DNA of 62,535 bases, counting the filler, from Basidioascus undulatus (Eukaryota): assembly GCA_000826855.1 (NCBI GenBank). It is 5 parts of 5 records of this genome, joined end to end, with 100 filler letters (N's around TTAATTAATTAA, not from the genome) between each part and the next. Parts side by side here need not be neighbours in the genome. Positions count along the whole stretch, not along the records: positions 25,090 to 37,523 come from JTLS01000910.1; 4 more parts are not named here. One strand, written 5' to 3'. Under the pieces are notes generated by a model. It was not told where the DNA came from and did not search any database. It was given only the letters and a program-made list of their open reading frames with translations. The position numbers were made by a program, and so were the translations under genes. This document shows, piece by piece, positions 1 through 62,535 of the stretch (positions are counted from its first letter, which is position 1; each line of letters begins with the position of its first letter).

Positions 1-1593
1 GAGCGCTTCAAGACTCGAGGCTGCGCCGCCGCCGCTGCACAGACGACGGGCCGTCGAGCGCGTTTGCGCAAAGGCCTCTCCAGGTGGCAGGGGGAGAGCA
101 CGGATGCGCAATATCAATGGCGGGAGCAGATGGTTGATGGGGGAGAGCCAGAAGAATGGCTGGGTGGGCGAGGTTGAGAAGGCGATGGTGCGATGGTGCT
201 CGATCGGGGGTATTCGTTGAATGAAGGCTTAAGGACTCAAGGTGCGATAGTTTTAAACAATAAATATAGTTTATTAGTGTTTTTGCGTATCGCGATATAA
301 GCGTTGCAGCTTTGCTTAACGGTCATAGGCAGGTTCAGCTTTTCTCAGCGCAGCAGCTGGCGATACGTCTGCGACCCGCTTGCCATTCCACATAGATCTG
401 GTGTATTCTCAACATTTAAGAGGATGTGACATCTAGCACTCCCAGGACCGAAGCGGGCAATCAATGGACGTGAGCTGACTTATCCATGCTCCTGCAGAAA
501 GTTCGCATGGGCTTGAAACTACAGACCAATTTGGCATGTACTTGAGTAAAGGTACGTTACATGCTCCTTTCCACAGACCCATGCCTCAGACAGATTCAAT
601 TTTGCAGGGAACGGCGAGATGCTGACGGGCGAGCGCCGCGTATGCTGCAGAGGTCGACGGGAACTGCAGACTTACATGCAGTGGCAATTCGCGTCTAGAG
701 GAGAAAAAGAAAATCATTTCGGCTAAAGAAGGGGTTTCTGTACACATGAGCGAGTAGATGCCTTCATGTTCTCGTCCACGACCGGCGCTCCAGGAGTATG
801 CATAAGACGTCCCATTGACCTTCTTCCCATCCTCGCCCACCTATATTATAGGTAGGAGTGCCGGTGTCTACGTATAAACAGAGTCTTCTCATCATATCCC
901 CCAGCAGCGCACTGTGAACCAGGTCCACTGAGTCTTCTCCCTGCCGGCCAGCTACTAGCGGTCGTTCTGATGTAGACGTGGACATATATAGATGCCCGTC
1001 TCCAACAAAGTCTCAAAAGGTGTTCTTATACAAATGGGTACCTATAGCAACTCATCGTGGTCGAAAAGAAACCCGCCTCTCCGCGTCTTCTTCGCCCTCT
1101 TCCGTCCCAACGGAGCGTCGAAAACGACTTTGCCGTAACACCAATAGAGCCCACCCTACAACTCTCCTTTATCATTTCTCTAGCCTCGACAGCTTTCCGG
1201 AACTATGCGCAGCTCGGCTCACCGACGGACGCCGAGTTGCACGCTTCCTGTTGGACACGGCTCTGCCTTTCTGGAGCTCTACAGGCGACTTCCTTAGGTT
1301 CAACAGTTCGAGTGAGGGTGTGCTACAACCTTAGAGCGGACAGACAGTGTCGTCGGCAAACGATACTGCGCAGGACAAGGCGCCGGCGGCGTCGAGCCTG
1401 AGCTCCTGAGAGCGACATGGACGGTGCAAACCCGACGGCACACCACTCTTCATCAATCAATGTTCATTCAATGTCAAGACCCCTCTCAAGTCAACTCAAG
1501 CTAGTAGTACAATTCAATCATGCGATGCGTGGATGGGGACGCAAGTCCGGGGATGGCAACGGCGGCGGCAGCGACCGTCTGTACGGACGGTGT

Positions 1594-2158
1594 TCACTTT
1601 GCCTTCTTGCCGGGCTTGACCTGCGCGGACTCGAGCTCGAAGTTGCCGTCGACCTTGACCTGCGCGAGGGGACACACGGGGGAGCGTCAGTCACGGCGGC
1701 TGAAGGATGAGGGTTTGGGAAGGGTATGCGGGGACGGTGGGGAAGTAGGAAGGGGAGGGGAAAGGGGCGAGGGGATACGCACCACAGGAATGAAGTCTTC
1801 GTCCGGATCGCTCGTAACGACCTGTGGCGGGACCTCGAGCTTCATCAAGTCTGGCTTGTACTCCTTGCCCTCCTTGGACTTGAGCGCGTTCTTGATCCAG
1901 TCGACCGCGACCGAGTTGAGGATCCCCTCCGTGTACTCCTTCTTCTTCTTCTCGTTCTGTGTGGGGAGCCGGCGGGCCGGGGGTGAGTGCGAGATGTGAG
2001 AGGGAGGGGAGCCGTGGGGTGTGGGGAGTGGGAGGGGAGGGTGGACGCACCAGGCGGGAGGCGTGTTCGAGCTTCCATTGCCGCTTCCAAGGCTCCATTC
2101 CGGTGACATCGGGGTCGTGGTAGGACGCGCGGACGAGGAGGAAGTGATGCCTGGGCAT
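1594..2158 (-). CDS. Small 115-aa hypothetical protein (coding exons 2158-2051, 1956-1783, 1659-1594; additional 5'UTR intron)
   Basis: GTGCGT..CAG introns splice in frame to MPRHHFLLVRASYHDPDV...NEKKKKEYTEGILNSVAVDWIKNALK...VKVDGNFELESAQVKPGKKAK*; strong C/G third-position bias; GTGAGT donor at 2270 with CAG just before the ATG. Confidence 0.75.
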
Positions 2159-5100
2159 GCTGTCTCGTCGACACAGTGGGAGGGGGCCATTGGGAGTCAG
2201 TGAGCTGACCCACTCGCCAGCGTCCCACGCTCGTCCAGTCCATCCGACACCTGTATTGCCCGAGACTCACCTTGTGTGTGGGTAGGTGAGGGCGGGGCTT
2301 CGGCGGGGGTAGTTGCGGGGCTGTCGCTGATGTGCTGGTGTGTGCTGATGGTGGTGAGAGGGCAAGGGGTGCCAGCGGTGCGGTCGTTAAGAGCGGAGGC
2401 CGTGGACGCGGACAGCGGATGGTCAGCCGATACGCCAGTGGCCTCGCGTGCGTGCGAGAGTCTCGTCGAGTCGCAGGCGGGCGGAAGCGGACTCGCACAC
2501 ACACCGACTGCCGTTCAGTCTCACCTCCGGTCGCGTGACAGACCAGACGATGCGCGATCTCGCTCACGAGCTCACACTTGGCTCTTCGCCAATTCTACCG
2601 GTTATCAAATTTGGTGTATTCATTTAGCTGCCATTTGTTACGCTACTCAGGTGCTCGCGAGGCCGACAAAAGGCAGCGAAAGCGATGTGGGAATGCATAT
2701 CAGGGTCCGCGTTTCATGGCGTCATCTGACGATGCTGCGATATGAGCGAAGAGGCAGGACTCTGCCGGTAGACGCTGCAGGCAGCTTTCACTTCAACGCA
2801 GCTTCTCCGTTTCTCCTTTGCTTCCAGCTATGTGATGTGCATTCACCAGACAGTACTTTGGGTGAGTGCGGAGTTAGCGAGACTCAAACCGCAGCTTGCA
2901 GTCTGAGGCCTAGCTGTGCAGCCGTGATCCGGGTGGTTCCAGAGACGAAAAGAATCACGAAGATAATACAATATTGTTAGGAAACGAGCACACTTGAAGA
3001 TTGGGCAGACCAGGATGTCGCTTGGTGCTGAGTGGAGGGTGACTGGAGGACGTGGGGAAAGAGTAATTTGAAGACGGACGGGGTTGTTGAAGCTGTTGGT
3101 GGTATGTAAAGGCTGGAGTTGAAGTTGAGGGAGAAGAGGGAGGAGAGGATTAGAGGAAGAGCGACTGATAAGCGGCGGAATTCATTGCGCAGTCAGCTAC
3201 TTCGGTTCCTGCACGTCCTGCAGCCCCTGCGGCCAATTTGTGCATTGGTCTGGGCCCGGTTGGATCTTCAGCACTTCCTCAGCTTGAGCGGAGCTAAAGC
3301 GTCCATAGTATGTGCTTGTGCTCGGAAATTTGTATAGAACAGAGCACGATCAGATGGTTCACGAAAATGAATAGTCATTCACGATGCTGCTGTGACTGTT
3401 TATTGCTATTCCTTCTCACTACGCGATTTGCTGCAGCCATGCCTCCCCGTCCTGCCTCAAGGAATACATTCGTGCGTTTTGAAAGTGCTCGGAAAATTTC
3501 GGGGACAATTGTATTCCCTCTTCTTTTCATGAGGAAATAAGCTCGCTGCGTCGGAATCAGTGGCAAGCAGGCCCATGTTTGCCGGGTCAAATTTTCAACT
3601 CTTACCGCTGTGCTAGAATTACCGGCTTCTATGCACTTTGGCACTTGTCCTACAATAATTTCACTCGATATCTGATCCAAGATCTTGCAGTAGCCCTACA
3701 CCTGGTCCAACTTTGGCCTCTTCCCTGCCCAACTCGCGTCTTCCTCCTTCCAGTGGCTTTCCGCAGACCTGTCCAACCCTACGCTCCCATGATCCACCCA
3801 CTCTGAACCCTCCCCCTGCTCCGTCGCTCCGAAGGGCCGTTTCTTTGCCATGCAGGCAAGCCAGCTACTGCAGCGAAAATCGCCTGCTTGCAGGTAACAA
3901 ACTAGGCTTCCGCTTGGTCAAGCTGACCTTGGAGCGTAGCGTTCGCGGAGTGCCACGCTGTCGCGAGGTCGTCCATTGCGGAGAGCTTGGCGGTGTGCTG
4001 CTTCCGATCGGTGTCCAGCTGGGGTGCGCAAGCGCTCGGCTTTGGCTTCGGATGCGTCCTGTTATAATTACAGTTGTGGGACATGGGGGAAGACATTGTT
4101 AGGGAATTGCTGGCGTCTAATCACCGAGACGGGAGAAACAAACCCTGGCGGTCTTGAGAGCTTTACACTCTGGCTTCTCTTCTTAATCGCGATGCGCTGC
4201 TCCTTGACCGTCTCCTCGGCAGCCGGTCGCGCCTTCTCTGCGTCCTTGTGCGCCTTCTCGGCACTCGCTTGCATTTTGCTCAGCTTGGCGTTCTGGGCCT
4301 CAGTCGACGTAGGATGTCTCCATCTGGCCCATTTCGGACCTCTACGCCGCCCGCGCCTCGTCGCGGTCCTTCTCCGTGGCCTGCGCTCGCACGGCGTGTC
4401 GGCGTGCCGCTTCCTCTCGCTCTCGAGCTCCGACTGGAGGGGGCCGATAGTTTTGAAAGCGGCCTTGGCGAGCGCCGCCTGGAAGGTACGAGTGAAATTT
4501 TGAGGAAGGTGGAAGCGAGCGGAGTACGCGCGCCCGGCGTGCCAGACGCAGATCGCTAGCTTCGAGTTCTCGTGCTCGGCAGAGCGATTCGTTGATCTCG
4601 GCCCGGAGACAGGAGCGGTTGAACTGTCAGTTCGAGAATAGAATGAAATGAGCTACGAAAGCATTAGTTGACCCTAACATGGTGTTCACGTAAGGTTGAG
4701 GCAGCCGTCCGCTCAGCGCCCATTGGTGCGCTTTCCGCTGTCCGAGACTGATTGGTATGCCAACGAATCAGACGCAGCTCCATAAAGCGACCAAAAAAAA
4801 CAAGGCTCACGACGAAGCCGTGACGGTGGGCGACCAGGTCCCTTGGCTGAGCCTCCCCGACCGGAGGTGGAATCGCCGGGATTGAGGCGGTGAGGCTGGA
4901 AGACGCAGGAGACGCGACGGGGCGAGCCATACTAGCTTGGATTGTGAAAGTGGGATGTGGAAATACTTTTTTTTTGGGGGGGGAAGGAGCTGCTGACGAA
5001 GTTTTGCAAGGCGGAGCTTGGTCAGGCACGGTTGCTCTCACTGAGTCCCCGCCGCTGCGCCATGTTGTCTCCACCCGCTTTCGGTAATGTAGCAAGAGCC

Positions 5101-5352
5101 CACATTCCGAATAGCTTACACCTTTGCTGTGGGTTCAAACGGTTCTGGAAGAATGATTAGCCAAAGAAGATACAGATGAGTCCTGAGGAAGAAGGCTACA
5201 ACGATGTTGATGCATGGTCAGCCATGCGTAGGCTACTTTCTTTGGTACTTTCTTGCTCACGGTATAGGGTGCGCAGTAAACCCCATAACAAATATTTAAA
5301 TGGCACTTATCAACAGCCCCATCTCGAAGATTACAATAATCTGACCAGAACT

Positions 5353-7351
5353 ATGTCCATCCTTTGAGCGCCCGCCTTCTGAGCGAGCTCTAGGTGCGGA
5401 TCTTCGAGTTCACCACTGCAGAGTGCACAGACCCGCGCGCGTTTGAGCCCATCCGCAACCTGATGCTTGTCTCCAAGTCTTGGAAGGTGAGTGCTTACTC
5501 CACGACCTCATGGCTCATGGGGTTCAGGCTAACGGGGGCTCCATTCAGGCCATCGCTGAACGTGGCGTTTCTGGCAGGTCCACCTTGAGTCCGGCTCATG
5601 AGGACCTTTCAAGACGGGCAAATAACCGGGAACGCACTAGCAAGCGGGCATAAAAAAGGACCAAAGTGCTTCCATGCAATGAGAAAGAATATGTACCTAG
5701 CCAGTGAGTGTAAGAGAGGGCCAAAGTGGTTCAAGGGAAAAGAGAGGCAGCGCAGCGACGAAGAAATGGAGATGAGAAGGCAAGTAGTCTAACCAAAGCC
5801 AGCCTTGACATGCCCCCCTACGAAGCAGCGGAACGACCTTGTTCCGGAGAACCATCCAACTTAACCAATTCCATGCCCGCCAGCAGCTCATCCACCATCC
5901 TCAAACCGCCTGGGCTTCCGCACCGCCCGACCAGCCCGGGTCACCACGACAACCGGCCGGTCAGGGGCCGCTGGGCGCGCAGCAATTATCGGTGATGTCA
6001 TTGCCATTACGGCTGAGGTCGGTGAGGGGAAGGGGTACGTCATTGTCGGTGCCATTACGGCCGGGGTCGGGTGACAAGGCGAAAACCGAAGCCCAGCCTC
6101 AACCTCTCGCCCCTCCCGTCGCAGGAGGAATGGAGCCCCTAGCAGCAGAGGGATCCTTTCTTTTGGAGAGCTCGGCTCGTACAGTCTTTCGGAGACGGTG
6201 ATTCAGTTCGTTGGCATGGTCAATCTTGTCGAGCGCGTTGCCGAGCTTCAGTTCGGCGCGGAGGACCTGGTCGAACCCTTCATGGTACGAGCACCGCCCG
6301 CTGTTGTCAACCTCATTCGCTCCCTTGAGCTCTCCGTTTCCGCCCATCCTCAATCGTCTTCCTGCTCATCTCGACCATCGGCCGCCTGGAGGAACTGTGC
6401 ATTTGCTTCGAGCCACCTCATGCTGCCCCGGCAGCGCTTTCACCACCATCAGGGGACGGCAGAACGCACTGCGCTCGAATTCTTTGACCGCGCTCTCAGT
6501 CAGCAGCCCCAACTCCAAGCTCCTGTCTGCGTGGGTGCTGCGCGCTCTTGCAGTCGCGTCCCTTCGAGCGCTGGCCGGGCTGAGGCTCCACTTCAAGCCG
6601 GAGGCGGATTACGAGCTAGGAGCAGCTTTGACGGAGATCGGAGACCGGCTCGAAACCCTGCATGTGCGCGGTGCACGCCTCCCTGCGCTCCAACTGGACA
6701 GCTGCTGCCCGCGCCTGCGGCTGTTCCGCCCCAGCCTGCGGGACCTCACTGCCTTGGTGTCATTGGAGGGCCTGAACCATGCGAAAGTCTAGTCCTTGGT
6801 TTTCGAGATGCTGAATGAGGACATGAAGGAGTACGTCGATAGCGAGGAGTCGTAGGATGAAGATATCGGCTAACCTCTTGGTATGGCTCCGACGTTGTGA
6901 TGCGCGGTCTCACACCTCGGCACTTCCAGTCGCCGCCATCCGCCTGCGCTTGGAGGATGCAGGGTCGAACTTCTTGGAGCCGTTCGCCCACTGTGGGCTG
7001 TCTGATGCATTCGATGAAGCGTGCTTGGCTAAGACGGGAAAAGGAGTCATCGTCGGTGAAATGATGCGCAACGCGTTCGTGATCCGCTGGGCTGCTATGC
7101 TTTCGAGATATGAGATCGCTCTTGTAGCTCGTGACGGAGTGGCAGTGAAGTTTGAGAAGGGAGTCTTGAGCACTTTCCAACCTTTTGACACTTGCGGCCG
7201 TGATCCATGCATTTCATGGATAAGTGTTACAGGCACCCGGGACAGTGCGAGCTGTGCAGCGGTTGCTAGCATGGAGCGGCGCCGTTGCACCGCTGGCGGC
7301 ACCAGGTGCAGCTCACCCACTCAGGGGATCGCACCCTACGCAGTGTGCTGA
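5353..7351 (+). pseudogene. Degenerate F-box/LRR-type gene, apparently interrupted at ~5590-6190
   Basis: F-box-like VRIFEF..IRNLMLVSKSWK followed by GTGAGT..CAG intron; downstream LRR-like RLETLHVRG..CPRLRLF..LVSLEGL; frameshifts and in-frame stops. Confidence 0.45.
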
Positions 7352-8263
7352 AAGATACTTTGAATGATAACTTTTGCCGATACCCGGACATGACCCTCCC
7401 AGTCTCTGAGCAGCACCAAGGTGTGAGCCCTGGATGAAGAATACTTTCCAACGCCTGCGTTACTGGCCCCTTAAGCAGCCTTTCATACACTCCAGAAACA
7501 TCTTGGGTTAACTATGGGAAAGTATCAGAGTCCGAAACGTGTGCAGGTTGTAGGCCATGGGGACTGAGGGGCCTTGCAGAGCGCAAGACACTCACATGGC
7601 TGAAAGCATGGACTCTGCCGGTGCACACAGCGGGTATCTTGTAGCCGGACCCAGCGTCTTGTGCATTGCGAACTAGGTAACAGCTTCAAAGCAGCTAGTC
7701 TTTGCACGAATCAAACCGCAGCATGCGTGGCACGGCTGTGCCGAATGTGGGTCGCACCGGATGCCAAAAGACACGATGCGCGGTTGCACCAGCATTGCTT
7801 TGGCTACAGCTACAAGCAAAGGTCTCATGATACAAAATAAAGGACACACCGTCCTTTTCAGCCGAGAGTTTCATCGAGCTTATGCACACCCTGGACTTAC
7901 TCAGGAACTTCAGAAGAAGGCAGCTGCTTCGGCGCCGGCTGCCCGCACGACCGGCGCAAGCGCTCCTCGTACTCCTCTCGGGACCGCAAGCCCGCACGTA
8001 CCTGTGCCCCTCTTCCTGTTGGAAGGAGGCCGCCGAAGGATCTGGTCGCCTGCAGTCAGAGGCTATGCGGTAAGTCTTTACTTCAGTCTTGTTGCTGGAG
8101 GAGTTTCTTACGAGAAGATGGCCTTCGATCATCCTCGACCTGCTGCCAGTGCAATGCCGGCTTCGTGGTCGACCCCAGAAGGAGACCATTCTCCCACGGT
8201 ACGCTGCTTTACATACGCTATGTCCCCACCCTGCCTGCGGGCTAAAGGTGATAATGATTGTGA

Positions 8264-9203
8264 AATGACAGCAGCCGAGGACACCGATCGCGTTCGCATC
8301 GCTCGCGCGCTCGCCTTCGCCAACTCGGAGGTTCTCGAAGCTGGTCGATCACGTTCTGGACGACGATCCGTCTCCCCGCTCTCGGTCCTACCTTAGAATC
8401 ACCGCGTCGCGTCGCCTCGAGACCGCTCTTATCCGGGTTGTCAGCGACTTGCCAGCGTGCTCGGCGAGGTCCCCTCGAACGAAAGTCACTACAAGTGGCA
8501 GCGCGACCAAGCGTGCGACCGCTGCGATGTGACCGAGGAGCACCTCGCGAGCCAGCGCGAGGAGGGCAAGCAGCTCAGGACCCAGCTCGTGGACGCTCAC
8601 GAGCGGGTGCAGTCCGCTGAGCATGAGCGCGACGAGGCGCGGTCGGCGCGGTCGTCCGAGGCGGCCACGCTGCAGAGCAGAGTCGGACAACTCGAGGCGC
8701 AGAATACCGAGCTTCTCGGGGCACGCGCAGATGCGCGCTTAACGTTCAAGGAGAAGGAGAAGGCGATGGAGGAGTTGCAGGCGAAGCACAACAAGCTGGC
8801 GGCGACCAAGATGCGTAGTTCGCTTCATGGGCATTGTGGATGTCGGTCATCGTTCTGACACCGCTTCAGTGGACCTCATTAAAGAGAGTGCTCCGCCGAG
8901 TCCACCTGCATCCGCACACAGCTCGACGAAGCGAAGAAGGAGCGCTCAGCCGCTTTGTCGGACGTTGCAACGCTGTGGAGCGAAAACCCCGCTCTACGAG
9001 CCAAGCTGGATGTTGCCCGAGCAGACGCAGCGGGCGCGCATGAGTTTCTAGTTCTCGCAAACCGGATGAACGAAGTCATGACGGCTATCGACTTTGAGAG
9101 TGGTTCAGGACCTGAAGAAGTCGAAGCTCGAGTTATTTTTATATCTCGGGCGAATAGCCAACTGCAGCGATCGAGCAGAATCTGTGTAGCGACACGGACT
9201 TGA
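8264..9203 (+). pseudogene. Degenerate coiled-coil protein gene
   Basis: Heptad-rich segments (8457-8810, 8955-9203) separated by an in-frame TAG at ~8394 and frame breaks. Confidence 0.3.
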
Positions 9204-10479
9204 CTTGACTTGAAACGGGCTCTAAAGGACATTGGTTTCATGTTTCTCTATGTACATAGCGATATTGAAAAATCTGCTCCTGAATACTGTTCGGCTGTGT
9301 GTATGGCAGGATTGCGGCCGAAAGGAGATTGAAAGACCTGGACTAGAAGGACTGGAAGCGCCGGAGCCTGGCCGACGCTTTCTGCTTGTGCCCTAGACTT
9401 GAAACGATGTTTCAAACTCCCTGTGGGTTTGTAATGAAATCTCTTGAAAATAAGTTCTTCATTCATTTGTCTCGGCCGGGATGGCGGTTGTAGCTCAGCA
9501 AGGTACGCCGCTCTTCGCCGATGTCCGGGATGAGGGCTGAGCAGCGCGGAAACGGACAGATCCATGTACTATGTACAGAGTCCTGGGAGTCTTAACCTTT
9601 GCAGATTTCGGACATTCAACAAATCACATGCAGAACTCTATCGCAGAACGAAGCGGCAGGGAAAAGGGAGATGCAGCAAAGGAAGGCAACGCCGTTGTTG
9701 CATCCATTGCGATCCGTCGGCCCTTTGGAACCTGAGACCGCGATTTTCCCAGTCAAAGATTCAGCATTCTAAGACAGAACATGTCAACCCATCTATCCAG
9801 CAAATCCCCATCTGGTGGCGAGCTTTGAGCATCTCTGTGGAAAGTCGTCGCAACGGCACCCAAGCTGGTCTGCGAGCGCAACGCGCAAGGGCATACAGAC
9901 AGGCTCAAGACATTGTATGCCTTTCCCTTTTCACTTGCAACATACCGGGTCTTCCCGGATCGATGCTAACTGACTTCCAGCATCAACCCGACGCGACGCG
10001 GGCGCTATGCCGAAGATGCCTTCGCTTAGACATTGATCGGAATGCACACTCAACCCGCAATCTAACGAAAAGCTCATATTTCACACATTTGTGCGCCATT
10101 CGCTCACCATCGACATCCGACCAATGCCAATGTCCGAACCAATAGCTCGATACTCGCGCCAGTGACGATTGGCATACGTATCCGCCGGCCCCGGAATTCT
10201 CAAGGTCTGCAGCTTCTCCAGCGAGTCCCCAAACTTCTGCACGAATAGGTCCACAATATGGATACGCTATCCTCCGCGAGCTTCTTCGCTGTTTTAAGCA
10301 CCGTGTTGGCCGCTTCGAGTGAGAGTCGCGCCGCCTCGACCCGCCGGCGCGCTTCCGCGTACTCTGCGTGCGCGCGTACGCCGTTGTCCTGCTCCGCCGA
10401 GCTGATATTCGACAGGAGGGTGTAAAGCGGATCAAGGTCGTATTGGCGGAAGGGTGTTGTAGGAGTGTGGGGAAGGGAT

Positions 10480-11262
10480 ACTAGCGGCAAGAGCTGCGAG
10501 AGCCGGCGCGTGTGCGACGAGACAATCGAGCAACTGCTCCGAAAGGAAATTCAGTGGAAGAAGAACAGAAGAACACATGAATGGACATCACCTGATCTCC
10601 CGAATCATCAAAGGTCGCAAGGTAGAGATGGGAAACGTTCGGGAAGAGCTTCGAACCTCCCGAGCGCCGGAGATTGAGAGTACGGACGGTGTCGGCTTTG
10701 AAGGTTGGGAGGCAGCGCCTGAAGTGTGCGACATTGTGGAGAAGGAGGGTGTGGCCGGCGATTTTGCGATTCCAGTGGAGGACGTGGCCGGCGTTCTGAG
10801 AGCGTCTCGACCGGCTGGACGACCACGCGAAGGGCTCCAAGTCCCGCACGGCGTTGAGGAACTTCTTGAGGCTCTGACCGATTCCCTTCGAAAGCGGGTC
10901 TCCGGACAACGACTTTGAGCGATCTGCGTTGGGAGGCACGACGGCGTCAGCTACACTACACCCACGCTTCGCTGATCTCGATGCGTGCTCCGAATGAACG
11001 GCACCAAGCCTTCCTTCATGAGCGCCGTCATCCTTTCCGCATCGCTCGCCAAGCCTGCGTATACTGTCAGGCACGACCGCAACGCGGGTCGCGCGAGACG
11101 GAAGAGTCAGGACGTGGTGGAGAGCGCCTTGAGCGCGCCGCGTGCCCTGATTGGCGGTTTCGCGTTGGTCCACACCGCGCGTCGGTGCTCAATTCGATTG
11201 TCCGCGCTCAAGTAGCCCACGATCTCAGCAAGGATCCCGCTAACGAGGTGCGGAGAGGGCAT
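10480..11262 (-). pseudogene. Degenerate F-box-like gene
   Basis: MPSPHLVSGILAEIVGYLS...ARGALKALSTTS*LFRLARPAL resembles a basidiomycete F-box N-terminus; in-frame TGA at 11107-11109 and further frame breaks. Confidence 0.35.
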
Positions 11263-11813
11263 GAGGGCCAGATGATGCAGGCGGGTGAACCAAAACGGCA
11301 AACGCTTGCGCGGGATCGCAGTCTCGGCGATGCGCAGCGCATATCGCAAAACAAGACCCACACTCCCACTTTCACACACGCAAGCGAGCAGTCACAACAC
11401 GGTACATAGAATTCGAGCACAGACACACAGAAAAAGAAACACAGGCAGTTCCCTCCCCGCTCCTCTTTCCCCTTCCCCTCTCCCGCCCCGTCCTCGTCCG
11501 TAACAGCAGATTAAGGGAAGGCGTAAAGTAACGACAGAAAAGCGCAAGGGAAAGAGAAGGAAACGAGAACGCGGTAATGAGAGAGAAGGAAAGGAGACGA
11601 TGCGGTCTAAGAAGCGATAAACAGATGAAGCGAGACGGGAGAGAGTGCTGGAGTGTATAAGCGCGAGGGAGGGATATCGTATGAGCTGAACAGGTCCAAA
11701 ATCGGAAATCGGAGCGAAAGAAAACGGAGACGAACGGAAAAGGGGAAGGGGATAAAAAGTCCAACAACAAAAAGCGAAAAGCGTTCTTCACTCGTCCAAC
11801 CCTCCTCCCCTTA

Positions 11814-12453
11814 CTAGAGCCCTAGTCCAATCCCCAACCCCATCTCCCTCTCCCTCTCCCTCTCCACGGCACTAATCATCCTACCCCCCACCGGCGGCAA
11901 CCCCTTCCTCACCGGGCTCGGGCTCCCCATCCCTCCCCTTCCCCGCCCCGCTCCTCCCCTCGCTCCCACAGGGCTCTGCAAGCTCTCGAAGAACGCCTGC
12001 GCGCTGGACGACGACCCCGACCCTCGGACGGACGCGCTCGTCGGCGTGCGGACGGACATCTGGTGCGCGTGCGGGAGCCGTGGCGTGCGGGAGGAGGACA
12101 GCCGGACCGCCGGAAATTGAAATCTGCTCCCCTCCCGCGTAGGGGATGTCAGAGCTGGCAGAGCGGGTGGAGGAACAAGGACGCACAAGAGCAGTTCTCC
12201 TTCCAGCATATCCAGTCGCCCTCGCTAACCCGTCCCCCCTTCCTTGTCAGCTTCCACCCCTTCTCCCACCTCTCTTTCCTTCCAGAACGCACCGAAAGTC
12301 CACCCCCGGCAGCGCCTGACCCGGTCCCCCACCAAGCGATTCCAGCGCGAGGGCATTCGCGCTCCTCTCCCTCTCCCTCTCCCCCCCTCTCTCCCCCTCC
12401 CGATCTCCTTCCGACTTCCTCTAACGAACGCTCAACAACCTTCCTCCCTACCC
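11814..12453 (-). CDS. 3' part of a gene with a RanBP2-type zinc-finger-like motif (5' end lost at contig break)
   Basis: Exons 12453-12293, 12224-12187 and <=12123 join via GTGCGT..AG introns to VDFREGDWICWKENCSYFNFRR. Confidence 0.5.
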
Positions 12454-12553
12454 NNNNNNNNNNNNNNNNNNNNNNNNNNNNNNNNNNNNNNNNNNNNTTA
12501 ATTAATTAANNNNNNNNNNNNNNNNNNNNNNNNNNNNNNNNNNNNNNNNNNNN
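12454..12553. other. Artificial contig spacer (N44-TTAATTAATTAA-N44)
   Basis: 100-nt linker with stops in all six frames; identical at four places. Confidence 0.98.
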
Positions 12554-12619
12554 GATGGGAATTGCCCAGCCTCCCGGTCAGCGTCGTCGGTAGCTTTCAG
12601 TAGAGACAGAGAGACTTAC

Positions 12620-13208
12620 CGAGCGAGAAGAAGTCCATCGCGGGCGCAGCCTGCGCCTTCCCCTTCCCCTTCGCCCCTCCAGCAGCGGCCTTGTTCCCCA
12701 CCGAAGGCGGGACGAGTCCCGTCGCCGACGCCGACGCGCCCGCCTCCCTGACCGCGTCCATCTCCTCTTTCCCGAACCCAAACGAGTCCACCACGGACAG
12801 CTTCTCAGTCTGCTTCGCCTTGGGCGCGGGGAGCACGATGCCCGAGCTCCGCTTCGGCGCAGGAAGCATGCCCAGCAGCGCGGACATCCCGCCGCCACCG
12901 CCCTCCGTCTTGAGCTTCTTCAGCGCCGGCGCGTCGTCCTCGACCGCGTCTGCCGGGGTAGCAGAGCGCTTGGACGGCGCGTCGATCGTGATGCGCACGG
13001 GGCCGTTGTGCTTCTTCTTGGATGGCGGGGGGAGGGAGAGCCCTGAGGCGCCAGCGCCGCCGGACTTGGGAGGAGGGAGAGAGGAGAGAAGACCGGACTT
13101 GGTCGACGGAGGTGCGGGCGCTGCTGGTTTAGGAGCAGGCGCCGGTGCCACAGGCGTGGTCTCTGGCTCCGAGTCGCTGTTGTCCGAGCCGTAGTCGCCG
13201 ACGAGCAT
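12620..13208 (-). CDS. PRCC-like (proline-rich, spliceosome-associated) protein, exon 1; 3' truncated by contig end
   Basis: MLVGDYGSDNSDSE start, Pro-rich LPPPK repeats, LLGMLPAPK, ends MDFFSL at a GTAAGT donor. Confidence 0.65.
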
Positions 13209-13349
13209 GGCGAGTAAATGCTAGATATTGAGATGGGAGTGGTTGCAGGTCAACCGGCGAGCCTGCAGACGCGCTCGAGTTCAGCGCGCGCGGCGTCATT
13301 TCGTTCCTTGCCTTCGTTCCTTGCCGTCCTCCCATCAACCACTCTCTCT

Positions 13350-14049
13350 ATGCCCAAACCAAAGACGGCCTTCCTCACAGTCGGCTCAACCCGCTTTGAC
13401 ACGCTCATCACATCCGTACCATCGCTCATCCCTCCGCTCATCGAGCGCGGCTTCACGCGCCTCGTCGTCCAGCACGGCAACAGCCCTTGGGTGCAGGCGG
13501 ACATTGACGCTTCGACTTTGAGCGATGGAAGGCTCAAGGTGGAGGCGTGGCCGTTCAAGCATGGACTAAGGGAGGAGATGGAGCGCGCTGATCTGATCAT
13601 CTCGCATGCGGGTGCGCTCGTCCTTGGATGAAGCGACTTGCCTCTGACTGACAACGTTCTCGTTCGCGCTGCCCCTCATTCGATCCATCCGTTCTCGCTT
13701 CATTGTGCCTTTCTGGACTTCAAAGGCTCAGGCTCGATCCTCGAATCCCTGCGCCTGCAGCCGCCGCGCGCGCTCGTCGTCGTCGTCAACGACACGCTCG
13801 CAGACAATCACCAAGCCGAGCTGGCCGAGGCGCTGTCCTTCCGGGACTACTGCCACGTCGCGACCGTTTCGTGCGTGCTCAGACCTCCCACACCAGCTCA
13901 CCATGATCCCAGCTAATTCGGGTATGGTGGCACTCAGATCGCTTTCCGGCGTCCTGCGCAACTTTCGAGATGATGGAATGCGTGCATTCCCGGCGTTTGA
14001 TCCGAACAAGTTTAGGACTTTCATGGATACCGAGTGTGGTTTTGCATGA
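13350..14049 (+). CDS. ALG13: UDP-GlcNAc transferase subunit Alg13 (exons 13350-13611, 13726-13870, 13938-14049)
   Basis: FLTVGSTRFD, LVVQHG, ADLIISHAGSGSILESL, VVNDTLADNHQAELA motifs; canonical introns. Confidence 0.92.
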
Positions 14050-14479
14050 TGTTCTCTTGCGCTGTCCGCCTCCTGCTTGTTATGGTCGGTGAGCTGCGCC
14101 AACGTCAAGGCAAGAGGCGGAGCAGGTAAAGGACTCCGTTTCACATCCGCTTACCCAACCGCATATGCGAAGTCCGTGGGATGCTCTCAAAAGAAGCACA
14201 GCCTGCGGACATACGTAATTATCAAAACGTAACGCAGTGAGTCGATACCGAGCTGCCCGCGACTGATGCTCAGATGCCATGCCCAGAGTGCCAAGGCTGG
14301 CAGCTTACCGCCGGCGGTACCTCTTACACCACTGCTCTAGGGAAAGCCAATCGGTTACAAATAGCTTTTACATTAAATAAGACATAGTACAGTCATGGCA
14401 ACACCAGTCCTAGCCAAGGCGAGCTGTAGAACGGTAGACGAAAGCTCTCGTCTACCCGTTCATTCCCACTTGCGACCTC

Positions 14480-15647
14480 ACCCCAGAGGCCGCCAGCATC
14501 TACGAGTCCGCCGTGCTGGAGCTTGAGGCCAAGAGTGAGCGAGCCCGGAACGGCGCCGACGGCCCTCGTACGACACCGCCCGCGTGGCTCTTGGTCGACC
14601 TCTTCCCCGGCGCACGGGCCACTACGCAGGTCATCGACGAAACATCGGCAGGTTGGGCGCCTAAAGTTTGCACGCAGCAGGGTGAGACGTACTTCCTGAA
14701 GGTGGTCAAGGGAAAGACCTGGGCGGATGACAATGGCGTCGCCATGGCACAGAGGGCCGCGTCGGTTGTGCCCGTTCCGCGCTTCGTGGCCCGCCGCAGT
14801 TGGGTGGACGCTGGGGAGCCATTTGAAGCGTTAGTCACTGAGTTCATCGAGGGGAGCACCTTGGAGGACGTCTGGGAAGACCTCAGCCCCAAGGCCAGGG
14901 AGGGGTACGTGACGCAGATCGTGGATCTTTTGGCCAAGCTCCACACGATAGTGAGCGACAAGTTGCTCCCCGGTGACGCCCAGACTGTGGAGGCCCTCGT
15001 GGCGCGCGACGGGGGGTATAGTGAGTATGCATCCATCGCCGCGTGGCTCCATGCGCTTGCTGCCTGCTATTCCGAGGAATCGGAACCCCTAGCCACCCTT
15101 GCCAGCGAGGCACTGTCCGCCACCATCGGTGAGCATCCCGTACGTCCTCTGCCACAATGACATAGAGCCCAGAAATGTCATGGTCAAGGACGGTGCGGTA
15201 GTCTCCATCATAGATTGGAACCTCGCGGGCTTCCAGCCCTTCCTCTTCGAGTGGACGGTAGTTGACACCGCGCTGGGACTCCACCGCACCAGCTACGAGT
15301 GGCACGTCATGTTTAAACAGGCAGCCGTGAGGCTCCTCCCACGCAGGGACCCGGTCGCGGAGCGGCTGCCCCTTCGCATCTTCAACGGACTCTGGAACAC
15401 CGTGTGGAAGAGGAGGAAGGTGGCCAAGTTCCCGCTGGACTTCATGGTCAAACACGGCGTCGTTGAGGGTGACTTATGGGGGCTTCCTACCGTTGCCGGA
15501 GCTCCAACTGCGTTGAAGGTACACTCCGGCCCTAGCCCACCTGTTACCCACCCGCAGACGCCGCCCAGCACTCGCCCTGGGATAGCGGTGGGCAGTTGCA
15601 CCTTTGGGTTAAAAAGTAGGCTATTCAAATCTTCTCCACGGTGCTAA
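14480..15647 (+). pseudogene. APH/choline-kinase-like phosphotransferase with a 1-nt frameshift at 15137-15139; start uncertain
   Basis: YFLKVV, VPVPRF, VTEFIEGSTL in one frame; LCHNDIEPRNVMV and IIDWNLAG in the next; removing one C restores HPYVLCHND. Confidence 0.7.
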
Positions 15648-16127
15648 ACCATAATGGTTCCTTTTCCATCACCTTCATGAAGGACGCCCAGTCAATGAGG
15701 CTCACAACACTATGGGTACCTTGGCGCAGCGTAAACCTGAAACAAGCATCAAGGATAATACTGGGAAGTCGTAAAAATTATGAAAGGTTATTTACGTTGG
15801 CTATCTTATTTTACATTCCAACTACAGGCGCTGACTTTCAAGCGGCTGTTCAGACAGCTTGTTTCAATGGCCTCTACCGCATCGAGTTTCCACCGGCTCG
15901 TGTATCTAGAAGCTTTGGCTTGAGGTATAAAAATGAAACGGATATTACGATGACTTAAATTCTGGAGACAGCGGCTTCGGGTGGAACGGTGGAGCGGACG
16001 TGACGGCAAGGCGTTTCAACTGACCCCCGTTCTTGAGCTTGACCCACCATCATCTCTCTCGCCTTCCGGTTCATGTCGCCCACCCAGAGCAAACGCTCAC
16101 GAACTATAATTCTATTCTCTCACAGAA

Positions 16128-17458
16128 ATGATGTCGAATTACTTGCCCACAGAGATCATTTCGCAGATCTGCCTCGAGTTGGGCAACGTCCATGACAACT
16201 GCGACATCGTCGCTTTCTCCTGCGTCGACCGTCGCACTCGCTCCATCGCCTTGCCGCACATGTTTTACGAGATATATCTTGGCTGGATGAAGGCATGGTA
16301 CATTGTCTTAGCAAAGGCCTGAGTTGGCTGTCTATGTTTGGTAAATGATGCACCGCTCGCGTGGGGGGCCGCATGGTGGATAGGCTGACCCGTATTAAAC
16401 GGACACAGTGTGGTCATCCTAGGGGGATCTTACTGGGTCACCATCTCTTATCCTCCACCCTTCAGGCGGCTCTTGTCGATCTGCACGAGAACGTCACCCA
16501 CGTTCAGCTGGACCCGCAAGGTGACGAGGAGCGCCCTATCGCATGCCGTCTGCTCGTTCGCGCCGCCGACAATCTGCGCTCTCTTCGTATAGGTACCTCT
16601 AAGGGGAACGAAGATCCGAGAATATTTATAGGCCTCCATTTTCCCAGACTGCGCCCGTGCAACTGGGTCACAACTTCATCGGGCCCCAACCGATCCCTCG
16701 ACACTATTCTCGCTCTGCTTCCAGGCTTGTCGACCATTTCTAAGCTGAAGATCAAAGAGTACAGTGACGGTGTAATTTTTCGAGTGCTCCCTTGCCTACC
16801 AAAGCACTTCGCGTTCGCGCAACTTTGTGAAGTCACCGTGCTCTGCTCATTTGCTCCCTCCAAGGTGATACTGCCGGTGAGCACTGCTCGGCACTCGGCG
16901 CACTCAGGACACAGTGCATCGGTGACTTCCGATTTCGGAGCTTCAGAAGGTCTCTGCCGTCACTGCCCACGTCCCGCTCGTTCAGCTCACCCTGCGCATC
17001 GAGGACGCTCTCACACCTCGTGCGCTCAGTCAACTTACGGCGGCCTGCCTGCTCCTTGGAGACCGCGACTTGCTCAACAACCTTTCCACGTCTCGGACCA
17101 ATGAAGAGGTTACTCTTGTGGGTAGACCAGACTCAATACCCCTGGATACTTGGACTTAACCGCTTTCAGTCACAATACGTCGATGCCTTGCGCCGTTGCT
17201 TCATCTCCGCTCGCTCACTCTAGAAGTTGCGTGGGACTCGGTATACTGCAACTCCCCCTCGTGTTCCAAAAAATTGAGAAGGACTGCGTAGCTCAACAGC
17301 GCCACCAAGCGGTGATACACGCTTTTGCAGTCGCGCTGTCGACTTTGCAGTTCCTTGGGATCGACGGGTCAGGGCTGAAGCACAGATTAAAGAGAGACGA
17401 AGAAGGAAATCTTTCTGGCCTTTACCAAGAAATAGATGGGTATCAAGATGGAGCTTAA
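16128..17458 (+). pseudogene. Degenerate F-box/LRR-type gene
   Basis: LPTEIISQICLEL..FSCVDRRTRSIALPHMF F-box motif; in-frame TGA at 16320-16322; LRR-like NLRSLRI, FPRL and later frameshifts. Confidence 0.55.
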
Positions 17459-18328
17459 AGAAGTGGAAGCGGCGGCGGGGGCAAGCGAGCCTTTTGCACG
17501 TTGGAGACGTCACGCTGTCGATGCATTCTTGTGCCTGCGCATATCTGTTGGGTCTGGAAGATTGACAGTTATTAAGAATGTCTTTTCTTCCTTGGTTTCA
17601 ATGAGCTCGTCAGACGAAACCTGGGTTGTACATCGAGTTCGGCAGGTTCTGCGACTGAGAACCTCACATGGCGCTTTTTTTTTTTCCCCAAGCTTGCATG
17701 AAACCTGCCGAGCAGCGCACAATATTCCATGGGTGAGAGCTCTTGCCACCCGCTCCACTTAGGCAAAGCACAGCGTATAGGGGCGGTAGTCTCTCGAGTT
17801 TGATCTTTCGCTGTGCCGGCATCTCACCGCCTGTTTGCAACTCCTCCAGAAACGCTGCAGCGCAACATTTCTCACCTAAGCGTCCCTCACGCAAGTAGCT
17901 GGCATGGGCGTGTGTCGTAGATCAAACAGTTTGGATGTTGTTCACACTTGGGATGTTTTTTGCTCGGTATGCTGGCAGTAGTTGTTCTTTGTTGTTCCGA
18001 CCGTTGCGCTGCCTGCGGCGCTGCAGCCAGTCCGTTGTGCATCGAAACCCCGACCACACCCTGAACCGGCACTTCATAGGCCCCGGTCATCTACGGATTC
18101 GGTGCTTTTCGTCTCAATAACATGCAAAATGGTCCGCTTTGTCAAGTTGCTCGACGTACTTGTGCTCGTCGCTGAGCAGAACCCGAAAGGTGCAGTTTTG
18201 GCTCCTGGCTTTCAGGGTTGCAAAGTAGATATTGACTACTGACTCAGTCGAGAATGTATGGCAGCACTGGGAAGAACTGTGGAGTCCACAGGACTGTCTG
18301 GCTTGTTGACGCCTGAGCCAATGGCGAA

Positions 18329-18446
18329 GAAGAAGGTGCGCCGCGGCCAATACCCAGCTCGCCATCCGTCCCAGCATCCCAGCAGCGCGAAGAAGGTGCG
18401 CCGCGGCCATGTGCCCAGCTCGCCATCCGTCCCTGCATCCCAGCAG
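18329..18446. repeat. Two-copy ~60-bp tandem repeat
   Basis: GAAGAAGGTGCGCCGCGGCCA...CCCAGCTCGCCATCCGTCCC.GCATCCCAGCAG repeated at 60-nt spacing. Confidence 0.9.
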
Positions 18447-18820
18447 ACGGTGTGGTGCGGCTTCCCTCTGCGGCCCAATTTCGCCATATCGCTTCCGGCG
18501 GGGGAGTTTGTGGACAGGAACAAAGCCCGAATTGGAGAATAGATTCAGGAGATCTCAATAATTTCGTCTGTCTTCAACCTTTGACGTAGCGGCCGTTTCC
18601 CTTGAAGTTCTTTCATCCCCACAGCGACGACCGAGTGCAAACAGCAAAGCTGCCTGCGCCGAGTATAGCCAGTCGTTTGTGGTATCCCGCAGTCCATTAT
18701 TTACCCAATCGTGGGAGCCAATGAGGCGCCTTTCAGGGAGCACGGGTATCTATTGCGCAAGCGGAAGTCTTGAGAGGCGTCAACCAGGCTGCCACGAAGC
18801 CGCTGCGGGACCCTGAAAAC

Positions 18821-18975
18821 CTTTCATGATCATGAGATGATCGACTCCTTTCTGTCCGCTCCCAGTCTATGGAAAATACGTGGATATCTAGCGGCTCACT
18901 TTCATGATCATGAGATGATCGACTCCTTTCTGTCCGCTCCCAGTCTATGAAAAATACGTGGATATCTAGCGGCTC
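18821..18975. repeat. Two-copy 78-bp tandem duplication
   Basis: CTTTCATGATCATGAGATGATCGACTCC...GGATATCTAGCGGCTC starts at 18821 and 18899 with one internal mismatch. Confidence 0.95.
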
Positions 18976-20633
18976 GCAGCTTGGACAGGGAGTCGAGAAT
19001 GACCTCCGCTCGTCATGTACTCCTTGCAGCCTGCTTTGGGCTCCTTTCAAACCTTGTACCCACAACTTCGTCTGTGACCTCCAAGCAAGTTCGGCGGGCC
19101 CTGAAAAATGAGCCGCTTGAGGACGTCTAAGTCAATCTGAAGGGTGTGGGCGGCCACGATGAGGATAGCAAGCTGGAGGAGTGAAGAGAAGACGTTGTGA
19201 CGTTGTGAGACGTTGACAGGTACTCTGGTTCTTTCTGGATCCTCCCACGTTGTTTTCGCATGCGAGGCATGGTAGACCCCAAAACTCGCCAGGAACGTAC
19301 CACGCACGCGGTACCACGTACCCGAAACTTGTTGGTTCCAACGCACGCATTTCATGTATTTTTATGGCAGTATTCTTTACCACAGCGCGTCCACAGCGTG
19401 ATGGCTGCTTTATCTTTGGGGGAGACGAATAGAGGCAATCTCTGAGGTAATAATTTTTGCAACCGCCAGCTTTGTCAGTGCCAGGTCGACGCACAGGTCG
19501 CGCCTCCTGGAATACCCCTGCTGAATCGCGTCGACCCCACTGTCCTGCACGCAGTGTGGCGCACTTGCGCGGTTTCGGCCCCCTTTTAGCGCCTGCTTCT
19601 CCTCATCTACCGCTCGATGTCGATGTCGAACTCTTGCTCTGCTGGGTGATGGAGGGACCCGGAAAAACAGCGGCAGGGTGCGCTGGCGACTGTCAACGTC
19701 AAACCTACACGTGGGGAAGGTGGGCCACAGCGTGCACTGACTTGAACGCTCTTGGGACGCTTGTGCGCTGCTTGCAGATCAGTGTTGTCCTCGATTCTTC
19801 CATTTTCTTTGCCCTGCTAACCCACCCCTCTCGTTGCGCTTATCCGAGTTTCCGCTTACCGAGCAGTCGCGCGATTGGCCGTGTCTCCTTGGCTCGCATT
19901 TTCGCTCGTTCGAGGCCCTGCGCCCACCCTTCCCTTTTCCCCTTTCCCATTCATTATCCTCAGCAGCGGCGTTCATTAGAACGGCGAGGAACCCGGTCGC
20001 GTCCCGCCCAGCGGTAGTTCCTGACGGTCAGAGGATCGTCTACTCATCAGCTGCTCCGGCGCAGCGTTCGGCTTCACCACCTCGCTCGTATTCCCCCCTC
20101 GGCCAGCGGGCATTCCGTCATCTGTTTGTGGGTTTGTGGACGTGCCGCTGTCGTTTTTGTAACCTCCGCGCGCTATCGTTCGACGTTCCGTTTACCGGCG
20201 TTCCTCACATCGAGCACGAGCAACAACACCGAGCACCGCCTTGGGCAGTCAACAAGCCCCGCTTTCCACTTCGACCGCCACCACCGTCCTCCTCCCGCTC
20301 CTCCGTCCCCCATTCCCGCTTCCGCACACCGCCAGCGGTCCGTTGCGGTAAACAGCGTCGACAAGCCTCACATACAACTCATTCTACACTCGCATTTCAT
20401 CCTTGTAGGCAAGTCCAGTTGTTTACTTATTCCTGTCCTTCCATTTGCGCTGTGTCGAGCTGCATCATGGAAAAACATGCGAGCCCCAGCGGTCCTGTCC
20501 GCTTTCTCGGTCTTCATCCCTCCTTTGCGGCCCTTATACGGACCTTGAGCTGACCGTCCTTGCCGCTCCGCTCTCTCCATCCAAACTTCCACTACTTCCG
20601 TCCCTCGGTTCCGCGTGCTGCTTGTAAACAGGA

Positions 20634-21709
20634 ATGCCGACCTCCCTCCACGGTCCAACGCCCTCGCCTCCTCCTCCCTCCTCCTCCCAGGGCGGCTCCC
20701 CTCCTGCGTTCACACCCCCATCCATCGCCGGCGAGGGCACAACTTCAGCGGTCTCCTCGCCGAACAACCCTCTCCATCGCAGCAGCGGCCCCGCTTTCTA
20801 TGAGCCCCAGGTCGGCGGCAGCAACGCGCCGCCCGCTCTTCCTCCCTCGTCTGCTTCCTCTCTTCCCTTCTCTTCGAGCGCCTACGACTCGCCCCCCTCC
20901 CAAACGTACCCGCCCTCGTTCGGGCCGTACACAGGGTACCAGCCGCCGCAGCCTCACCCATGGCCCTACTCCTCCAGCAACGGGTCGTGGGCGGGCAACA
21001 GCGGCGCTGGCGGCGCCGGCGGCGGTCCCGCCGGTGCCAGGGCTGCGAGTAGCAGAACGGAGGACCACCAGCCGTCGGGGCTGGGTGGGGGGTACAGCTC
21101 ATACGCCACCGCCGGCAGCGACTATTCTTCGCACAAGCAGGCGCCCTCAACGAGCGTCGCGCCTGGCTCGCTGCTCGAGTCGCCGCTCAGCACGCCTGCG
21201 ACCGCGCGCCCTGACGCTTCCAACGACCTTTACCCCACCGCTCCGCGCCTGCGCGAGGGCGAGGCAGCACTCGGCGGGGGCCTGACGGGCGCTGGCAGCC
21301 CCGGCCCGTCTTCCCGTCCTCCCCTCGGCATCTCCCGCTCTGCGATGGGAGGCGAACGCCTGAACACCAACCCGTCCGAGCCGCACTCGGGGCCCATCCG
21401 GCACGTCGCCGCTTCGACCCAGCAACGCCGCGACGGGCGCTACCAGTACTCGACTGCGTCTCCCTCTTCCCTCGACCCATGACTCTTACTCCTCGACCGC
21501 TCGACCCTCAACCGCCTCGATCCCTTCGACCCCTCGATCCATCGGTCCCTTCTCTTCGAAGGCGGAAGCTGATGCCATTTTGTGGACGCGACCAGCCCCT
21601 CAGCAAGACCGGCCGCAGCGGGCCCGAGACGCCGAGCGAGGAGGCCGTGCGCGCCGACCAGGACGTCAAGTACCCCAAAGACGAGCCGAGCATCAAGTCG
21701 CGCTCGTAA
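20634..21709 (+). CDS. Pro/Ser/Gly-rich disordered hypothetical protein; probable last exon 21596-21709; N-terminus uncertain
   Basis: 282-aa ORF with coding-like codon bias, preceded by a CTGAC..CAG acceptor; downstream CAG-led exon PLSKTGR...IKSRS*. Confidence 0.55.
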
Positions 21710-22175
21710 ACGCGCTCCCGGGGAGAGAGAAGGATGGGTAAGAGAGAGAAGAAGGATGCGTAGGGAAGGGGAAAGCGTGATCGTCAGCTTTCTTTGTGTT
21801 TGTATGTGTTCAAGTCTCTGCAACGTCTATGTCATGATACGCTGTTCTGTAACGCACGACGAGCTGTGTGGGCCCGCCGGGTGTCGTACAAGGCGGTTGA
21901 TAGCGTTATGATGGACGAGGGTGACGCTGGAGAACGGGGTATTGTGCGTGATACATATGGCAGCTGCCTGTTGGTAGCACTTTCTGTGACTTGCATTCGC
22001 GTAGTACAAGTCGGATTAAGCTGATTCAGGCGAGCCAGTCGTCTTAGCTACCACCCTACGTCCGCACTAGCACAACATGCCTCCGGTATTCGCCCGAACC
22101 CCACTGTGCCGGGCGGGCCAGCGATCTATGCGTTCATTATTCTTATCATTAAACCTCCACCTCCTCCTTTTCCAT

Positions 22176-23510
<1,335 letters not shown>

Positions 23511-24989
23511 TGTTGCTGATGTGTGGATGGTGCGGCGTGGGTGAAGGGTGGTGAGGAGCGTGTTCAGGCGGTGGAAGATGGTGAGGTGTGAGTGTTGAGA
23601 GAAGTCGCGAGGGAGGACGACGGCGTTGTCGGGGGCTCGGGGCCGGCGGAACCCGGCTTCTGCTTCGTTCATGACGTCGCATCTTGGATCCTCGCATCGG
23701 GTCTGAAAGTTTAATCCGGGGAGACGGAACGGCGAATGATCTCGATACATGTAACAGCTTTTCGAAGGGTACTTATTGCAACGAAAACGACAGATGTTGC
23801 GAGTTAGGATGGTGCGCAAGTTGAAGCGAGATCGAGTTCACATCTCCCGACCGACAGCTGACATGTCAGACGACCGTCTGCAACCTTCCTGCTCCTCTTC
23901 TCGCATCTCTGTACTTGCCCCTCATTCACCCCATTATCTTGCAGATCATCGTGCCTGACCTCGGCCCTGCCGCTCACCCATTCATCCGCATGTCCAATTC
24001 ACGTTCTCATTAACCCCTCAATTCTCGCGCTCATTTCCGCAAAGTGCTCTGCTCATCGAGGCATTGCGCAGACCGACTGACCCCCCTCGGCGGTGGCTTG
24101 CCCTGCATCCTGCATCCGCGAGACTGCTGCCGTTACCGCCGCCAGGCACAACCTGCGCGTTGTTGACCTCTTTTTCACTTCCGCTTTCCGGCGCTCATTA
24201 CCAATGCCGTGCTGACCCGCCGCCCCGAGCTCGCTCGCTCAGTCGACCGACCGTCCATGCTCTTTCTTCCTCCGCTCGCACACCTCCTCTCCTCTCCCTC
24301 TTTTCTTCCCTCAGAGATCCAAGGGAACCGGCCTTTCATTTTGCGATCCTCCAGCCGCGCAGCCGCAGCCGCCTTGCGTCCCATCCGGAGTGACCCCTGT
24401 TTTCCCGCACACTACCCCTGCCAGTCCGAATCATACCCGGCCACGCGAGCCGCGAGCGAGCCGATCGGCCTCACTGCGCACACGGAGTCCTCGTTGTCGG
24501 TCCAGCTCGAAAGCTCTGCTGCCATCATCAGCGGCCGCGCCCTCCCCTCTCCCCTTTCCTCCGCTCCACATAGGGCCCAGCTTCCTCTTCAACGCTGCTG
24601 GCCCCTCCCGCACTGCGGTTCCTCAACTCAATCTCTCTTCTTCTCTTCACGACCCCTCGAACGCTGAGCTCAAGTTCGCCGACTCTGCCAACGCTCGCTA
24701 GCTTGCATTCGATAGCACGACCACGACCCTCGCTTGTGCGTATCTGAGCTGATGGTCCGTTCGCCCAGCTTCTCAACGCTAATCTCCCTTCCCTTTCGCC
24801 TGGATTGCAGACGACCCCCAACGACCCGTACCGACCATCTTGTACCACCTCGCATTGCATCGCTCATACAATACCACCTTATCAACGTCTCCCATCCAGC
24901 ACCCACCTCCGGCCCTCCCCAATCTCCTCAAACAGATGGCTGTACGTCCCCCCGTCCCCTCTTTCACATGCTTCCCACCCCCCAGCCCC

Positions 24990-25089
24990 NNNNNNNNNNN
25001 NNNNNNNNNNNNNNNNNNNNNNNNNNNNNNNNNTTAATTAATTAANNNNNNNNNNNNNNNNNNNNNNNNNNNNNNNNNNNNNNNNNNNN
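24990..25089. other. Artificial contig spacer
   Basis: N44-TTAATTAATTAA-N44. Confidence 0.98.
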
Positions 25090-25411
25090 GCCGCCGTAGG
25101 CTGATCACAGCGAAGGAATAAGAGTTAACGAAGGTCAATTCAAAGCAGCGGCGGAGGGGGGGAGAAGATGGACGCACTTCCGAAGTTGCACTCGTCACAT
25201 ATCCTCACGAGCGTCTCGGGACGGACGTAAGAGTCGCACACGGGACACTTCCCATCGCACTTCTCGCACATGCGCCCGATGGCGATGCCCGTCTGGCGGC
25301 GGCACATGATGAGGTCTATCCACGTCCAAGCAAATCCGGCATCAGCCTGCAGGTCTCTCGGGAATGGTGGGCTTGAGCTGCGCGCAACGCACCGGGGTGG
25401 TGCTTCGACAT
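25090..25411 (-). CDS. RDS3: U2 snRNP SF3b subunit Rds3/PHF5A, 5' part (exons 25411-25393, 25315-25178, 25100-25090)
   Basis: Spliced product [56 protein letters not shown]. Confidence 0.96.
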
Positions 25412-26003
25412 TGTGGGGCAGAGAAACGCGAGAGGGGGGGGTTGCTCGAGGGTATGGTCAGTGCGTTGAGGAAGCAGGAAGACGGTCGTGGTTGGTGGCG
25501 CAGTCGCGCTTGGGTGAGGTTGAGGTTGAGTCGAGATTGGGAAGCGATTTGTCAGCACGCAGGGGGCCATTTCTCCCCGTTTTCCCTCGGATTCGAGCCA
25601 TTTCTCCACCACCATCTCCCATCTCCCCGCTTGCTTTCCTTTGTTGATATGTCGGCTCGCAGACTGCAACTTCGAGCCAGGTCGCCTCATTTCTACCGTC
25701 CCGTCTCCCTGCTGCAAACGTCGACCTGTTGTATACGTTGCTAGTGCCGACCGCTCTATGAGTGCAAGCGATCCAAAACACGCAAGCGAACGCCGGTGCT
25801 GAATCAACATGCACCCGTCTCTGAAGGCATCACTCTCCAAAAGGAAGCCGATGTGCTTGTCTATACGCTATAAGTTTACGGATCATGTATAGCAAACATA
25901 CAAAAGGAGCCGAGTTAATGACTCGAGCGCGAAAGAAAAGTCAAAAAAGTGCGAAGAAGAGAAGAAGGGGTATCCGGCAGGCAACGAAAAGGAGAACGCG
26001 ACA

Positions 26004-29000
26004 TCAAGCCGCGACGCTGTACGAGACGTGGGCGTTGCTGCAGTAAGAAAAGTTAGCGTCCGATTGATGACTTCCGATTTACGGCCTAAGCGTGCACGCA
26101 CTAGTTGTACAGCACGGGGTTGCGCGTGTACGTGAAGCCCTCGGCGGTGTGCTGGAGCACGGTGTTGCCGTTGCGCGTGAGCGTCGCGCCCATGCCGCCC
26201 GCAGCGAGTGGCAGAGAGAGCTTGTTGACGCCGGCGGAGACGGGGAACGTCTGGCTCGTGCTGCCGCTCCAGATCGTTACGCTACCCGTCTGCTTGGCGA
26301 GCACGACCGCCCAGAGTTTGTCTTCCAGCTGAGGGCAAAAATGGGGTCAGACATGGCCCTGTAGATGTATGGCAAACATAAAGCGGCCGTACCCAGTTGT
26401 AGTCTCTGGGCTTGTCAACCCCGTCACCCGACGCGTTGGCGTCCTTCGGGTGAGGACGAGCCCACATGTAGATCTTGTCCTGCGCAATGACGGGCTGCGA
26501 ACCAGTACGGTACCACTGGATGTAGTAGGACGTGAGGTCGAGCCAGCCTGTACGAAACGGTGGATTTTGTCAGCCATGCAGCGTTCGGCGTAGACATGCG
26601 GCATCTGGCGTACCAAGGTGCGGGAACCCGTCGACCCATCCCTGGCTGTTGGGCTGCGCGCCAGCAATGGGGCCGATGTAGTGGCTCTCGCCATAGTCTA
26701 CAACAACGGAATACTTGCTTAGTTGCGAGACGACGCGAAGTGCAAGAAAGCAACGTGCCGTTCCACGTAGAGAGCTCCACCTCAGTGAACTGGTTCCGCA
26801 TCGCGATCAACTGCTCCCAGCGCGTGAGGTAGGTCCAGTTACTGCAATAACACATCAGTACGAACTGCGCGAAGGAGAACAGAGCGAACGGACTCCGTGT
26901 TGTAGATCCAGTTCTTGTTGTACGTCGACGGAGAGTAGTGACTAGAAGAAACAGTTAGTCGAGGTCTTCCTAGTGTTCAATGCCATTGTAATCTAATCGG
27001 AACATACTGCAAAGCGGAAAAGAGGCATTAGCGCGACGGAAACGAAGGTTGAGTCGGTCTACGTGGTAAAGGACGAACCGTGTAGAAGTGTGGCGACACG
27101 TTGGGCATGTACTGTTTCGAGCCAAGATTACTGATGTACGTCTGGTCCAAAGCCGTCGTGATGCTGGCGTCGCTCACTGTTGCGGCGCAAAGGGCTAGTC
27201 AGCACGACAAGTCTTACAGCAGCCAACGTTGCGGAGGAAAACTCACTGGGCCACGCGGAGTTCCAGTTGAACTGGCCGTCCGCGACGAGGTAGTTGCCGA
27301 AAGTCTGCGGGTCGATGAAGAACGCGGGGACGAAGTGAATCTGTCGATCAATAAAGGTTAGAAGGCTGGCATAACTTCCTAGAACCGAATGACTAACCGG
27401 GCGACCCGCGTTCGCGAGCTGATCCTTGACCTGCGATTGCCAGCCGGCCTGGACATTGCCCCGACCGAACGTGCAGTATTCACCCTGAAGCAAGAGATGT
27501 TGTGAGCCAGACACCGTCAGCTTGATGCGGGAAAGGTATCGAAGCATACCGAGAACGTCGACAGGAAGACCTTGCCGTTCTTGTAGTACTGCGCGGACGA
27601 GCTTGCGAACTCGGTCACGTATTGCCGGACGAGGTTGGCGTGCCACGCCGCGCTGCACGGCAAGCTGGTCATGTCGAGCGAGATGAAGCTGCACACGGTA
27701 TCGTTATGAAGTCAGTGCTCGCGGATGCGTTGAGCGGTTCCTCGACAGCACGCACAGCTTGAAGCCAACAGCCTCCGCAGCCTTGTAGGCGTCGCGAACG
27801 CGGTCGAAGCCCCAGTTATCGTTGCCGACGTTAAGCGCGAAGCCGGTGATGCCCGCGGCTTGCGCCATCTGGATGTCCCTCTGCCAGTCGCTCAGCTGGT
27901 ACGGGTAGGTCTGCCGAGAAGAAAAACATTCCAGCGAGCGTCCAGAACAAGAGGGGCAATGAATGGGGAGCGGCGCACGTTGCCAACCATGTGGTGCACG
28001 AAGACTGTCTTGCTCGAGTCTGCCGTCGGCGCAGGGACGGCCGTGGTCGACGTCGTCGTAGCACTGGTCGTAGTAGACGTGGAGATGGAGGAGGTGGACG
28101 AGGTGGACGAGGTAGTCGGGGTAGTCGAGGTAGTCGAGGTAGTCGAGGTAGTCGAGGTAGTCGAGGTTGTCGAGGTTGTCGAGGTTGTCGAAGTAGACGA
28201 GGTAGAGGAGGTGGACGAGGTTGAGGAGGACGCGGAACTGGTTTTACGAAAGCGGACCACGGTTTTGCTCAACAAATGGGAATGGCAAGGGGGCATGACG
28301 AGCAAAAAACTAAGCACGTGGTGGACGTAGACGTGCTCGCCGTGCTCGTAAGAGTGCTTGAGGTGCTAGAGGTGCTCGAGGTGCTGGTTGTTGTCGTCGG
28401 GACGAGCGTCGTCGTAACTAGCGAGGTCGAGGTGGAGCTCGAAATAGACATAGTAGACGTCGACGAAGTCGAGGCAAGAGAAGTGGGCACGGGCGTCGCA
28501 AGTGAACCTGGAGCATATAAAGCCAATCCAATGAACTCTCCCACTTCTGACTGACAGCGAGCGAAGAACGTACCAGCGACTCCGGCCCAGACGTTCAGGT
28601 TGTACGCAGTTGGGTTGGTAGTGTACGTGAAATCGCTCGGCTGGTAGTCGAGGATGATCTGCGAGTTGCGCACGAGCTGGATGCGGATCTTGCCTGCAGC
28701 TAGCGGGAACTCGAGCTTGCTAACGCCGGCAGAGACGCTGAACTGGTGCGAGCCGGCCGAGGAGGAGAGGATCGCAGTCGCCGCCGCGGTCGTGTGCACC
28801 TCGACCCAGAACTTGTTCTCGATCTGCGGTCAGGTAAGTCGGGATAAAAAGAGTGGTAAAAGGATGAGTTAATATGAGGACTACAGGACATACCGCGTCA
28901 TAACCGGTGGGTCTACCAACGCTGTCCCCGGACGCAGTCGAGCCGGCGGGCTGGGAGATGGAGTAGACCCAGACCTTGTCGGCGGTGATAGACGGGTACG

Positions 29001-30432
29001 TGCCGGTCTGGAACGCCTTGACGTAGTACGCAGTCAAGTCGAGCAAAGCTGGGACGGAAGAATGCGATAACAGTCAGCATTCGTCGCGTGGTGAGTAGGG
29101 AAGAAGCGGTGCTCACCGGTGTGCGGCTTCCCCGTAGTCCATGCCTGGGAGTTGGGCTGTGCTCCAGCTATCGCGCCAGCGTAGCTACTCTCGCCGTAGT
29201 CTGCATACGATTGAGAGTCAGCGAAGAACCTGGTCAATTGCAGGGAACGTAAAGACAAGGCTTGCCGTTCCATGTCACGATGTTGACCATCTCGAGCTTG
29301 CTGCGCTCGGCGACGAGCGCCTCCCAGCGGTTGACGTAGGCGTGGTTGTCCATGTCCGCGACGAGGTTCTTGTTGTACGTGCTCGGTGAGTAGTGCGCGA
29401 AGCGCCAGAGGCTGACGCCGGGCACCCACGACTTGCTCCCGAGGGAAGAGATCGTTGAGGCATCGTTGGCGCCCAGCGCGGCGCTCGAGGTCGGCCAAGC
29501 CGCGTAGTAGTCGTATACGCCATCGACGGGGAGGGAAGAGGCCTGGGAGGGCGTCATTCCGGGGATGAAGTAGATCTGCGTCCGACGATGCCCCATCAGT
29601 TTCGCTCCCAGGCTCCTAGGGTCAAGACGAGGATAAGACGTACCTGCACACCCTGCGCGCTGAGTCTGTTCCGGAAGAGCTGCCACCCGGCGGACGCGCT
29701 TCCTTGACCGAACGTGCACTGCGCGCCGCCCCAGGTGCTGACGACCGACTTGTCGTCCTTCTTGAACTGCGCCGGGTGGCCCGAGTAGTCCTTGACGAAC
29801 TTGACGATCGGGTCGAGGTTGGCCGCCGTCGTGCACGGCCAGGACTCCATGTTGAACGAGAGGAAGACCTTGGTCGGAGAGGAGGTCGACATCGACGTGT
29901 AGTACGCAGAGGCGACGCGGTAGGCCTGCCACCCATCCGTGGCGAAGTTGAGCGCGAAGGCATTACTGCAGAGGGGTCATGGATAAGACCAGAGCCGGTT
30001 TCGGGTGAGGAGGTAGTGAGAACGGACGCACATTCCCGCAGACGAAGCGAGCTTGAGGTCCGCGTTCCAGCCCTCCGAGTAGAGCGAGTCGTCGTAAGGG
30101 TAGGTGTTGCCGACGCTGAGATCAAATCCTCATGTCAGGATACAGATACACCGGCTGATCATAATGAAGCAAAGGAATACGGACATGTAGTGCGCGAGCA
30201 CCTGCTTGTCGGCTGCGCGCTTCCGGTACCCGCCGACGATGCGCAGGTCTTGCGGGACCCTCTCGGTCGTCTCCTCGCCCAGCGCACGGGGGTGGGCGTC
30301 GACCGACCGCACGCTATCAAGCGCGCCAGGCGCAGGAACCGGTACGGCGAGGACGGGGAGGTGGAAGGCGAGGACGAGGAGGAGGATGGCGAGCGGGACG
30401 GCCTGGGTGATGCGGGAGGACGAGTTGCCCAT
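26004..30432 (-). CDS. Secreted alpha-1,3-glucanase with two tandem GH71 modules joined by a Ser/Thr linker
   Basis: Hydrophobic signal and KR dibasic site; VLAHYIVGNTY / VFVHHMVGNTY, FALN, HYSPSTYNKN, TWNDYGES and FTYT.NP..YN each occur twice; multi-exon splicing keeps the frame to NAHVSYSVAA*. Confidence 0.92.
26942..27079 (-). other. Predicted [D1,2] stwintron (internal intron 27078-27007 nested in the donor of the external intron)
   Basis: ..TAC AC|G[GTTCGT..GCTAAT..GCAG]TATGT..CTAAC..TAG|T CAC TAC; of the splice models I tested, only two-step splicing restores FYTHYSPSTYNKN. Confidence 0.75.
28030..28480 (-). repeat. Coding Thr/Ser-rich low-complexity linker with 9-bp (GTAGTCGAG)n units
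   Basis: Encodes (TST)n between the GH71 modules; split by one intron. Confidence 0.85.
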
Positions 30433-31328
30433 AATGAATAGGAATTTGGATAATAAGGGAAGGTGTGGGGTAGTGAAAATTGAAAATGAGTATCGCGTCG
30501 AGCGAGTCGAATGAAGTAGTTGAGGGAGTGTGCGACGGCCAGCGTCGTGAAGAGGGTGTACTCGTCGAGAGTACGGGTGCGAAGGGAGAGTCGACGGGCT
30601 AGCCGTGAGAAGGTAAAGATTAAACGAAAGATAAGTGAGTGGGTACGAGGACGCAGCGACGACGTGGGTGAGGGAAGGAAAGAAAGCCGCGAGGCGGTCG
30701 ATCGATGGTTTTGTAGAGATGCCATCGTCGATATGGACGGACTTGACAGCGGCGTGGAAATCCGCAGGCGACACTCTTATGTGGAACTGCCCCCCACTTC
30801 GGACCTTCTCATTTGTGATGGTCCGATGAAGTGGGTCGATCGAGCCCGAGGGGAGATGGCGCGTCGGATGGAAGAAGGCAAGACAAACGCGCAACGCGTG
30901 CCTGATTCGAGGCGGGGGTTGACACATTCTACATGACCAGAAGGCGCCTCGCTTTGCACGGTTTGCTTATGTGTGCTTGCACTGGAGGGTTTCCTCTTGG
31001 CTTTCCTCTTGGCTCTTGAACTTGCGGTTTGCGGTGCCACTCCAGCCTCCTCAGATTGCGGAAAAGATCTGGAGGAATGTCATGTTCTTGTGCAGCTTTC
31101 GTGAAAGGCGGGACCCAGTGTTCACTGCGACAATCTTACTGCGGCAATCTCGCAGCTGCTCTTTCAACGTTCCACAAATGATTGTCTAAAGCGAGAAGCA
31201 CAGTTTTGGGTAGGACAGCAGAAATGACTGCTCACGTAAGCAGACAGGAACCCCGACAGCCGACCGTGCAGCCCAGCACTGCATCCAAGCAAGCACAACT
31301 CCAATCCGGCCTCCCTCCGCCCCTCCCG

Positions 31329-34300
31329 CTAATAATCGCTCGAGGCGACATGATCAAACATCTCCATATCGACGCCCTCCATCCCGTCATACTCGACATC
31401 CGTCACCGGCTCCTTGAGGCCCTCGCGCTCCGCGTTCGCGCCGGGGCCGAGGCGCGTCTCCCACTGCATGGGTATGGAATCGGGGTCGGCGTCGGTGCTG
31501 TGTTGGGAGCTGAATGGGAGAAGAATTGTCAGAGTGGCACGCAAGGAAGTGGGGATAGGGGGAGGGCGGAACGCACGAGGAGAACCCGGACCGCTCTCCC
31601 TTCTTGCGCGGGCGCTTGTCCTCCTTCTCCTTGTCCTTCTTGTCCTTCTTCCCCTCCCGGGGCGCAGGCCGGGGCGTGGCTCGCCCACCCTCATTCTCAG
31701 ACGAGCCCACGTCGTATGTTGTGCGTGTCCGAGTGGGCGTGGGCGCGCGGGACAATGCGACCGACGAGGACGAGGGGAGCGTCAGGACGGGCTGCGAGCT
31801 CCACGCCGCCGCCGCGGCTGTTGCTGCCGCTGCGGTTGCTGCTGCGCGAGGGCGCGGGCGCGGACGTGGGCGTGGGCGGGCGGGCTGAGCGGAAGGGGGC
31901 GGGCGGTCCGCCGCGGGCGAGGAGGTGAGGTCGATTTGTTTAGATGTAGAAGATGACACGGAGGGGGATGCGGGCGGGTGGGCCGGTCGACGCGAAAGCG
32001 AGGACACGGGGGAGTCGTCGTCGACGATGTCGATCGTGCGTCCTTCTCCTCGCTTCGGGGTTTTCTGCTCAGGCGAAACGAGGACGACCACCTGCGTCGC
32101 AGGCTTCACGGGGCTCTCCACCTCGACGGCGGGGAGCCCAAGCATGGGCGGCGTCCACAGCTCCCGCTCGCTCCCGAACATGGCGTTCCCGTACACGCGC
32201 GAGTGCGCGCGCACCTCCTCCGCCTCGTCCAGGGAGAGCCCCCCGCGGTCCGCAGCGATCAGCCGCAGCGCCGCTTCGGGCACGAGCACGCGGCGGAGGA
32301 AGTCGTGTGGCGCGAGCGGGTGCGTGAGCGCGGGGGTGAGCGTCGTGTGCGCGGAGGGCGGGAGCGGGAAGAGGCGCGTGAGCGTGAAGGTTAGGACGAG
32401 GGTGCCCGTTTCGCCGTAGCTGGAGGTGCAGTGGGGTCAGCGTTAGCCCTTAGAATTCGGGCAAGGGCGCTGACGGCGACGCACTACCCGGGCTGTTCGT
32501 CCTCGAAGCTCTCCATCTGCGCGCCCACGCCCGCCGCGCGTCTCCCCCCAATCCGATCCACCTCGTCCCTCGCCTTCCTCCAGAACCTGCTCTCCTCCCT
32601 CCTCCCCTTATCCATCACGACCTCCTCCCACAGGGGTTCCCTGAGCGACTCGACCCTGGTCGCGAGCAAGTCCCAGTCGACCTCGCGCGGGTACCCGCGC
32701 GCGAGCGCGTCGGGTATGACCTCGGCGTCAACCTCGTGCGCCTTGCAGAGCTCCTGCTCCGCGAGGCAGTGCCCGCGCATGCCGTGCTTGTTCCCCGGGC
32801 GCGGGTCGGGCGTCGCGGTCCGCCTGAAGTCGCTGAGGAGCGCGGAGAGGTGCGGAGAGAGGAAGGAGGGCAGACGGACGTCGCAGACGGGGCAGAGCTT
32901 GTGCTTCTCGAACCGTGGTAGCGGCGGCTTGGTCGCTTCCTCCGCCGCGTACGACGGCCGCGGCAGCGCGGGGGCAGGCGGCGTCTTGTATCTGTCGCGC
33001 GAAATACAACCCGTCAGCTACTCGCGTGAAGCGAAGACGAGGAAAGCACGAACGCAAAATGATCAAACAGCGACGACTGCCGCTTTCCCGCCTTCTGCTT
33101 CTTCTCCGCCCGCTTCTGCGGCTTTGGCGTCTGCTCGTCCGACGAAGGCGGCGTCGCCATCCGCACGGGCTTGGCCTTGAGCGCCTCGCGCGCCTTGCGC
33201 ACCTGCGGGCTGTCCGGCGGAGAGCGCAGCGGTCGGCGCTTGGGAGTAGGCGCTGCGGGCGCTGTGGGCGCTGCGCCGGCGGGGCGGGGCCGCATGATGG
33301 GCAGGGCGTCGTCGGAGTCGGAACCGGAGCCAGAGTCGGCCGCCGAGGAGCGAGAGGGGATGGTGGGGCTTGCAGGGTGTTTGTCTTTGGCCTGTCGTCT
33401 GTCCACAACAGTGCGTGAGCGATGAAGCCGTGCAGTGAGTGGAGTAGAAGGGCAGAGGAAGAAAGACATAGTCCACGTACAGTGCTGGGACCCGGCCGAC
33501 ATGCTCGTCGAGGATGGCCGTAAAGATCGCCTTCGACGCCGCGGTGGTTTTGGACTTCTCGCCCGACTCCGACGACGAAGCAGGCGCGGAACCCGACTCG
33601 AGCTGCTTCTTCTTCTTCTTCTTCCCCTTCCCCTTCTCCTTCTCCTTCTCCCGCTCCTTCTCCTTCTTCCGCTCCTTCTCCTTCGCTTCGGCGCGCTCCT
33701 GCTTCTTCGCAGCCTTGTCGGCAGCTGTTCGAGAAGCCGAGGAAGCAGAGGGTCGGGACGCTTCGGCGTCCTTGGTTTTCGTTGGGGCTGGGAAGAAGGG
33801 AGAGGTCGACGGGCCGGGTTTAGGAGCGTTCATGGGGCGCGAGACGATTGTGGGCGCGAGTTTGTGTCGGGAGGGGTCGGTGCTTGTCGATGGCCTTCGG
33901 GCATGCAGAGCAGTCAGGCTTCCGAGTCGGGGAAGAACCAGATGAAGAAAGGGCGCACCGTCCTATCAAGTCCAGCTCATCCACGCTCTCCCTCCGGTCT
34001 TTCCCACCCCGCTCCTTCTCCCGCTCATCTCTCCGCCTCCGCTGCTCGCGCTCGCGCTTCCGGCGCTCAGCTGCCATGCGCTTCCTGAGCGCTTCCTCGT
34101 TCTCCCCCTCCCGCATCCCCGTCTCCACCTCCTCGTCCGAGTCCTCGTCCGAGCCTGGGACCGGCACGGCATGCGCTTTGCCCTTGCCCTTATCGCGCAG
34201 CGGCGGCGGGGGTTCGAGCGAGTCTGCGCGGACGCGTTGGCGCTTGCGCGGGGAGGAATGTCGTTCGCGGGAGGAGCGGTATGGGGACGGGGACGGGGAG

Positions 34301-34800
34301 GGGGATGATCGGCGTCGGGCGCGCTTAGTGCTGCTGCTCGGCGGAGGCGGAGGGGGGGTGTTACGCGCTGCGCGTTTGGTAACGCGCACGCCGATGCACT
34401 CCCCATCGTCACTGTCCCACCGGGATTTGTCCCTATCCGCGAGGTCGAAGAAGCTGTCCTTGGGTAACGGCGAGGGGACGCTCTGGTCGTCCTCGTCTAC
34501 ATCAACGTACGCTTGTGTTCGCTGTTTCCGCCCGGGGGGCACGGTGGGTGCGGGGGGAGGGTCGCTGTGCTTGGGCTTTTTGAGCCGGCACGTTGCGGCG
34601 CAGTAGTCTTTGGCGGGGGTGGTGTTGGAGATAGAGCCGGTGGGGGAGGAGGGGGTCGGTTGGGATTGGGATTTGGAGGCGGAGGCAGAGAAGGACTGCA
34701 AGTTGGATTGGGAGCGGAAGATGGCGCGCTTTGGCTGAGGCGGCGAGGTGGGAGGGTGGTGAGGTTTCCACTGCTGGTTGATGTATTGGAGACTGTCCAT
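31329..34800 (-). CDS. Large disordered protein with C-terminal RTC4-like domain
   Basis: LCKAHE..IPDALARGYP..DW, QPGYYG, FLRRVLVPEAALRLIAAD, SRVYGNAMF pattern; introns splice in frame. Confidence 0.75.
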
Positions 34801-35557
34801 CGTGGGCGGCTGGGCGGCGGCGAGGAGAAGAGCAAGAGCCGCCCAGACGGCGATGGGTCAGTGGTAGACGCGAGGAGGAGGAGGTAGTCTATGAAGGAGA
34901 TCGGCGAGGTTGAATCTGATTCAGGCAGAGACGCGCAAGACGCGAGGGCGTTTGATGATGGCTCGAGCCACAGACGCGCATTGATTTTTTCTTTCGCTTG
35001 CTCGCTGGTTCTCATGAACCAGTCCCGTCTCGAGATTCTCGTTTTCCTGGCTCACAGCATACAGGGAGACATCTGGCACAGAAACTCATGCTGTCAAGCT
35101 AATCCTGCACGAGCACTGAGCGTTTGTTTTTTCTGATGCATCCTCTACAACGCGCATTAGAAAGCCCCCGTGAATTCTCACAAGAGCCTACTAGCGCGCT
35201 GCTTGCTCCGTCGAAAGCAGTGACTTCATTTCCTTTTGCCCAACTCTCCCTCGCCGGCACCCATCGCTCCGGTATCACAGCCCACTCCTCCCCTTCTCCT
35301 CGCATCCTCAAGCGGGCGCAGTCAGGGATCCAGAAGACACCGACAGCGCCACGCCATCACTCGGTCTTCCCTGAGCAACGCCATCGCACTCCAGGCTGCC
35401 CTCGAGCGCGTGCGCTCTTCGCACTCCGGCTTTGTACCATCTCATACCGTGAGTCCGTCTCATCCGCCCGTGTTCTCCATCCCAGGCTCCTTCGATCCAA
35501 CAACTTGTTTCCATTCTTCACGTAGAACCTTTCCCAGCGCCTTAAACACGCACAAAC

Positions 35558-37523
35558 ATGCCGCCAACGACGCGCCGCCAGTCCTCGCGGCAGGACCTGA
35601 ACCACCTCGAACCCAGGGACGAGCACCAGGTCGCTTCCATCCTCCATTCTGCCTGCAAGCTGCCCAACACCAACGTCAACGCCAATAACACCAACGGCAG
35701 TGCCGGGCGGAAAAGCCCCGCGCCCAAGGCTGACGGGGAGAAGGCCGCCCTTCCTGAGAAGGTCGTCTTCGAGGTGCGTTCCTCCGCCTGACGGTGTTTG
35801 AGCTGCTGGGAACGCGTTGTTCAACCACCTGCATCGCGATCCACAGGAGCGCACCAAGACCCCCTCGCTAGCATCGTCTTCTTCAAAGTCCTCCAAGCCT
35901 TCCTCCCCCGCCCCGGCGCCAGCGTCTTCCCCGTCTTCCCCGTCCACCAAGTCCCCCACCATCTCCGCGCCCATCCGCGCGTCTTCTCCCGCCTCGCCAA
36001 CCACCACGCTCGCGCCCGTCCCGGGGCCCTCGCGCACCTCGCGCTTCTCCCTCCGCCTCGGGCCGCTCCTCGGCGCCCTCACCCGCCTCGCGATCTACTA
36101 CCTCCTCCTCTGCGCGCTCCTCTGCCACCGCCCAGCCTCGCCCGACTCTACCGCAGCCTGCACTAACTACAACGCGCTCATCGAACACCTCTCCCCGCGC
36201 CTGGCGCCGCACATCGCGCACGCGCGCGCACGCGCAGAGCCGTACGTCCGCCAGACCTGGGCCTACGTGGAGCCGTACTGCGCCGTCGTGGAGCCCTACA
36301 CCTCGCGCGCCGCGGCGGCCGTGAAGCCCCACGCGCGCCACGCAGCGATCCAGTCCCGCAGGATCTACCATCGCAACGTCCGCCCCACGCTCGAGCACTA
36401 CCGCCAGCAGGCCGTCCGCGCCACGACGCCGCATGTACGCGCCCTGCGCGCCCACACAGATGCAGCGTACGAGAAGTACTACCTCCCCCTCGTATCGCAC
36501 CCGGTCGTCCGCCAGGCCTCCCAGATAGGCAACCGCCTCGCCGGCGTCGTTCGCCACGAGGCGACGCTCGCCTCGCGGAAGGCGTGGGCGCTCGCGCGCC
36601 CGCACGTGAGGCGCGCGAGCGCTGCCGCCCAGCTCCAGGCTAAGCGCGCGTGGGCACGCGCGAAGGTCGACGGACCCCGGTACGCGGAGTACATCCGCGC
36701 GCATGGCGGGCAGTACGCTGCTGAGGCGTGGGCGCACTTCCGCGTGCTGCTGGTTCACGCGCTGGAGTGGCTGCAGGTCAAGTGGGAAGAACTGGGAGGG
36801 AAGGAGAAGTTTGGCGACCTGAGCGTCGTTAGCAACGGGCTGGGCGCGGCCAAGACGGCGTACATCGACCCCGTTGTGGAGAAGGTCGCGGAGTGGGTCG
36901 CGTCGCAGCGGAACAAGGTGCGCTGCCCTTCAGTCTCTAATCTCTGATCGATGTCTGACATGGTTCTTGTTGCGATGATTAGGGCTCTGACACAGCGGCG
37001 TCAATCACGTCCGCCGCGTCCGCCGCTTCCACCGCTTCGGCAGCGTCTTCCGGCGTGACCGCGACGCTCTCGTCCTCCTACTCGTCCGCTTCCTCCGCCG
37101 TCGCCGAGAAGGCCTCCACGCTCTCATCCTCCCTCGCATCCGCCACGTCTTACGTCTCTTCCGCCGCGGCGTCTGCCGCCCCCTCGGCGTCTTCCGTCCT
37201 CGCCAATGCGTCTTCCTCGGCCTCGTCCGTCTTCGCCCCCTCGTCCTCTTCCTTCTCCTCTTCCTTTTCTTCCAGCGCCTCCGCCATCGCGTCCGAGACC
37301 GTCGAATCTTCCCCATCCCCGATCGACACCCCCGTTTTGGCACCCACCCCCCCCCCCCCCCCCACCCCCGAAGACATCCCCGCCCCGGAGCTCCAATCCG
37401 CCATCTCCGCGCAGCGCGCGGCGCAGTTCAAGTTCAACCTCGACACCGAACAACACCTTCCCGGCAACGGCTGTGGAGATCCAGCATGGCCTCGGCATCA
37501 CGCACGGCGTGGCGTTCGACCTG
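35558..37523 (+). CDS. Hypothetical protein with one TM segment, a helical repeat region and a Ser/Ala-rich tract; 3' truncated
   Basis: Exons joined by GTGCGT/GTGCGC..AG introns; hydrophobic [20 protein letters not shown]; strong codon bias. Confidence 0.7.
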
Positions 37524-37623
37524 NNNNNNNNNNNNNNNNNNNNNNNNNNNNNNNNNNNNNNNNNNNNTTAATTAATTAANNNNNNNNNNNNNNNNNNNNN
37601 NNNNNNNNNNNNNNNNNNNNNNN
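37524..37623. other. Artificial contig spacer
   Basis: N44-TTAATTAATTAA-N44. Confidence 0.98.
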
Positions 37624-39187
37624 GGATCACCGCGAACGGGGGGAAGATCTACGATGTGGTGCGTTCTCCCACTCTCCTTCCCCTTCCCACCACCTCCTTC
37701 TTGTACCCGGGATGTTGACCTGGAGAGGGGCGCGGGCAGACGAGCTTCCTCGCGGACCATCCTGGAGGGGACGACCTGATCCTGCAGTATGCAGGCAAGG
37801 ATGTCGACGAGGCGATGCGCGCCCGGGGGCCTGAGGCGGGCGGGCACGAGCACTCGGACTCGGCGTGGGCGATGCTGGACGAGTTTGTTGTGGGCCGGGT
37901 GGAGAACGGGGCGCGGACGATCAATGAGAGTACGTTGGTCTTCCTCGTTCCCGCTGTCCTCCCTCTCCCACTGTCCTCCCTCTCCCCTCCTCCGCTTTCT
38001 CTGCCTACTCCCCCTTTCACCCCTCCCACCCCCTGCCTCCTCCTCCGCTCTGTTTAAAGCGATACTGATACTGTGGGTATTGGACAGACTGGGAAGCGAC
38101 GGACGACTTCCACCCGGAGGACTCTGACCCGCACGCCGACTATCAAAAGTCGCAGTTCCTCGACCTGTCCAAGCCGCTCGTCCCCCAGATGTGGGAGGCC
38201 AACTTTTCCAAGAACTTCTACCTCGAGCAGGTGCACCAGCCGCGGCACCTCAAGGAGTCCGCGAGGCTCTTCGGGCCTTGGTACCTCGAGGTTCGTCTCC
38301 CATATCTCTTTTCCTTTGTTCTCATATCTAATTTTAATGGCCGGATCCTCCACAGATCTTCACCCGCACATCCTGGTACATGGTGCCGCTCGTCTGGCTG
38401 CCCATCACAGCGTACCTCTTCCGGCTGTCCGTCTCTCAGTTCCAAGCGGTGCACGGTTACCCGTCGGGGACGGCGCTCGCGCTGACGGGCGCCAACTTTG
38501 TGCTCGGCAACATTATCTGGACGCTGCTCGAGTACGGCATGCACCGCTTCCTCTTCCATCTCGACTACTACCTCCCCGACCGCCCCGTCGCGCTCCTCCT
38601 CCACTTCTTGCTCCACGGCATCCACCACTACCTCCCTATGGACCGGTGCGTTTTTCCTCTTTCCGAATTTGGACTCCGGAACTTCGAACACTGAAGCAAC
38701 CCTCTCTGCAGCCTCCGCCTCGTCATGCCCCCCCTCCTCTTCACCCTCCTCCAATACCCCTTCACCACGCTCGCGCACGTCCTCTTCCCCAAAGCGATGG
38801 CAAACGGCATCATCTCCGGTGCCTTTGCGTTCTGTGCGGCCCTTCTCCCTCTCCCTCTCCTGCGCTTTCACCCCCGGCTCTCTTTAATGAACAATTCACG
38901 CTTACACGTCGTCGCTCGCTCCCAGACGTCCTCTACGACGTGATGCACTACGCGCTGCACCACACGCGCTTGCCCGCGTACGTGCGCGAGCAGAAGGCGT
39001 ACCACCTCGCGCACCACTACAAGAATGTGCGTCTCTCCCCCTTCTCCTTTCCCTTCCTCCCCCCCCCTTTCTCCCAGCCCACCTCGTCTCGGGACTGATT
39101 TGCGTGAAAACGCAGTTCGACCTCGGCTACGGCGTGACGAGCAAGTTCTGGGATGTCGTGTTCAACACGGAGCTCAAGCTCAAGTAA
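37624..39187 (+). CDS. SCS7: Sphingolipid fatty-acid 2-hydroxylase (cytochrome b5 + hydroxylase domain); 5' truncated
   Basis: KIYDV..HPGG heme motif; YLEQVHQPRH, EYGMHRFLFH, HGIHHYLPMD, HYALHH, HLAHHYKN, GYGVTSKFWD. Confidence 0.95.
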
Positions 39188-40403
39188 ACACTTTGCTCCC
39201 CTGTCCTTCTCCCCCTCTCGCTTCTCTTCCCCACCTCTTCCCCTTCTCTCATCCCCACTCTCTTATCGCATGCACCACACACGCACACACGCACGCGCGG
39301 ACAGGACTTTCACTCGCTTTGCTTCGCTTTGCTTCGCTTTCTTCTCTCCGCGCATTTTTCACAGTTGATCTGTTCATTCTTCGTTTGTCCCTTTGACGTT
39401 GTGGCCTCATATCCATGTATTGCACTCGCTTGTGTCTAGAACACCACACTTAATTGCGCGTCGCTATGCTCGGGCATGCTCTTTCAGCTGGATCATGGTT
39501 CGCGCGGTCGCTGGTTTACCTCAGACTGTTGAAGTACGGATGTTCTGCAGTCTGGCACACTCGTCCATCAGCGTTACGGAAGTGCGACTTGGTGCACGGG
39601 AAGTTGTGATTGAACAGCGTGTCATGGCGCCCAGTTACGGTTGGCAGCTGGCAGGCACCCCCGAACGTCGAACCTTGCTCAAGCAGCGATTGACCAGTCG
39701 GGCCAGTTTCCACACTTGCATGTGCCCATCGCTCCATCTCGCATTCCCATCCTCCATTCTCGCTTGTTCCACCCATACCCAACCACGATACCCGGCGATA
39801 TCCTGAGAGGAAGAGGGGAAGAGGCAGTAGCAAGTTTTGGCATGTGAGGCCTTTCTGACGCGTTTCGGTTTCGGGGAGCGAAGGCGATGTTGCGGGTCCT
39901 TAACGGGGTGATTCGAGGGGTAGACTAGCATAATTCCTCTCTGATTTTCATCATCGGATTTGGGAGGGCGTCGGGCCTACGTAAACGTAAGGCGTTAGAA
40001 CAAGGAGGTGAGTCGCTGTGCGGGAAGGGCAAGGGGAAGGGGCTGACCGCTGCCTGCTGCTGCTCAGTACATCCGCCCGCGCCCCGTACTCTCTGTGCGG
40101 GAACCGCGACCTGAGTTTCTTGGAATTGATCGTAGAGCTTGTGGGAGAGGCTCGAACATTGTGAGTCTTGGGTTGTTGAAATTGAGGCGATTGAGCGGAG
40201 GAGAGGAGGACGGGGCTGTGTCTGTGGGAGGCGGCGCTGGGCTTCTTGAACGGGGTGGGTTCAGGCTGGACACTCCGCCGTCCGCGACATCATGAAGGGG
40301 CAGGACGGTGGAGATTATTCACTTTCCATGCAATCTCCTTCTGTTCTCTCCTTCCCGTTCGCTCACCTCCCCATCGCGCACCGCACAGTGCCCACTACCC
40401 ACC

Positions 40404-41841
40404 ATGCGACCCACGCCCACGCGCCGCCTGCTCCTCCCCCTCCTCGTCTTATCCTCCCCCGCCGCCCTCGCCCAGTCCATCACCGTCCGCGCCACCACGC
40501 CCGACTCATGGACCGCCTGCGCGTCAGAGACGTTCGAGTGGACGTACAGCGGGCCGTCCGACTCGGACGTGCTCATGGTGTGCCCCACTCACCCTCGAGA
40601 CCAAATAAGATGAGACAGCGTGTGCTGATAGCGGGGTGGGGTGGGGTGTGGGGTGGAACAGACATTGTATATCACAAATAGGAATATCCAGCAGCCTGAG
40701 GGGTTCTCGGGCGAGGACGTCCTCGAGACGATTAGCACGACTGTGCCCATTGTGGATGGGAGGTATACTTGGAATCGGGTGCTGGCTTATCCGGGCGGAA
40801 GGTGCGTTTGTTCCTCATCTGTACCCTCTTTTCTGGTGTCTGACAGTGTGGGGAGAACAGCTACGCCCTTGGCTTCTTCTCTACGGGCGACGAGAAGCTC
40901 GTGAACGTCGCGACGTCAGTTTTCCCCGTCGACGCGCGCTCAGGGACGTCCCTGTCCTGCCTGAGCGCACTCGACCTAGGCTCCTCTTCCTCCCCATCCA
41001 CCGCATCAACCCCCTCCTCCTCTGCCCGTCCTTCTTCCACCATCTCCTCCACCCGCTCCGCCACCCCTTCCTCTTCCTCTTCTTCCGCGCCCGCCCGAAC
41101 ATCCTTCTCCTCCTCCTCTGCGGCCTCCTCCTCTGCGGCCCCTGCGCCCACCTCGGACTCCGGCACCGCTGCGGGAGGGGGAGGCGGCACGTCGCCCGCG
41201 GGTAAGATCGCGGGTGGCGTGATTGGCGGTCTGGCAGCTGTGGCGCTCGTGGGCTTCTTCGCGCTGTGGATGCGCCGCCGCCAGGCGCGCCAGCGCGGGG
41301 CGTTCGCGGACGATAAGTTCATGGTGCGCTTTCTCCAAGTCCTCTCTTTCTTCGTTTCATGCTTTGCATGCTGAATTTCGAGGCCGCACCACAGCAAAAC
41401 TGGCAGGACTCCGCCTCCCACTCCGGCGGCGATGGCGGGCCCCCCACGCGCTCGCGCATGCACTCGGGCGCGGCGCTCGCCGCCCTCGCTACAGCCGCCG
41501 TCGTCCCGCTGCACCACAACCGCCGGGGGACGTCCTCCACGTCTACCGCCTTCGCCCCTCGGTCCAGCACCACGCCCGGCGAAGAGAAAGCCGAGTCGGA
41601 TGAGTCGCACTCGCACTCGCACCTGCCGTACCTCTCCGCCTCGTCCCCGCCCCCCGCACACCACCACGAGCGCCGCCCGAGCGTAAAACGCAAGCCTGTG
41701 CCGCTCGCGGAGGTCAAGCGCGCGGAGCGCGAGGCGCGGGAGGAGGGCGCACGGAGGAGAGAGTCTGCGGCCAGCCCCGGCCTGGCCCAGGGCCAGGGCG
41801 TGCATATGCTTGTGCCGGATGCGCCGCTGAGGGAGGACTAG
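40404..41841 (+). CDS. Type I membrane protein: signal peptide, beta-rich domain, Ser-rich stalk, TM helix, cytoplasmic tail (Mid2/Wsc-like topology)
   Basis: LLLPLLVLSSPAALAQ signal; IAGGVIGGLAAVALVGFFALWMRRR TM; three canonical introns. Confidence 0.75.
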
Positions 41842-43224
41842 GGATAGAGAGGGTGGTGCTGGGGCTGTTGCTGTTGTTTGGCTGTGCGTTTGTTTGTTTG
41901 TATCTCGTGTTGTGCTGCCGTACTTTGCTGCGTGATTTATGTCGCACTTTCGGTGTTGTTTTTTCGGCTCCCTCTGGTGGACATTCGGACATATTGACGC
42001 TTTTTGCTCCGTTACGTTGCGTTAACAGTTCGTAGCTTATCAAAACCTTGTGCCGAATGTGCATTTTGGTTGTAGCTGTCGATACGCGTAGACGCTCGGG
42101 CGCGGTCCTGCCTCAATGCCTTCAATGGTTTCTCTATTACTTATTGTAGCCGTTTAAGAAGAATACTTGTCAGTGAGCGCGGCCGCAGGTGACGAGCGAG
42201 TAAAATTGCGTGAAAGTGGGCGAGCGCAGCTCGACCTGCCACTCTGCCCCCCTCCGGGGCTCAGATTCACGTGTGACTTTATCTGTTGTAGACTAACGTG
42301 GTAAACCGTCCGATTGATTTATATCCAGCATTGAAAATTTTAGTAGGAACCACGGGTGAGAAAATCACAGACAACAGCCTGCACTGCAGCCTGCAAGTGG
42401 CCATGGCACTGGCCAGCTGGCATTTGCGCTGCTCGACCTCCCGGTCTGACTGCCTCTGGGGCTCATTCTTGTGCATAGATTTCTCAACTGTGATATTAAC
42501 GAGGGCAAAAGATTGAGAACTTAAAAGATGCGGTATTGGGCATTTCAGTGCGAAACGAAGTTGAGGAAATAACAGACGGCAATGCAGCTACTGACAGCGA
42601 GTGGCAGTCTTGTGCTTCACAGATCTTCCGAACGGATAGAGAATGGTGTGTGTGTGTGAGAGATACTAATTTCCATTTAGTTCAGTTCCTGGCCGCGGAA
42701 GAAAATTTGGACCGGGGAAGGTCTCAGGTCTGGGACATTGTGTCACAAAGGGGTGTGCGGTCACAGCGCCTGCTTGACGACCTCCTTTCATTCCTTCGCA
42801 ATTGGGCGCATACTGGAATTACAGTTACCATCTGATCTGCTCCGACTTCTCCAAGCTTCTCGATACTCATTCTTGTAGTATCAGCATGAATGAAACACCA
42901 GCGCAGTGAAGGTGCGAATTGCTTGCGTGTCGAGCAGACGTAGCGGAATTGAGACGGTGTGGGGCTGTCTCCTTCGAATGGCCCGCCGCACGCGCCGGCG
43001 CATTTCTTCCCGCTTCCTAGGGCCTGACTGAACCCGGATGCGAATTGCGACTTGCGAGCCTGAGCAACTTGGCCATCTTCCACCTCCATGCGGTCCTCCC
43101 AGTCGCCTTATCGTCCATCCTCGGCCACCTGCTGAATGTCCGCCGCCGCCACTGTCGTTACTCGCTCGGGCCCGACAGCTATCGAGGATGCTGTACGCGG
43201 TCCTCTAGCTGAATACGAGAGTCG

Positions 43225-44700
43225 GTGCTGAGGAGGATGGTGTCGCTTGCAGCTCGCTCCGTTTTGCTTGGGACGCTGGGGTCAGGGTTCGGACTGCAAG
43301 TCGGGCAGCCCTCCGTCCTTTGGAATGTGCAGCTCATCGTGATCTTGCGCCCACAGTGGCATCGTCCTCGCGCAAGCCTTCTTCTACATGCGGAAGTACG
43401 CGACAGACGGGTGGGCGATCCGGGGACTGGCAAGCTCATTGCTGGTTGCTCTTACACCCTGCCGCGCTGCTTATGGCAGGTCACGCTTGTCGTCCTGCTC
43501 AACATTGCGCAGACCGCAGTCGATTTCTCCCGCTTCTACAAAGTGCGCGGTTCGAACGCTGCCCGGAACCGTCTGATCCTCGTCTGACGAGGCGCTCCAG
43601 ATCTTCGTCCTCTCAACTTCGCGTCGTTCATGTTCTTCCTGCGACCCCGCTGCGAGGACAGCATCTCGCCCGGGCTTGGAGCGTGCGTGGCGGCGCTCAC
43701 GCAGGGCCTTCTTGCTCGCCGAGTCTGCTCGTTTGTCGATCGTGGGAAGCGGGTTCTGGAAGCGGGGTTTGGGTTGGGCATTCTGGTCGCACTCGTACGT
43801 CCTGGCATACCGCTGTACCGTAGGGACTATGGCTTAGCCGTGCTCGAGATGCGGGGGAAGGTCTCTGGCATTTGGACTGCAATACGCATCGGGCAGGTGG
43901 ACTCCTTGTTCGACCTGAATGCGAACAGTGATCCGATGTGAGGCAGGCATTGACGGCGATGCTTAAACGCTGGATGCTGACTGGGAGCTGCGCAGCTTAC
44001 GCAAGATCGAGCCTACATGGCTAATATCCTCTTCGGTGAGCTGTAATCGGTCGGTCGGCCGTCCTCTCAGCCTTGATCGCGTTTGACGATGGTGTGAGGC
44101 AGGTCGTTGACGTATTCCTCGCCGCCACCTTGACATGGGAGCTGCATCGGTACAAGAACGACTTGCCGTGGACAACCGATATGCTGCACACTCTCATTAC
44201 AATCACGGCGACCACGGGAATCTTGGTCACAGCGTAAGGTCCTCGCTGTTAAGCAGGTGAAACTCCGATCTGACTCCCACCATCTTGCAGCGTTCAACTT
44301 ATCTCCTTGATTCTCTACTACACCACGTCCCCACGCATCCTGCCGACAGCCAGTCTTGACGCCCCCAGTTGCTGACAGTCTTACCATCCCCGTTCCTGCA
44401 GACCGAACACCTCCTGGACCTACATGCTCTTCCTCGTCCTCCCAAAAATTTATGGCTCGACCCTCCTTCTTTCCATCACCTCTCCACGACACATGGCCGA
44501 GCGACACGCCCAGACCGGCACGTCCATCCCGCTCGAGCCGAAAACTGCGAGCTCTGCGCGCACGGGTTGCCGCGGGAGCGCCACCATGTTCGGCGAGCGC
44601 ACGCCCTGGCAGGCGCCCGACGAGCAGTACAAACGCGACGGTGGTTTGGACACAGTACGAAATCATGAGATTGTTCCCCCGGGTCGGGCAGAGCACTGAC
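43225..44700 (+). pseudogene. Degenerate multi-pass membrane protein, DUF6534-like (copy 1)
   Basis: Hydrophobic exons; VDVFLAATLTWELHRYK..TDMLHTLITITATTGILVT; frameshifts. Confidence 0.5.
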
Positions 44701-45327
44701 TGTGGTTTCGCCCGCCCACTCGCAGTACCTGTTCGTTCCGACGCCAGTCCACACCCAGCTCAATCAGCTGCTACCCGCCAATACCGCTGGCACCGCCCCC
44801 GCTGGCGCATGACCAGCTTCCTAGGTTTCGCTCCCACAGCCGCGAGCGCGAACTCCCGGCCGCTACACGGTCGCACCAACGCGAGGCTTGATCCGGAGAC
44901 TGTTACTTTCGGGGGAAGGGGGACGAGCAAGCAGAGCCGGGCGTAGAAGGACGGTCGCAGCGGTATTCATGGAGATGACCTTACATACCCGCTCTCTTTG
45001 GATTGATTCTACTTCTGTATTTGTATAGTTGTGTCTCTACAGCTCATGGACTTGCGAGCACTGCTCCATGCGCTGCAACCTGGCGGCGGACGTCTGCCTT
45101 CTCGAATGGAGGCTCTCGTCGCGTAAGAGCTCTCATTGCGAGATCGCCCATCCAATTCACATAAGAAGCGGCTCCGTCATACGCCTCGCTGTCCAGGGGA
45201 ACTCGCGTTCAGCCCAACGATCTGGCGCTCGTTCCTGGTCTTGATTTGGGAGCACTCCGGCGTTTCGTTCCACAATCACAACCATGTCGGCGCCTTCGTT
45301 TCCAGACCTGTGTCCTGACAAAGTAGT

Positions 45328-46980
45328 ATGTTTCCTCCCGTATCACTAGGGTCTCCCCGTGATGGAATTAGCAACGCTGAAGCGAGTGTGAGGAGCGACG
45401 CAGCTCGGTCCATTCTTTCTGGTCTTGTCGGCTCTGCTTTTGGGCTGCGAGTTTTGTTTATTGTAGTATCAGAGGTGTAGATAGATTCTGGATATGCTCT
45501 TCTGTTGCAGCCGCTTGGTCTTTTCGGTTGCCTACATGTATCTGAGCAGCCCGCCGTTGGCGGGTGGCTCGTCAAGGCCTGGAGCGTGGGCGAAACGACG
45601 ATCAAAGGAATATGCGGCTGACAGCTATTAAATGGCCAGGCCATTATTTCAGTCCTGCTGGACACTGTCCAGACGGCAGTCGGTGTCTCTTGCATTTACA
45701 AGGTACGCTGTCGCCAAGCGTGAGGCCCTCGGGAAGGATTCTTGCTTACACGGGGGTCCGTTTGTCGGCAGATCTTCATTATCAACTTCGGGTCCTTCCC
45801 ATACTTCCTCCGACCCCGCGCCGAGGACGCGGTCTCCCCATCGCTGGGCGTAGTCATCGCGGCGATGGCGCAGGTGTTCCTTGCACGCAGAGTGTGCGCG
45901 TTCACTGGAGCTGGTCTCGCTCCAGGTCGTTCTCGCGCTTGCGATTGTCTTCACTTCAGTGCATAAACCTGCACTTCAAGAATTGAACAGTCGGAGCCTT
46001 CTCAATACCCTTGGAGAGGACAGGCGGTGGGAGTATGGACCGCCATGAGAATCGTCGAAGTCAACTCTTTCGCCGACCTATGTATCGGCCGAACCTGGAC
46101 AAGGTGTAGACGAGACGAAGGGACCCCCGAGCTGATATTTGGTCTGAAATGCAGCTTCGGAGTGCTTGATCCCCTGTGGCTTGTTTCCTCCACGGTGCGC
46201 CTAAAGTCGCCTTCAGGACAAGTTCGGCGCGGATCCGCCTACAGGCCCTCGACATCGGGTTGTCGGCCGCGCTCCCGCTCGAGCTTAGCCGGCCGCGAAG
46301 CCACGTCGATTGGGCTAACGACGTCTTGCACACCGTTCTCGGGCTCACGCTGGGTTCCGGTCTGCTCGTCACCTCGTGCGTGGGCTTTGGTCGTGTGCTC
46401 CTCGCTGAAGAAGCCAGTTGTTGAACATGATATGCCCACAGAATCCAGATCATCACGCTCATTCTCTATTACACCAAGTAGGAAGAATTTCAATTCTCGG
46501 TCGAGTCCCCGTGTTGAAGGAATCGCCCCTGAAGGCCTCAGACATCCTTTACCTACCTGCTCTACCTTATCCTTCCAAAATTTACACCTTCACACTCATT
46601 ACGTCGATCATCTCTCCCCAATACGTGGATTCCGGAATCTCCGTCCCATTCACCACCCGTCCGAGCCAACGCAGCAAAGGCAGCATCGCGAAGCGCCTGT
46701 CGAGCATCGACACGGCGCCGGATCGCGCGCGCTAAGGAGGGCGTCGGCGAAGATCTGGCGCTGGTGGAGAGAACGAAGATGATCGCTTCGGTGGAAGGTC
46801 TGGTGCGTCTGCGACTTGGTACACGGGACTGCGCATTCTCTGATCCGGCCTCACAGGATGCGCTGTCTCGTCGCTCCGAGCCTCACTCTTCCCAAGGCAG
46901 CCTCTATCCTCCCACGCCCCTCGCACCGCCTCCTATTAGGGGGGTCCTGCGCCGACGACTATCCGAAAGGAGTCCGGGTG
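45328..46980 (+). pseudogene. Degenerate multi-pass membrane protein, DUF6534-like (copy 2)
   Basis: Paralogous blocks to copy 1; LDIGLSAALPLELSR..NDVLHTVLGLTLGSGLLVT; in-frame stops. Confidence 0.5.
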
Positions 46981-47373
46981 ACGCTACAGCCTCCGAAGAA
47001 TAGATTCGCCAGGCTCGACGACCCGACGGGAACGTTCGGGACAGGTGAAGAAGAGCAGCCGGAGGTGGGCAAGGCTGTTTAATTGGTCGCACTTCGGGAC
47101 AGAGGACAGAGCTTGAGTTTTCGTTGTGCAATGAAGTAATGAAATCTTTTAACATCTTGATGTCTTTGGCGATGTGCGGTCTCGAAAAATGCAGTTATTA
47201 GGGCAAAGCAGAAACGGCCGACTGTCACATCCGTTCTCGTTGCAAATTTTCACTTTGGCACGCACAATGCAAGCTTTCAAATTCTTGCCGCAGCGCATTG
47301 GAATGTTGTAGATTTCCAAAACCTCTACCGCGTCAAGCCCAGCTCGAAAGACAAAGAAACACCCTTCGCCTTG

Positions 47374-48494
47374 CTACAGCGCCGCCAGTCCCTTCTTGAT
47401 GAAAGCCTTCGCCTGCACCGCGTCCTCCCCCTTAGCGTACTCTGGCCATTTCGCTAAGACCTTATCCAGCTCCATCCTCGCGGCCTCCAGGACGCCCCTG
47501 GTCCCCTTCCCGCCATACGTAACGTCTGTCGAGCGCATGATAGCGGTGTGCTCGCCCATCACAGCGCGAAGGACAAGGTGCTCGTCCTCGTCCGGTCGGT
47601 ACGCGAGGTAGTCGGCCATGGCTAGCCGTGAATCGGCCGGGGAGCGGAAGGTCGCTTCGTGTGTGCGCACCGCGGAGCGGTAAAACTCGCGGTAATGGTA
47701 TGGGAGGAATTGAAAGGTGTACGATGTAGAGGCGAAGGGGAACGGCGCGCGTCGGCAGGTGGAACCGCTGCTCCAGTCGATGAGGCTCAAATTTCCATCA
47801 GAGTAAACTGCCGAACTCTGCAAGCAGCGGGGGAGGGAAGAGCTCACCAGGTCAAATTGTATTTTTCATCGAAGAACAAGTTCCCAAAGTGAAGATCGCC
47901 GTGAACGACAGGGTACGGGCCGTGCGTAGGGATAGTGCTCGGCAGTTTGCGCGGCAAGCGACCGTATGAGGAGCATTAGACGAGGTCGATCTCGCTCGGT
48001 CCGTGCCCAAATAGCTGGCGCTCGACGCGGTGGTCGATCCGCTCGAGCGCGTACGCCGCCGTCGAGACCGGCAGCGGGATGGCTCGCGCCGAGCCAAGCG
48101 TCGGCGGGAGGAGACATCGTGCCGTACGTGAGAAGTACGACGAAGTGCGCGAGCTGATCGAGAAAGCGTTCGACGAACGCCACAGGAAGGTCGTCGATGG
48201 CTTCCCATAGCTCCCCACTTTCCTTCGCTTTCACCCAGTCCATGAGCAGGTACAGCGAGCCGATCACCCCTCCTCCAGTCTCATGCGCGGCGACGTGCGG
48301 CACCCGCAGGTGTTCCAGGTGCTCCGCTGCAAGCGAAAGAAACGCGACCTCGGTTTGGTCGTGCTCTGCTCCGCAGTGTCGTACGCGGGGGGCTCCAGCG
48401 TGCGGGGGGATGGGCACGGGGCCAAAGTCGCCAGTACGGCTTGACCAGAGTCGTTGACGAGAACATTCAGCTGTATGGCATGGTTTCGGTCCAT
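47374..48494 (-). pseudogene. APH-like phosphotransferase pseudogene
   Basis: TEVAFL..LRVPHV..YLLMDWV, VVHGDLHFGNLFFD and LIDW motifs distributed over several frames. Confidence 0.65.
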
Positions 48495-48699
48495 GCTTAT
48501 GTGAGAAACTTCGTTGTCCCGAATCGCCTATCTAGGTGAAGATGTTTGCACGCACAGCTTTTGAGATCACCGTGAATGACACCGGCCCGACGGAGAAACT
48601 GCATTCCAATGGCAACCTCGTGCAGCTGCCTTGCCCGGCCCATCAACAAATAGGACCAACAAGGAATCAATATTTAGGGGGAAATCAGAATGGACGTAC

Positions 48700-49900
48700 C
48701 AGCTGGAGGCGGTTGGCGGCCAGGTTGCGCTTGAGGTACTGCAGCGCGTGTTCGTTGCGCATGTACTGCGATACGATGAACGCGGGCTTGGGGAATGACA
48801 TTCAACGACAACCGACTGTAATAGAAAATAAATACCAGAGCTGTGTACCTGACAATGGGGGCGCTCACGCCAAAGAAGGGGAGGACATGGGGCGTGTGCC
48901 GCAGGGCCTGCCACGCCTCGATTTACTTGGCCAACAGCTTCCACAACAACAAATCATCAGCCCTAAAGCCAGGTTTATTGTACTCAGAGAAATGTATACC
49001 TCAGGTGATGCCTCCTTGATCAGTCGCTAAACCGCCACCGTCATCCCGTGCCAGGAACCCTTGAAGACGACGCCGAACCCACCCCGGCCGAGCGGAGACG
49101 ACTCGTCAATCTCGAGCTCGTCAGGCTGGATAATCCACGAAGGAGGCTTGGAAGAAGGGGCGGGGCGGAGAGAGAGGGTGGCAGAGTGTCCCGATAGAAC
49201 CTGTAAGGCGTGCTCGACAAAGACCTTCTGCGTGCCGCCGAGGTAGCAAGGTACCTGTTCCGAAGCAGGTCAACAAAGATCAGTCAAAAAGCGCGGTACA
49301 TCGGGGGTTATAGACGGATTGCATACGTTCTTCATCTCCCTCATCATACCCTTCATCTCCTCCTGCTCAGCATAAAGCATTCCGAGCGCGTCCAGAAGCC
49401 ACGTCGTTCTGCTCGAGGTTCGCAAGCTGCGCCTGCAGCGCCGCGTGGTCCTTCCGCTGCGCCGCCTCGTGCACGACCTGCGCCTGGCGGATCTCAATCT
49501 CGTTACCAATGTGGATGATTATCTCAGCTTGCATTATCAAAGACTGTGGAAGGGGAAGACGGAAGAAACAGACCTGGAAGATCGCGAGGCAGTCGTTCAG
49601 CTCCCGGTGGGCGTCCGCGAGTAAGGTCTTGATCTCCCCCGCTTGGACGATGCGTTTGAGAAGGTTCCTCTTCGAGAGCGTGGTTACGGTGTCAAGGACC
49701 TTTCCAAGAGTACTGCATCGAGAGTCTGCCATAGACAGCTCCCACGCGTTATTTTGACATCTTTTAGGGTTAAAAACGTAAGGATCAGCACTCTGCAAAT
49801 CAAAACCATGTCCTCGCTCCCCAAGTTGCGCTCAGCCCTGGCGCCGTTTGAAAGTCGAGCAACGAAGCACTGCCCCAGACGGCACACTAGGCTTCAACGT
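48700..49900 (-). pseudogene. Truncated MLKL-like (N-terminal helical bundle + TKL kinase) pseudogene
   Basis: KRNLLKRIVQAGEIKTLLADAHRELNDCLAIFQ helix; LGRGGFGVVFKGSWHGMTVAV* (TAG 49027-49029); LRHTPHVLPFFG; FIVSQYMRN. Confidence 0.7.
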
Positions 49901-50046
49901 CTGGTTCATGGCTCTCGCTAGCGAGGGCTTTCAGATCAACAGGCAGTCTCGAGCAACGAGAGGCGCCGCTCGAGCTCAACGAGCTGTCTTGAGCGACCAC
50001 ACCAGCAGCGCTGACCAAAGTCAACTCGCTCCCCAAAAGTGAAATG

Positions 50047-50146
50047 NNNNNNNNNNNNNNNNNNNNNNNNNNNNNNNNNNNNNNNNNNNNTTAATTAATT
50101 AANNNNNNNNNNNNNNNNNNNNNNNNNNNNNNNNNNNNNNNNNNNN
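50047..50146. other. Artificial contig spacer
   Basis: N44-TTAATTAATTAA-N44. Confidence 0.98.
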
Positions 50147-50735
50147 GGGGGGGGGGGGGGGGGGGAGAACGGTGAGCGGCAAGTATGGGTCCAGACTGGC
50201 TTCCTCAAATTTTGTCTGAAAGGACCCTCGTGGACTCCTCGAATCCCGGATACGGCAGCGCGTTAATTGAACCAAGTGCGCGACGGCCTGACATGGTGGG
50301 GTCGACTGCGACTGCGATGGAACAACGCGGCCTTCTTTCTACCTGGCGCAGCCATCCTTTAGGCTTCTCGAGCTAACATTTGACCAAAGGGCCGTGAATC
50401 TTCAAAATATTCGGTTGCTGACGCTGTACAACAGTGCCAGCCAGCCAACGAGGTCCTCTCAGAAACTCCTGCAGCCGGGTTCGGCTCGGGTCTCACTGAG
50501 GTTCTGCTCTTGTCTGGCCAAGATCTCGCTGAGCAACGACTGTGCGTTGCTATGCTCCATTGTGGGTTTGTTTATTTTCACTCTTTCCTAGAGTAACTTG
50601 TCACTGTATGTCTCATCGCGCTATCGTCAGCGGAAGTGTCGTCATGAGCCTCCACTTCCCCTGCAGCGATCGCAACCCCCTCAGAGACCTCGCTGGCTTC
50701 CTCCCTCTTCCCTCCCTAACTTCTCCCATCAACTC

Positions 50736-52348
50736 ATGCTCTCGGCCTTCGCACGCACCCTCCGCACCACTCTTTCCAAATCTACCACAGCACACACAGC
50801 AAACAAACTTCGTGCCATGTCGTCCCAAGCGCCGGCATCTGTTCGCGATGCAAAGGGCCTGTAGGCCCCTCGCTCGTTCTCCTTGTGCTCTGCGTGTTGG
50901 ATTGGAGAGGTTAATGGGCCTTTTGTGTTCAGTCACCTCGTTACTCAGAGTACTCCAAACGGAGTTAGTTAAGTATTGTTCCATATTTCGCGGCCCAGCT
51001 TCGATGACGCTCGACGCCCCGCCTCCCCTCCCCTCATGCAACTGGATCGAGCCCACGTACTGACTGCGGTTCATTTCGATAGAGGTCCAAGTGGCGCTCG
51101 AGGAACTCAAGGACGCCTACGAAACTGAATGGACGACCACTCTGGTGGATATCAGCACAAACGAGCAAAAATTGCCTTGGTTCATTGCACTCAACCCTGT
51201 CCGTTTCCCGTTCATCCTCGCCCCTACAGCCCAGACAACGTTTATCACTTAATCAAATCGTGTAAAACTTCCCAATAGAACGGCCGCATCCCCGTCCTCG
51301 TTGACAACACCGTCCAGCCGCCCTTCTCCGTGATGGAGTCCGGCGCAGAGCTTCTGTACCTCGCAAAGAAGTATGACCTCGAGGACAAGGTGCCCCAATC
51401 ATACGCAGTGGTGAATATCCCTGAAGAGTGGCCGCTGAGAGTGTGGTGGGCCTGGGCGCGATTGCAGTTCGGCTTCAAGGACGAGTTTGAGCGCAACGAC
51501 GCGCTGCAGTGGCTGTTCTTCCAGTGCGTCTATGCGACCCATTCTTTCCATATCAGAGCTTTCCTTGACAAGTTTCCTTTCAGGAATGCCGGTGGTACGT
51601 GCCTCGACCGCCCGGCCGAGGACAACCTCCGTCTTCCCAACTGACGGTCTTCTTTTCTCCGTCGTGCAGTGGGCCCGATGCAGGGCCAGTACAACCACTT
51701 CAACAACGTTCGTCTGATACCTTCTTCTCTCTTTCACATCAGGCGCTCATTTTTCTTGCGCTTGTCTTCATGCAGTTTGCGCCCGAGAAGATCCCCTACG
51801 CGATCAAGGTGCCCGCCCCCCACATCGCACTCGCTTCCTCAACCTGACCGGCTATCTCGATTCCAGCGCTACCACGACGAAACGCTCCGGCTGTACGAAG
51901 TCCTCGAGCTTCGCCTGACCGGTCCGTGCTCTATCCGTAGTATGACAGGGGGATGGAAGCTGACGCGGGGAAGAACACAGGCAAGTACAACGGCTCGTCG
52001 CCGCGTGAGTACCTCGCTGGTGCGGGCAAGGGGAAGTACAGCTGGGCCGACATCTGTTCGTTTCATCCCCTTCTCTCTCCCATCCACTGCGCTTCTGCTA
52101 ACCCCATCCCCCTTCTCCACCGCTAGCCACCTTCCCCTGGGTGCGTCTTCCCCGCCTTCTTCCTTAAACCAGCTGGATGGTGCTAACTCTGGCGGTCGTG
52201 GCTAATCCTGAAGGTCAACATCTCCCAGTTCTCTGGGCTCACCGAGGACGAGATCGCCAAGTTCCCGGCTGTCAAGGCCTGGCTTGAGCGCATCCTCGCG
52301 CGTCCGGCTGTCAAGCGTGGCTTAAACAACTACAAGAAGCAAGGCTAA
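50736..52348 (+). CDS. Glutathione S-transferase, Ure2/YfcG(nu)-like; in-frame ATGs at 50736 and 50817
   Basis: [69 protein letters not shown] after splicing, including 11- and 14-nt microexons. Confidence 0.92.
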
Positions 52349-52894
52349 AGGAGATGAAAAGTCGGAGAAGAATCTGAAGAACTACGGATTGAAGGAAAAT
52401 GCTCGTCAATGACTTCTTGATCAAGAACAACAGAAGAAAGGTGTCGTCTGCATAGTACAGACGCGAGAAGGGCCCCAGGGACGCGTACCAAATGCTCACA
52501 AAAAACTTAGTATCACAAATTTTTGCTACCGTAAATGGAACCTAAACATTGTCCAGCTTCACGTTGTCCGAAGTGGTGCCAGCTACAGTACCGCAACACC
52601 TGCTCTTCGCGTCTTCCCTGTTGCACTCCGTACTTTCGCGACCTGGAAGATGTCAGTCGGCCACCCCTCCGCCTTTGAGTCTTCGTGATTTCTTTTCGTG
52701 TCCACGAGTGCGGCGCGTGCAGCCAAGTGCCGGCTGTCATTCCTCCGTCTCCTGTCGCAGCTGACGCTGTCGCCGCCGTTCGCCGTTCTCTTCCCACCAT
52801 CATCAGCCGTTCTTACTTTCCCCATACACATTGATAGCATTATAGCATGTTTTCCGGCTCCGATTCCAGCGATAGCGTATCGTACCGCGTCCGC

Positions 52895-53330
52895 ATGCCC
52901 TGCGCCAACTGTTTGAAACTGCCGCCGGTGGGAGCCCCTGATTTTACGATATACGGGCGGTGCAGGCAAGGTAGGCCTTCCGCACCTCTACCCCTTCCCC
53001 GCAAAAAACATCAAACATTTCTTATAGCTCTATTACTTCTGTGGTCCACTCAAAGCCGCGTACTGTTCTATCGAGTGTCAGCGCGCAGACTGGCCGACGC
53101 ATAAGGCCGCTTGCAAACGCAGCGCGGCCCTTCGCGCCGACCCCACGCTGTGCCAGGAGTGGCGCAGGGCTTCAACAGCACGGCGCTCCTCATCCTCTTT
53201 ACTGACAATGGTTTCTTGCCTGTGGCCCTTCCGCGTGAAGGGGGGAGATGCTCGGAAGAGGTTCCCCAGCGTGCCTCCCAGTGCGGCGGGGCATTGGAGG
53301 GAAGATCTGAAGGTCAGGCTGCGCGAGTGA
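52895..53330 (+). CDS. Small MYND zinc-finger protein, possibly degenerate
   Basis: CANC...YGRC + AYCSIECQRADWPTHKAAC after one GTAGGC..AAG intron; third Cys replaced by Tyr. Confidence 0.6.
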
Positions 53331-53720
53331 GAAGCGGGCTGAACACCATTTGTACTCTCATACACGACAATGTGCATCGCTTAGACCCTTGGCTGCTTTC
53401 AAAGTTTGATGCGGCGAAACGTGATACAGTCGTGGCTCGAGAGAAATCTCTGCGGTCGATACCCACAACAGGTTTCAGCGAGTCTTCAGTACATATTCCA
53501 TGGTATTACTGTATTTTCTTTGAATGCTTGGCCTACTCCTCGGAAATGAGCATCCGAGAAGGCTTTGACAAGCCTCCCTCGCGAGTAAGAAACATGTCAC
53601 ACTCGTACAGCGGCGCAAGTCTTTCAACGGTCGACACAGTTGCCTCTCAATTTCCGACTCGCGATCGGACTACAGTAAGGCCCCATATTATACTTTAACA
53701 TTCATTGCACCATCAGAGTC

Positions 53721-56632
53721 CTAAGCAGCCTGTAGAGCCCTCTCCGGCAATCCCAAGTCACGGCAGATCGAAGCCATGCGCTCCCGCTCGCGGTCGGACG
53801 TGTTATCCCCAAACGCCGCATCCATCTCCTCGAGGGTCTGGATTGTAATTGCGTCCCTCAGATTACATCTTCTATAATAGCGTGTATTCGAAGTCCACTC
53901 ACAACGCCGCGGGTTTCGGGGATAAAGAAGACTGTGCCGCACGATCTGTCAGTCCCTTCTCTCGTTACTCTACGAGTGAATGGAACCCTAGACGTACATG
54001 TGGTGAGGAATCCTAGGACCGCGAATGCGGCAAAGAAGTAGTAAGTTCCCCCACTTTCGAGATTTTCAAGCATCAGGGGCGACACAAGGCCAATGACGCT
54101 GCACGACACGAAGGTTGAGCTGCAACATTGGCGTTGGAGAGGAAGGCCTAGACTCACAAGTTTGCCATCCATGTGCACGAGGTCGTGATCGAGATTGCTG
54201 TTGAGCGAAGGGCGAGTGGGAAAATTTCGCTGGGCAAGACTGAACACAACGTGAAGGTCAGGTAGGCTATGCTTAATTGTAACCGAGCAAGGCCGTGAAA
54301 ATGTGCTCACCCCATCCGATTGGTGCCCAGGAGTACGAGAAGTTAACGTCGTAGATGTAGACAAACGCTATCACAGAGAAGCAGGGGTTAGTACGTGGTT
54401 GTGTTCTCGTAATTCTTCGAGCGGGTTAATCTATCTACCAATTGCAACGCGACCGGCAACGGCGTGGGCGGGCCAGTTGTCCCCGTAAGCAGCAATGAGC
54501 GAGCCGACGATGATGAGTGAGATGAAGCACCCAACAGCGCCGCTCATCAGCAGTGGCCTGCGGCCGACGGTGTCGAGCCAGATGACTGCGGGAAGAGTGA
54601 AGACGCTGTTGACAATGCCGTACACCCCGGTCGCGAGCAGACTCGTCGTGTTGGGATCCTGATGTATTGGGCGCGTTATGAACAAGTCCAACAAAATCCA
54701 TAAAAACGACCAGGAAGGGGTGATTTACCAAGCCGAGCTGCCCGAAGACTGTGGAGTACTCAGCAACGCAAGAAAACGAATATGCACTGCAACTTACTGG
54801 TTGGAGCGTAGTAGATGATAGCGTTACTGCAGTGGGGTTTTGAGTTTTATATCTCTGGAGAGTGTATCATAGACTCACCACCCGATGAACTGTTGGTAGA
54901 ACATGACGAGGCAACCTACGGCGAGACGCTTGAACTTGGGCCACGTTGATACGAGCGCAATGTAAGGCTGCATGGCGCGACGGAAACCGCCAAGGCCTTC
55001 GTACTGGATTACGCGGGTCTCGTGGGTGAAGTAAACCTCCGCCTTGACCTCGAGATATTCGAAGCGGACCGAGGACGCGTCGGCAGGCTTGCGCCGGAGC
55101 TGGGAGAGCACCGCGAGCGCCTCGTCCTCCCGGCCGACCTCGACAAGCCACCGCGGCGAGTAGGGCAGGAAAAACATTCCAATGCCCAGTACCTGATGGA
55201 AACGGCTTTAGTGCGAGACTATGCAAGAAGTGCGACGAAGGGGCTTACCAGGGCCGGGAACATCTGCAAGCCGACGGGGATGCGCCTGCGGAACTTGAGC
55301 GGTGTCAACACCGGGCTGCGTAACCTCATATCCAACTGCCGAGAGGTATTCCCACGTACCAGGAAGCAGGCGACTGAGCAGTGCAGCCACCGCTTGGCAC
55401 GTCGTTGTACGCATCGAAAGTAGGCCGACCGTTCAGCAGAGCACCCGTGTACGGCACCTCAGGAGCACAGCGGGTGCCGCCGATGTGAGAAGTGCCGTAA
55501 GCGATCCAATCTGAGTGGTCGCAGGAGTAGTGAGTAGCAGTTGAGACACGAATATCTTGAACTTACAGCTGAAGAGAATCTGTAGCCCGCCATCAAGCCC
55601 TCAGCCTGAGGACCGCAGTTGAAACCGGCTTTCTTGGCAAGGTTACTTACACCAAGTGTAATTGATAGTTGTTGAAGCGAAACTAGGGAACCGCGGATGT
55701 TGGGCGGAGAGATCTGCAAGCCAAGCACAGTCTTAATATGCACACGAAGACAACAAAGCGCAGTCTACTCACCTCAGCCAAATACATCGGCACGACGTGC
55801 GTAAGCGCTCCGACCGAGAGTCCAGCGACTGCTCGACCGCCGAACAAGAATCCTTTGAAGGAAAGAGCGTCAGCGTAGGCGGAGGAAAACGTTTACTGAG
55901 CCAATTTAACAAAGGACTGGCCTTGGGAGGTCGCGCCAGTCTGCAGAGCGCTGCCCAGCAAAAAGACTACGACGTTGCAGATAATGTTGTATTTGCGACC
56001 AATTTTGTCGCAGATGGGACCGTTGATCAAGGACCCCAACCAGGCGGCTTCATGGAATCAGATTTAGTGTTCGTACTCCAGAGGACTTGAAAGTGTGTTT
56101 ACCGAGCAAGAGGGTCGAGACGAACCATCCCTGTCCCAAAATGGTGAGTCTATATCATAGTTTTACAGCGTGAACATTTTTTCACTTACCTTGAGGGACG
56201 CATCCATATACACTTCCGGGAAGGACGCCCCAAAGGATTCAATAGCAAGAACGTTGCCCACCACCCCCTGCGGAACCTCCCCGTTAGCAGCTATCAGAGT
56301 TAGTTTGACCGCTAGAAGAGCCATATTACCTGATCGTATCCAAAGAGCTTTCTGACATAAATGTCAGCAAACACGGGACACTCACATAACCCAAAAAGAC
56401 CTTACGAAGCCACCAAGAGTTGCGAAAACGGTGACGCCCAGGCTTTTCCACCCAGCCTTTCTGTCAGCAATTGTATGAGCGGACCTCTTTATAAGAGTAC
56501 ATACACGAATGGGCTCTCGAAAAGTCCTCGTACTCCTGAAGAGCCTTCAACCGGCTCGAGGACATGATGGTGACCAATGTGCTTGACATCCTCTTTCGAG
56601 AAAGCACTCGGGGCGTCGTTTCCGAGAGACAT
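53721..56632 (-). CDS. MFS sugar-porter family transporter (multi-exon, complete)
   Basis: LGGFLFGYDQG, DKIGRK, VPMYLAEISPPNIRG, PYSPRW, QQFIGCNAIIYY, DTVGRRPLL, WAPIGWVLPSEIFP, IPETRGVTLEEMD in frame after splicing; one GC-AG intron (55921-55853). Confidence 0.93.
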
Positions 56633-56821
56633 GTGCGGTGACTCGACGATGTGTGCTAGTTTGTTAGGTACGACCCAAGATCAAGTGCGGGGGGAGGAGG
56701 ATAATGTGGGGGTTCAACCGGGTTGTTGGTCCTCATATATGCCTGCAGGGCGGTCTTCTCGAGGGGTGAGCGGAGACTGTCGGACCACGAACCTACGTTC
56801 CCCGCAAAAGCACGCTTCATG

Positions 56822-56838
56822 CGGACGACAGTGGCCCG
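56822..56838. promoter_or_regulatory. Gal4-type UAS 1 (CGGACGACAGTGGCCCG)
   Basis: Exact CGG-N11-CCG in the divergent promoter. Confidence 0.65.
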
Positions 56839-56929
56839 GAGGGTCTTCATGACCCTGTGGCACCCATCATGGTACGCTAAAAATATGTACTAAACGAGCA
56901 GGACTCGAGAAGCCTCATGAGCCAACTCT

Positions 56930-56946
56930 CGGACGACTGTCGTCCG
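56930..56946. promoter_or_regulatory. Gal4-type UAS 2, palindromic (CGGACGACTGTCGTCCG)
   Basis: CGG-N11-CCG with perfect 8-bp arms; 15/17 identical to the yeast consensus 17-mer CGGAGGACTGTCCTCCG. Confidence 0.75.
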
Positions 56947-57112
56947 CTGTCACGTTGATCCGGCTCTCCGGGCCGAGCATGGACATAACTCAGGGAGTGA
57001 AATGGCAAGAAATGGACATGCAATTTCTCACGTGGACGATGCAAAAAGCGTACCTTGGCCACGCCAAGCCCTGTGTTGACCAGCGATGTCAAGAAGCATG
57101 CATCGGTCGGGG

Positions 57113-57129
57113 CGGACCACAGGCGTCCG
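57113..57129. promoter_or_regulatory. Gal4-type UAS 3 (CGGACCACAGGCGTCCG)
   Basis: Exact CGG-N11-CCG with an inner sequence similar to sites 1 and 2. Confidence 0.65.
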
Positions 57130-57322
57130 TGTTCCGACTCGGCCTGTTCCCAGTGACCCCCACCGCCGCACATGTCCCTTTTCCGCTGCCAAAGCTTTGC
57201 AGCCTAACGCCTGAGAGACGTTGAGAAAGGTGAGTAGTCAGGCCTCCAACCAAGCCGTCGGCACTCTGCCCATTCACCATCCAAGCGGCTAGGCTCATTC
57301 ACACCTCCATCCACGCACAGTC

Positions 57323-58105
57323 ATGCCGCCCATTCACTGCGTTGCCGACATCGACAATCTCACCGAACATCTTCTATCATGCGCACACTCCCTGCCAGTC
57401 CATGTCGACAGCAGCTCCCCGCGGGCCCGCTACTGCGTTGCGCTCGCAGGCATACCGGGGTCCGGCAAGTCGTCGGTCGCGTCTGCGCTCGTTGCATCCG
57501 TCAATGCCCGAGCAGGATGCGAGTTCGCGATCGTCATCCCTATGGACGGATTCCACCGCACTCGTGCCTCCCTCGACGCCGATGAGGACCCAGTGTACTC
57601 GCACACCCGCCGAGGCGCGCCCTTTACTTTCGATCCGTCTCGACTACTCGACCTTGCGCGACGGGTACGCACGACCACCGGCCCGTTGACTGCGCCTTCG
57701 TTCTCCCATGCGCTCAGAGACCCGGTCGAGGACGATGTGCGGATTGACGCTCAGCACCGCGTGATCGTCTTCGAGGGCTCTTTTCTCCTTCTCGACGAGC
57801 AGCCTTGGGCGGATATCGCCCGCAGGATGGACGAGCGGTGGTTCCTGTCGGTGCCCCGTTCGACAGCGAGAGTGCGCGTAATGCGCAGGCATGTTCTCGC
57901 GGGGCTGGCTGGTACTCTGGAGGAGGCGGCATCGAAGGCGGATACAAACGACATGCTCAACGCTGAGCTCATCGAGAGTAGGATGGTTACTCCTGATCGA
58001 ATCTTGGTCGAGGAGGCCGAAAAGGACATCTCCGTGGCGTCGCTCTGTAAGCATTTTCCTGCGTGGTTTGACAGTATTTCTGACGATCTATTTTGGTTTC
58101 ATTGA
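57323..58105 (+). CDS. YFH7-like P-loop kinase (phosphoribulokinase/uridine kinase/pantothenate kinase superfamily)
   Basis: Walker A AGIPGSGKS, PMDGFH, RRGAPFTFD, DPVED, VIVFEG.FLLL; single ORF. Confidence 0.88.
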   Translation: MPPIHCVADIDNLTEHLLSCAHSLPVHVDSSSPRARYCVALAGIPGSGKSSVASALVASVNARAGCEFAIVIPMDGFHRTRASLDADEDPVYSHTRRGAPFTFDPSRLLDLARRVRTTTGPLTAPSFSHALRDPVEDDVRIDAQHRVIVFEGSFLLLDEQPWADIARRMDERWFLSVPRSTARVRVMRRHVLAGLAGTLEEAASKADTNDMLNAELIESRMVTPDRILVEEAEKDISVASLCKHFPAWFDSISDDLFWFH

Positions 58106-58629
58106 ATCCCAGAGATGAGGATCGAGGAAACTGTAGAAGTTGTTTTACATTTGGCCATAAACGTGCGAGATACCTATCGCTTGACTGTCCACTGTAAAGA
58201 AACAGACTCCTCAACTTTTGTCTATCAAACTCTATGATTCGAGAATGCTTGACAGTAGCATACTTGGATGTACTTGCAATATTGAATGCATGGGAATGTT
58301 CTCACAGGCACGTTATATACACCTCCGCATGCCTCGACAAACCTGCCACTGGCTTATATACTGTTGGCCGCGCGGATGGCACGCGGTATAGGAGCCATGG
58401 TTGCCTGTGCTTCATCCCAGAGCATTTTTCGGTGGTAATGTTATGGATCTCCTCTTGCGTTTTATCGAATGAATCACCGAGAAAGTCAATGTGTAGCACC
58501 GAAAGTCCCGCCAGGTTGACAGGCGCCTCTTGTCTTTATAGCATCATCTCACTCTGGCTTTACAAGCGACCTCAATCATCCAATCGTCGGAGCGTCCGCA
58601 AGAACGACCGTATACATCAGGTCCCCTGA

Positions 58630-61530
58630 ATGAGTGATTCGGAGAGGCCCTTGAAGAGAGCAAAGCCAAGGGAGGATGTGGCGGAGGAGGGTACAACCCG
58701 CGGACTGGGATTGGCGGTGAGTTCTCTCGCGCATTGCTAGTTGATATCTGGCTCACGAAAAACGCAGTGTGTCGAGTGTCGGCGCCGAAAGCTCAAGGTA
58801 TTGCATTCCGGGGGCTCCGGCCGCATCTGATGCCTCACTTACGGCGAACCCCGGGCATTTCCCAGTGTGAGCGGCAGCATCCCGTCTGTGCGCAATGTCA
58901 AGGGCGACGAGAATGCGTGTACGAGTCTATCAAACGCACCCCTCTCACGCGGAAGTACGTCTTGAGAGAGGTGACAAATTTATCATGTGCTGACCCTTGC
59001 TCATCTTCGTGTTTGTTCTACTAAGACACCTCTCGTACGTGGAAGACCGCGTCGAACGGCTCGAGGCGCTCGTCAGGCGTCTCAGCCCCTCGATCGATGT
59101 CGAGAAGGAACTCTCCCCTTCCGCTTCGAACATGAATGGTGCCTCCCGTAATCCCCTCTCAAACCAATGTTATATTCCTCATGTTTGTTGACCACGTACT
59201 CGAGCGCAGATCTCAACCGCACACCCGACACACCACGTCCTTCCGCCGCCGCACCCACACCGCGATCATCTGCCGATCCTCGTCCGCCCATAACTGGCTC
59301 GTCGTCAACGTCAGCGCTCCCAGAACAGCAGCCGAAAGACGCACGCGGCTATGAGTGGGACGAGCGCGGCGACGGGCTCAACCGGGGCTCTGACGGCATG
59401 GCGGCGCTCTCTCTTGAGCCTGACGGGAACGGTTACTTCGGTACGCCCTCTTAACATCCAATTATTTCAGCAGGCAGCACTGATCCCACCGTGCAGGATT
59501 CGCTTCGGGGGCTGCCCTTCTTCGAATTCTTCGAATATGTGCGGCCGATATCACGTTCCCAACGCCCATCTCCGCCTCATCTAGCCGTCCCTCCGACGTC
59601 TCTCTTGCTCTTCCCCCTGAACACCCGTCGCACACCGCGCCGACGGTTTCCGACATATCACGCTACATCGATGCGTACTTCAGGTTGTATCATCCTCAGT
59701 ATCCCCTGCGTTGGTTCTCTCTTCTGTTCCGTCCACTTCTTGACCTAACGCGGCTATCGCTTCAGTTCACGAGGCGACCTTCCGAGCTCAGTTTAGCGAA
59801 CTTATCGCCAGGCCCGATCATGGAGCGTGAGCAGACCGTTCGTTTCACGCTTCGGTTGTTGAGCGCCTAATCGCACCCCAACAGCTGGTCATTCCTCCTC
59901 AACGTCGTCCTCGCGCTGGGCGCTTTCTGTGCTGAGTCGGACGAGTCCACCATCTCGGACGGCTTTTACCGGAACGCTGTTTCACAGCTCGGCGTCGGCC
60001 AGATGGAGTCGGGCAGCCTCACGCTCGTCCAAGCGTTCACGCTGCTGAGCAACTACGTCCAGAAGCGCAACAAGCCGAACGCGGGGGCTGTTTACCTTGG
60101 TAAGTCGCGTTCCCTGATTGCGTGCGGACAACCATTGACGTCTGTACAACCTCGTTCCGATCAGGTATCGCTGTGCGCATGGCGATGGGGCTGGGTCTGC
60201 ACCGCGAGCTTCCGGGATGGCGCATATCTCCTTTCGAGCGCGAAGTTCGGTACGCAAAGTGCGCTCCATCTTGGTCAAGGAAACCTTGTTGACTGAAATA
60301 TGCTTCAGCCGACGTGTTTGGTGGGTGTTGTACATCTTTGATTCAGGCGCTACTATCACCTTCGGCAGACCGATGGTGCGTCTTACCTTTCGAGCATTGT
60401 TCCCTGCGCCGCTCGTGCCGCTGACCTTGACATCTTCCAGAGCTTGCCCGAGCACGGCGCAGATGTTCATCTCGTCTTGAATATTCCTGACCTAGTCAGT
60501 TGATTGAGAAACTCCCTCATTTGCGCGTCGTACCATCTTTCTGACGGCAGAGCGAAACCAGGCCCTCACCGCCGCTACCGCGTCCTCGCCGCCGCCTTCG
60601 GACGAGCCCACCATCTACTCGAGCCTCCTCATGCAGTCCTCGTTTCACACTCGCGGCAACCTTATCTACTCGCGCGTCATCTCCTCGCCCCCACCCTCGG
60701 CGTCCGAGACTCTTGACCTCGACGCGGAGCTCTCCGCTTGGAGGGCTCAACTGCCGGAATACTTTCAGGACCAGCAGTTACCTGCCAAACACGCTTGGCT
60801 CGAGTTCGCGAGGAAGAAGCTCTTCTGGAGATACAGCAACCTGCGGATCATCCTCTTCCGGAGGTTCTTCCTCGAGCGCGCCCTGTCGAGCGCGCCTCTT
60901 GTCATCAGCTCCGCCGACACTGCTCAGCATGCGGCTGCAGATGAGCGGTGCTGGACGCTCTGTCTCGCAGGCGCGCACGAGTCCATCGTATCAATCAGCG
61001 ACTACTTCAGGTCCCACAGCGCTTCCCGCCTGGAATGGTGGTACGGTCTGTACGCACTGTCTCATCGCGATCTGACATGCTCCACGTCGAGTGTTGACGT
61101 CTGACCTGCATAGACACTTCCTTTTCCAAGCGTGCTTCATCCCTCTCATCGCACTCCGCACGAATCTCTCTTCGACGTCTGCCGGCGCCTGGATGTCCGA
61201 AATCGACATGGCCAAGGGCGTTCTCCAGCTCGCCGAGGCTGCCAACCCACTCGCGGGGAAGTGCCTCGAGCTCGTTACGCGATTGACGACGCCGCCCGAG
61301 GCCCTCGTGGCGGACATCAATGTCGTTGCTCCCGCTTCGGACTTTTTCAGTAACCTTGATTCCTTGGATCTGAGCTTCTTGGGGGATGAACCCGCCCATT
61401 CTTTGTGAGTGTCGCAGTCACCGTCGCACCAAACGTCTCGCTGGCTGACTCTGGTCTGAACTCGTCAATCTCCAGCCTGCCGCTCGCAGATTTCGGTACC
61501 CTCGGTCAACTCTGGCAACCACATGCATAG
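58630..61530 (+). CDS. Gal4/Lac9-like Zn(II)2Cys6 transcription factor with fungal-specific middle homology region
   Basis: ACVECRRRKLKCERQHPVCAQCQGRRECVY, linker KRTPLTRKHLSYVEDRVERLE, DGMAAL..GYFG, YFRLYHPQYPLLHE, MAMGLGLHRE, RRRVWW, FGRP. Confidence 0.92.
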
Positions 61531-62239
61531 TTCTTCGTTGCTCTATTCAACTTGATGTCCATCGTTTAGAGTACTACCATGCCGCTAGTTTAGTACTGCT
61601 TGTTGTAAGGCACACTTTGTTTCTCTGTTAACAAGAGCAGTTTCGAATGGTCTCTCTGGTCAGTGCGGGCGAAAGACATGCCAACTGGCGTGTGCAGCTA
61701 ATCGAGTTGTGGCCAGCCAGCTCACGGTCTACTGTTCAAACACCTTGACGGCCCTGAACATCAGAGCTTGCGTTGATGACAGACTCGGCAGCCAGACTGC
61801 AACTCCAGACAGAAGACACAGCAGATGAGCGTGTATGCCGCCCAAAAGCGGCAAGATGATATGCACGAAGCGAAGCTTCGCAAAGAGCGCGGGTTGAGCC
61901 GCCGCGCCCGCCCGTCCGCCCTCCAAGCGACGCGGGTTGAAGCCGGTCTGTTCGGAGCGGACGTGTTGAGCGCCTAGTCTAGAGAAAGAGTTACAGATAG
62001 AAGAATGATACAGGATGGCAGGAGTAGTAGAAGTACAGCGGGGCCCCACCCCGAGGAGACACAGTGTTGAACGATGCGTGTGCGTGATGCGGTGGAATGG
62101 ATGCGTGAGATGGGATGCGTTGAGGCTCATGAGATGGCGTTAGGGGGTCTAGAGTTCGTTGAAGAATCTAGAGCTGAAGAGCAGAGGGAAACGGGAAGGG
62201 AAAATTGAAGGTCCAGGCGAGTGGACGCAGTCGGACAGA

Positions 62240-62535
62240 TCAGGTGGAGAGGACGAAGTGGGGGTGATCTGTGTGCACGATCTCCACGTCAGCCCAACGC
62301 GAAGGCGCCAAGGTAGTGAAGGAACGGAGCAAACTCACAGCACCCGAGCTTCTGGATTTCCTCGTCCGACTTGCCCTCCAACCGGTGGTCGCGCCTGCCC
62401 GCCGCGCGCTGGCGGTTCTCCCACGTGTTGTAGAGCGTGCACGCGAGCGCGTTGCAGAAGAGGAGCGAGACGGCCGCGAGGTTGACGCTGTTCCCGATGC
62501 GGTAGTTGGGGGCGTCGGTGGGAAGGTCTGAGGGG
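62240..62535 (-). CDS. C-terminus of an MFS anion:cation symporter (Dal5/Tna1-like permease); 5' part outside the window
   Basis: DAPNYRIGNSVNLAAV..WENRQRAAGRRDHRL..LGCYHPHFVLST* with one GTGAGT..CAG intron. Confidence 0.75.
   Translation of the reverse strand, partial: PQTFPPTPPTTASGTASTSRPSRSSSATRSRARSTTRGRTASARRAGATTGWRASRTRKSRSSGAVSLLRSFTTLAPSRWADVEIVHTDHPHFVLST

Follow-up and report, generated by a model that had tools for sequence, protein, structure and literature searches.

The window, by which we mean the whole stretch of 62,535 nucleotides of DNA that was analysed, carries on its minus strand a gene with two GH71 (Glyco_hydro_71) modules. The more divergent of them, module 1, lies upstream (~28300-30100, same strand), behind a Ser/Thr-rich repeat. 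Module 2 contains ten ordinary introns of 52-70 nt, nine with a GT donor and one with a GC donor, and in addition a 138-nt interruption with apparent GG..AG ends, which is the subject of this analysis (Table 1; a slash marks a splice border here and below). When the translations of nine module-2 exons were scanned against Pfam, eight matched PF03659, their matches following the order of the profile between positions 12 and 375, with E-values of 8.5e-15 to 0.0075, and the remaining exon, of 29 aa, had no Pfam match. By this collinear match of predicted protein sequence, the gene is assigned to GH71, the alpha-1,3-glucanase family. (The Pfam scan of ORFs in the window covered the first 116 of the 232 ORFs of at least 110 aa.)

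Table 1. Features of the two-module GH71 gene and of the 138-nt interruption, in positions of the window
Feature	Position	Strand	Remarks
GH71 module 2 coding region	26004..28011	-	ten ordinary introns and the candidate stwintron
Stop codon TGA of module 2 CDS	26006-26004	-	
Module 2 intron	26038-26101	-	contig loose end mapping to 26008-26037; removes an apparent stop codon
Module 2 intron, GC..AG	26698-26758	-	X3 joint
Downstream exon	26894..26941	-	48 nt; T (third base of the Thr codon) + HYSPSTYNKNWIYNT + GA; X3 joints 26941/27080 and 26841/26894
Whole stwintron candidate	26942..27079	-	138 nt, apparent GG..AG ends; X3 contig joint 27080 to 26941
External acceptor TAG	26944-26942	-	
External branch element ACTAAC	26959-26954	-	branch A at 26955, 13 nt from 3' end
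External donor positions 2-6, TATGT	27006-27002	-	
External intron remainder	26942..27006	-	65 nt; with G27079 makes the 66-nt external unit
Internal intron	27007..27078	-	72 nt
Internal acceptor CAG	27009-27007	-	
Internal branch element GCTAAT	27032-27027	-	branch A at 27028, 21 nt from 3' end
Internal donor GTTCGT	27078-27073	-	
G1 of external donor	27079	-	intronic in the mature transcript
Upstream exon	27080..27176	-	97 nt; ends ..VSPHFY + AC (first two bases of the Thr codon)
Module 1 paralogous exon	29267..29575	-	103 aa, ..SLWRFAHYSPSTYNKN.., continuous ORF; PF03659 profile positions 121-230

Three genes support the basidiomycete label that the original prediction gave to this DNA. For a kinase-like ORF (57323-58102), the five best named matches are in Rhodosporidiobolus and Rhodotorula, at 49-56% identity. 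Among the relatives of the GH71 gene, an organism name was found for four of the eight clusters looked up, these being Somion, Serpula, Naganishia and Trichosporon. For an exon of triosephosphate isomerase (22739-22987), 18 of the first 20 organism-named matches are from basidiomycete genera and two are from Saccharomycotina, and the best identity among the matches listed is 66%. A taxonomy check places Rhodosporidiobolus in the Basidiomycota. The window is thus basidiomycete DNA, with no close annotated relative in the collections searched.

The 138-nt interruption has the layout of an intron nested within the donor of another intron, and on re-reading the sequence we found the minus-strand layout given in the original prediction to be correct to the base. 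The motif model for spliceosomal twin introns (stwintrons) of the [D1,2] type, as set out in the available passages of PMC9024468, consists of a G1T2NNG5N donor, a DYTRAY branch element, an HAG acceptor and 5'-GGY..AG. Both units agree with this model, with their branch elements 13-21 nt from the 3' ends. The internal unit is by its motifs a complete U2 intron of 72 nt (GTTCGT / GCTAAT / CAG). The external unit, also of normal size (66 nt), brings an ACTAAC branch element and a TAG acceptor of its own. Thus, each unit has the branch site of its own that had been claimed for it, GCTAAT in the internal and ACTAAC in the external unit. Once the 72-nt internal unit is out, G27079 and TATGT come together as GTATGT, a canonical donor, and the two parts of this donor that was said to be created by excision are there in the sequence. 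The 138 nt are the sum of 72 and 66, and both units are near the size of the other introns of module 2; the ordinary unit sizes proposed earlier hold up against the 52-70 nt of those ten introns. The base after the last acceptor is a T (26941; TAG/T CAC) and there is no exonic G, so the [A2,3] path is closed.

This nested layout is more than chance. It appeared in full in 69 of 200,000 dinucleotide-preserving shuffles, and in 2,051 of 200,000 when the first 7 nt (GGTTCGT) were held fixed, under loose rules for the donor (GT..G[TCG]), the branch element (CTRAY) and the units (both 45-100 nt). The two strands of the window contain 650 138-mers with GG..AG ends, and the present locus is the only one of them that passes the nested-layout test. 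A symmetrical hairpin fold was rejected (RNA fold z-score +1.33, with 185 of 200 shuffles folding as well). An origin of the two halves by tandem duplication is unsupported, the local alignment score of 12 being attained by 1,218 of 2,000 shuffles. The 62.5-kb window holds no second copy of the 138 nt, the best other match being 13 nt.

We compared the window with three public runs: X1 (2014), X2 (2025, from a different study) and X3 (from the same sample as X2). None of the three is on record as RNA, and the label 'DNA?' on X3 is a guess. X3 has one contig of 1,498 nt that agrees with the window at 0 mismatches and skips ten segments. Eight of its joints have GT..AG borders, one has GC..AG borders, and one is a 138-nt GG..AG joint on the minus strand. 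None of the ten joints is present in the DNA runs X1 or X2. Since the joints are absent from the DNA runs, and since nine of the ten have canonical splice borders, X3 evidently derives from transcripts.

The 138-nt joint of X3 runs from 27080 to 26941 (ends CT..CC on the plus strand), with no ambiguous base (both values 0) and a side of 48. Positions 647-743 of the contig correspond to 27176-27080, and G27079, which is present in the DNA of X1 and X2, is missing there. Because positions 744-874 are exactly filled by the 48-nt exon and an 83-nt exon, nothing lies between 27080 and 26941 in X3, and the contig has no cover within the 138 nt. The mature junction that had been predicted from the genome, 27080/26941, which looks like a GG..AG intron of 138 nt, is therefore the junction of the spliced contig. 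This support from transcripts comes from a single contig of a single run, whose label is guessed and whose sample is shared with the DNA run X2. In X1 and X2, one contig each (word depths 15.9 and 59.6) covers 26100-28000 without any substitution or indel relative to the window. The original prediction had named an assembly error at G27079 as a way in which it could fail, and no such error was found in either DNA contig; as both runs were sequenced separately and are identical to the window, it is unlikely that the G was miscounted.

When the exons are put together in the way X3 shows, a single open frame runs through module 2, ..SPHFYTHYSPSTYNKNWIY.. (..VSPHFYT/HYSPSTYNKNWIY..), and this frame reads FYT/HYSPSTYNKN, so the conserved motif is restored as had been claimed. 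The 97-nt upstream exon covers PF03659 profile positions 160-189, and the exon that follows the 48-nt one covers positions 207-230; to the 17 intervening profile positions (190-206) correspond exactly 17 residues across the AC/T-CAC junction. We enumerated exhaustively the canonical GT/GC..AG solutions between 27176 and 26894 that leave an open frame, and the conserved peptide was obtained with none of the 27 single and none of the 223 paired solutions. The two simpler structures that the original prediction had dismissed, namely a single 137-nt GTTCGT..TAG intron and two introns around a TAT micro-exon, do both shift the frame. From reading the sequence, mis-splicing of GTTCGT to the distal TAG (137 nt) leads to a stop at the next exon junction, and retention of the external unit to a stop within ten codons. 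If GT..AG borders alone are allowed, the observed mRNA can be reached from this DNA by one route only, removal of the 72-nt unit and then of the GTATGT...TAG intron.

The protein family also speaks for this junction. A search with the module-1 exon against 1.84 billion representative proteins gave 87 matches at E <= 0.001, and we aligned the 22 whose match spans most of the query. The alignment is gapless at the junction columns F[FY]T/HY in 20 of these 22 relatives. Two sequences were dropped before realignment: P0199, which has a 4-column gap three residues past the junction columns, and P0153, which is divergent over ~25 residues, possibly as the result of a wrong gene model. After realignment, module 1 and all 20 kept relatives have no gap at the junction. 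(In P0139 there is a 1-residue gap four columns downstream of it.) The earlier remark that the paralogous site in module 1 is intronless is right, because the homologous exon runs without interruption across ..SLWRFAHYSPSTYNKN... A protein search with the 51-aa exon returned 10 candidates, none of them significant.

We consider it probable (roughly 0.8) that the interruption in GH71 module 2 is a strict [D1,2] stwintron that is removed in two steps. The 72-nt internal intron (27078-27007) would be recognised by intron definition and excised first. Its excision would join G27079 to TATGT and so produce the consensus donor GTATGT. The 66-nt external intron, with its own ACTAAC element and TAG, would be excised second, and AC would be joined to T-CAC to give the codons ACT CAC (Thr-His). 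Since the evidence consists of assembled contigs, we infer the order of the two reactions, and with it the existence of the intermediate. For the ascomycete [D1,2] cases that have been tested, the available passages of PMC5587772 describe excision in two steps, with the intermediate detected by RT-PCR.

The mature junction of X3 would fit equally well with non-canonical splicing in one step, in which a direct cut at AC/GG (27080/27079) is joined to TAG/T and the inner signals are coincidental. Moreover, the intermediate that lacks 27078-27007 is absent among the assembled contigs, which drop rare forms. However, U2 introns begin with GU, or rarely GC, as a rule (as stated in the part of PMC5587772 that was available), and the ten other introns of the module, nine GT and one GC, keep to it. 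A coincidental nested layout is also rare at the shuffle frequencies given above, even with GGTTCGT granted, and at 138 nt a single intron would be double the length of any other in the module. We therefore regard splicing in one step as unlikely.

The same mRNA would also arise if there were a single G at 27079/27078, through sequence error or as an allele difference, since an ordinary 137-nt GTTCGT..TAG intron would then yield exactly the AC/TCAC junction seen, and X1 and X2 may be source data of the window's assembly. Against this, the X1 and X2 contigs come from different years and studies and still match the window over 26100-28000, and the X3 transcript and the X2 DNA are from one sample. 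The GG at the junction site also appears natural, because 8 of 24 homologous phase-0 introns (see below) likewise read ACG/GT, and at 137 nt the intron would still have about double the usual local length. A single G is thus quite improbable. We give even less credence to an artefact of transcript assembly, by which the X3 contig would be chimeric or mis-joined at 27080/26941. It is true that there is one such contig and that its joint is flagged 'between: not known', but the contig has 0 mismatches and its nine other joints are on canonical GT/GC..AG borders. Its coordinates leave no space for extra letters, and the joint restores, without a gap, a peptide that is conserved in the family.

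A profile of ten relatives led to 80 metagenome loci that encode GH71 homologues. The nearest of these is ~55% identical to module 2, and at an identity of at most ~55% no metagenome locus is an orthologue. Both halves of the motif were located in 65 loci. In 25 of the 65 the DNA does not exceed the coding length (intronless or cDNA-like), 16 have introns or insertions elsewhere and none at the junction site, and in 24 the Thr codon is immediately followed by a canonical intron of 43-61 nt. All 24 site introns are in phase 0 (ACN/GT...AG/CAC or TAC), and ACG/GT, as in the window, occurs in eight. The same phase-0 intron was missed by the pattern and seen by eye in L058, so that in a total of 25 loci a phase-0 intron starts exactly at the position of the internal intron's donor (ACN/GT). 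A phase-2 or nested intron at the junction site was found in none of the 65 scored loci.

Large gaps at two loci made them candidate stwintrons, and on inspection these proved to be two ordinary introns (L062) and a coding insertion (L067). The sequence that the window's donor shares with L048 and L051 (GTTCGTCC) is too short to be taken as evidence of homology. In L043 the intron is 7 nt further downstream. The HSP breaks of the metagenome loci match further intron positions of module 2, after residues 138, 245, 273 and 325. In a quick tree of 57 rows, which does not root the history of the intron, loci with the phase-0 intron are dispersed among several clades, which requires 6-8 changes at the least. 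Modules 1 and 2 group together with weak support (SH-aLRT 69) and lie outside the other 50 ingroup homologues (support 81).

Because 25 homologous loci have a phase-0 intron at its donor, the internal unit looks ancestral. The phase-0 intron of the GH71 family is presumably old. Module 1 would have lost it, together with two neighbouring introns, and module 2 would keep it as the internal unit, at whose 3' border a further 66 nt with their own branch element and acceptor seem to have arisen. In the mature transcript the exons meet 1 nt upstream of the internal intron's donor, which is the family's usual position. This displacement of the effective junction by 1 nt would follow from the origin of the 66 nt at the 3' end of the phase-0 intron; the Thr codon is altered at its third base only. 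Tentatively, and with slightly less than even confidence, we propose that this is the first stwintron outside Ascomycota, of independent origin, in which an old phase-0 intron was turned into the internal unit, 66 nt were added and the junction moved 1 nt upstream. If so, it is a natural case of the stwintron route to a 1-nt intron shift, in the direction of formation.

The original prediction stated that stwintrons are mainly known from ascomycetes. In the literature searched, in so far as its text was available, they are described from Ascomycota only (Pezizomycotina and Lipomyces), which agrees with that statement. According to the available part of a review, they have been identified in several ascomycete orders (PMC7385547). 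The published mentions of Basidiomycota in the available texts concern a stwintron position that is unoccupied in 52 orthologues or a gene that is absent from the phylum, or are incidental. No stwintron of a basidiomycete is reported in the literature searched. The type of stwintron is thus a known one, [D1,2], and the phylum is new; within the literature searched, this would be the first twin intron of its kind in a basidiomycete. A transcript-supported basidiomycete case would show nested U2 splicing by intron definition in the sister phylum. Standard gene callers do not accept GG..AG borders and will probably get such genes wrong. Because many homologues have an ordinary intron exactly 1 nt away, the locus lends itself readily to testing both the proposed stwintron-based single-nucleotide intron shift and the way in which a second intron joins an existing one.

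The closest parallel is the [D1,2] stwintron of Aspergillus nidulans dhaoS (AN3270), which the available passages of PMC5587772 describe as a 57-nt internal and a 56-nt external intron in phase 2. Like that case, the GH71 stwintron candidate has the arrangement exon-G/GT..AG/T..AG-exon, in which the internal intron separates G1 from U2 in the donor of the external one, and both units are of ordinary intron size. In both genes, a codon within a conserved peptide is split after its second base, a canonical intron model would be spurious, and relatives have canonical introns 1 nt away (same passages of PMC5587772). The differences are that the host is here a basidiomycete and the gene a GH71 gene, and that the intermediate, shown by RT-PCR in ascomycetes, is here a predicted one.

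Alternatively spliced [D1,2]/[A2,3] stwintrons are described, in the same available text, from Trichoderma reesei dhaoS and the alternative oxidase gene of Helminthosporium solani (PMC5587772). The present candidate resembles them in having end-to-end U2 introns that overlap by one G, with phases 0 and 2 differing by 1 nt, and is unlike them in that T26941 makes the [A2,3] path impossible. With respect to the model of a 1-nt intron shift in that paper, the homologues examined here show the predicted phase-0 end state. However, the model, as presented in the available passages, derives canonical introns by loss from a stwintron, whereas the distribution observed here suggests the reverse.

The 'sister' stwintrons of Hypoxylaceae and Xylariaceae are likewise of the [D1,2] type and follow the same motif model (available parts of PMC8469720, PMC12403724 and PMC9024468). 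Unlike those, as far as they are described there, the GH71 candidate has dissimilar halves, no second copy in the window and no symmetrical hairpin fold, and it stands at an old intron position rather than at a new one. In the recursive splicing and nested introns known from animals, successive U2 reactions likewise take out one long intervening sequence, and there the splice signals of an intron are not known to be interrupted by a second intron. By comparison, the external donor of the GH71 stwintron candidate would not exist until the internal intron is gone.

In the more divergent GH71 module of the window (module 1, about 28300-30100, minus strand), a single 103-aa exon (29267-29575, minus strand) matches a stretch that is divided among four exons (26842-27246, minus strand) in module 2, the GH71 (PF03659) coding region at 26004-28011. 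Module 1 is without introns at three adjacent module-2 intron positions, among them the site of the nested stwintron, and this pattern fits a loss of the neighbouring introns in a single event. A GC-AG intron following ..TWN appears to be conserved between these two old paralogous modules, its module-2 copy being skipped by a GC..AG joint in the spliced 1,498-nt contig from sequencing run X3. Since this contig reaches at least 149 nt past 28000, into the Ser/Thr-rich repeat between the modules, modules 1 and 2 may form one two-domain gene. At the other end of module 2, the apparent stop codon TAG (26103-26101), which follows ..NPVLYN, is interrupted by a 64-nt intron, and the protein ends in ..YNYNAHVSYSVAA, with a TGA stop at 26006-26004 (minus strand).

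Table. Introns, repeat and neighbouring genes in the window
Feature	Position	Strand	Remarks
Intron after ..TWN, module 2	26698-26758	-	Donor GCACGT; GC..AG joint in X3
Predicted intron, module 1, homologous to the preceding	29201-29265	-	GC start (GCAAGC)
Ser/Thr-rich tandem repeat between GH71 modules	28040-28260	-	ACCTCGACT-type units; weak Pfam Mucin match
Intron splitting apparent stop codon	26038-26101	-	64 nt; GTGCGT..GCTAAC..CAG; X3 contig resumes at 26037
Triosephosphate isomerase	22380-23434	-	Pfam or named search match
Glyco_tran_28_C domain	13218-13628	+	Pfam or named search match
APH-family phosphotransferase	14438-15644	+	Pfam or named search match
Uridine-kinase-like P-loop protein	57323-58102	+	Pfam or named search match

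Among the metagenome homologues, near-identical loci (L015 and L016 versus L020 and L038; tree branch lengths 0.005-0.06) differ solely in the presence or absence of introns. It is therefore probable that many 'intronless' loci of the metagenome collection are contigs derived from transcripts, which has to be borne in mind when reading the numbers of loci scored as 'no intron'. One locus, L043, whose identity to module 2 is approximately 50%, carries an intron (2269-2345) at a position 7 nt further downstream than the phase-0 site of the family, which lies directly after the Thr codon; this intron is in phase 1 and splits the Gly codon of the THYG motif. With it, the conserved peptide whose coding sequence also holds the stwintron site has a second intron position that is discordant.

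The window also contains four pairs of 44-base N runs, with 12 bases between pair members (12454-12553, 24990-25089, 37524-37623 and 50047-50146), recurring about every 12.5 kb. Given this regular spacing, the pairs look like masking and not assembly gaps; their positions are those of the filler joining the records, which is not genome sequence.

Follow-up and report, generated by a model that had tools for sequence, protein, structure and literature searches.

The locus described here lies in a 62,535-nucleotide stretch of Basidioascus undulatus DNA, the whole of which was analysed and is referred to as the window. A gene for an MFS sugar porter (PF00083) occupies positions 53721-56632 on the minus strand, with its ATG at 56632 and its stop codon at 53721-53723, and a single ORF encoding a 260-aa P-loop kinase of the Yfh7/FrcK type runs on the plus strand from its ATG at 57323 to 58105. 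The two genes share a divergent promoter of 690 bp (56633-57322, read directly), whose GC content is 0.574 as against 0.580 for the window. Adjoining the kinase gene, again on the plus strand, is a multi-exon gene for a Gal4-family Zn2Cys6 factor (58630-61408). Judging from their sequences, the porter, the kinase and the factor likely form a small, testable sugar-response unit. A scan of the window's ORFs (at least 150 aa in 1-44 kb and at least 75 aa in 44-62.5 kb) turned up no Leloir-type domain, in keeping with the original prediction that Leloir genes are absent from this contig, although short Leloir exons might escape a scan with these length limits.

The porter, of ~580 aa, is encoded by roughly 14 short exons. 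Its identity as a sugar porter was confirmed by Pfam Sugar_tr (PF00083), which matched the exons at 54875-55177 (37.4 bits) and 54431-54694 (41.7 bits) above the cut-off of 22.3. Furthermore, tblastn with the full-length homologues P0128 and P0157 gave 10-11 collinear pieces, 45-100% identical, running from 56270 down to 53733. The best database relatives of the porter are Agaricomycete proteins named 'general substrate transporter / D-xylose-proton symporter' (60-66% identity over the query exon), and the solved structures nearest to P0128 are STP10, GlcP and XylE.

As had been proposed, the kinase is of the YFH7 type: its PDB matches were led by 2ga8 (a yeast 39.9-kDa protein, E 2.5e-30), which we take to be Yfh7, followed by the 'fructokinase' 3c8u (1.7e-19), with type I pantothenate kinases at about 1e-5. 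NCBIfam PRK09270 models matched at 4e-41, under the models' bacterial cut-offs, and the protein retains all 22 invariant columns, P-loop included, in an alignment of 16 fungal, plant and bacterial sequences. These matches place it in the orphan Yfh7/FrcK family, for which our literature search found no assigned substrate in the portions of the sources available. Its best relatives, 49-56% identical, are from Sporidiobolales, but those of the porter are from Agaricomycetes, and the affinity with Pucciniomycotina suggested in the original prediction is thus hinted at by the kinase only.

The factor gene, spliced by GT-AG introns of 51-71 nt, was read from exon 1 (58630-58716) to exon 5, which starts at 59210, and on to a stop codon at 61406-61408; this exon reading agrees with tblastn of the homologues P0121 and P0124. 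Exons 2 (58768-58797) and 3 (58866-58954) encode the six cysteines of the zinc cluster (58768-58954), spaced C-X2-C-X6-C-X6-C-X2-C-X5-C and followed by VYESIKRTPLTRK, and exon 4 (59026-59138) encodes the end of the linker and a Gal4-like dimerisation coil (HLSYVEDRVERLEALV...). Across an intron the gene encodes KRTPLTRK|HLSYVEDRVERLE, in which 15 of 21 residues are identical to the Gal4 linker and coil, and the peptides originally quoted for the two proteins are correct. Exon 3 by itself matched only Gal4 (3 chain sets) and Lac9 in the PDB at E < 0.3, and Pfam Zn_clus, as a part-domain, at E 0.041. Exon 4 matched Pfam Gal4_dimer (PF03902) over profile positions 4-33 with 21.2 bits (E 3.2e-4), just under the cut-off of 22, and in the PDB matched only the Gal4 dimerisation domain 1hbw. 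Three collinear sub-threshold matches to Fungal_trans were found on consecutive exons, and the first 100 aa share 45-57% identity with family members (E 1e-16 to 1e-20). A search with the C-terminal region (60631-61063) against 1.84 billion representatives returned just 196 at E <= 1e-3; among them, at E 9.3e-15, was P0212, itself a Gal4 orthologue that matches the Gal4 DBD (2.4e-27) and, as 3bts_E and 3e1k_B, the Gal80-binding tail peptides. These data identify the product of the neighbouring gene as a true Gal4-family factor, whose likeness to Gal4 extends well beyond the quoted peptide.

The idea that the factor's linker mirrors that of Gal4 holds with respect to residue identity, the Gal4_dimer match and the Gal4 and Lac9 structures, but not with respect to length: where Gal4 has a linker of 9 residues and a final zinc loop of X6, the factor has 8 residues and X5. 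Since each is one residue shorter, recognition of the 11-bp spacing is not assured by homology alone. Neither P0174 nor P0121, the two proteins nearest to the factor in the C-terminal region, showed the PLTR linker, the Gal80-binding tail peptide was searched for in the factor and not detected, and the factor's own upstream region contains no full CGG-N11-CCG site.

All three predicted CGG-N11-CCG sites are present in the 690-bp gap. Site 1, CGGACGACAGTGGCCCG (56822-56838), starts 190 bp from the porter ATG; site 2, CGGACGACTGTCGTCCG (56930-56946), is a perfect 17-bp palindrome (palindrome score 5/5); and site 3, CGGACCACAGGCGTCCG (57113-57129), ends 194 bp before the kinase ATG. The claimed identity of the palindrome to the yeast UASg consensus at 15 of 17 positions was reproduced (2 of 17 differ) using the Gal4 17-mer CGGAGGACTGTCCTCCG, which appears in the available text of published papers. 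The promoter also holds five of the window's nine CGGACSAC half-sites, and at 56781-56788 on the plus strand there is an extra lone half-site, CGGACCAC, that has no CCG partner at N11 spacing.

Chance alone would supply fewer than one such site in a promoter of this size, as had been roughly estimated: the expectation is 0.27 when the dinucleotides of the 690 bp are shuffled (56 of 20000 shuffles gave at least three sites) and 0.38 when it is taken from the density of sites in the window (Poisson P = 0.0068). Over its full length the window shows no enrichment in CGG-N11-CCG, with 35 sites as against 31.7 +/- 5.4 in shuffles. When 35 sites are placed at random, 82% of trials give some 690-bp stretch with at least three, and the window itself has two further clusters of at least three sites (21002-21610 and 38100-38447), so that clustering by itself says little. 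What weighs strongly is the likeness of the sites to one another. When the 35 sites are compared in all 595 pairs, the top three interior similarities (9, 9 and 8 of 11) are precisely the three pairs of promoter sites, all other pairs matching at 7 positions or fewer, and an unbiased repeat finder returned the three as one family of exactly 17 nt with dissimilar flanks. The palindromic, near-identical sites are non-random, and they behave as sites for one factor would. A search of the 62.5 kb with the consensus CGGACSACWGTSGTCCG, allowing up to 3 mismatches, likewise returned only the three promoter sites, a test that is circular because the consensus was derived from them.

In the GAL/LAC regulon with its UASg, CGG-N11-CCG sites are found in the divergent GAL1-GAL10 promoter of yeast, and the candidate palindromes of the window likewise occupy a divergent promoter. 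The factor shares with S. cerevisiae Gal4 and K. lactis Lac9 a six-Cys cluster, a KR(S/T)PLTR linker, a dimerisation coil and a Fungal_trans middle region, and with Gal4 a C-terminal region homologous to that of the true orthologue P0212. It differs from Gal4 in its shorter linker and zinc loop, and the locus differs from the GAL/LAC regulon in having no detected Leloir genes or Gal80-binding tail peptide, in its basidiomycete host and in its putative targets, a porter and a Yfh7-type kinase. That Gal4 relatives outside the budding yeasts recognise this motif had already been established with CLR-2, for which the available text of PMC4620465 gives a ChIP-seq motif of CGGN11CCG and rewired targets that include sugar transporters. 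The N. crassa CLR-2 and MtCLR-2 proteins resemble the window factor in being related to Gal4 and in having MFS sugar (cellodextrin) transporters, not GAL genes, among their targets (PMC4620465, PMC13267753, as far as available), whereas CLR-2 has dozens of cellulase genes under its control in Pezizomycotina.

Independently of the window locus, bacterial gene neighbourhoods back a partnership between such kinases and transporters. In bacterial frcBCAK-type operons a P-loop kinase of this family directly adjoins a sugar transporter, as with S. meliloti FrcK, which we assume to be a member of PRK09270 ('nucleoside/nucleotide kinase family'). A metagenome scan found kinase relatives of up to 41% identity, read as bacterial by gene content; 24 of the 38 bacterial loci have carbohydrate or ABC-transport genes among the four or fewer nearest ORFs, and in 8 of those an ABC permease and/or ATPase immediately precedes the kinase. 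In loci L014 and L035 the kinase is directly followed, on the same strand, by an MFS sugar porter, and the operon of L045 has the order ROK regulator, RbsB-like binding protein, permease, ATPase, kinase. An ATPase is also directly upstream in 35 of 73 GTDB loci, a phylogenetically narrow set seeded with one Rhodobacterales-type kinase. The window kinase is 32-42% identical to bacterial relatives and differs from them in its setting: they share a transcript with an ABC (CUT2) system, or with an MFS porter in L014 and L035, whereas the window pair is divergently transcribed under a putative eukaryotic activator.

Of the proposed uptake-plus-phosphorylation module, the transporter-kinase partnership is backed by these neighbourhoods, while phosphorylation of the imported sugar itself is weakened. 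Dedicated FGGY, PfkB or ROK sugar kinases often adjoin the kinase relatives in the metagenome loci. According to the available part of the S. meliloti study (PMC10433430), the fructokinase is Frk, not FrcK; in an frcK mutant fructose uptake falls by about 50%, which speaks for a link between kinase and transporter, and we count as a likeness that this phenotype touches uptake of the sugar and not the main step of its phosphorylation; FrcK has P-loop and pantothenate-kinase domain matches, and its substrate is described by the authors as unclear. Given these dedicated kinases and the finding on FrcK, the window kinase may not phosphorylate the imported sugar.

We infer that the Gal4-family factor (58630-61408) would dimerise through its Gal4-like coil, and that the dimer would bind the three CGGAC(G/C)AC-type palindromes in the divergent promoter and activate porter and kinase in both directions upon a carbohydrate signal. 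The kinase would most likely act on a small metabolite, sugar-like or derived from a polyol, that is connected with the porter's import; that it tunes transport itself is a less likely alternative. A zinc-cluster sugar mini-regulon is a plausible description of the locus, and the fuller reading, a basidiomycete unit in which the factor switches both genes via the three 17-mers, seems to us evenly balanced; both are reached by computation.

The sites might instead be real and bound by the neighbouring factor with the porter as their sole target, the kinase being a constitutive housekeeping gene that shares the intergenic space. The Yfh7 family is nearly universal across fungi and plants and has bacterial members too, as a general function would predict, and a housekeeping role therefore fits it better than a niche catabolic one; moreover, the Sporidiobolales relative in R. 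paludigena, whose gene model fuses an SDR to the kinase, has neither porter nor factor as its neighbour. However, the sites are placed symmetrically with respect to the two start codons, and since bacterial relatives repeatedly adjoin sugar transporters of two unrelated types, the pairing of porter and kinase is unlikely to be accidental. We regard a bystander role for the kinase as improbable, though it deserves consideration.

Slightly more doubtful is the suggestion that another Zn2Cys6 factor, encoded elsewhere, binds the 17-mers, the neighbouring gene having other targets and its position being coincidental. In fungal genomes zinc-cluster factors number in the dozens (S. commune has 41, in the available part of 10.1101/2021.06.08.446897). 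The neighbouring factor departs from Gal4 in linker and zinc-loop length and has no full site upstream of its own gene, but its DNA-binding, linker and coil region is of the Gal4 type, and the sites combine Gal4/CLR-2 spacing with a Gal4-like interior. Pathway-specific zinc-cluster factors are, in addition, often encoded beside their own targets. We consider it very unlikely that the 17-mers have no regulatory role and arose by chance or as remnants of a short repeat. The lack of enrichment and the other triple clusters in the window would fit such an origin, as would a near-identical soil-metagenome fragment in which position 56834, inside site 1, is C and not G (depth 3.8, and possibly an error); against it stand the ranking of the promoter pairs above all others, the perfect palindrome of site 2, a likeness that ends exactly at the 17-mer borders, and a consensus not found in the remaining 61.8 kb.

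With control of both genes by the neighbouring factor as the preferred reading, the locus is a good lead for the orphan kinase family. Yeast Yfh7 (YFR007W; PDB 2ga8/2gaa) is the best solved-structure match to the window kinase and shares its conserved motifs, but has 359 aa, about 100 more than the window kinase, which is nearer to bacterial forms in length. The available literature on Yfh7 yielded screen hits only, with no function found; C. neoformans Yfh701 turns up in a screen for blood-brain-barrier crossing (PMC7090016, available in part).

The window has a GC content of 0.58 and is rich in introns, and is therefore eukaryotic and fungal. A multi-exon sugar porter of the MFS type (PF00083) runs on the minus strand from an ATG at 56632 to a stop codon at 53721-53723, and a kinase encoded on the plus strand by a single 260-residue open reading frame (57323-58105) starts 690 bp from it. 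Downstream of the kinase, and on the same strand, lies a multi-exon zinc-cluster factor (ATG 58630, stop 61406-61408), whose exons were read from GT-AG introns of 51-71 nt. Two porter exons score above the Pfam Sugar_tr cut-off of 22.3 (37.4 and 41.7 bits), and full-length homologues tile the gene collinearly, with the pieces spanning residues 75-579 of the porter homologue P0128; the porter's substrate is not readable from its sequence. By taxon, the database matches of the kinase are from Sporidiobolales, those of the porter from Agaricomycetes and those of the factor from R. pacifica.

As the original prediction stated, the promoter shared by porter and kinase holds three CGG-N11-CCG 17-mers, at 56822, 56930 and 57113 (sites 1, 2 and 3), and its estimate of fewer than one chance site in a promoter of this size agrees with our expectation of 0.27-0.38. 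Three or more such sites arose in 56 of 20,000 dinucleotide shuffles of the 690-bp promoter. Across the whole window we observed 35 sites, compared with 31.7 ± 5.4 in shuffles, and when 35 sites were placed at random some 690-bp stretch acquired at least three of them in 82% of trials. Two further triplets occur elsewhere in the window, in GC-rich stretches that we assume to be coding. Clustering by itself was rejected on these figures as evidence for the triplet, since the chance of meeting a cluster of this kind somewhere in the window is P = 0.82. The decisive argument against chance is instead the likeness of the promoter sites to one another, counting alone carrying little weight: when interior identity was scored for each of the 595 pairs that the 35 sites form, the top three values (9, 9 and 8 of 11 positions) belonged exactly to the pairs of promoter sites, and every remaining pair shared 7 or fewer.

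The symmetry of the sites was also compared. Site 2 is a perfect palindrome that differs from the published Gal4 17-mer CGGAGGACTGTCCTCCG at 2 of 17 positions, and sites 1 and 3 are each symmetric at 3 of 5 interior positions; outside the promoter, 29 of the 32 sites have at most two symmetric interior positions, and the three that have 3-4 (5954, 21002 and 21017) are GC-rich. With up to three mismatches allowed, the consensus CGGACSACWGTSGTCCG matches the three promoter sites only in 62.5 kb, a count that is circular because the consensus was derived from those very sites. Five of the window's nine CGGACSAC half-sites fall within the same promoter. Furthermore, an unbiased repeat finder recovered the three sites as one family of exactly 17 nt with dissimilar flanks, which fits factor binding sites and not a duplicated segment. 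We consider the three promoter 17-mers likely to be functional binding sites. Scans of the promoter for sigma-70 elements, terminators and tandem repeats yielded nothing relevant, and no full CGG-N11-CCG site was found in the factor gene's own upstream region.

Several other sequence features were recorded in and around the locus. In a stretch that starts shortly before the kinase ATG and runs through it (57246-57337), the decamers CCAWCCAAGC and GCYCATTCAC are interleaved in three copies each with a period of ~30 nt; Tandem Repeats Finder reported none there. A lone CGGACG-type half-site lies on the minus strand at 58591-58604, ~30 bp upstream of the factor ATG (inverted-repeat pair I11). A soil-metagenome run contains near-identical fragments of the locus (151-244 nt), which are unsuited to footprinting, and a 219-nt soil-metagenome contig near-identical to 56677-56895 carries C for G at 56834 (site 1, position 13), which may be an error given its depth of 3.8. 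Elsewhere in the window, two CGG-N11-CCG sites whose left halves are Gal4-like (CGGACGAC and CGGAGGAC) overlap each other at 38100-38131, inside a 346-codon open frame (38058-39095) without a Pfam match, and are probably coding sequence.

We then compared the DNA-reading part of the factor with that of Gal4. Its six-cysteine cluster, C-X2-C-X6-C-X6-C-X2-C-X5-C, is split over exons 2 and 3 and is followed by VYESIKRTPLTRK and then HLSYVEDRVERLEALV. The last zinc loop is X5, as against X6 in Gal4 and 12 of 15 family members, and the exon-3 part alone matches Pfam Zn_clus at E = 0.041. When exon 3 was searched alone, the PDB matches at E < 0.3 were Gal4 (three chain sets) and Lac9 only, and the sole PDB match of exon 4 was the Gal4 dimerisation domain (1hbw); the low significance of these matches (E 0.06-0.4) reflects query lengths of only 29 and 37 residues. 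Other zinc-cluster structures in the PDB were absent from the matches of both exons; among them, Ppr1 (1pyi) was certainly in the set searched, being matched by P0212, a homologue of the factor. Exon 4 alone also scored 21.2 bits (E = 3.2e-4; cut-off 22) against Pfam Gal4_dimer (PF03902) over profile positions 4-33, with positions 1-3 encoded on the exon before it; the cut-off was passed by family members P0182, P0194, P0212, P0199 and P0179.

In agreement with what had been proposed from the sequence, the linker and coil resemble those of Gal4, with 15 of 21 residues identical when checked against the Gal4 residues. The linker is not of equal length in the two proteins: 8 residues separate the last cysteine from the proline of PLTR in the factor and 9 do so in Gal4. 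Among the 12 family members with both cluster and PLTR, this linker has, by reading, 8 residues in eight and 9 in four; the automatic count was 9 versus 3, and P0212, in which a CC doublet misled the pattern, was moved to the 9-residue group. Over its spliced N-terminal 100 residues, the factor shares 45-57% identity with the eleven family members that match it best (E 1e-16 to 1e-20). It is established, reportedly from work by Reece and Ptashne in 1993, that half-site spacing is set by the stretch immediately following the zinc cluster.

The remainder of the protein was examined in the same way. Three consecutive exons match the Fungal_trans profile (PF04082) at positions 37-105, 118-150 and 151-173 with 11.1, 12.8 and 14.0 bits, each match collinear but under the cut-off of 23, which 13 of 13 homologues scanned passed. 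The C-terminal region (60631-61063) found only 196 proteins at E ≤ 1e-3 among 1.84 billion representatives; from the best 150 of these we fetched the 30 long proteins. The zinc cluster is complete in 15 of the 30, and an [ST]PLTR linker is present in 17. The same region matches residues 421-561 of P0212 at E = 9.3e-15 in the 1.84-billion library, and P0212 itself matches the Gal4 DBD (2.4e-27) as well as the peptides from the Gal4 and Lac9 tails that bind Gal80 (3bts_E and 3e1k_B) and is, as judged by its matches, an authentic Gal4 orthologue. Taken together, the PDB, Pfam, C-terminal, N-terminal and Fungal_trans tests indicate membership of the Gal4 family over the full length of the factor. 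A Gal80-binding tail was not found in it, as the C-terminal exon (61076-61405), unlike P0212, gave no PDB match at E ≤ 10. P0174, the closest full-length relative by the C-terminal region, is 31% identical to the factor over its N-terminal 100 residues. Neither P0174 nor P0121, the closest C-terminal relatives, shows the PLTR linker, whereas more distant members keep a Gal4-type linker, which suggests that the DNA-reading part has turned over within the family. The gene models of P0121 and another homologue, P0124, lack their N-terminal part, probably because the predictor overlooked very small DBD exons.

The kinase matches the PDB entries 2ga8 (E = 2.5e-30), a 'hypothetical 39.9 kDa protein' that we take to be yeast Yfh7, and 3c8u (1.7e-19), whose label 'fructokinase' is a structural-genomics name, as well as type I pantothenate kinases (~1e-5). 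It falls with the NCBIfam PRK09270 'nucleoside/nucleotide kinase family' models under their bacterial cut-offs, the best being NF006743 (140.3 bits against a cut-off of 227, for models built for bacteria). At E ≤ 1e-3, a database search returned 370 relatives. Sporidiobolales supply the best five, at 49-56% identity; further down come ascomycetes, chytrids, plants and bacteria, and the plant relatives are annotated 'putative uridine kinase C227.14'. All 22 invariant columns of a 16-sequence alignment, P-loop included, are kept (among them G43, P45, G48, K49, P73, D75, G76, H78, G98, A99, P100, F103, E151 and G152), and by these measures the protein is a member of the Yfh7/FrcK (PRK09270) family of P-loop kinases. 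A C-terminal tail of ~25 residues (58025-58105) occurs in none of 15 aligned relatives; it may be specific to this lineage, or else a 3' intron may have gone unrecognised.

No assigned substrate for YFH7/YFR007W, SPAC227.14 or FrcK was found in the literature searched. According to one S. meliloti study, frcK and frcA overlap within the operon for the fructose ABC transporter, the fructokinase is Frk and not FrcK, a frcK mutant grows more poorly on fructose, mannitol and sorbitol with fructose uptake down by ~50%, and the FrcK substrate is described by the authors as 'not readily apparent' (PMC10433430). In Rhodotorula paludigena, the 451-residue gene model P0008 joins a kinase homologue (57% identical) to an SDR whose best solved relatives are Rhodotorula 3-quinuclidinone reductase (E = 3e-110), yeast carbonyl reductases and NADP-dependent mannitol dehydrogenases. 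The model reflects either a genuine fusion or a prediction in which two neighbouring genes were run together, and its SDR part hints at a polyol or ketose link for the kinase. No SDR or polyol dehydrogenase was found near the kinase within the window.

We also surveyed the bacterial neighbourhoods of the kinase family. A metagenome scan with the window kinase gave 80 loci, all at most 41% identical and taken as bacterial from gene content; 46 with enough flank were chosen, and after removal of 8 apparent near-duplicates, judged by ORF layout, 38 remained, for which up to four nearest ORFs were examined per locus (135 in all). Clear carbohydrate genes lie near the kinase in 17 of the 38. They include FBPase, FGGY, PfkB and ROK kinases, mannitol dehydrogenase and GAPDH with pyruvate kinase; class II aldolase, transketolase, gluconolactonase-like proteins and LacI/RpiR/DeoR regulators; and SDR or Zn-ADH together with sugar-type ABC permeases. 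In seven more loci the only such neighbours are an ABC permease and/or ATPase, placed immediately upstream of the kinase, and the remaining 14 have no carbohydrate or ABC-transport gene among the up to four nearest ORFs. In two loci (L014 and L035) the kinase passes the cut-off of NF006743 (262.6 bits for L014), the model on which the fungal kinase also reaches its highest score, and an MFS sugar-porter-family gene that passes TIGR00879 follows 48-73 bp downstream on the same strand. A third locus, L045, has the order ROK regulator, RbsB-like sugar-binding protein, permease, ATPase, kinase. When GTDB was scanned with the L045 kinase as seed, an ATPase lay directly upstream in 35 of 73 loci with at least 2 kb of upstream sequence, in a set that is mostly Rhodobacterales, narrow and not independent of L045. 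A permease is also present in 34 of these 35. Across the whole survey, permeases were confirmed as sugar type for L045 only, and the Pfam family (PF02653) includes amino-acid permeases.

The partnership between this kinase family and sugar transporters is thus recurrent, with two unrelated transporter architectures, and it is therefore unlikely that the fungal porter-kinase pair is accidental; by this comparison, a porter-kinase partnership at the locus is supported. Dedicated sugar kinases often stand beside the family member, so its role may be accessory and not the main phosphorylation step. The neighbourhoods point to fructose, mannitol/sorbitol-type polyols and related ketoses as first candidates for the kinase.

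The original prediction had read the locus as an uptake-plus-phosphorylation module under Gal4-like control, and this reading is supported in part, the sequence features behind it having been confirmed and sharpened: the factor is of the Gal4 family, the 17-mers are likely binding sites and the cross-kingdom context favours the porter-kinase partnership. We put at about even the chance that the neighbouring factor binds the 17-mers and co-regulates porter and kinase; the regulon behaviour, its inducer and the kinase substrate are all what we infer. Regulation of the porter alone is an improbable arrangement when set beside the recurrent transporter partnership, and the R. paludigena gene order, which fits the polyol theme, gives a hint against a conserved trio. 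Compared with Gal4, the factor has an X5 and not an X6 last loop, an 8- and not a 9-residue linker and no detectable Gal80-binding tail. Binding of the 17-mers by a different factor seems somewhat less probable again. That the 17-mers have no function is very unlikely: triplets do arise by placement at random, and it is the mutual likeness of the promoter sites that weighs on the other side.

Factors of this type have been studied in the ascomycetes. In one study, the ChIP-seq motif of N. crassa CLR-2, whose closest yeast homologue is Gal4, is CGGN11CCG, 'nearly identical' to that of Gal4, and the CLR-2 targets are cellulases and cellodextrin transporters, not GAL genes (PMC4620465); MtCLR-2 is likewise described, in a second report, as bound to promoters containing the CGGN11CCG motif (PMC13267753). 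A Gal4-type reader with rewired targets is thus already known, and a basidiomycete Gal4-type factor paired with candidate sites would extend this precedent. With regard to the GAL regulon proper (Gal4/Gal80/Gal3), neither the tail peptide nor Leloir target genes were found. The absence of the latter had been predicted, and ORF scans of the window indeed found no galactokinase, transferase or epimerase domain, scans in which short exons could be missed.

A joint reading, which we offer tentatively as possible but doubtful, is that this basidiomycete kept an ancestral Gal4 code, in the form of a Gal4-type linker and coil and of CGG-N11-CCG palindromes with Gal4-like interiors, and that a sugar porter and a Yfh7/FrcK kinase would be under its control. 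The kinase-sugar transporter module would then be conserved across kingdoms, as frcBCAK-type operons, kinase-MFS porter pairs and the fungal locus, and the orphan kinase would act on an imported sugar of ketose or polyol type, or gate its uptake. If true, the cross-kingdom module would give Yfh7 its first function, and the Gal4-type DNA-reading module and its 17-bp site would have outlived the ascomycete-basidiomycete split with their targets exchanged, a step further than the CLR-2 example, which is confined to ascomycetes. Kinases of the Yfh7/FrcK type are conserved across bacteria, fungi and plants, with solved structures available (2ga8 and 3c8u). The locus is a compact unit, in which an orphan-family kinase and a sugar porter have a common promoter with three near-identical sites fitting the adjacent factor, and it is chiefly of value as an uncluttered starting point for experiments on the orphan Yfh7/FrcK family.

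Finally, we note other features of the window. An open frame on the minus strand (61700-62535), convergent with the factor gene, runs off the right end and resembles the C-terminal part of a membrane transporter, a likeness that is an impression only as it has no Pfam match at E ≤ 1. Further domains are an APH-type phosphotransferase (14438-15644, plus strand), a triosephosphate isomerase (22658-23434, minus), two pieces of GH71, the alpha-1,3-glucanase family (27707-29962, minus), an RTC4-like domain (31390-32436, minus) and, immediately left of the porter, a MYND zinc finger (53028-53327, plus).
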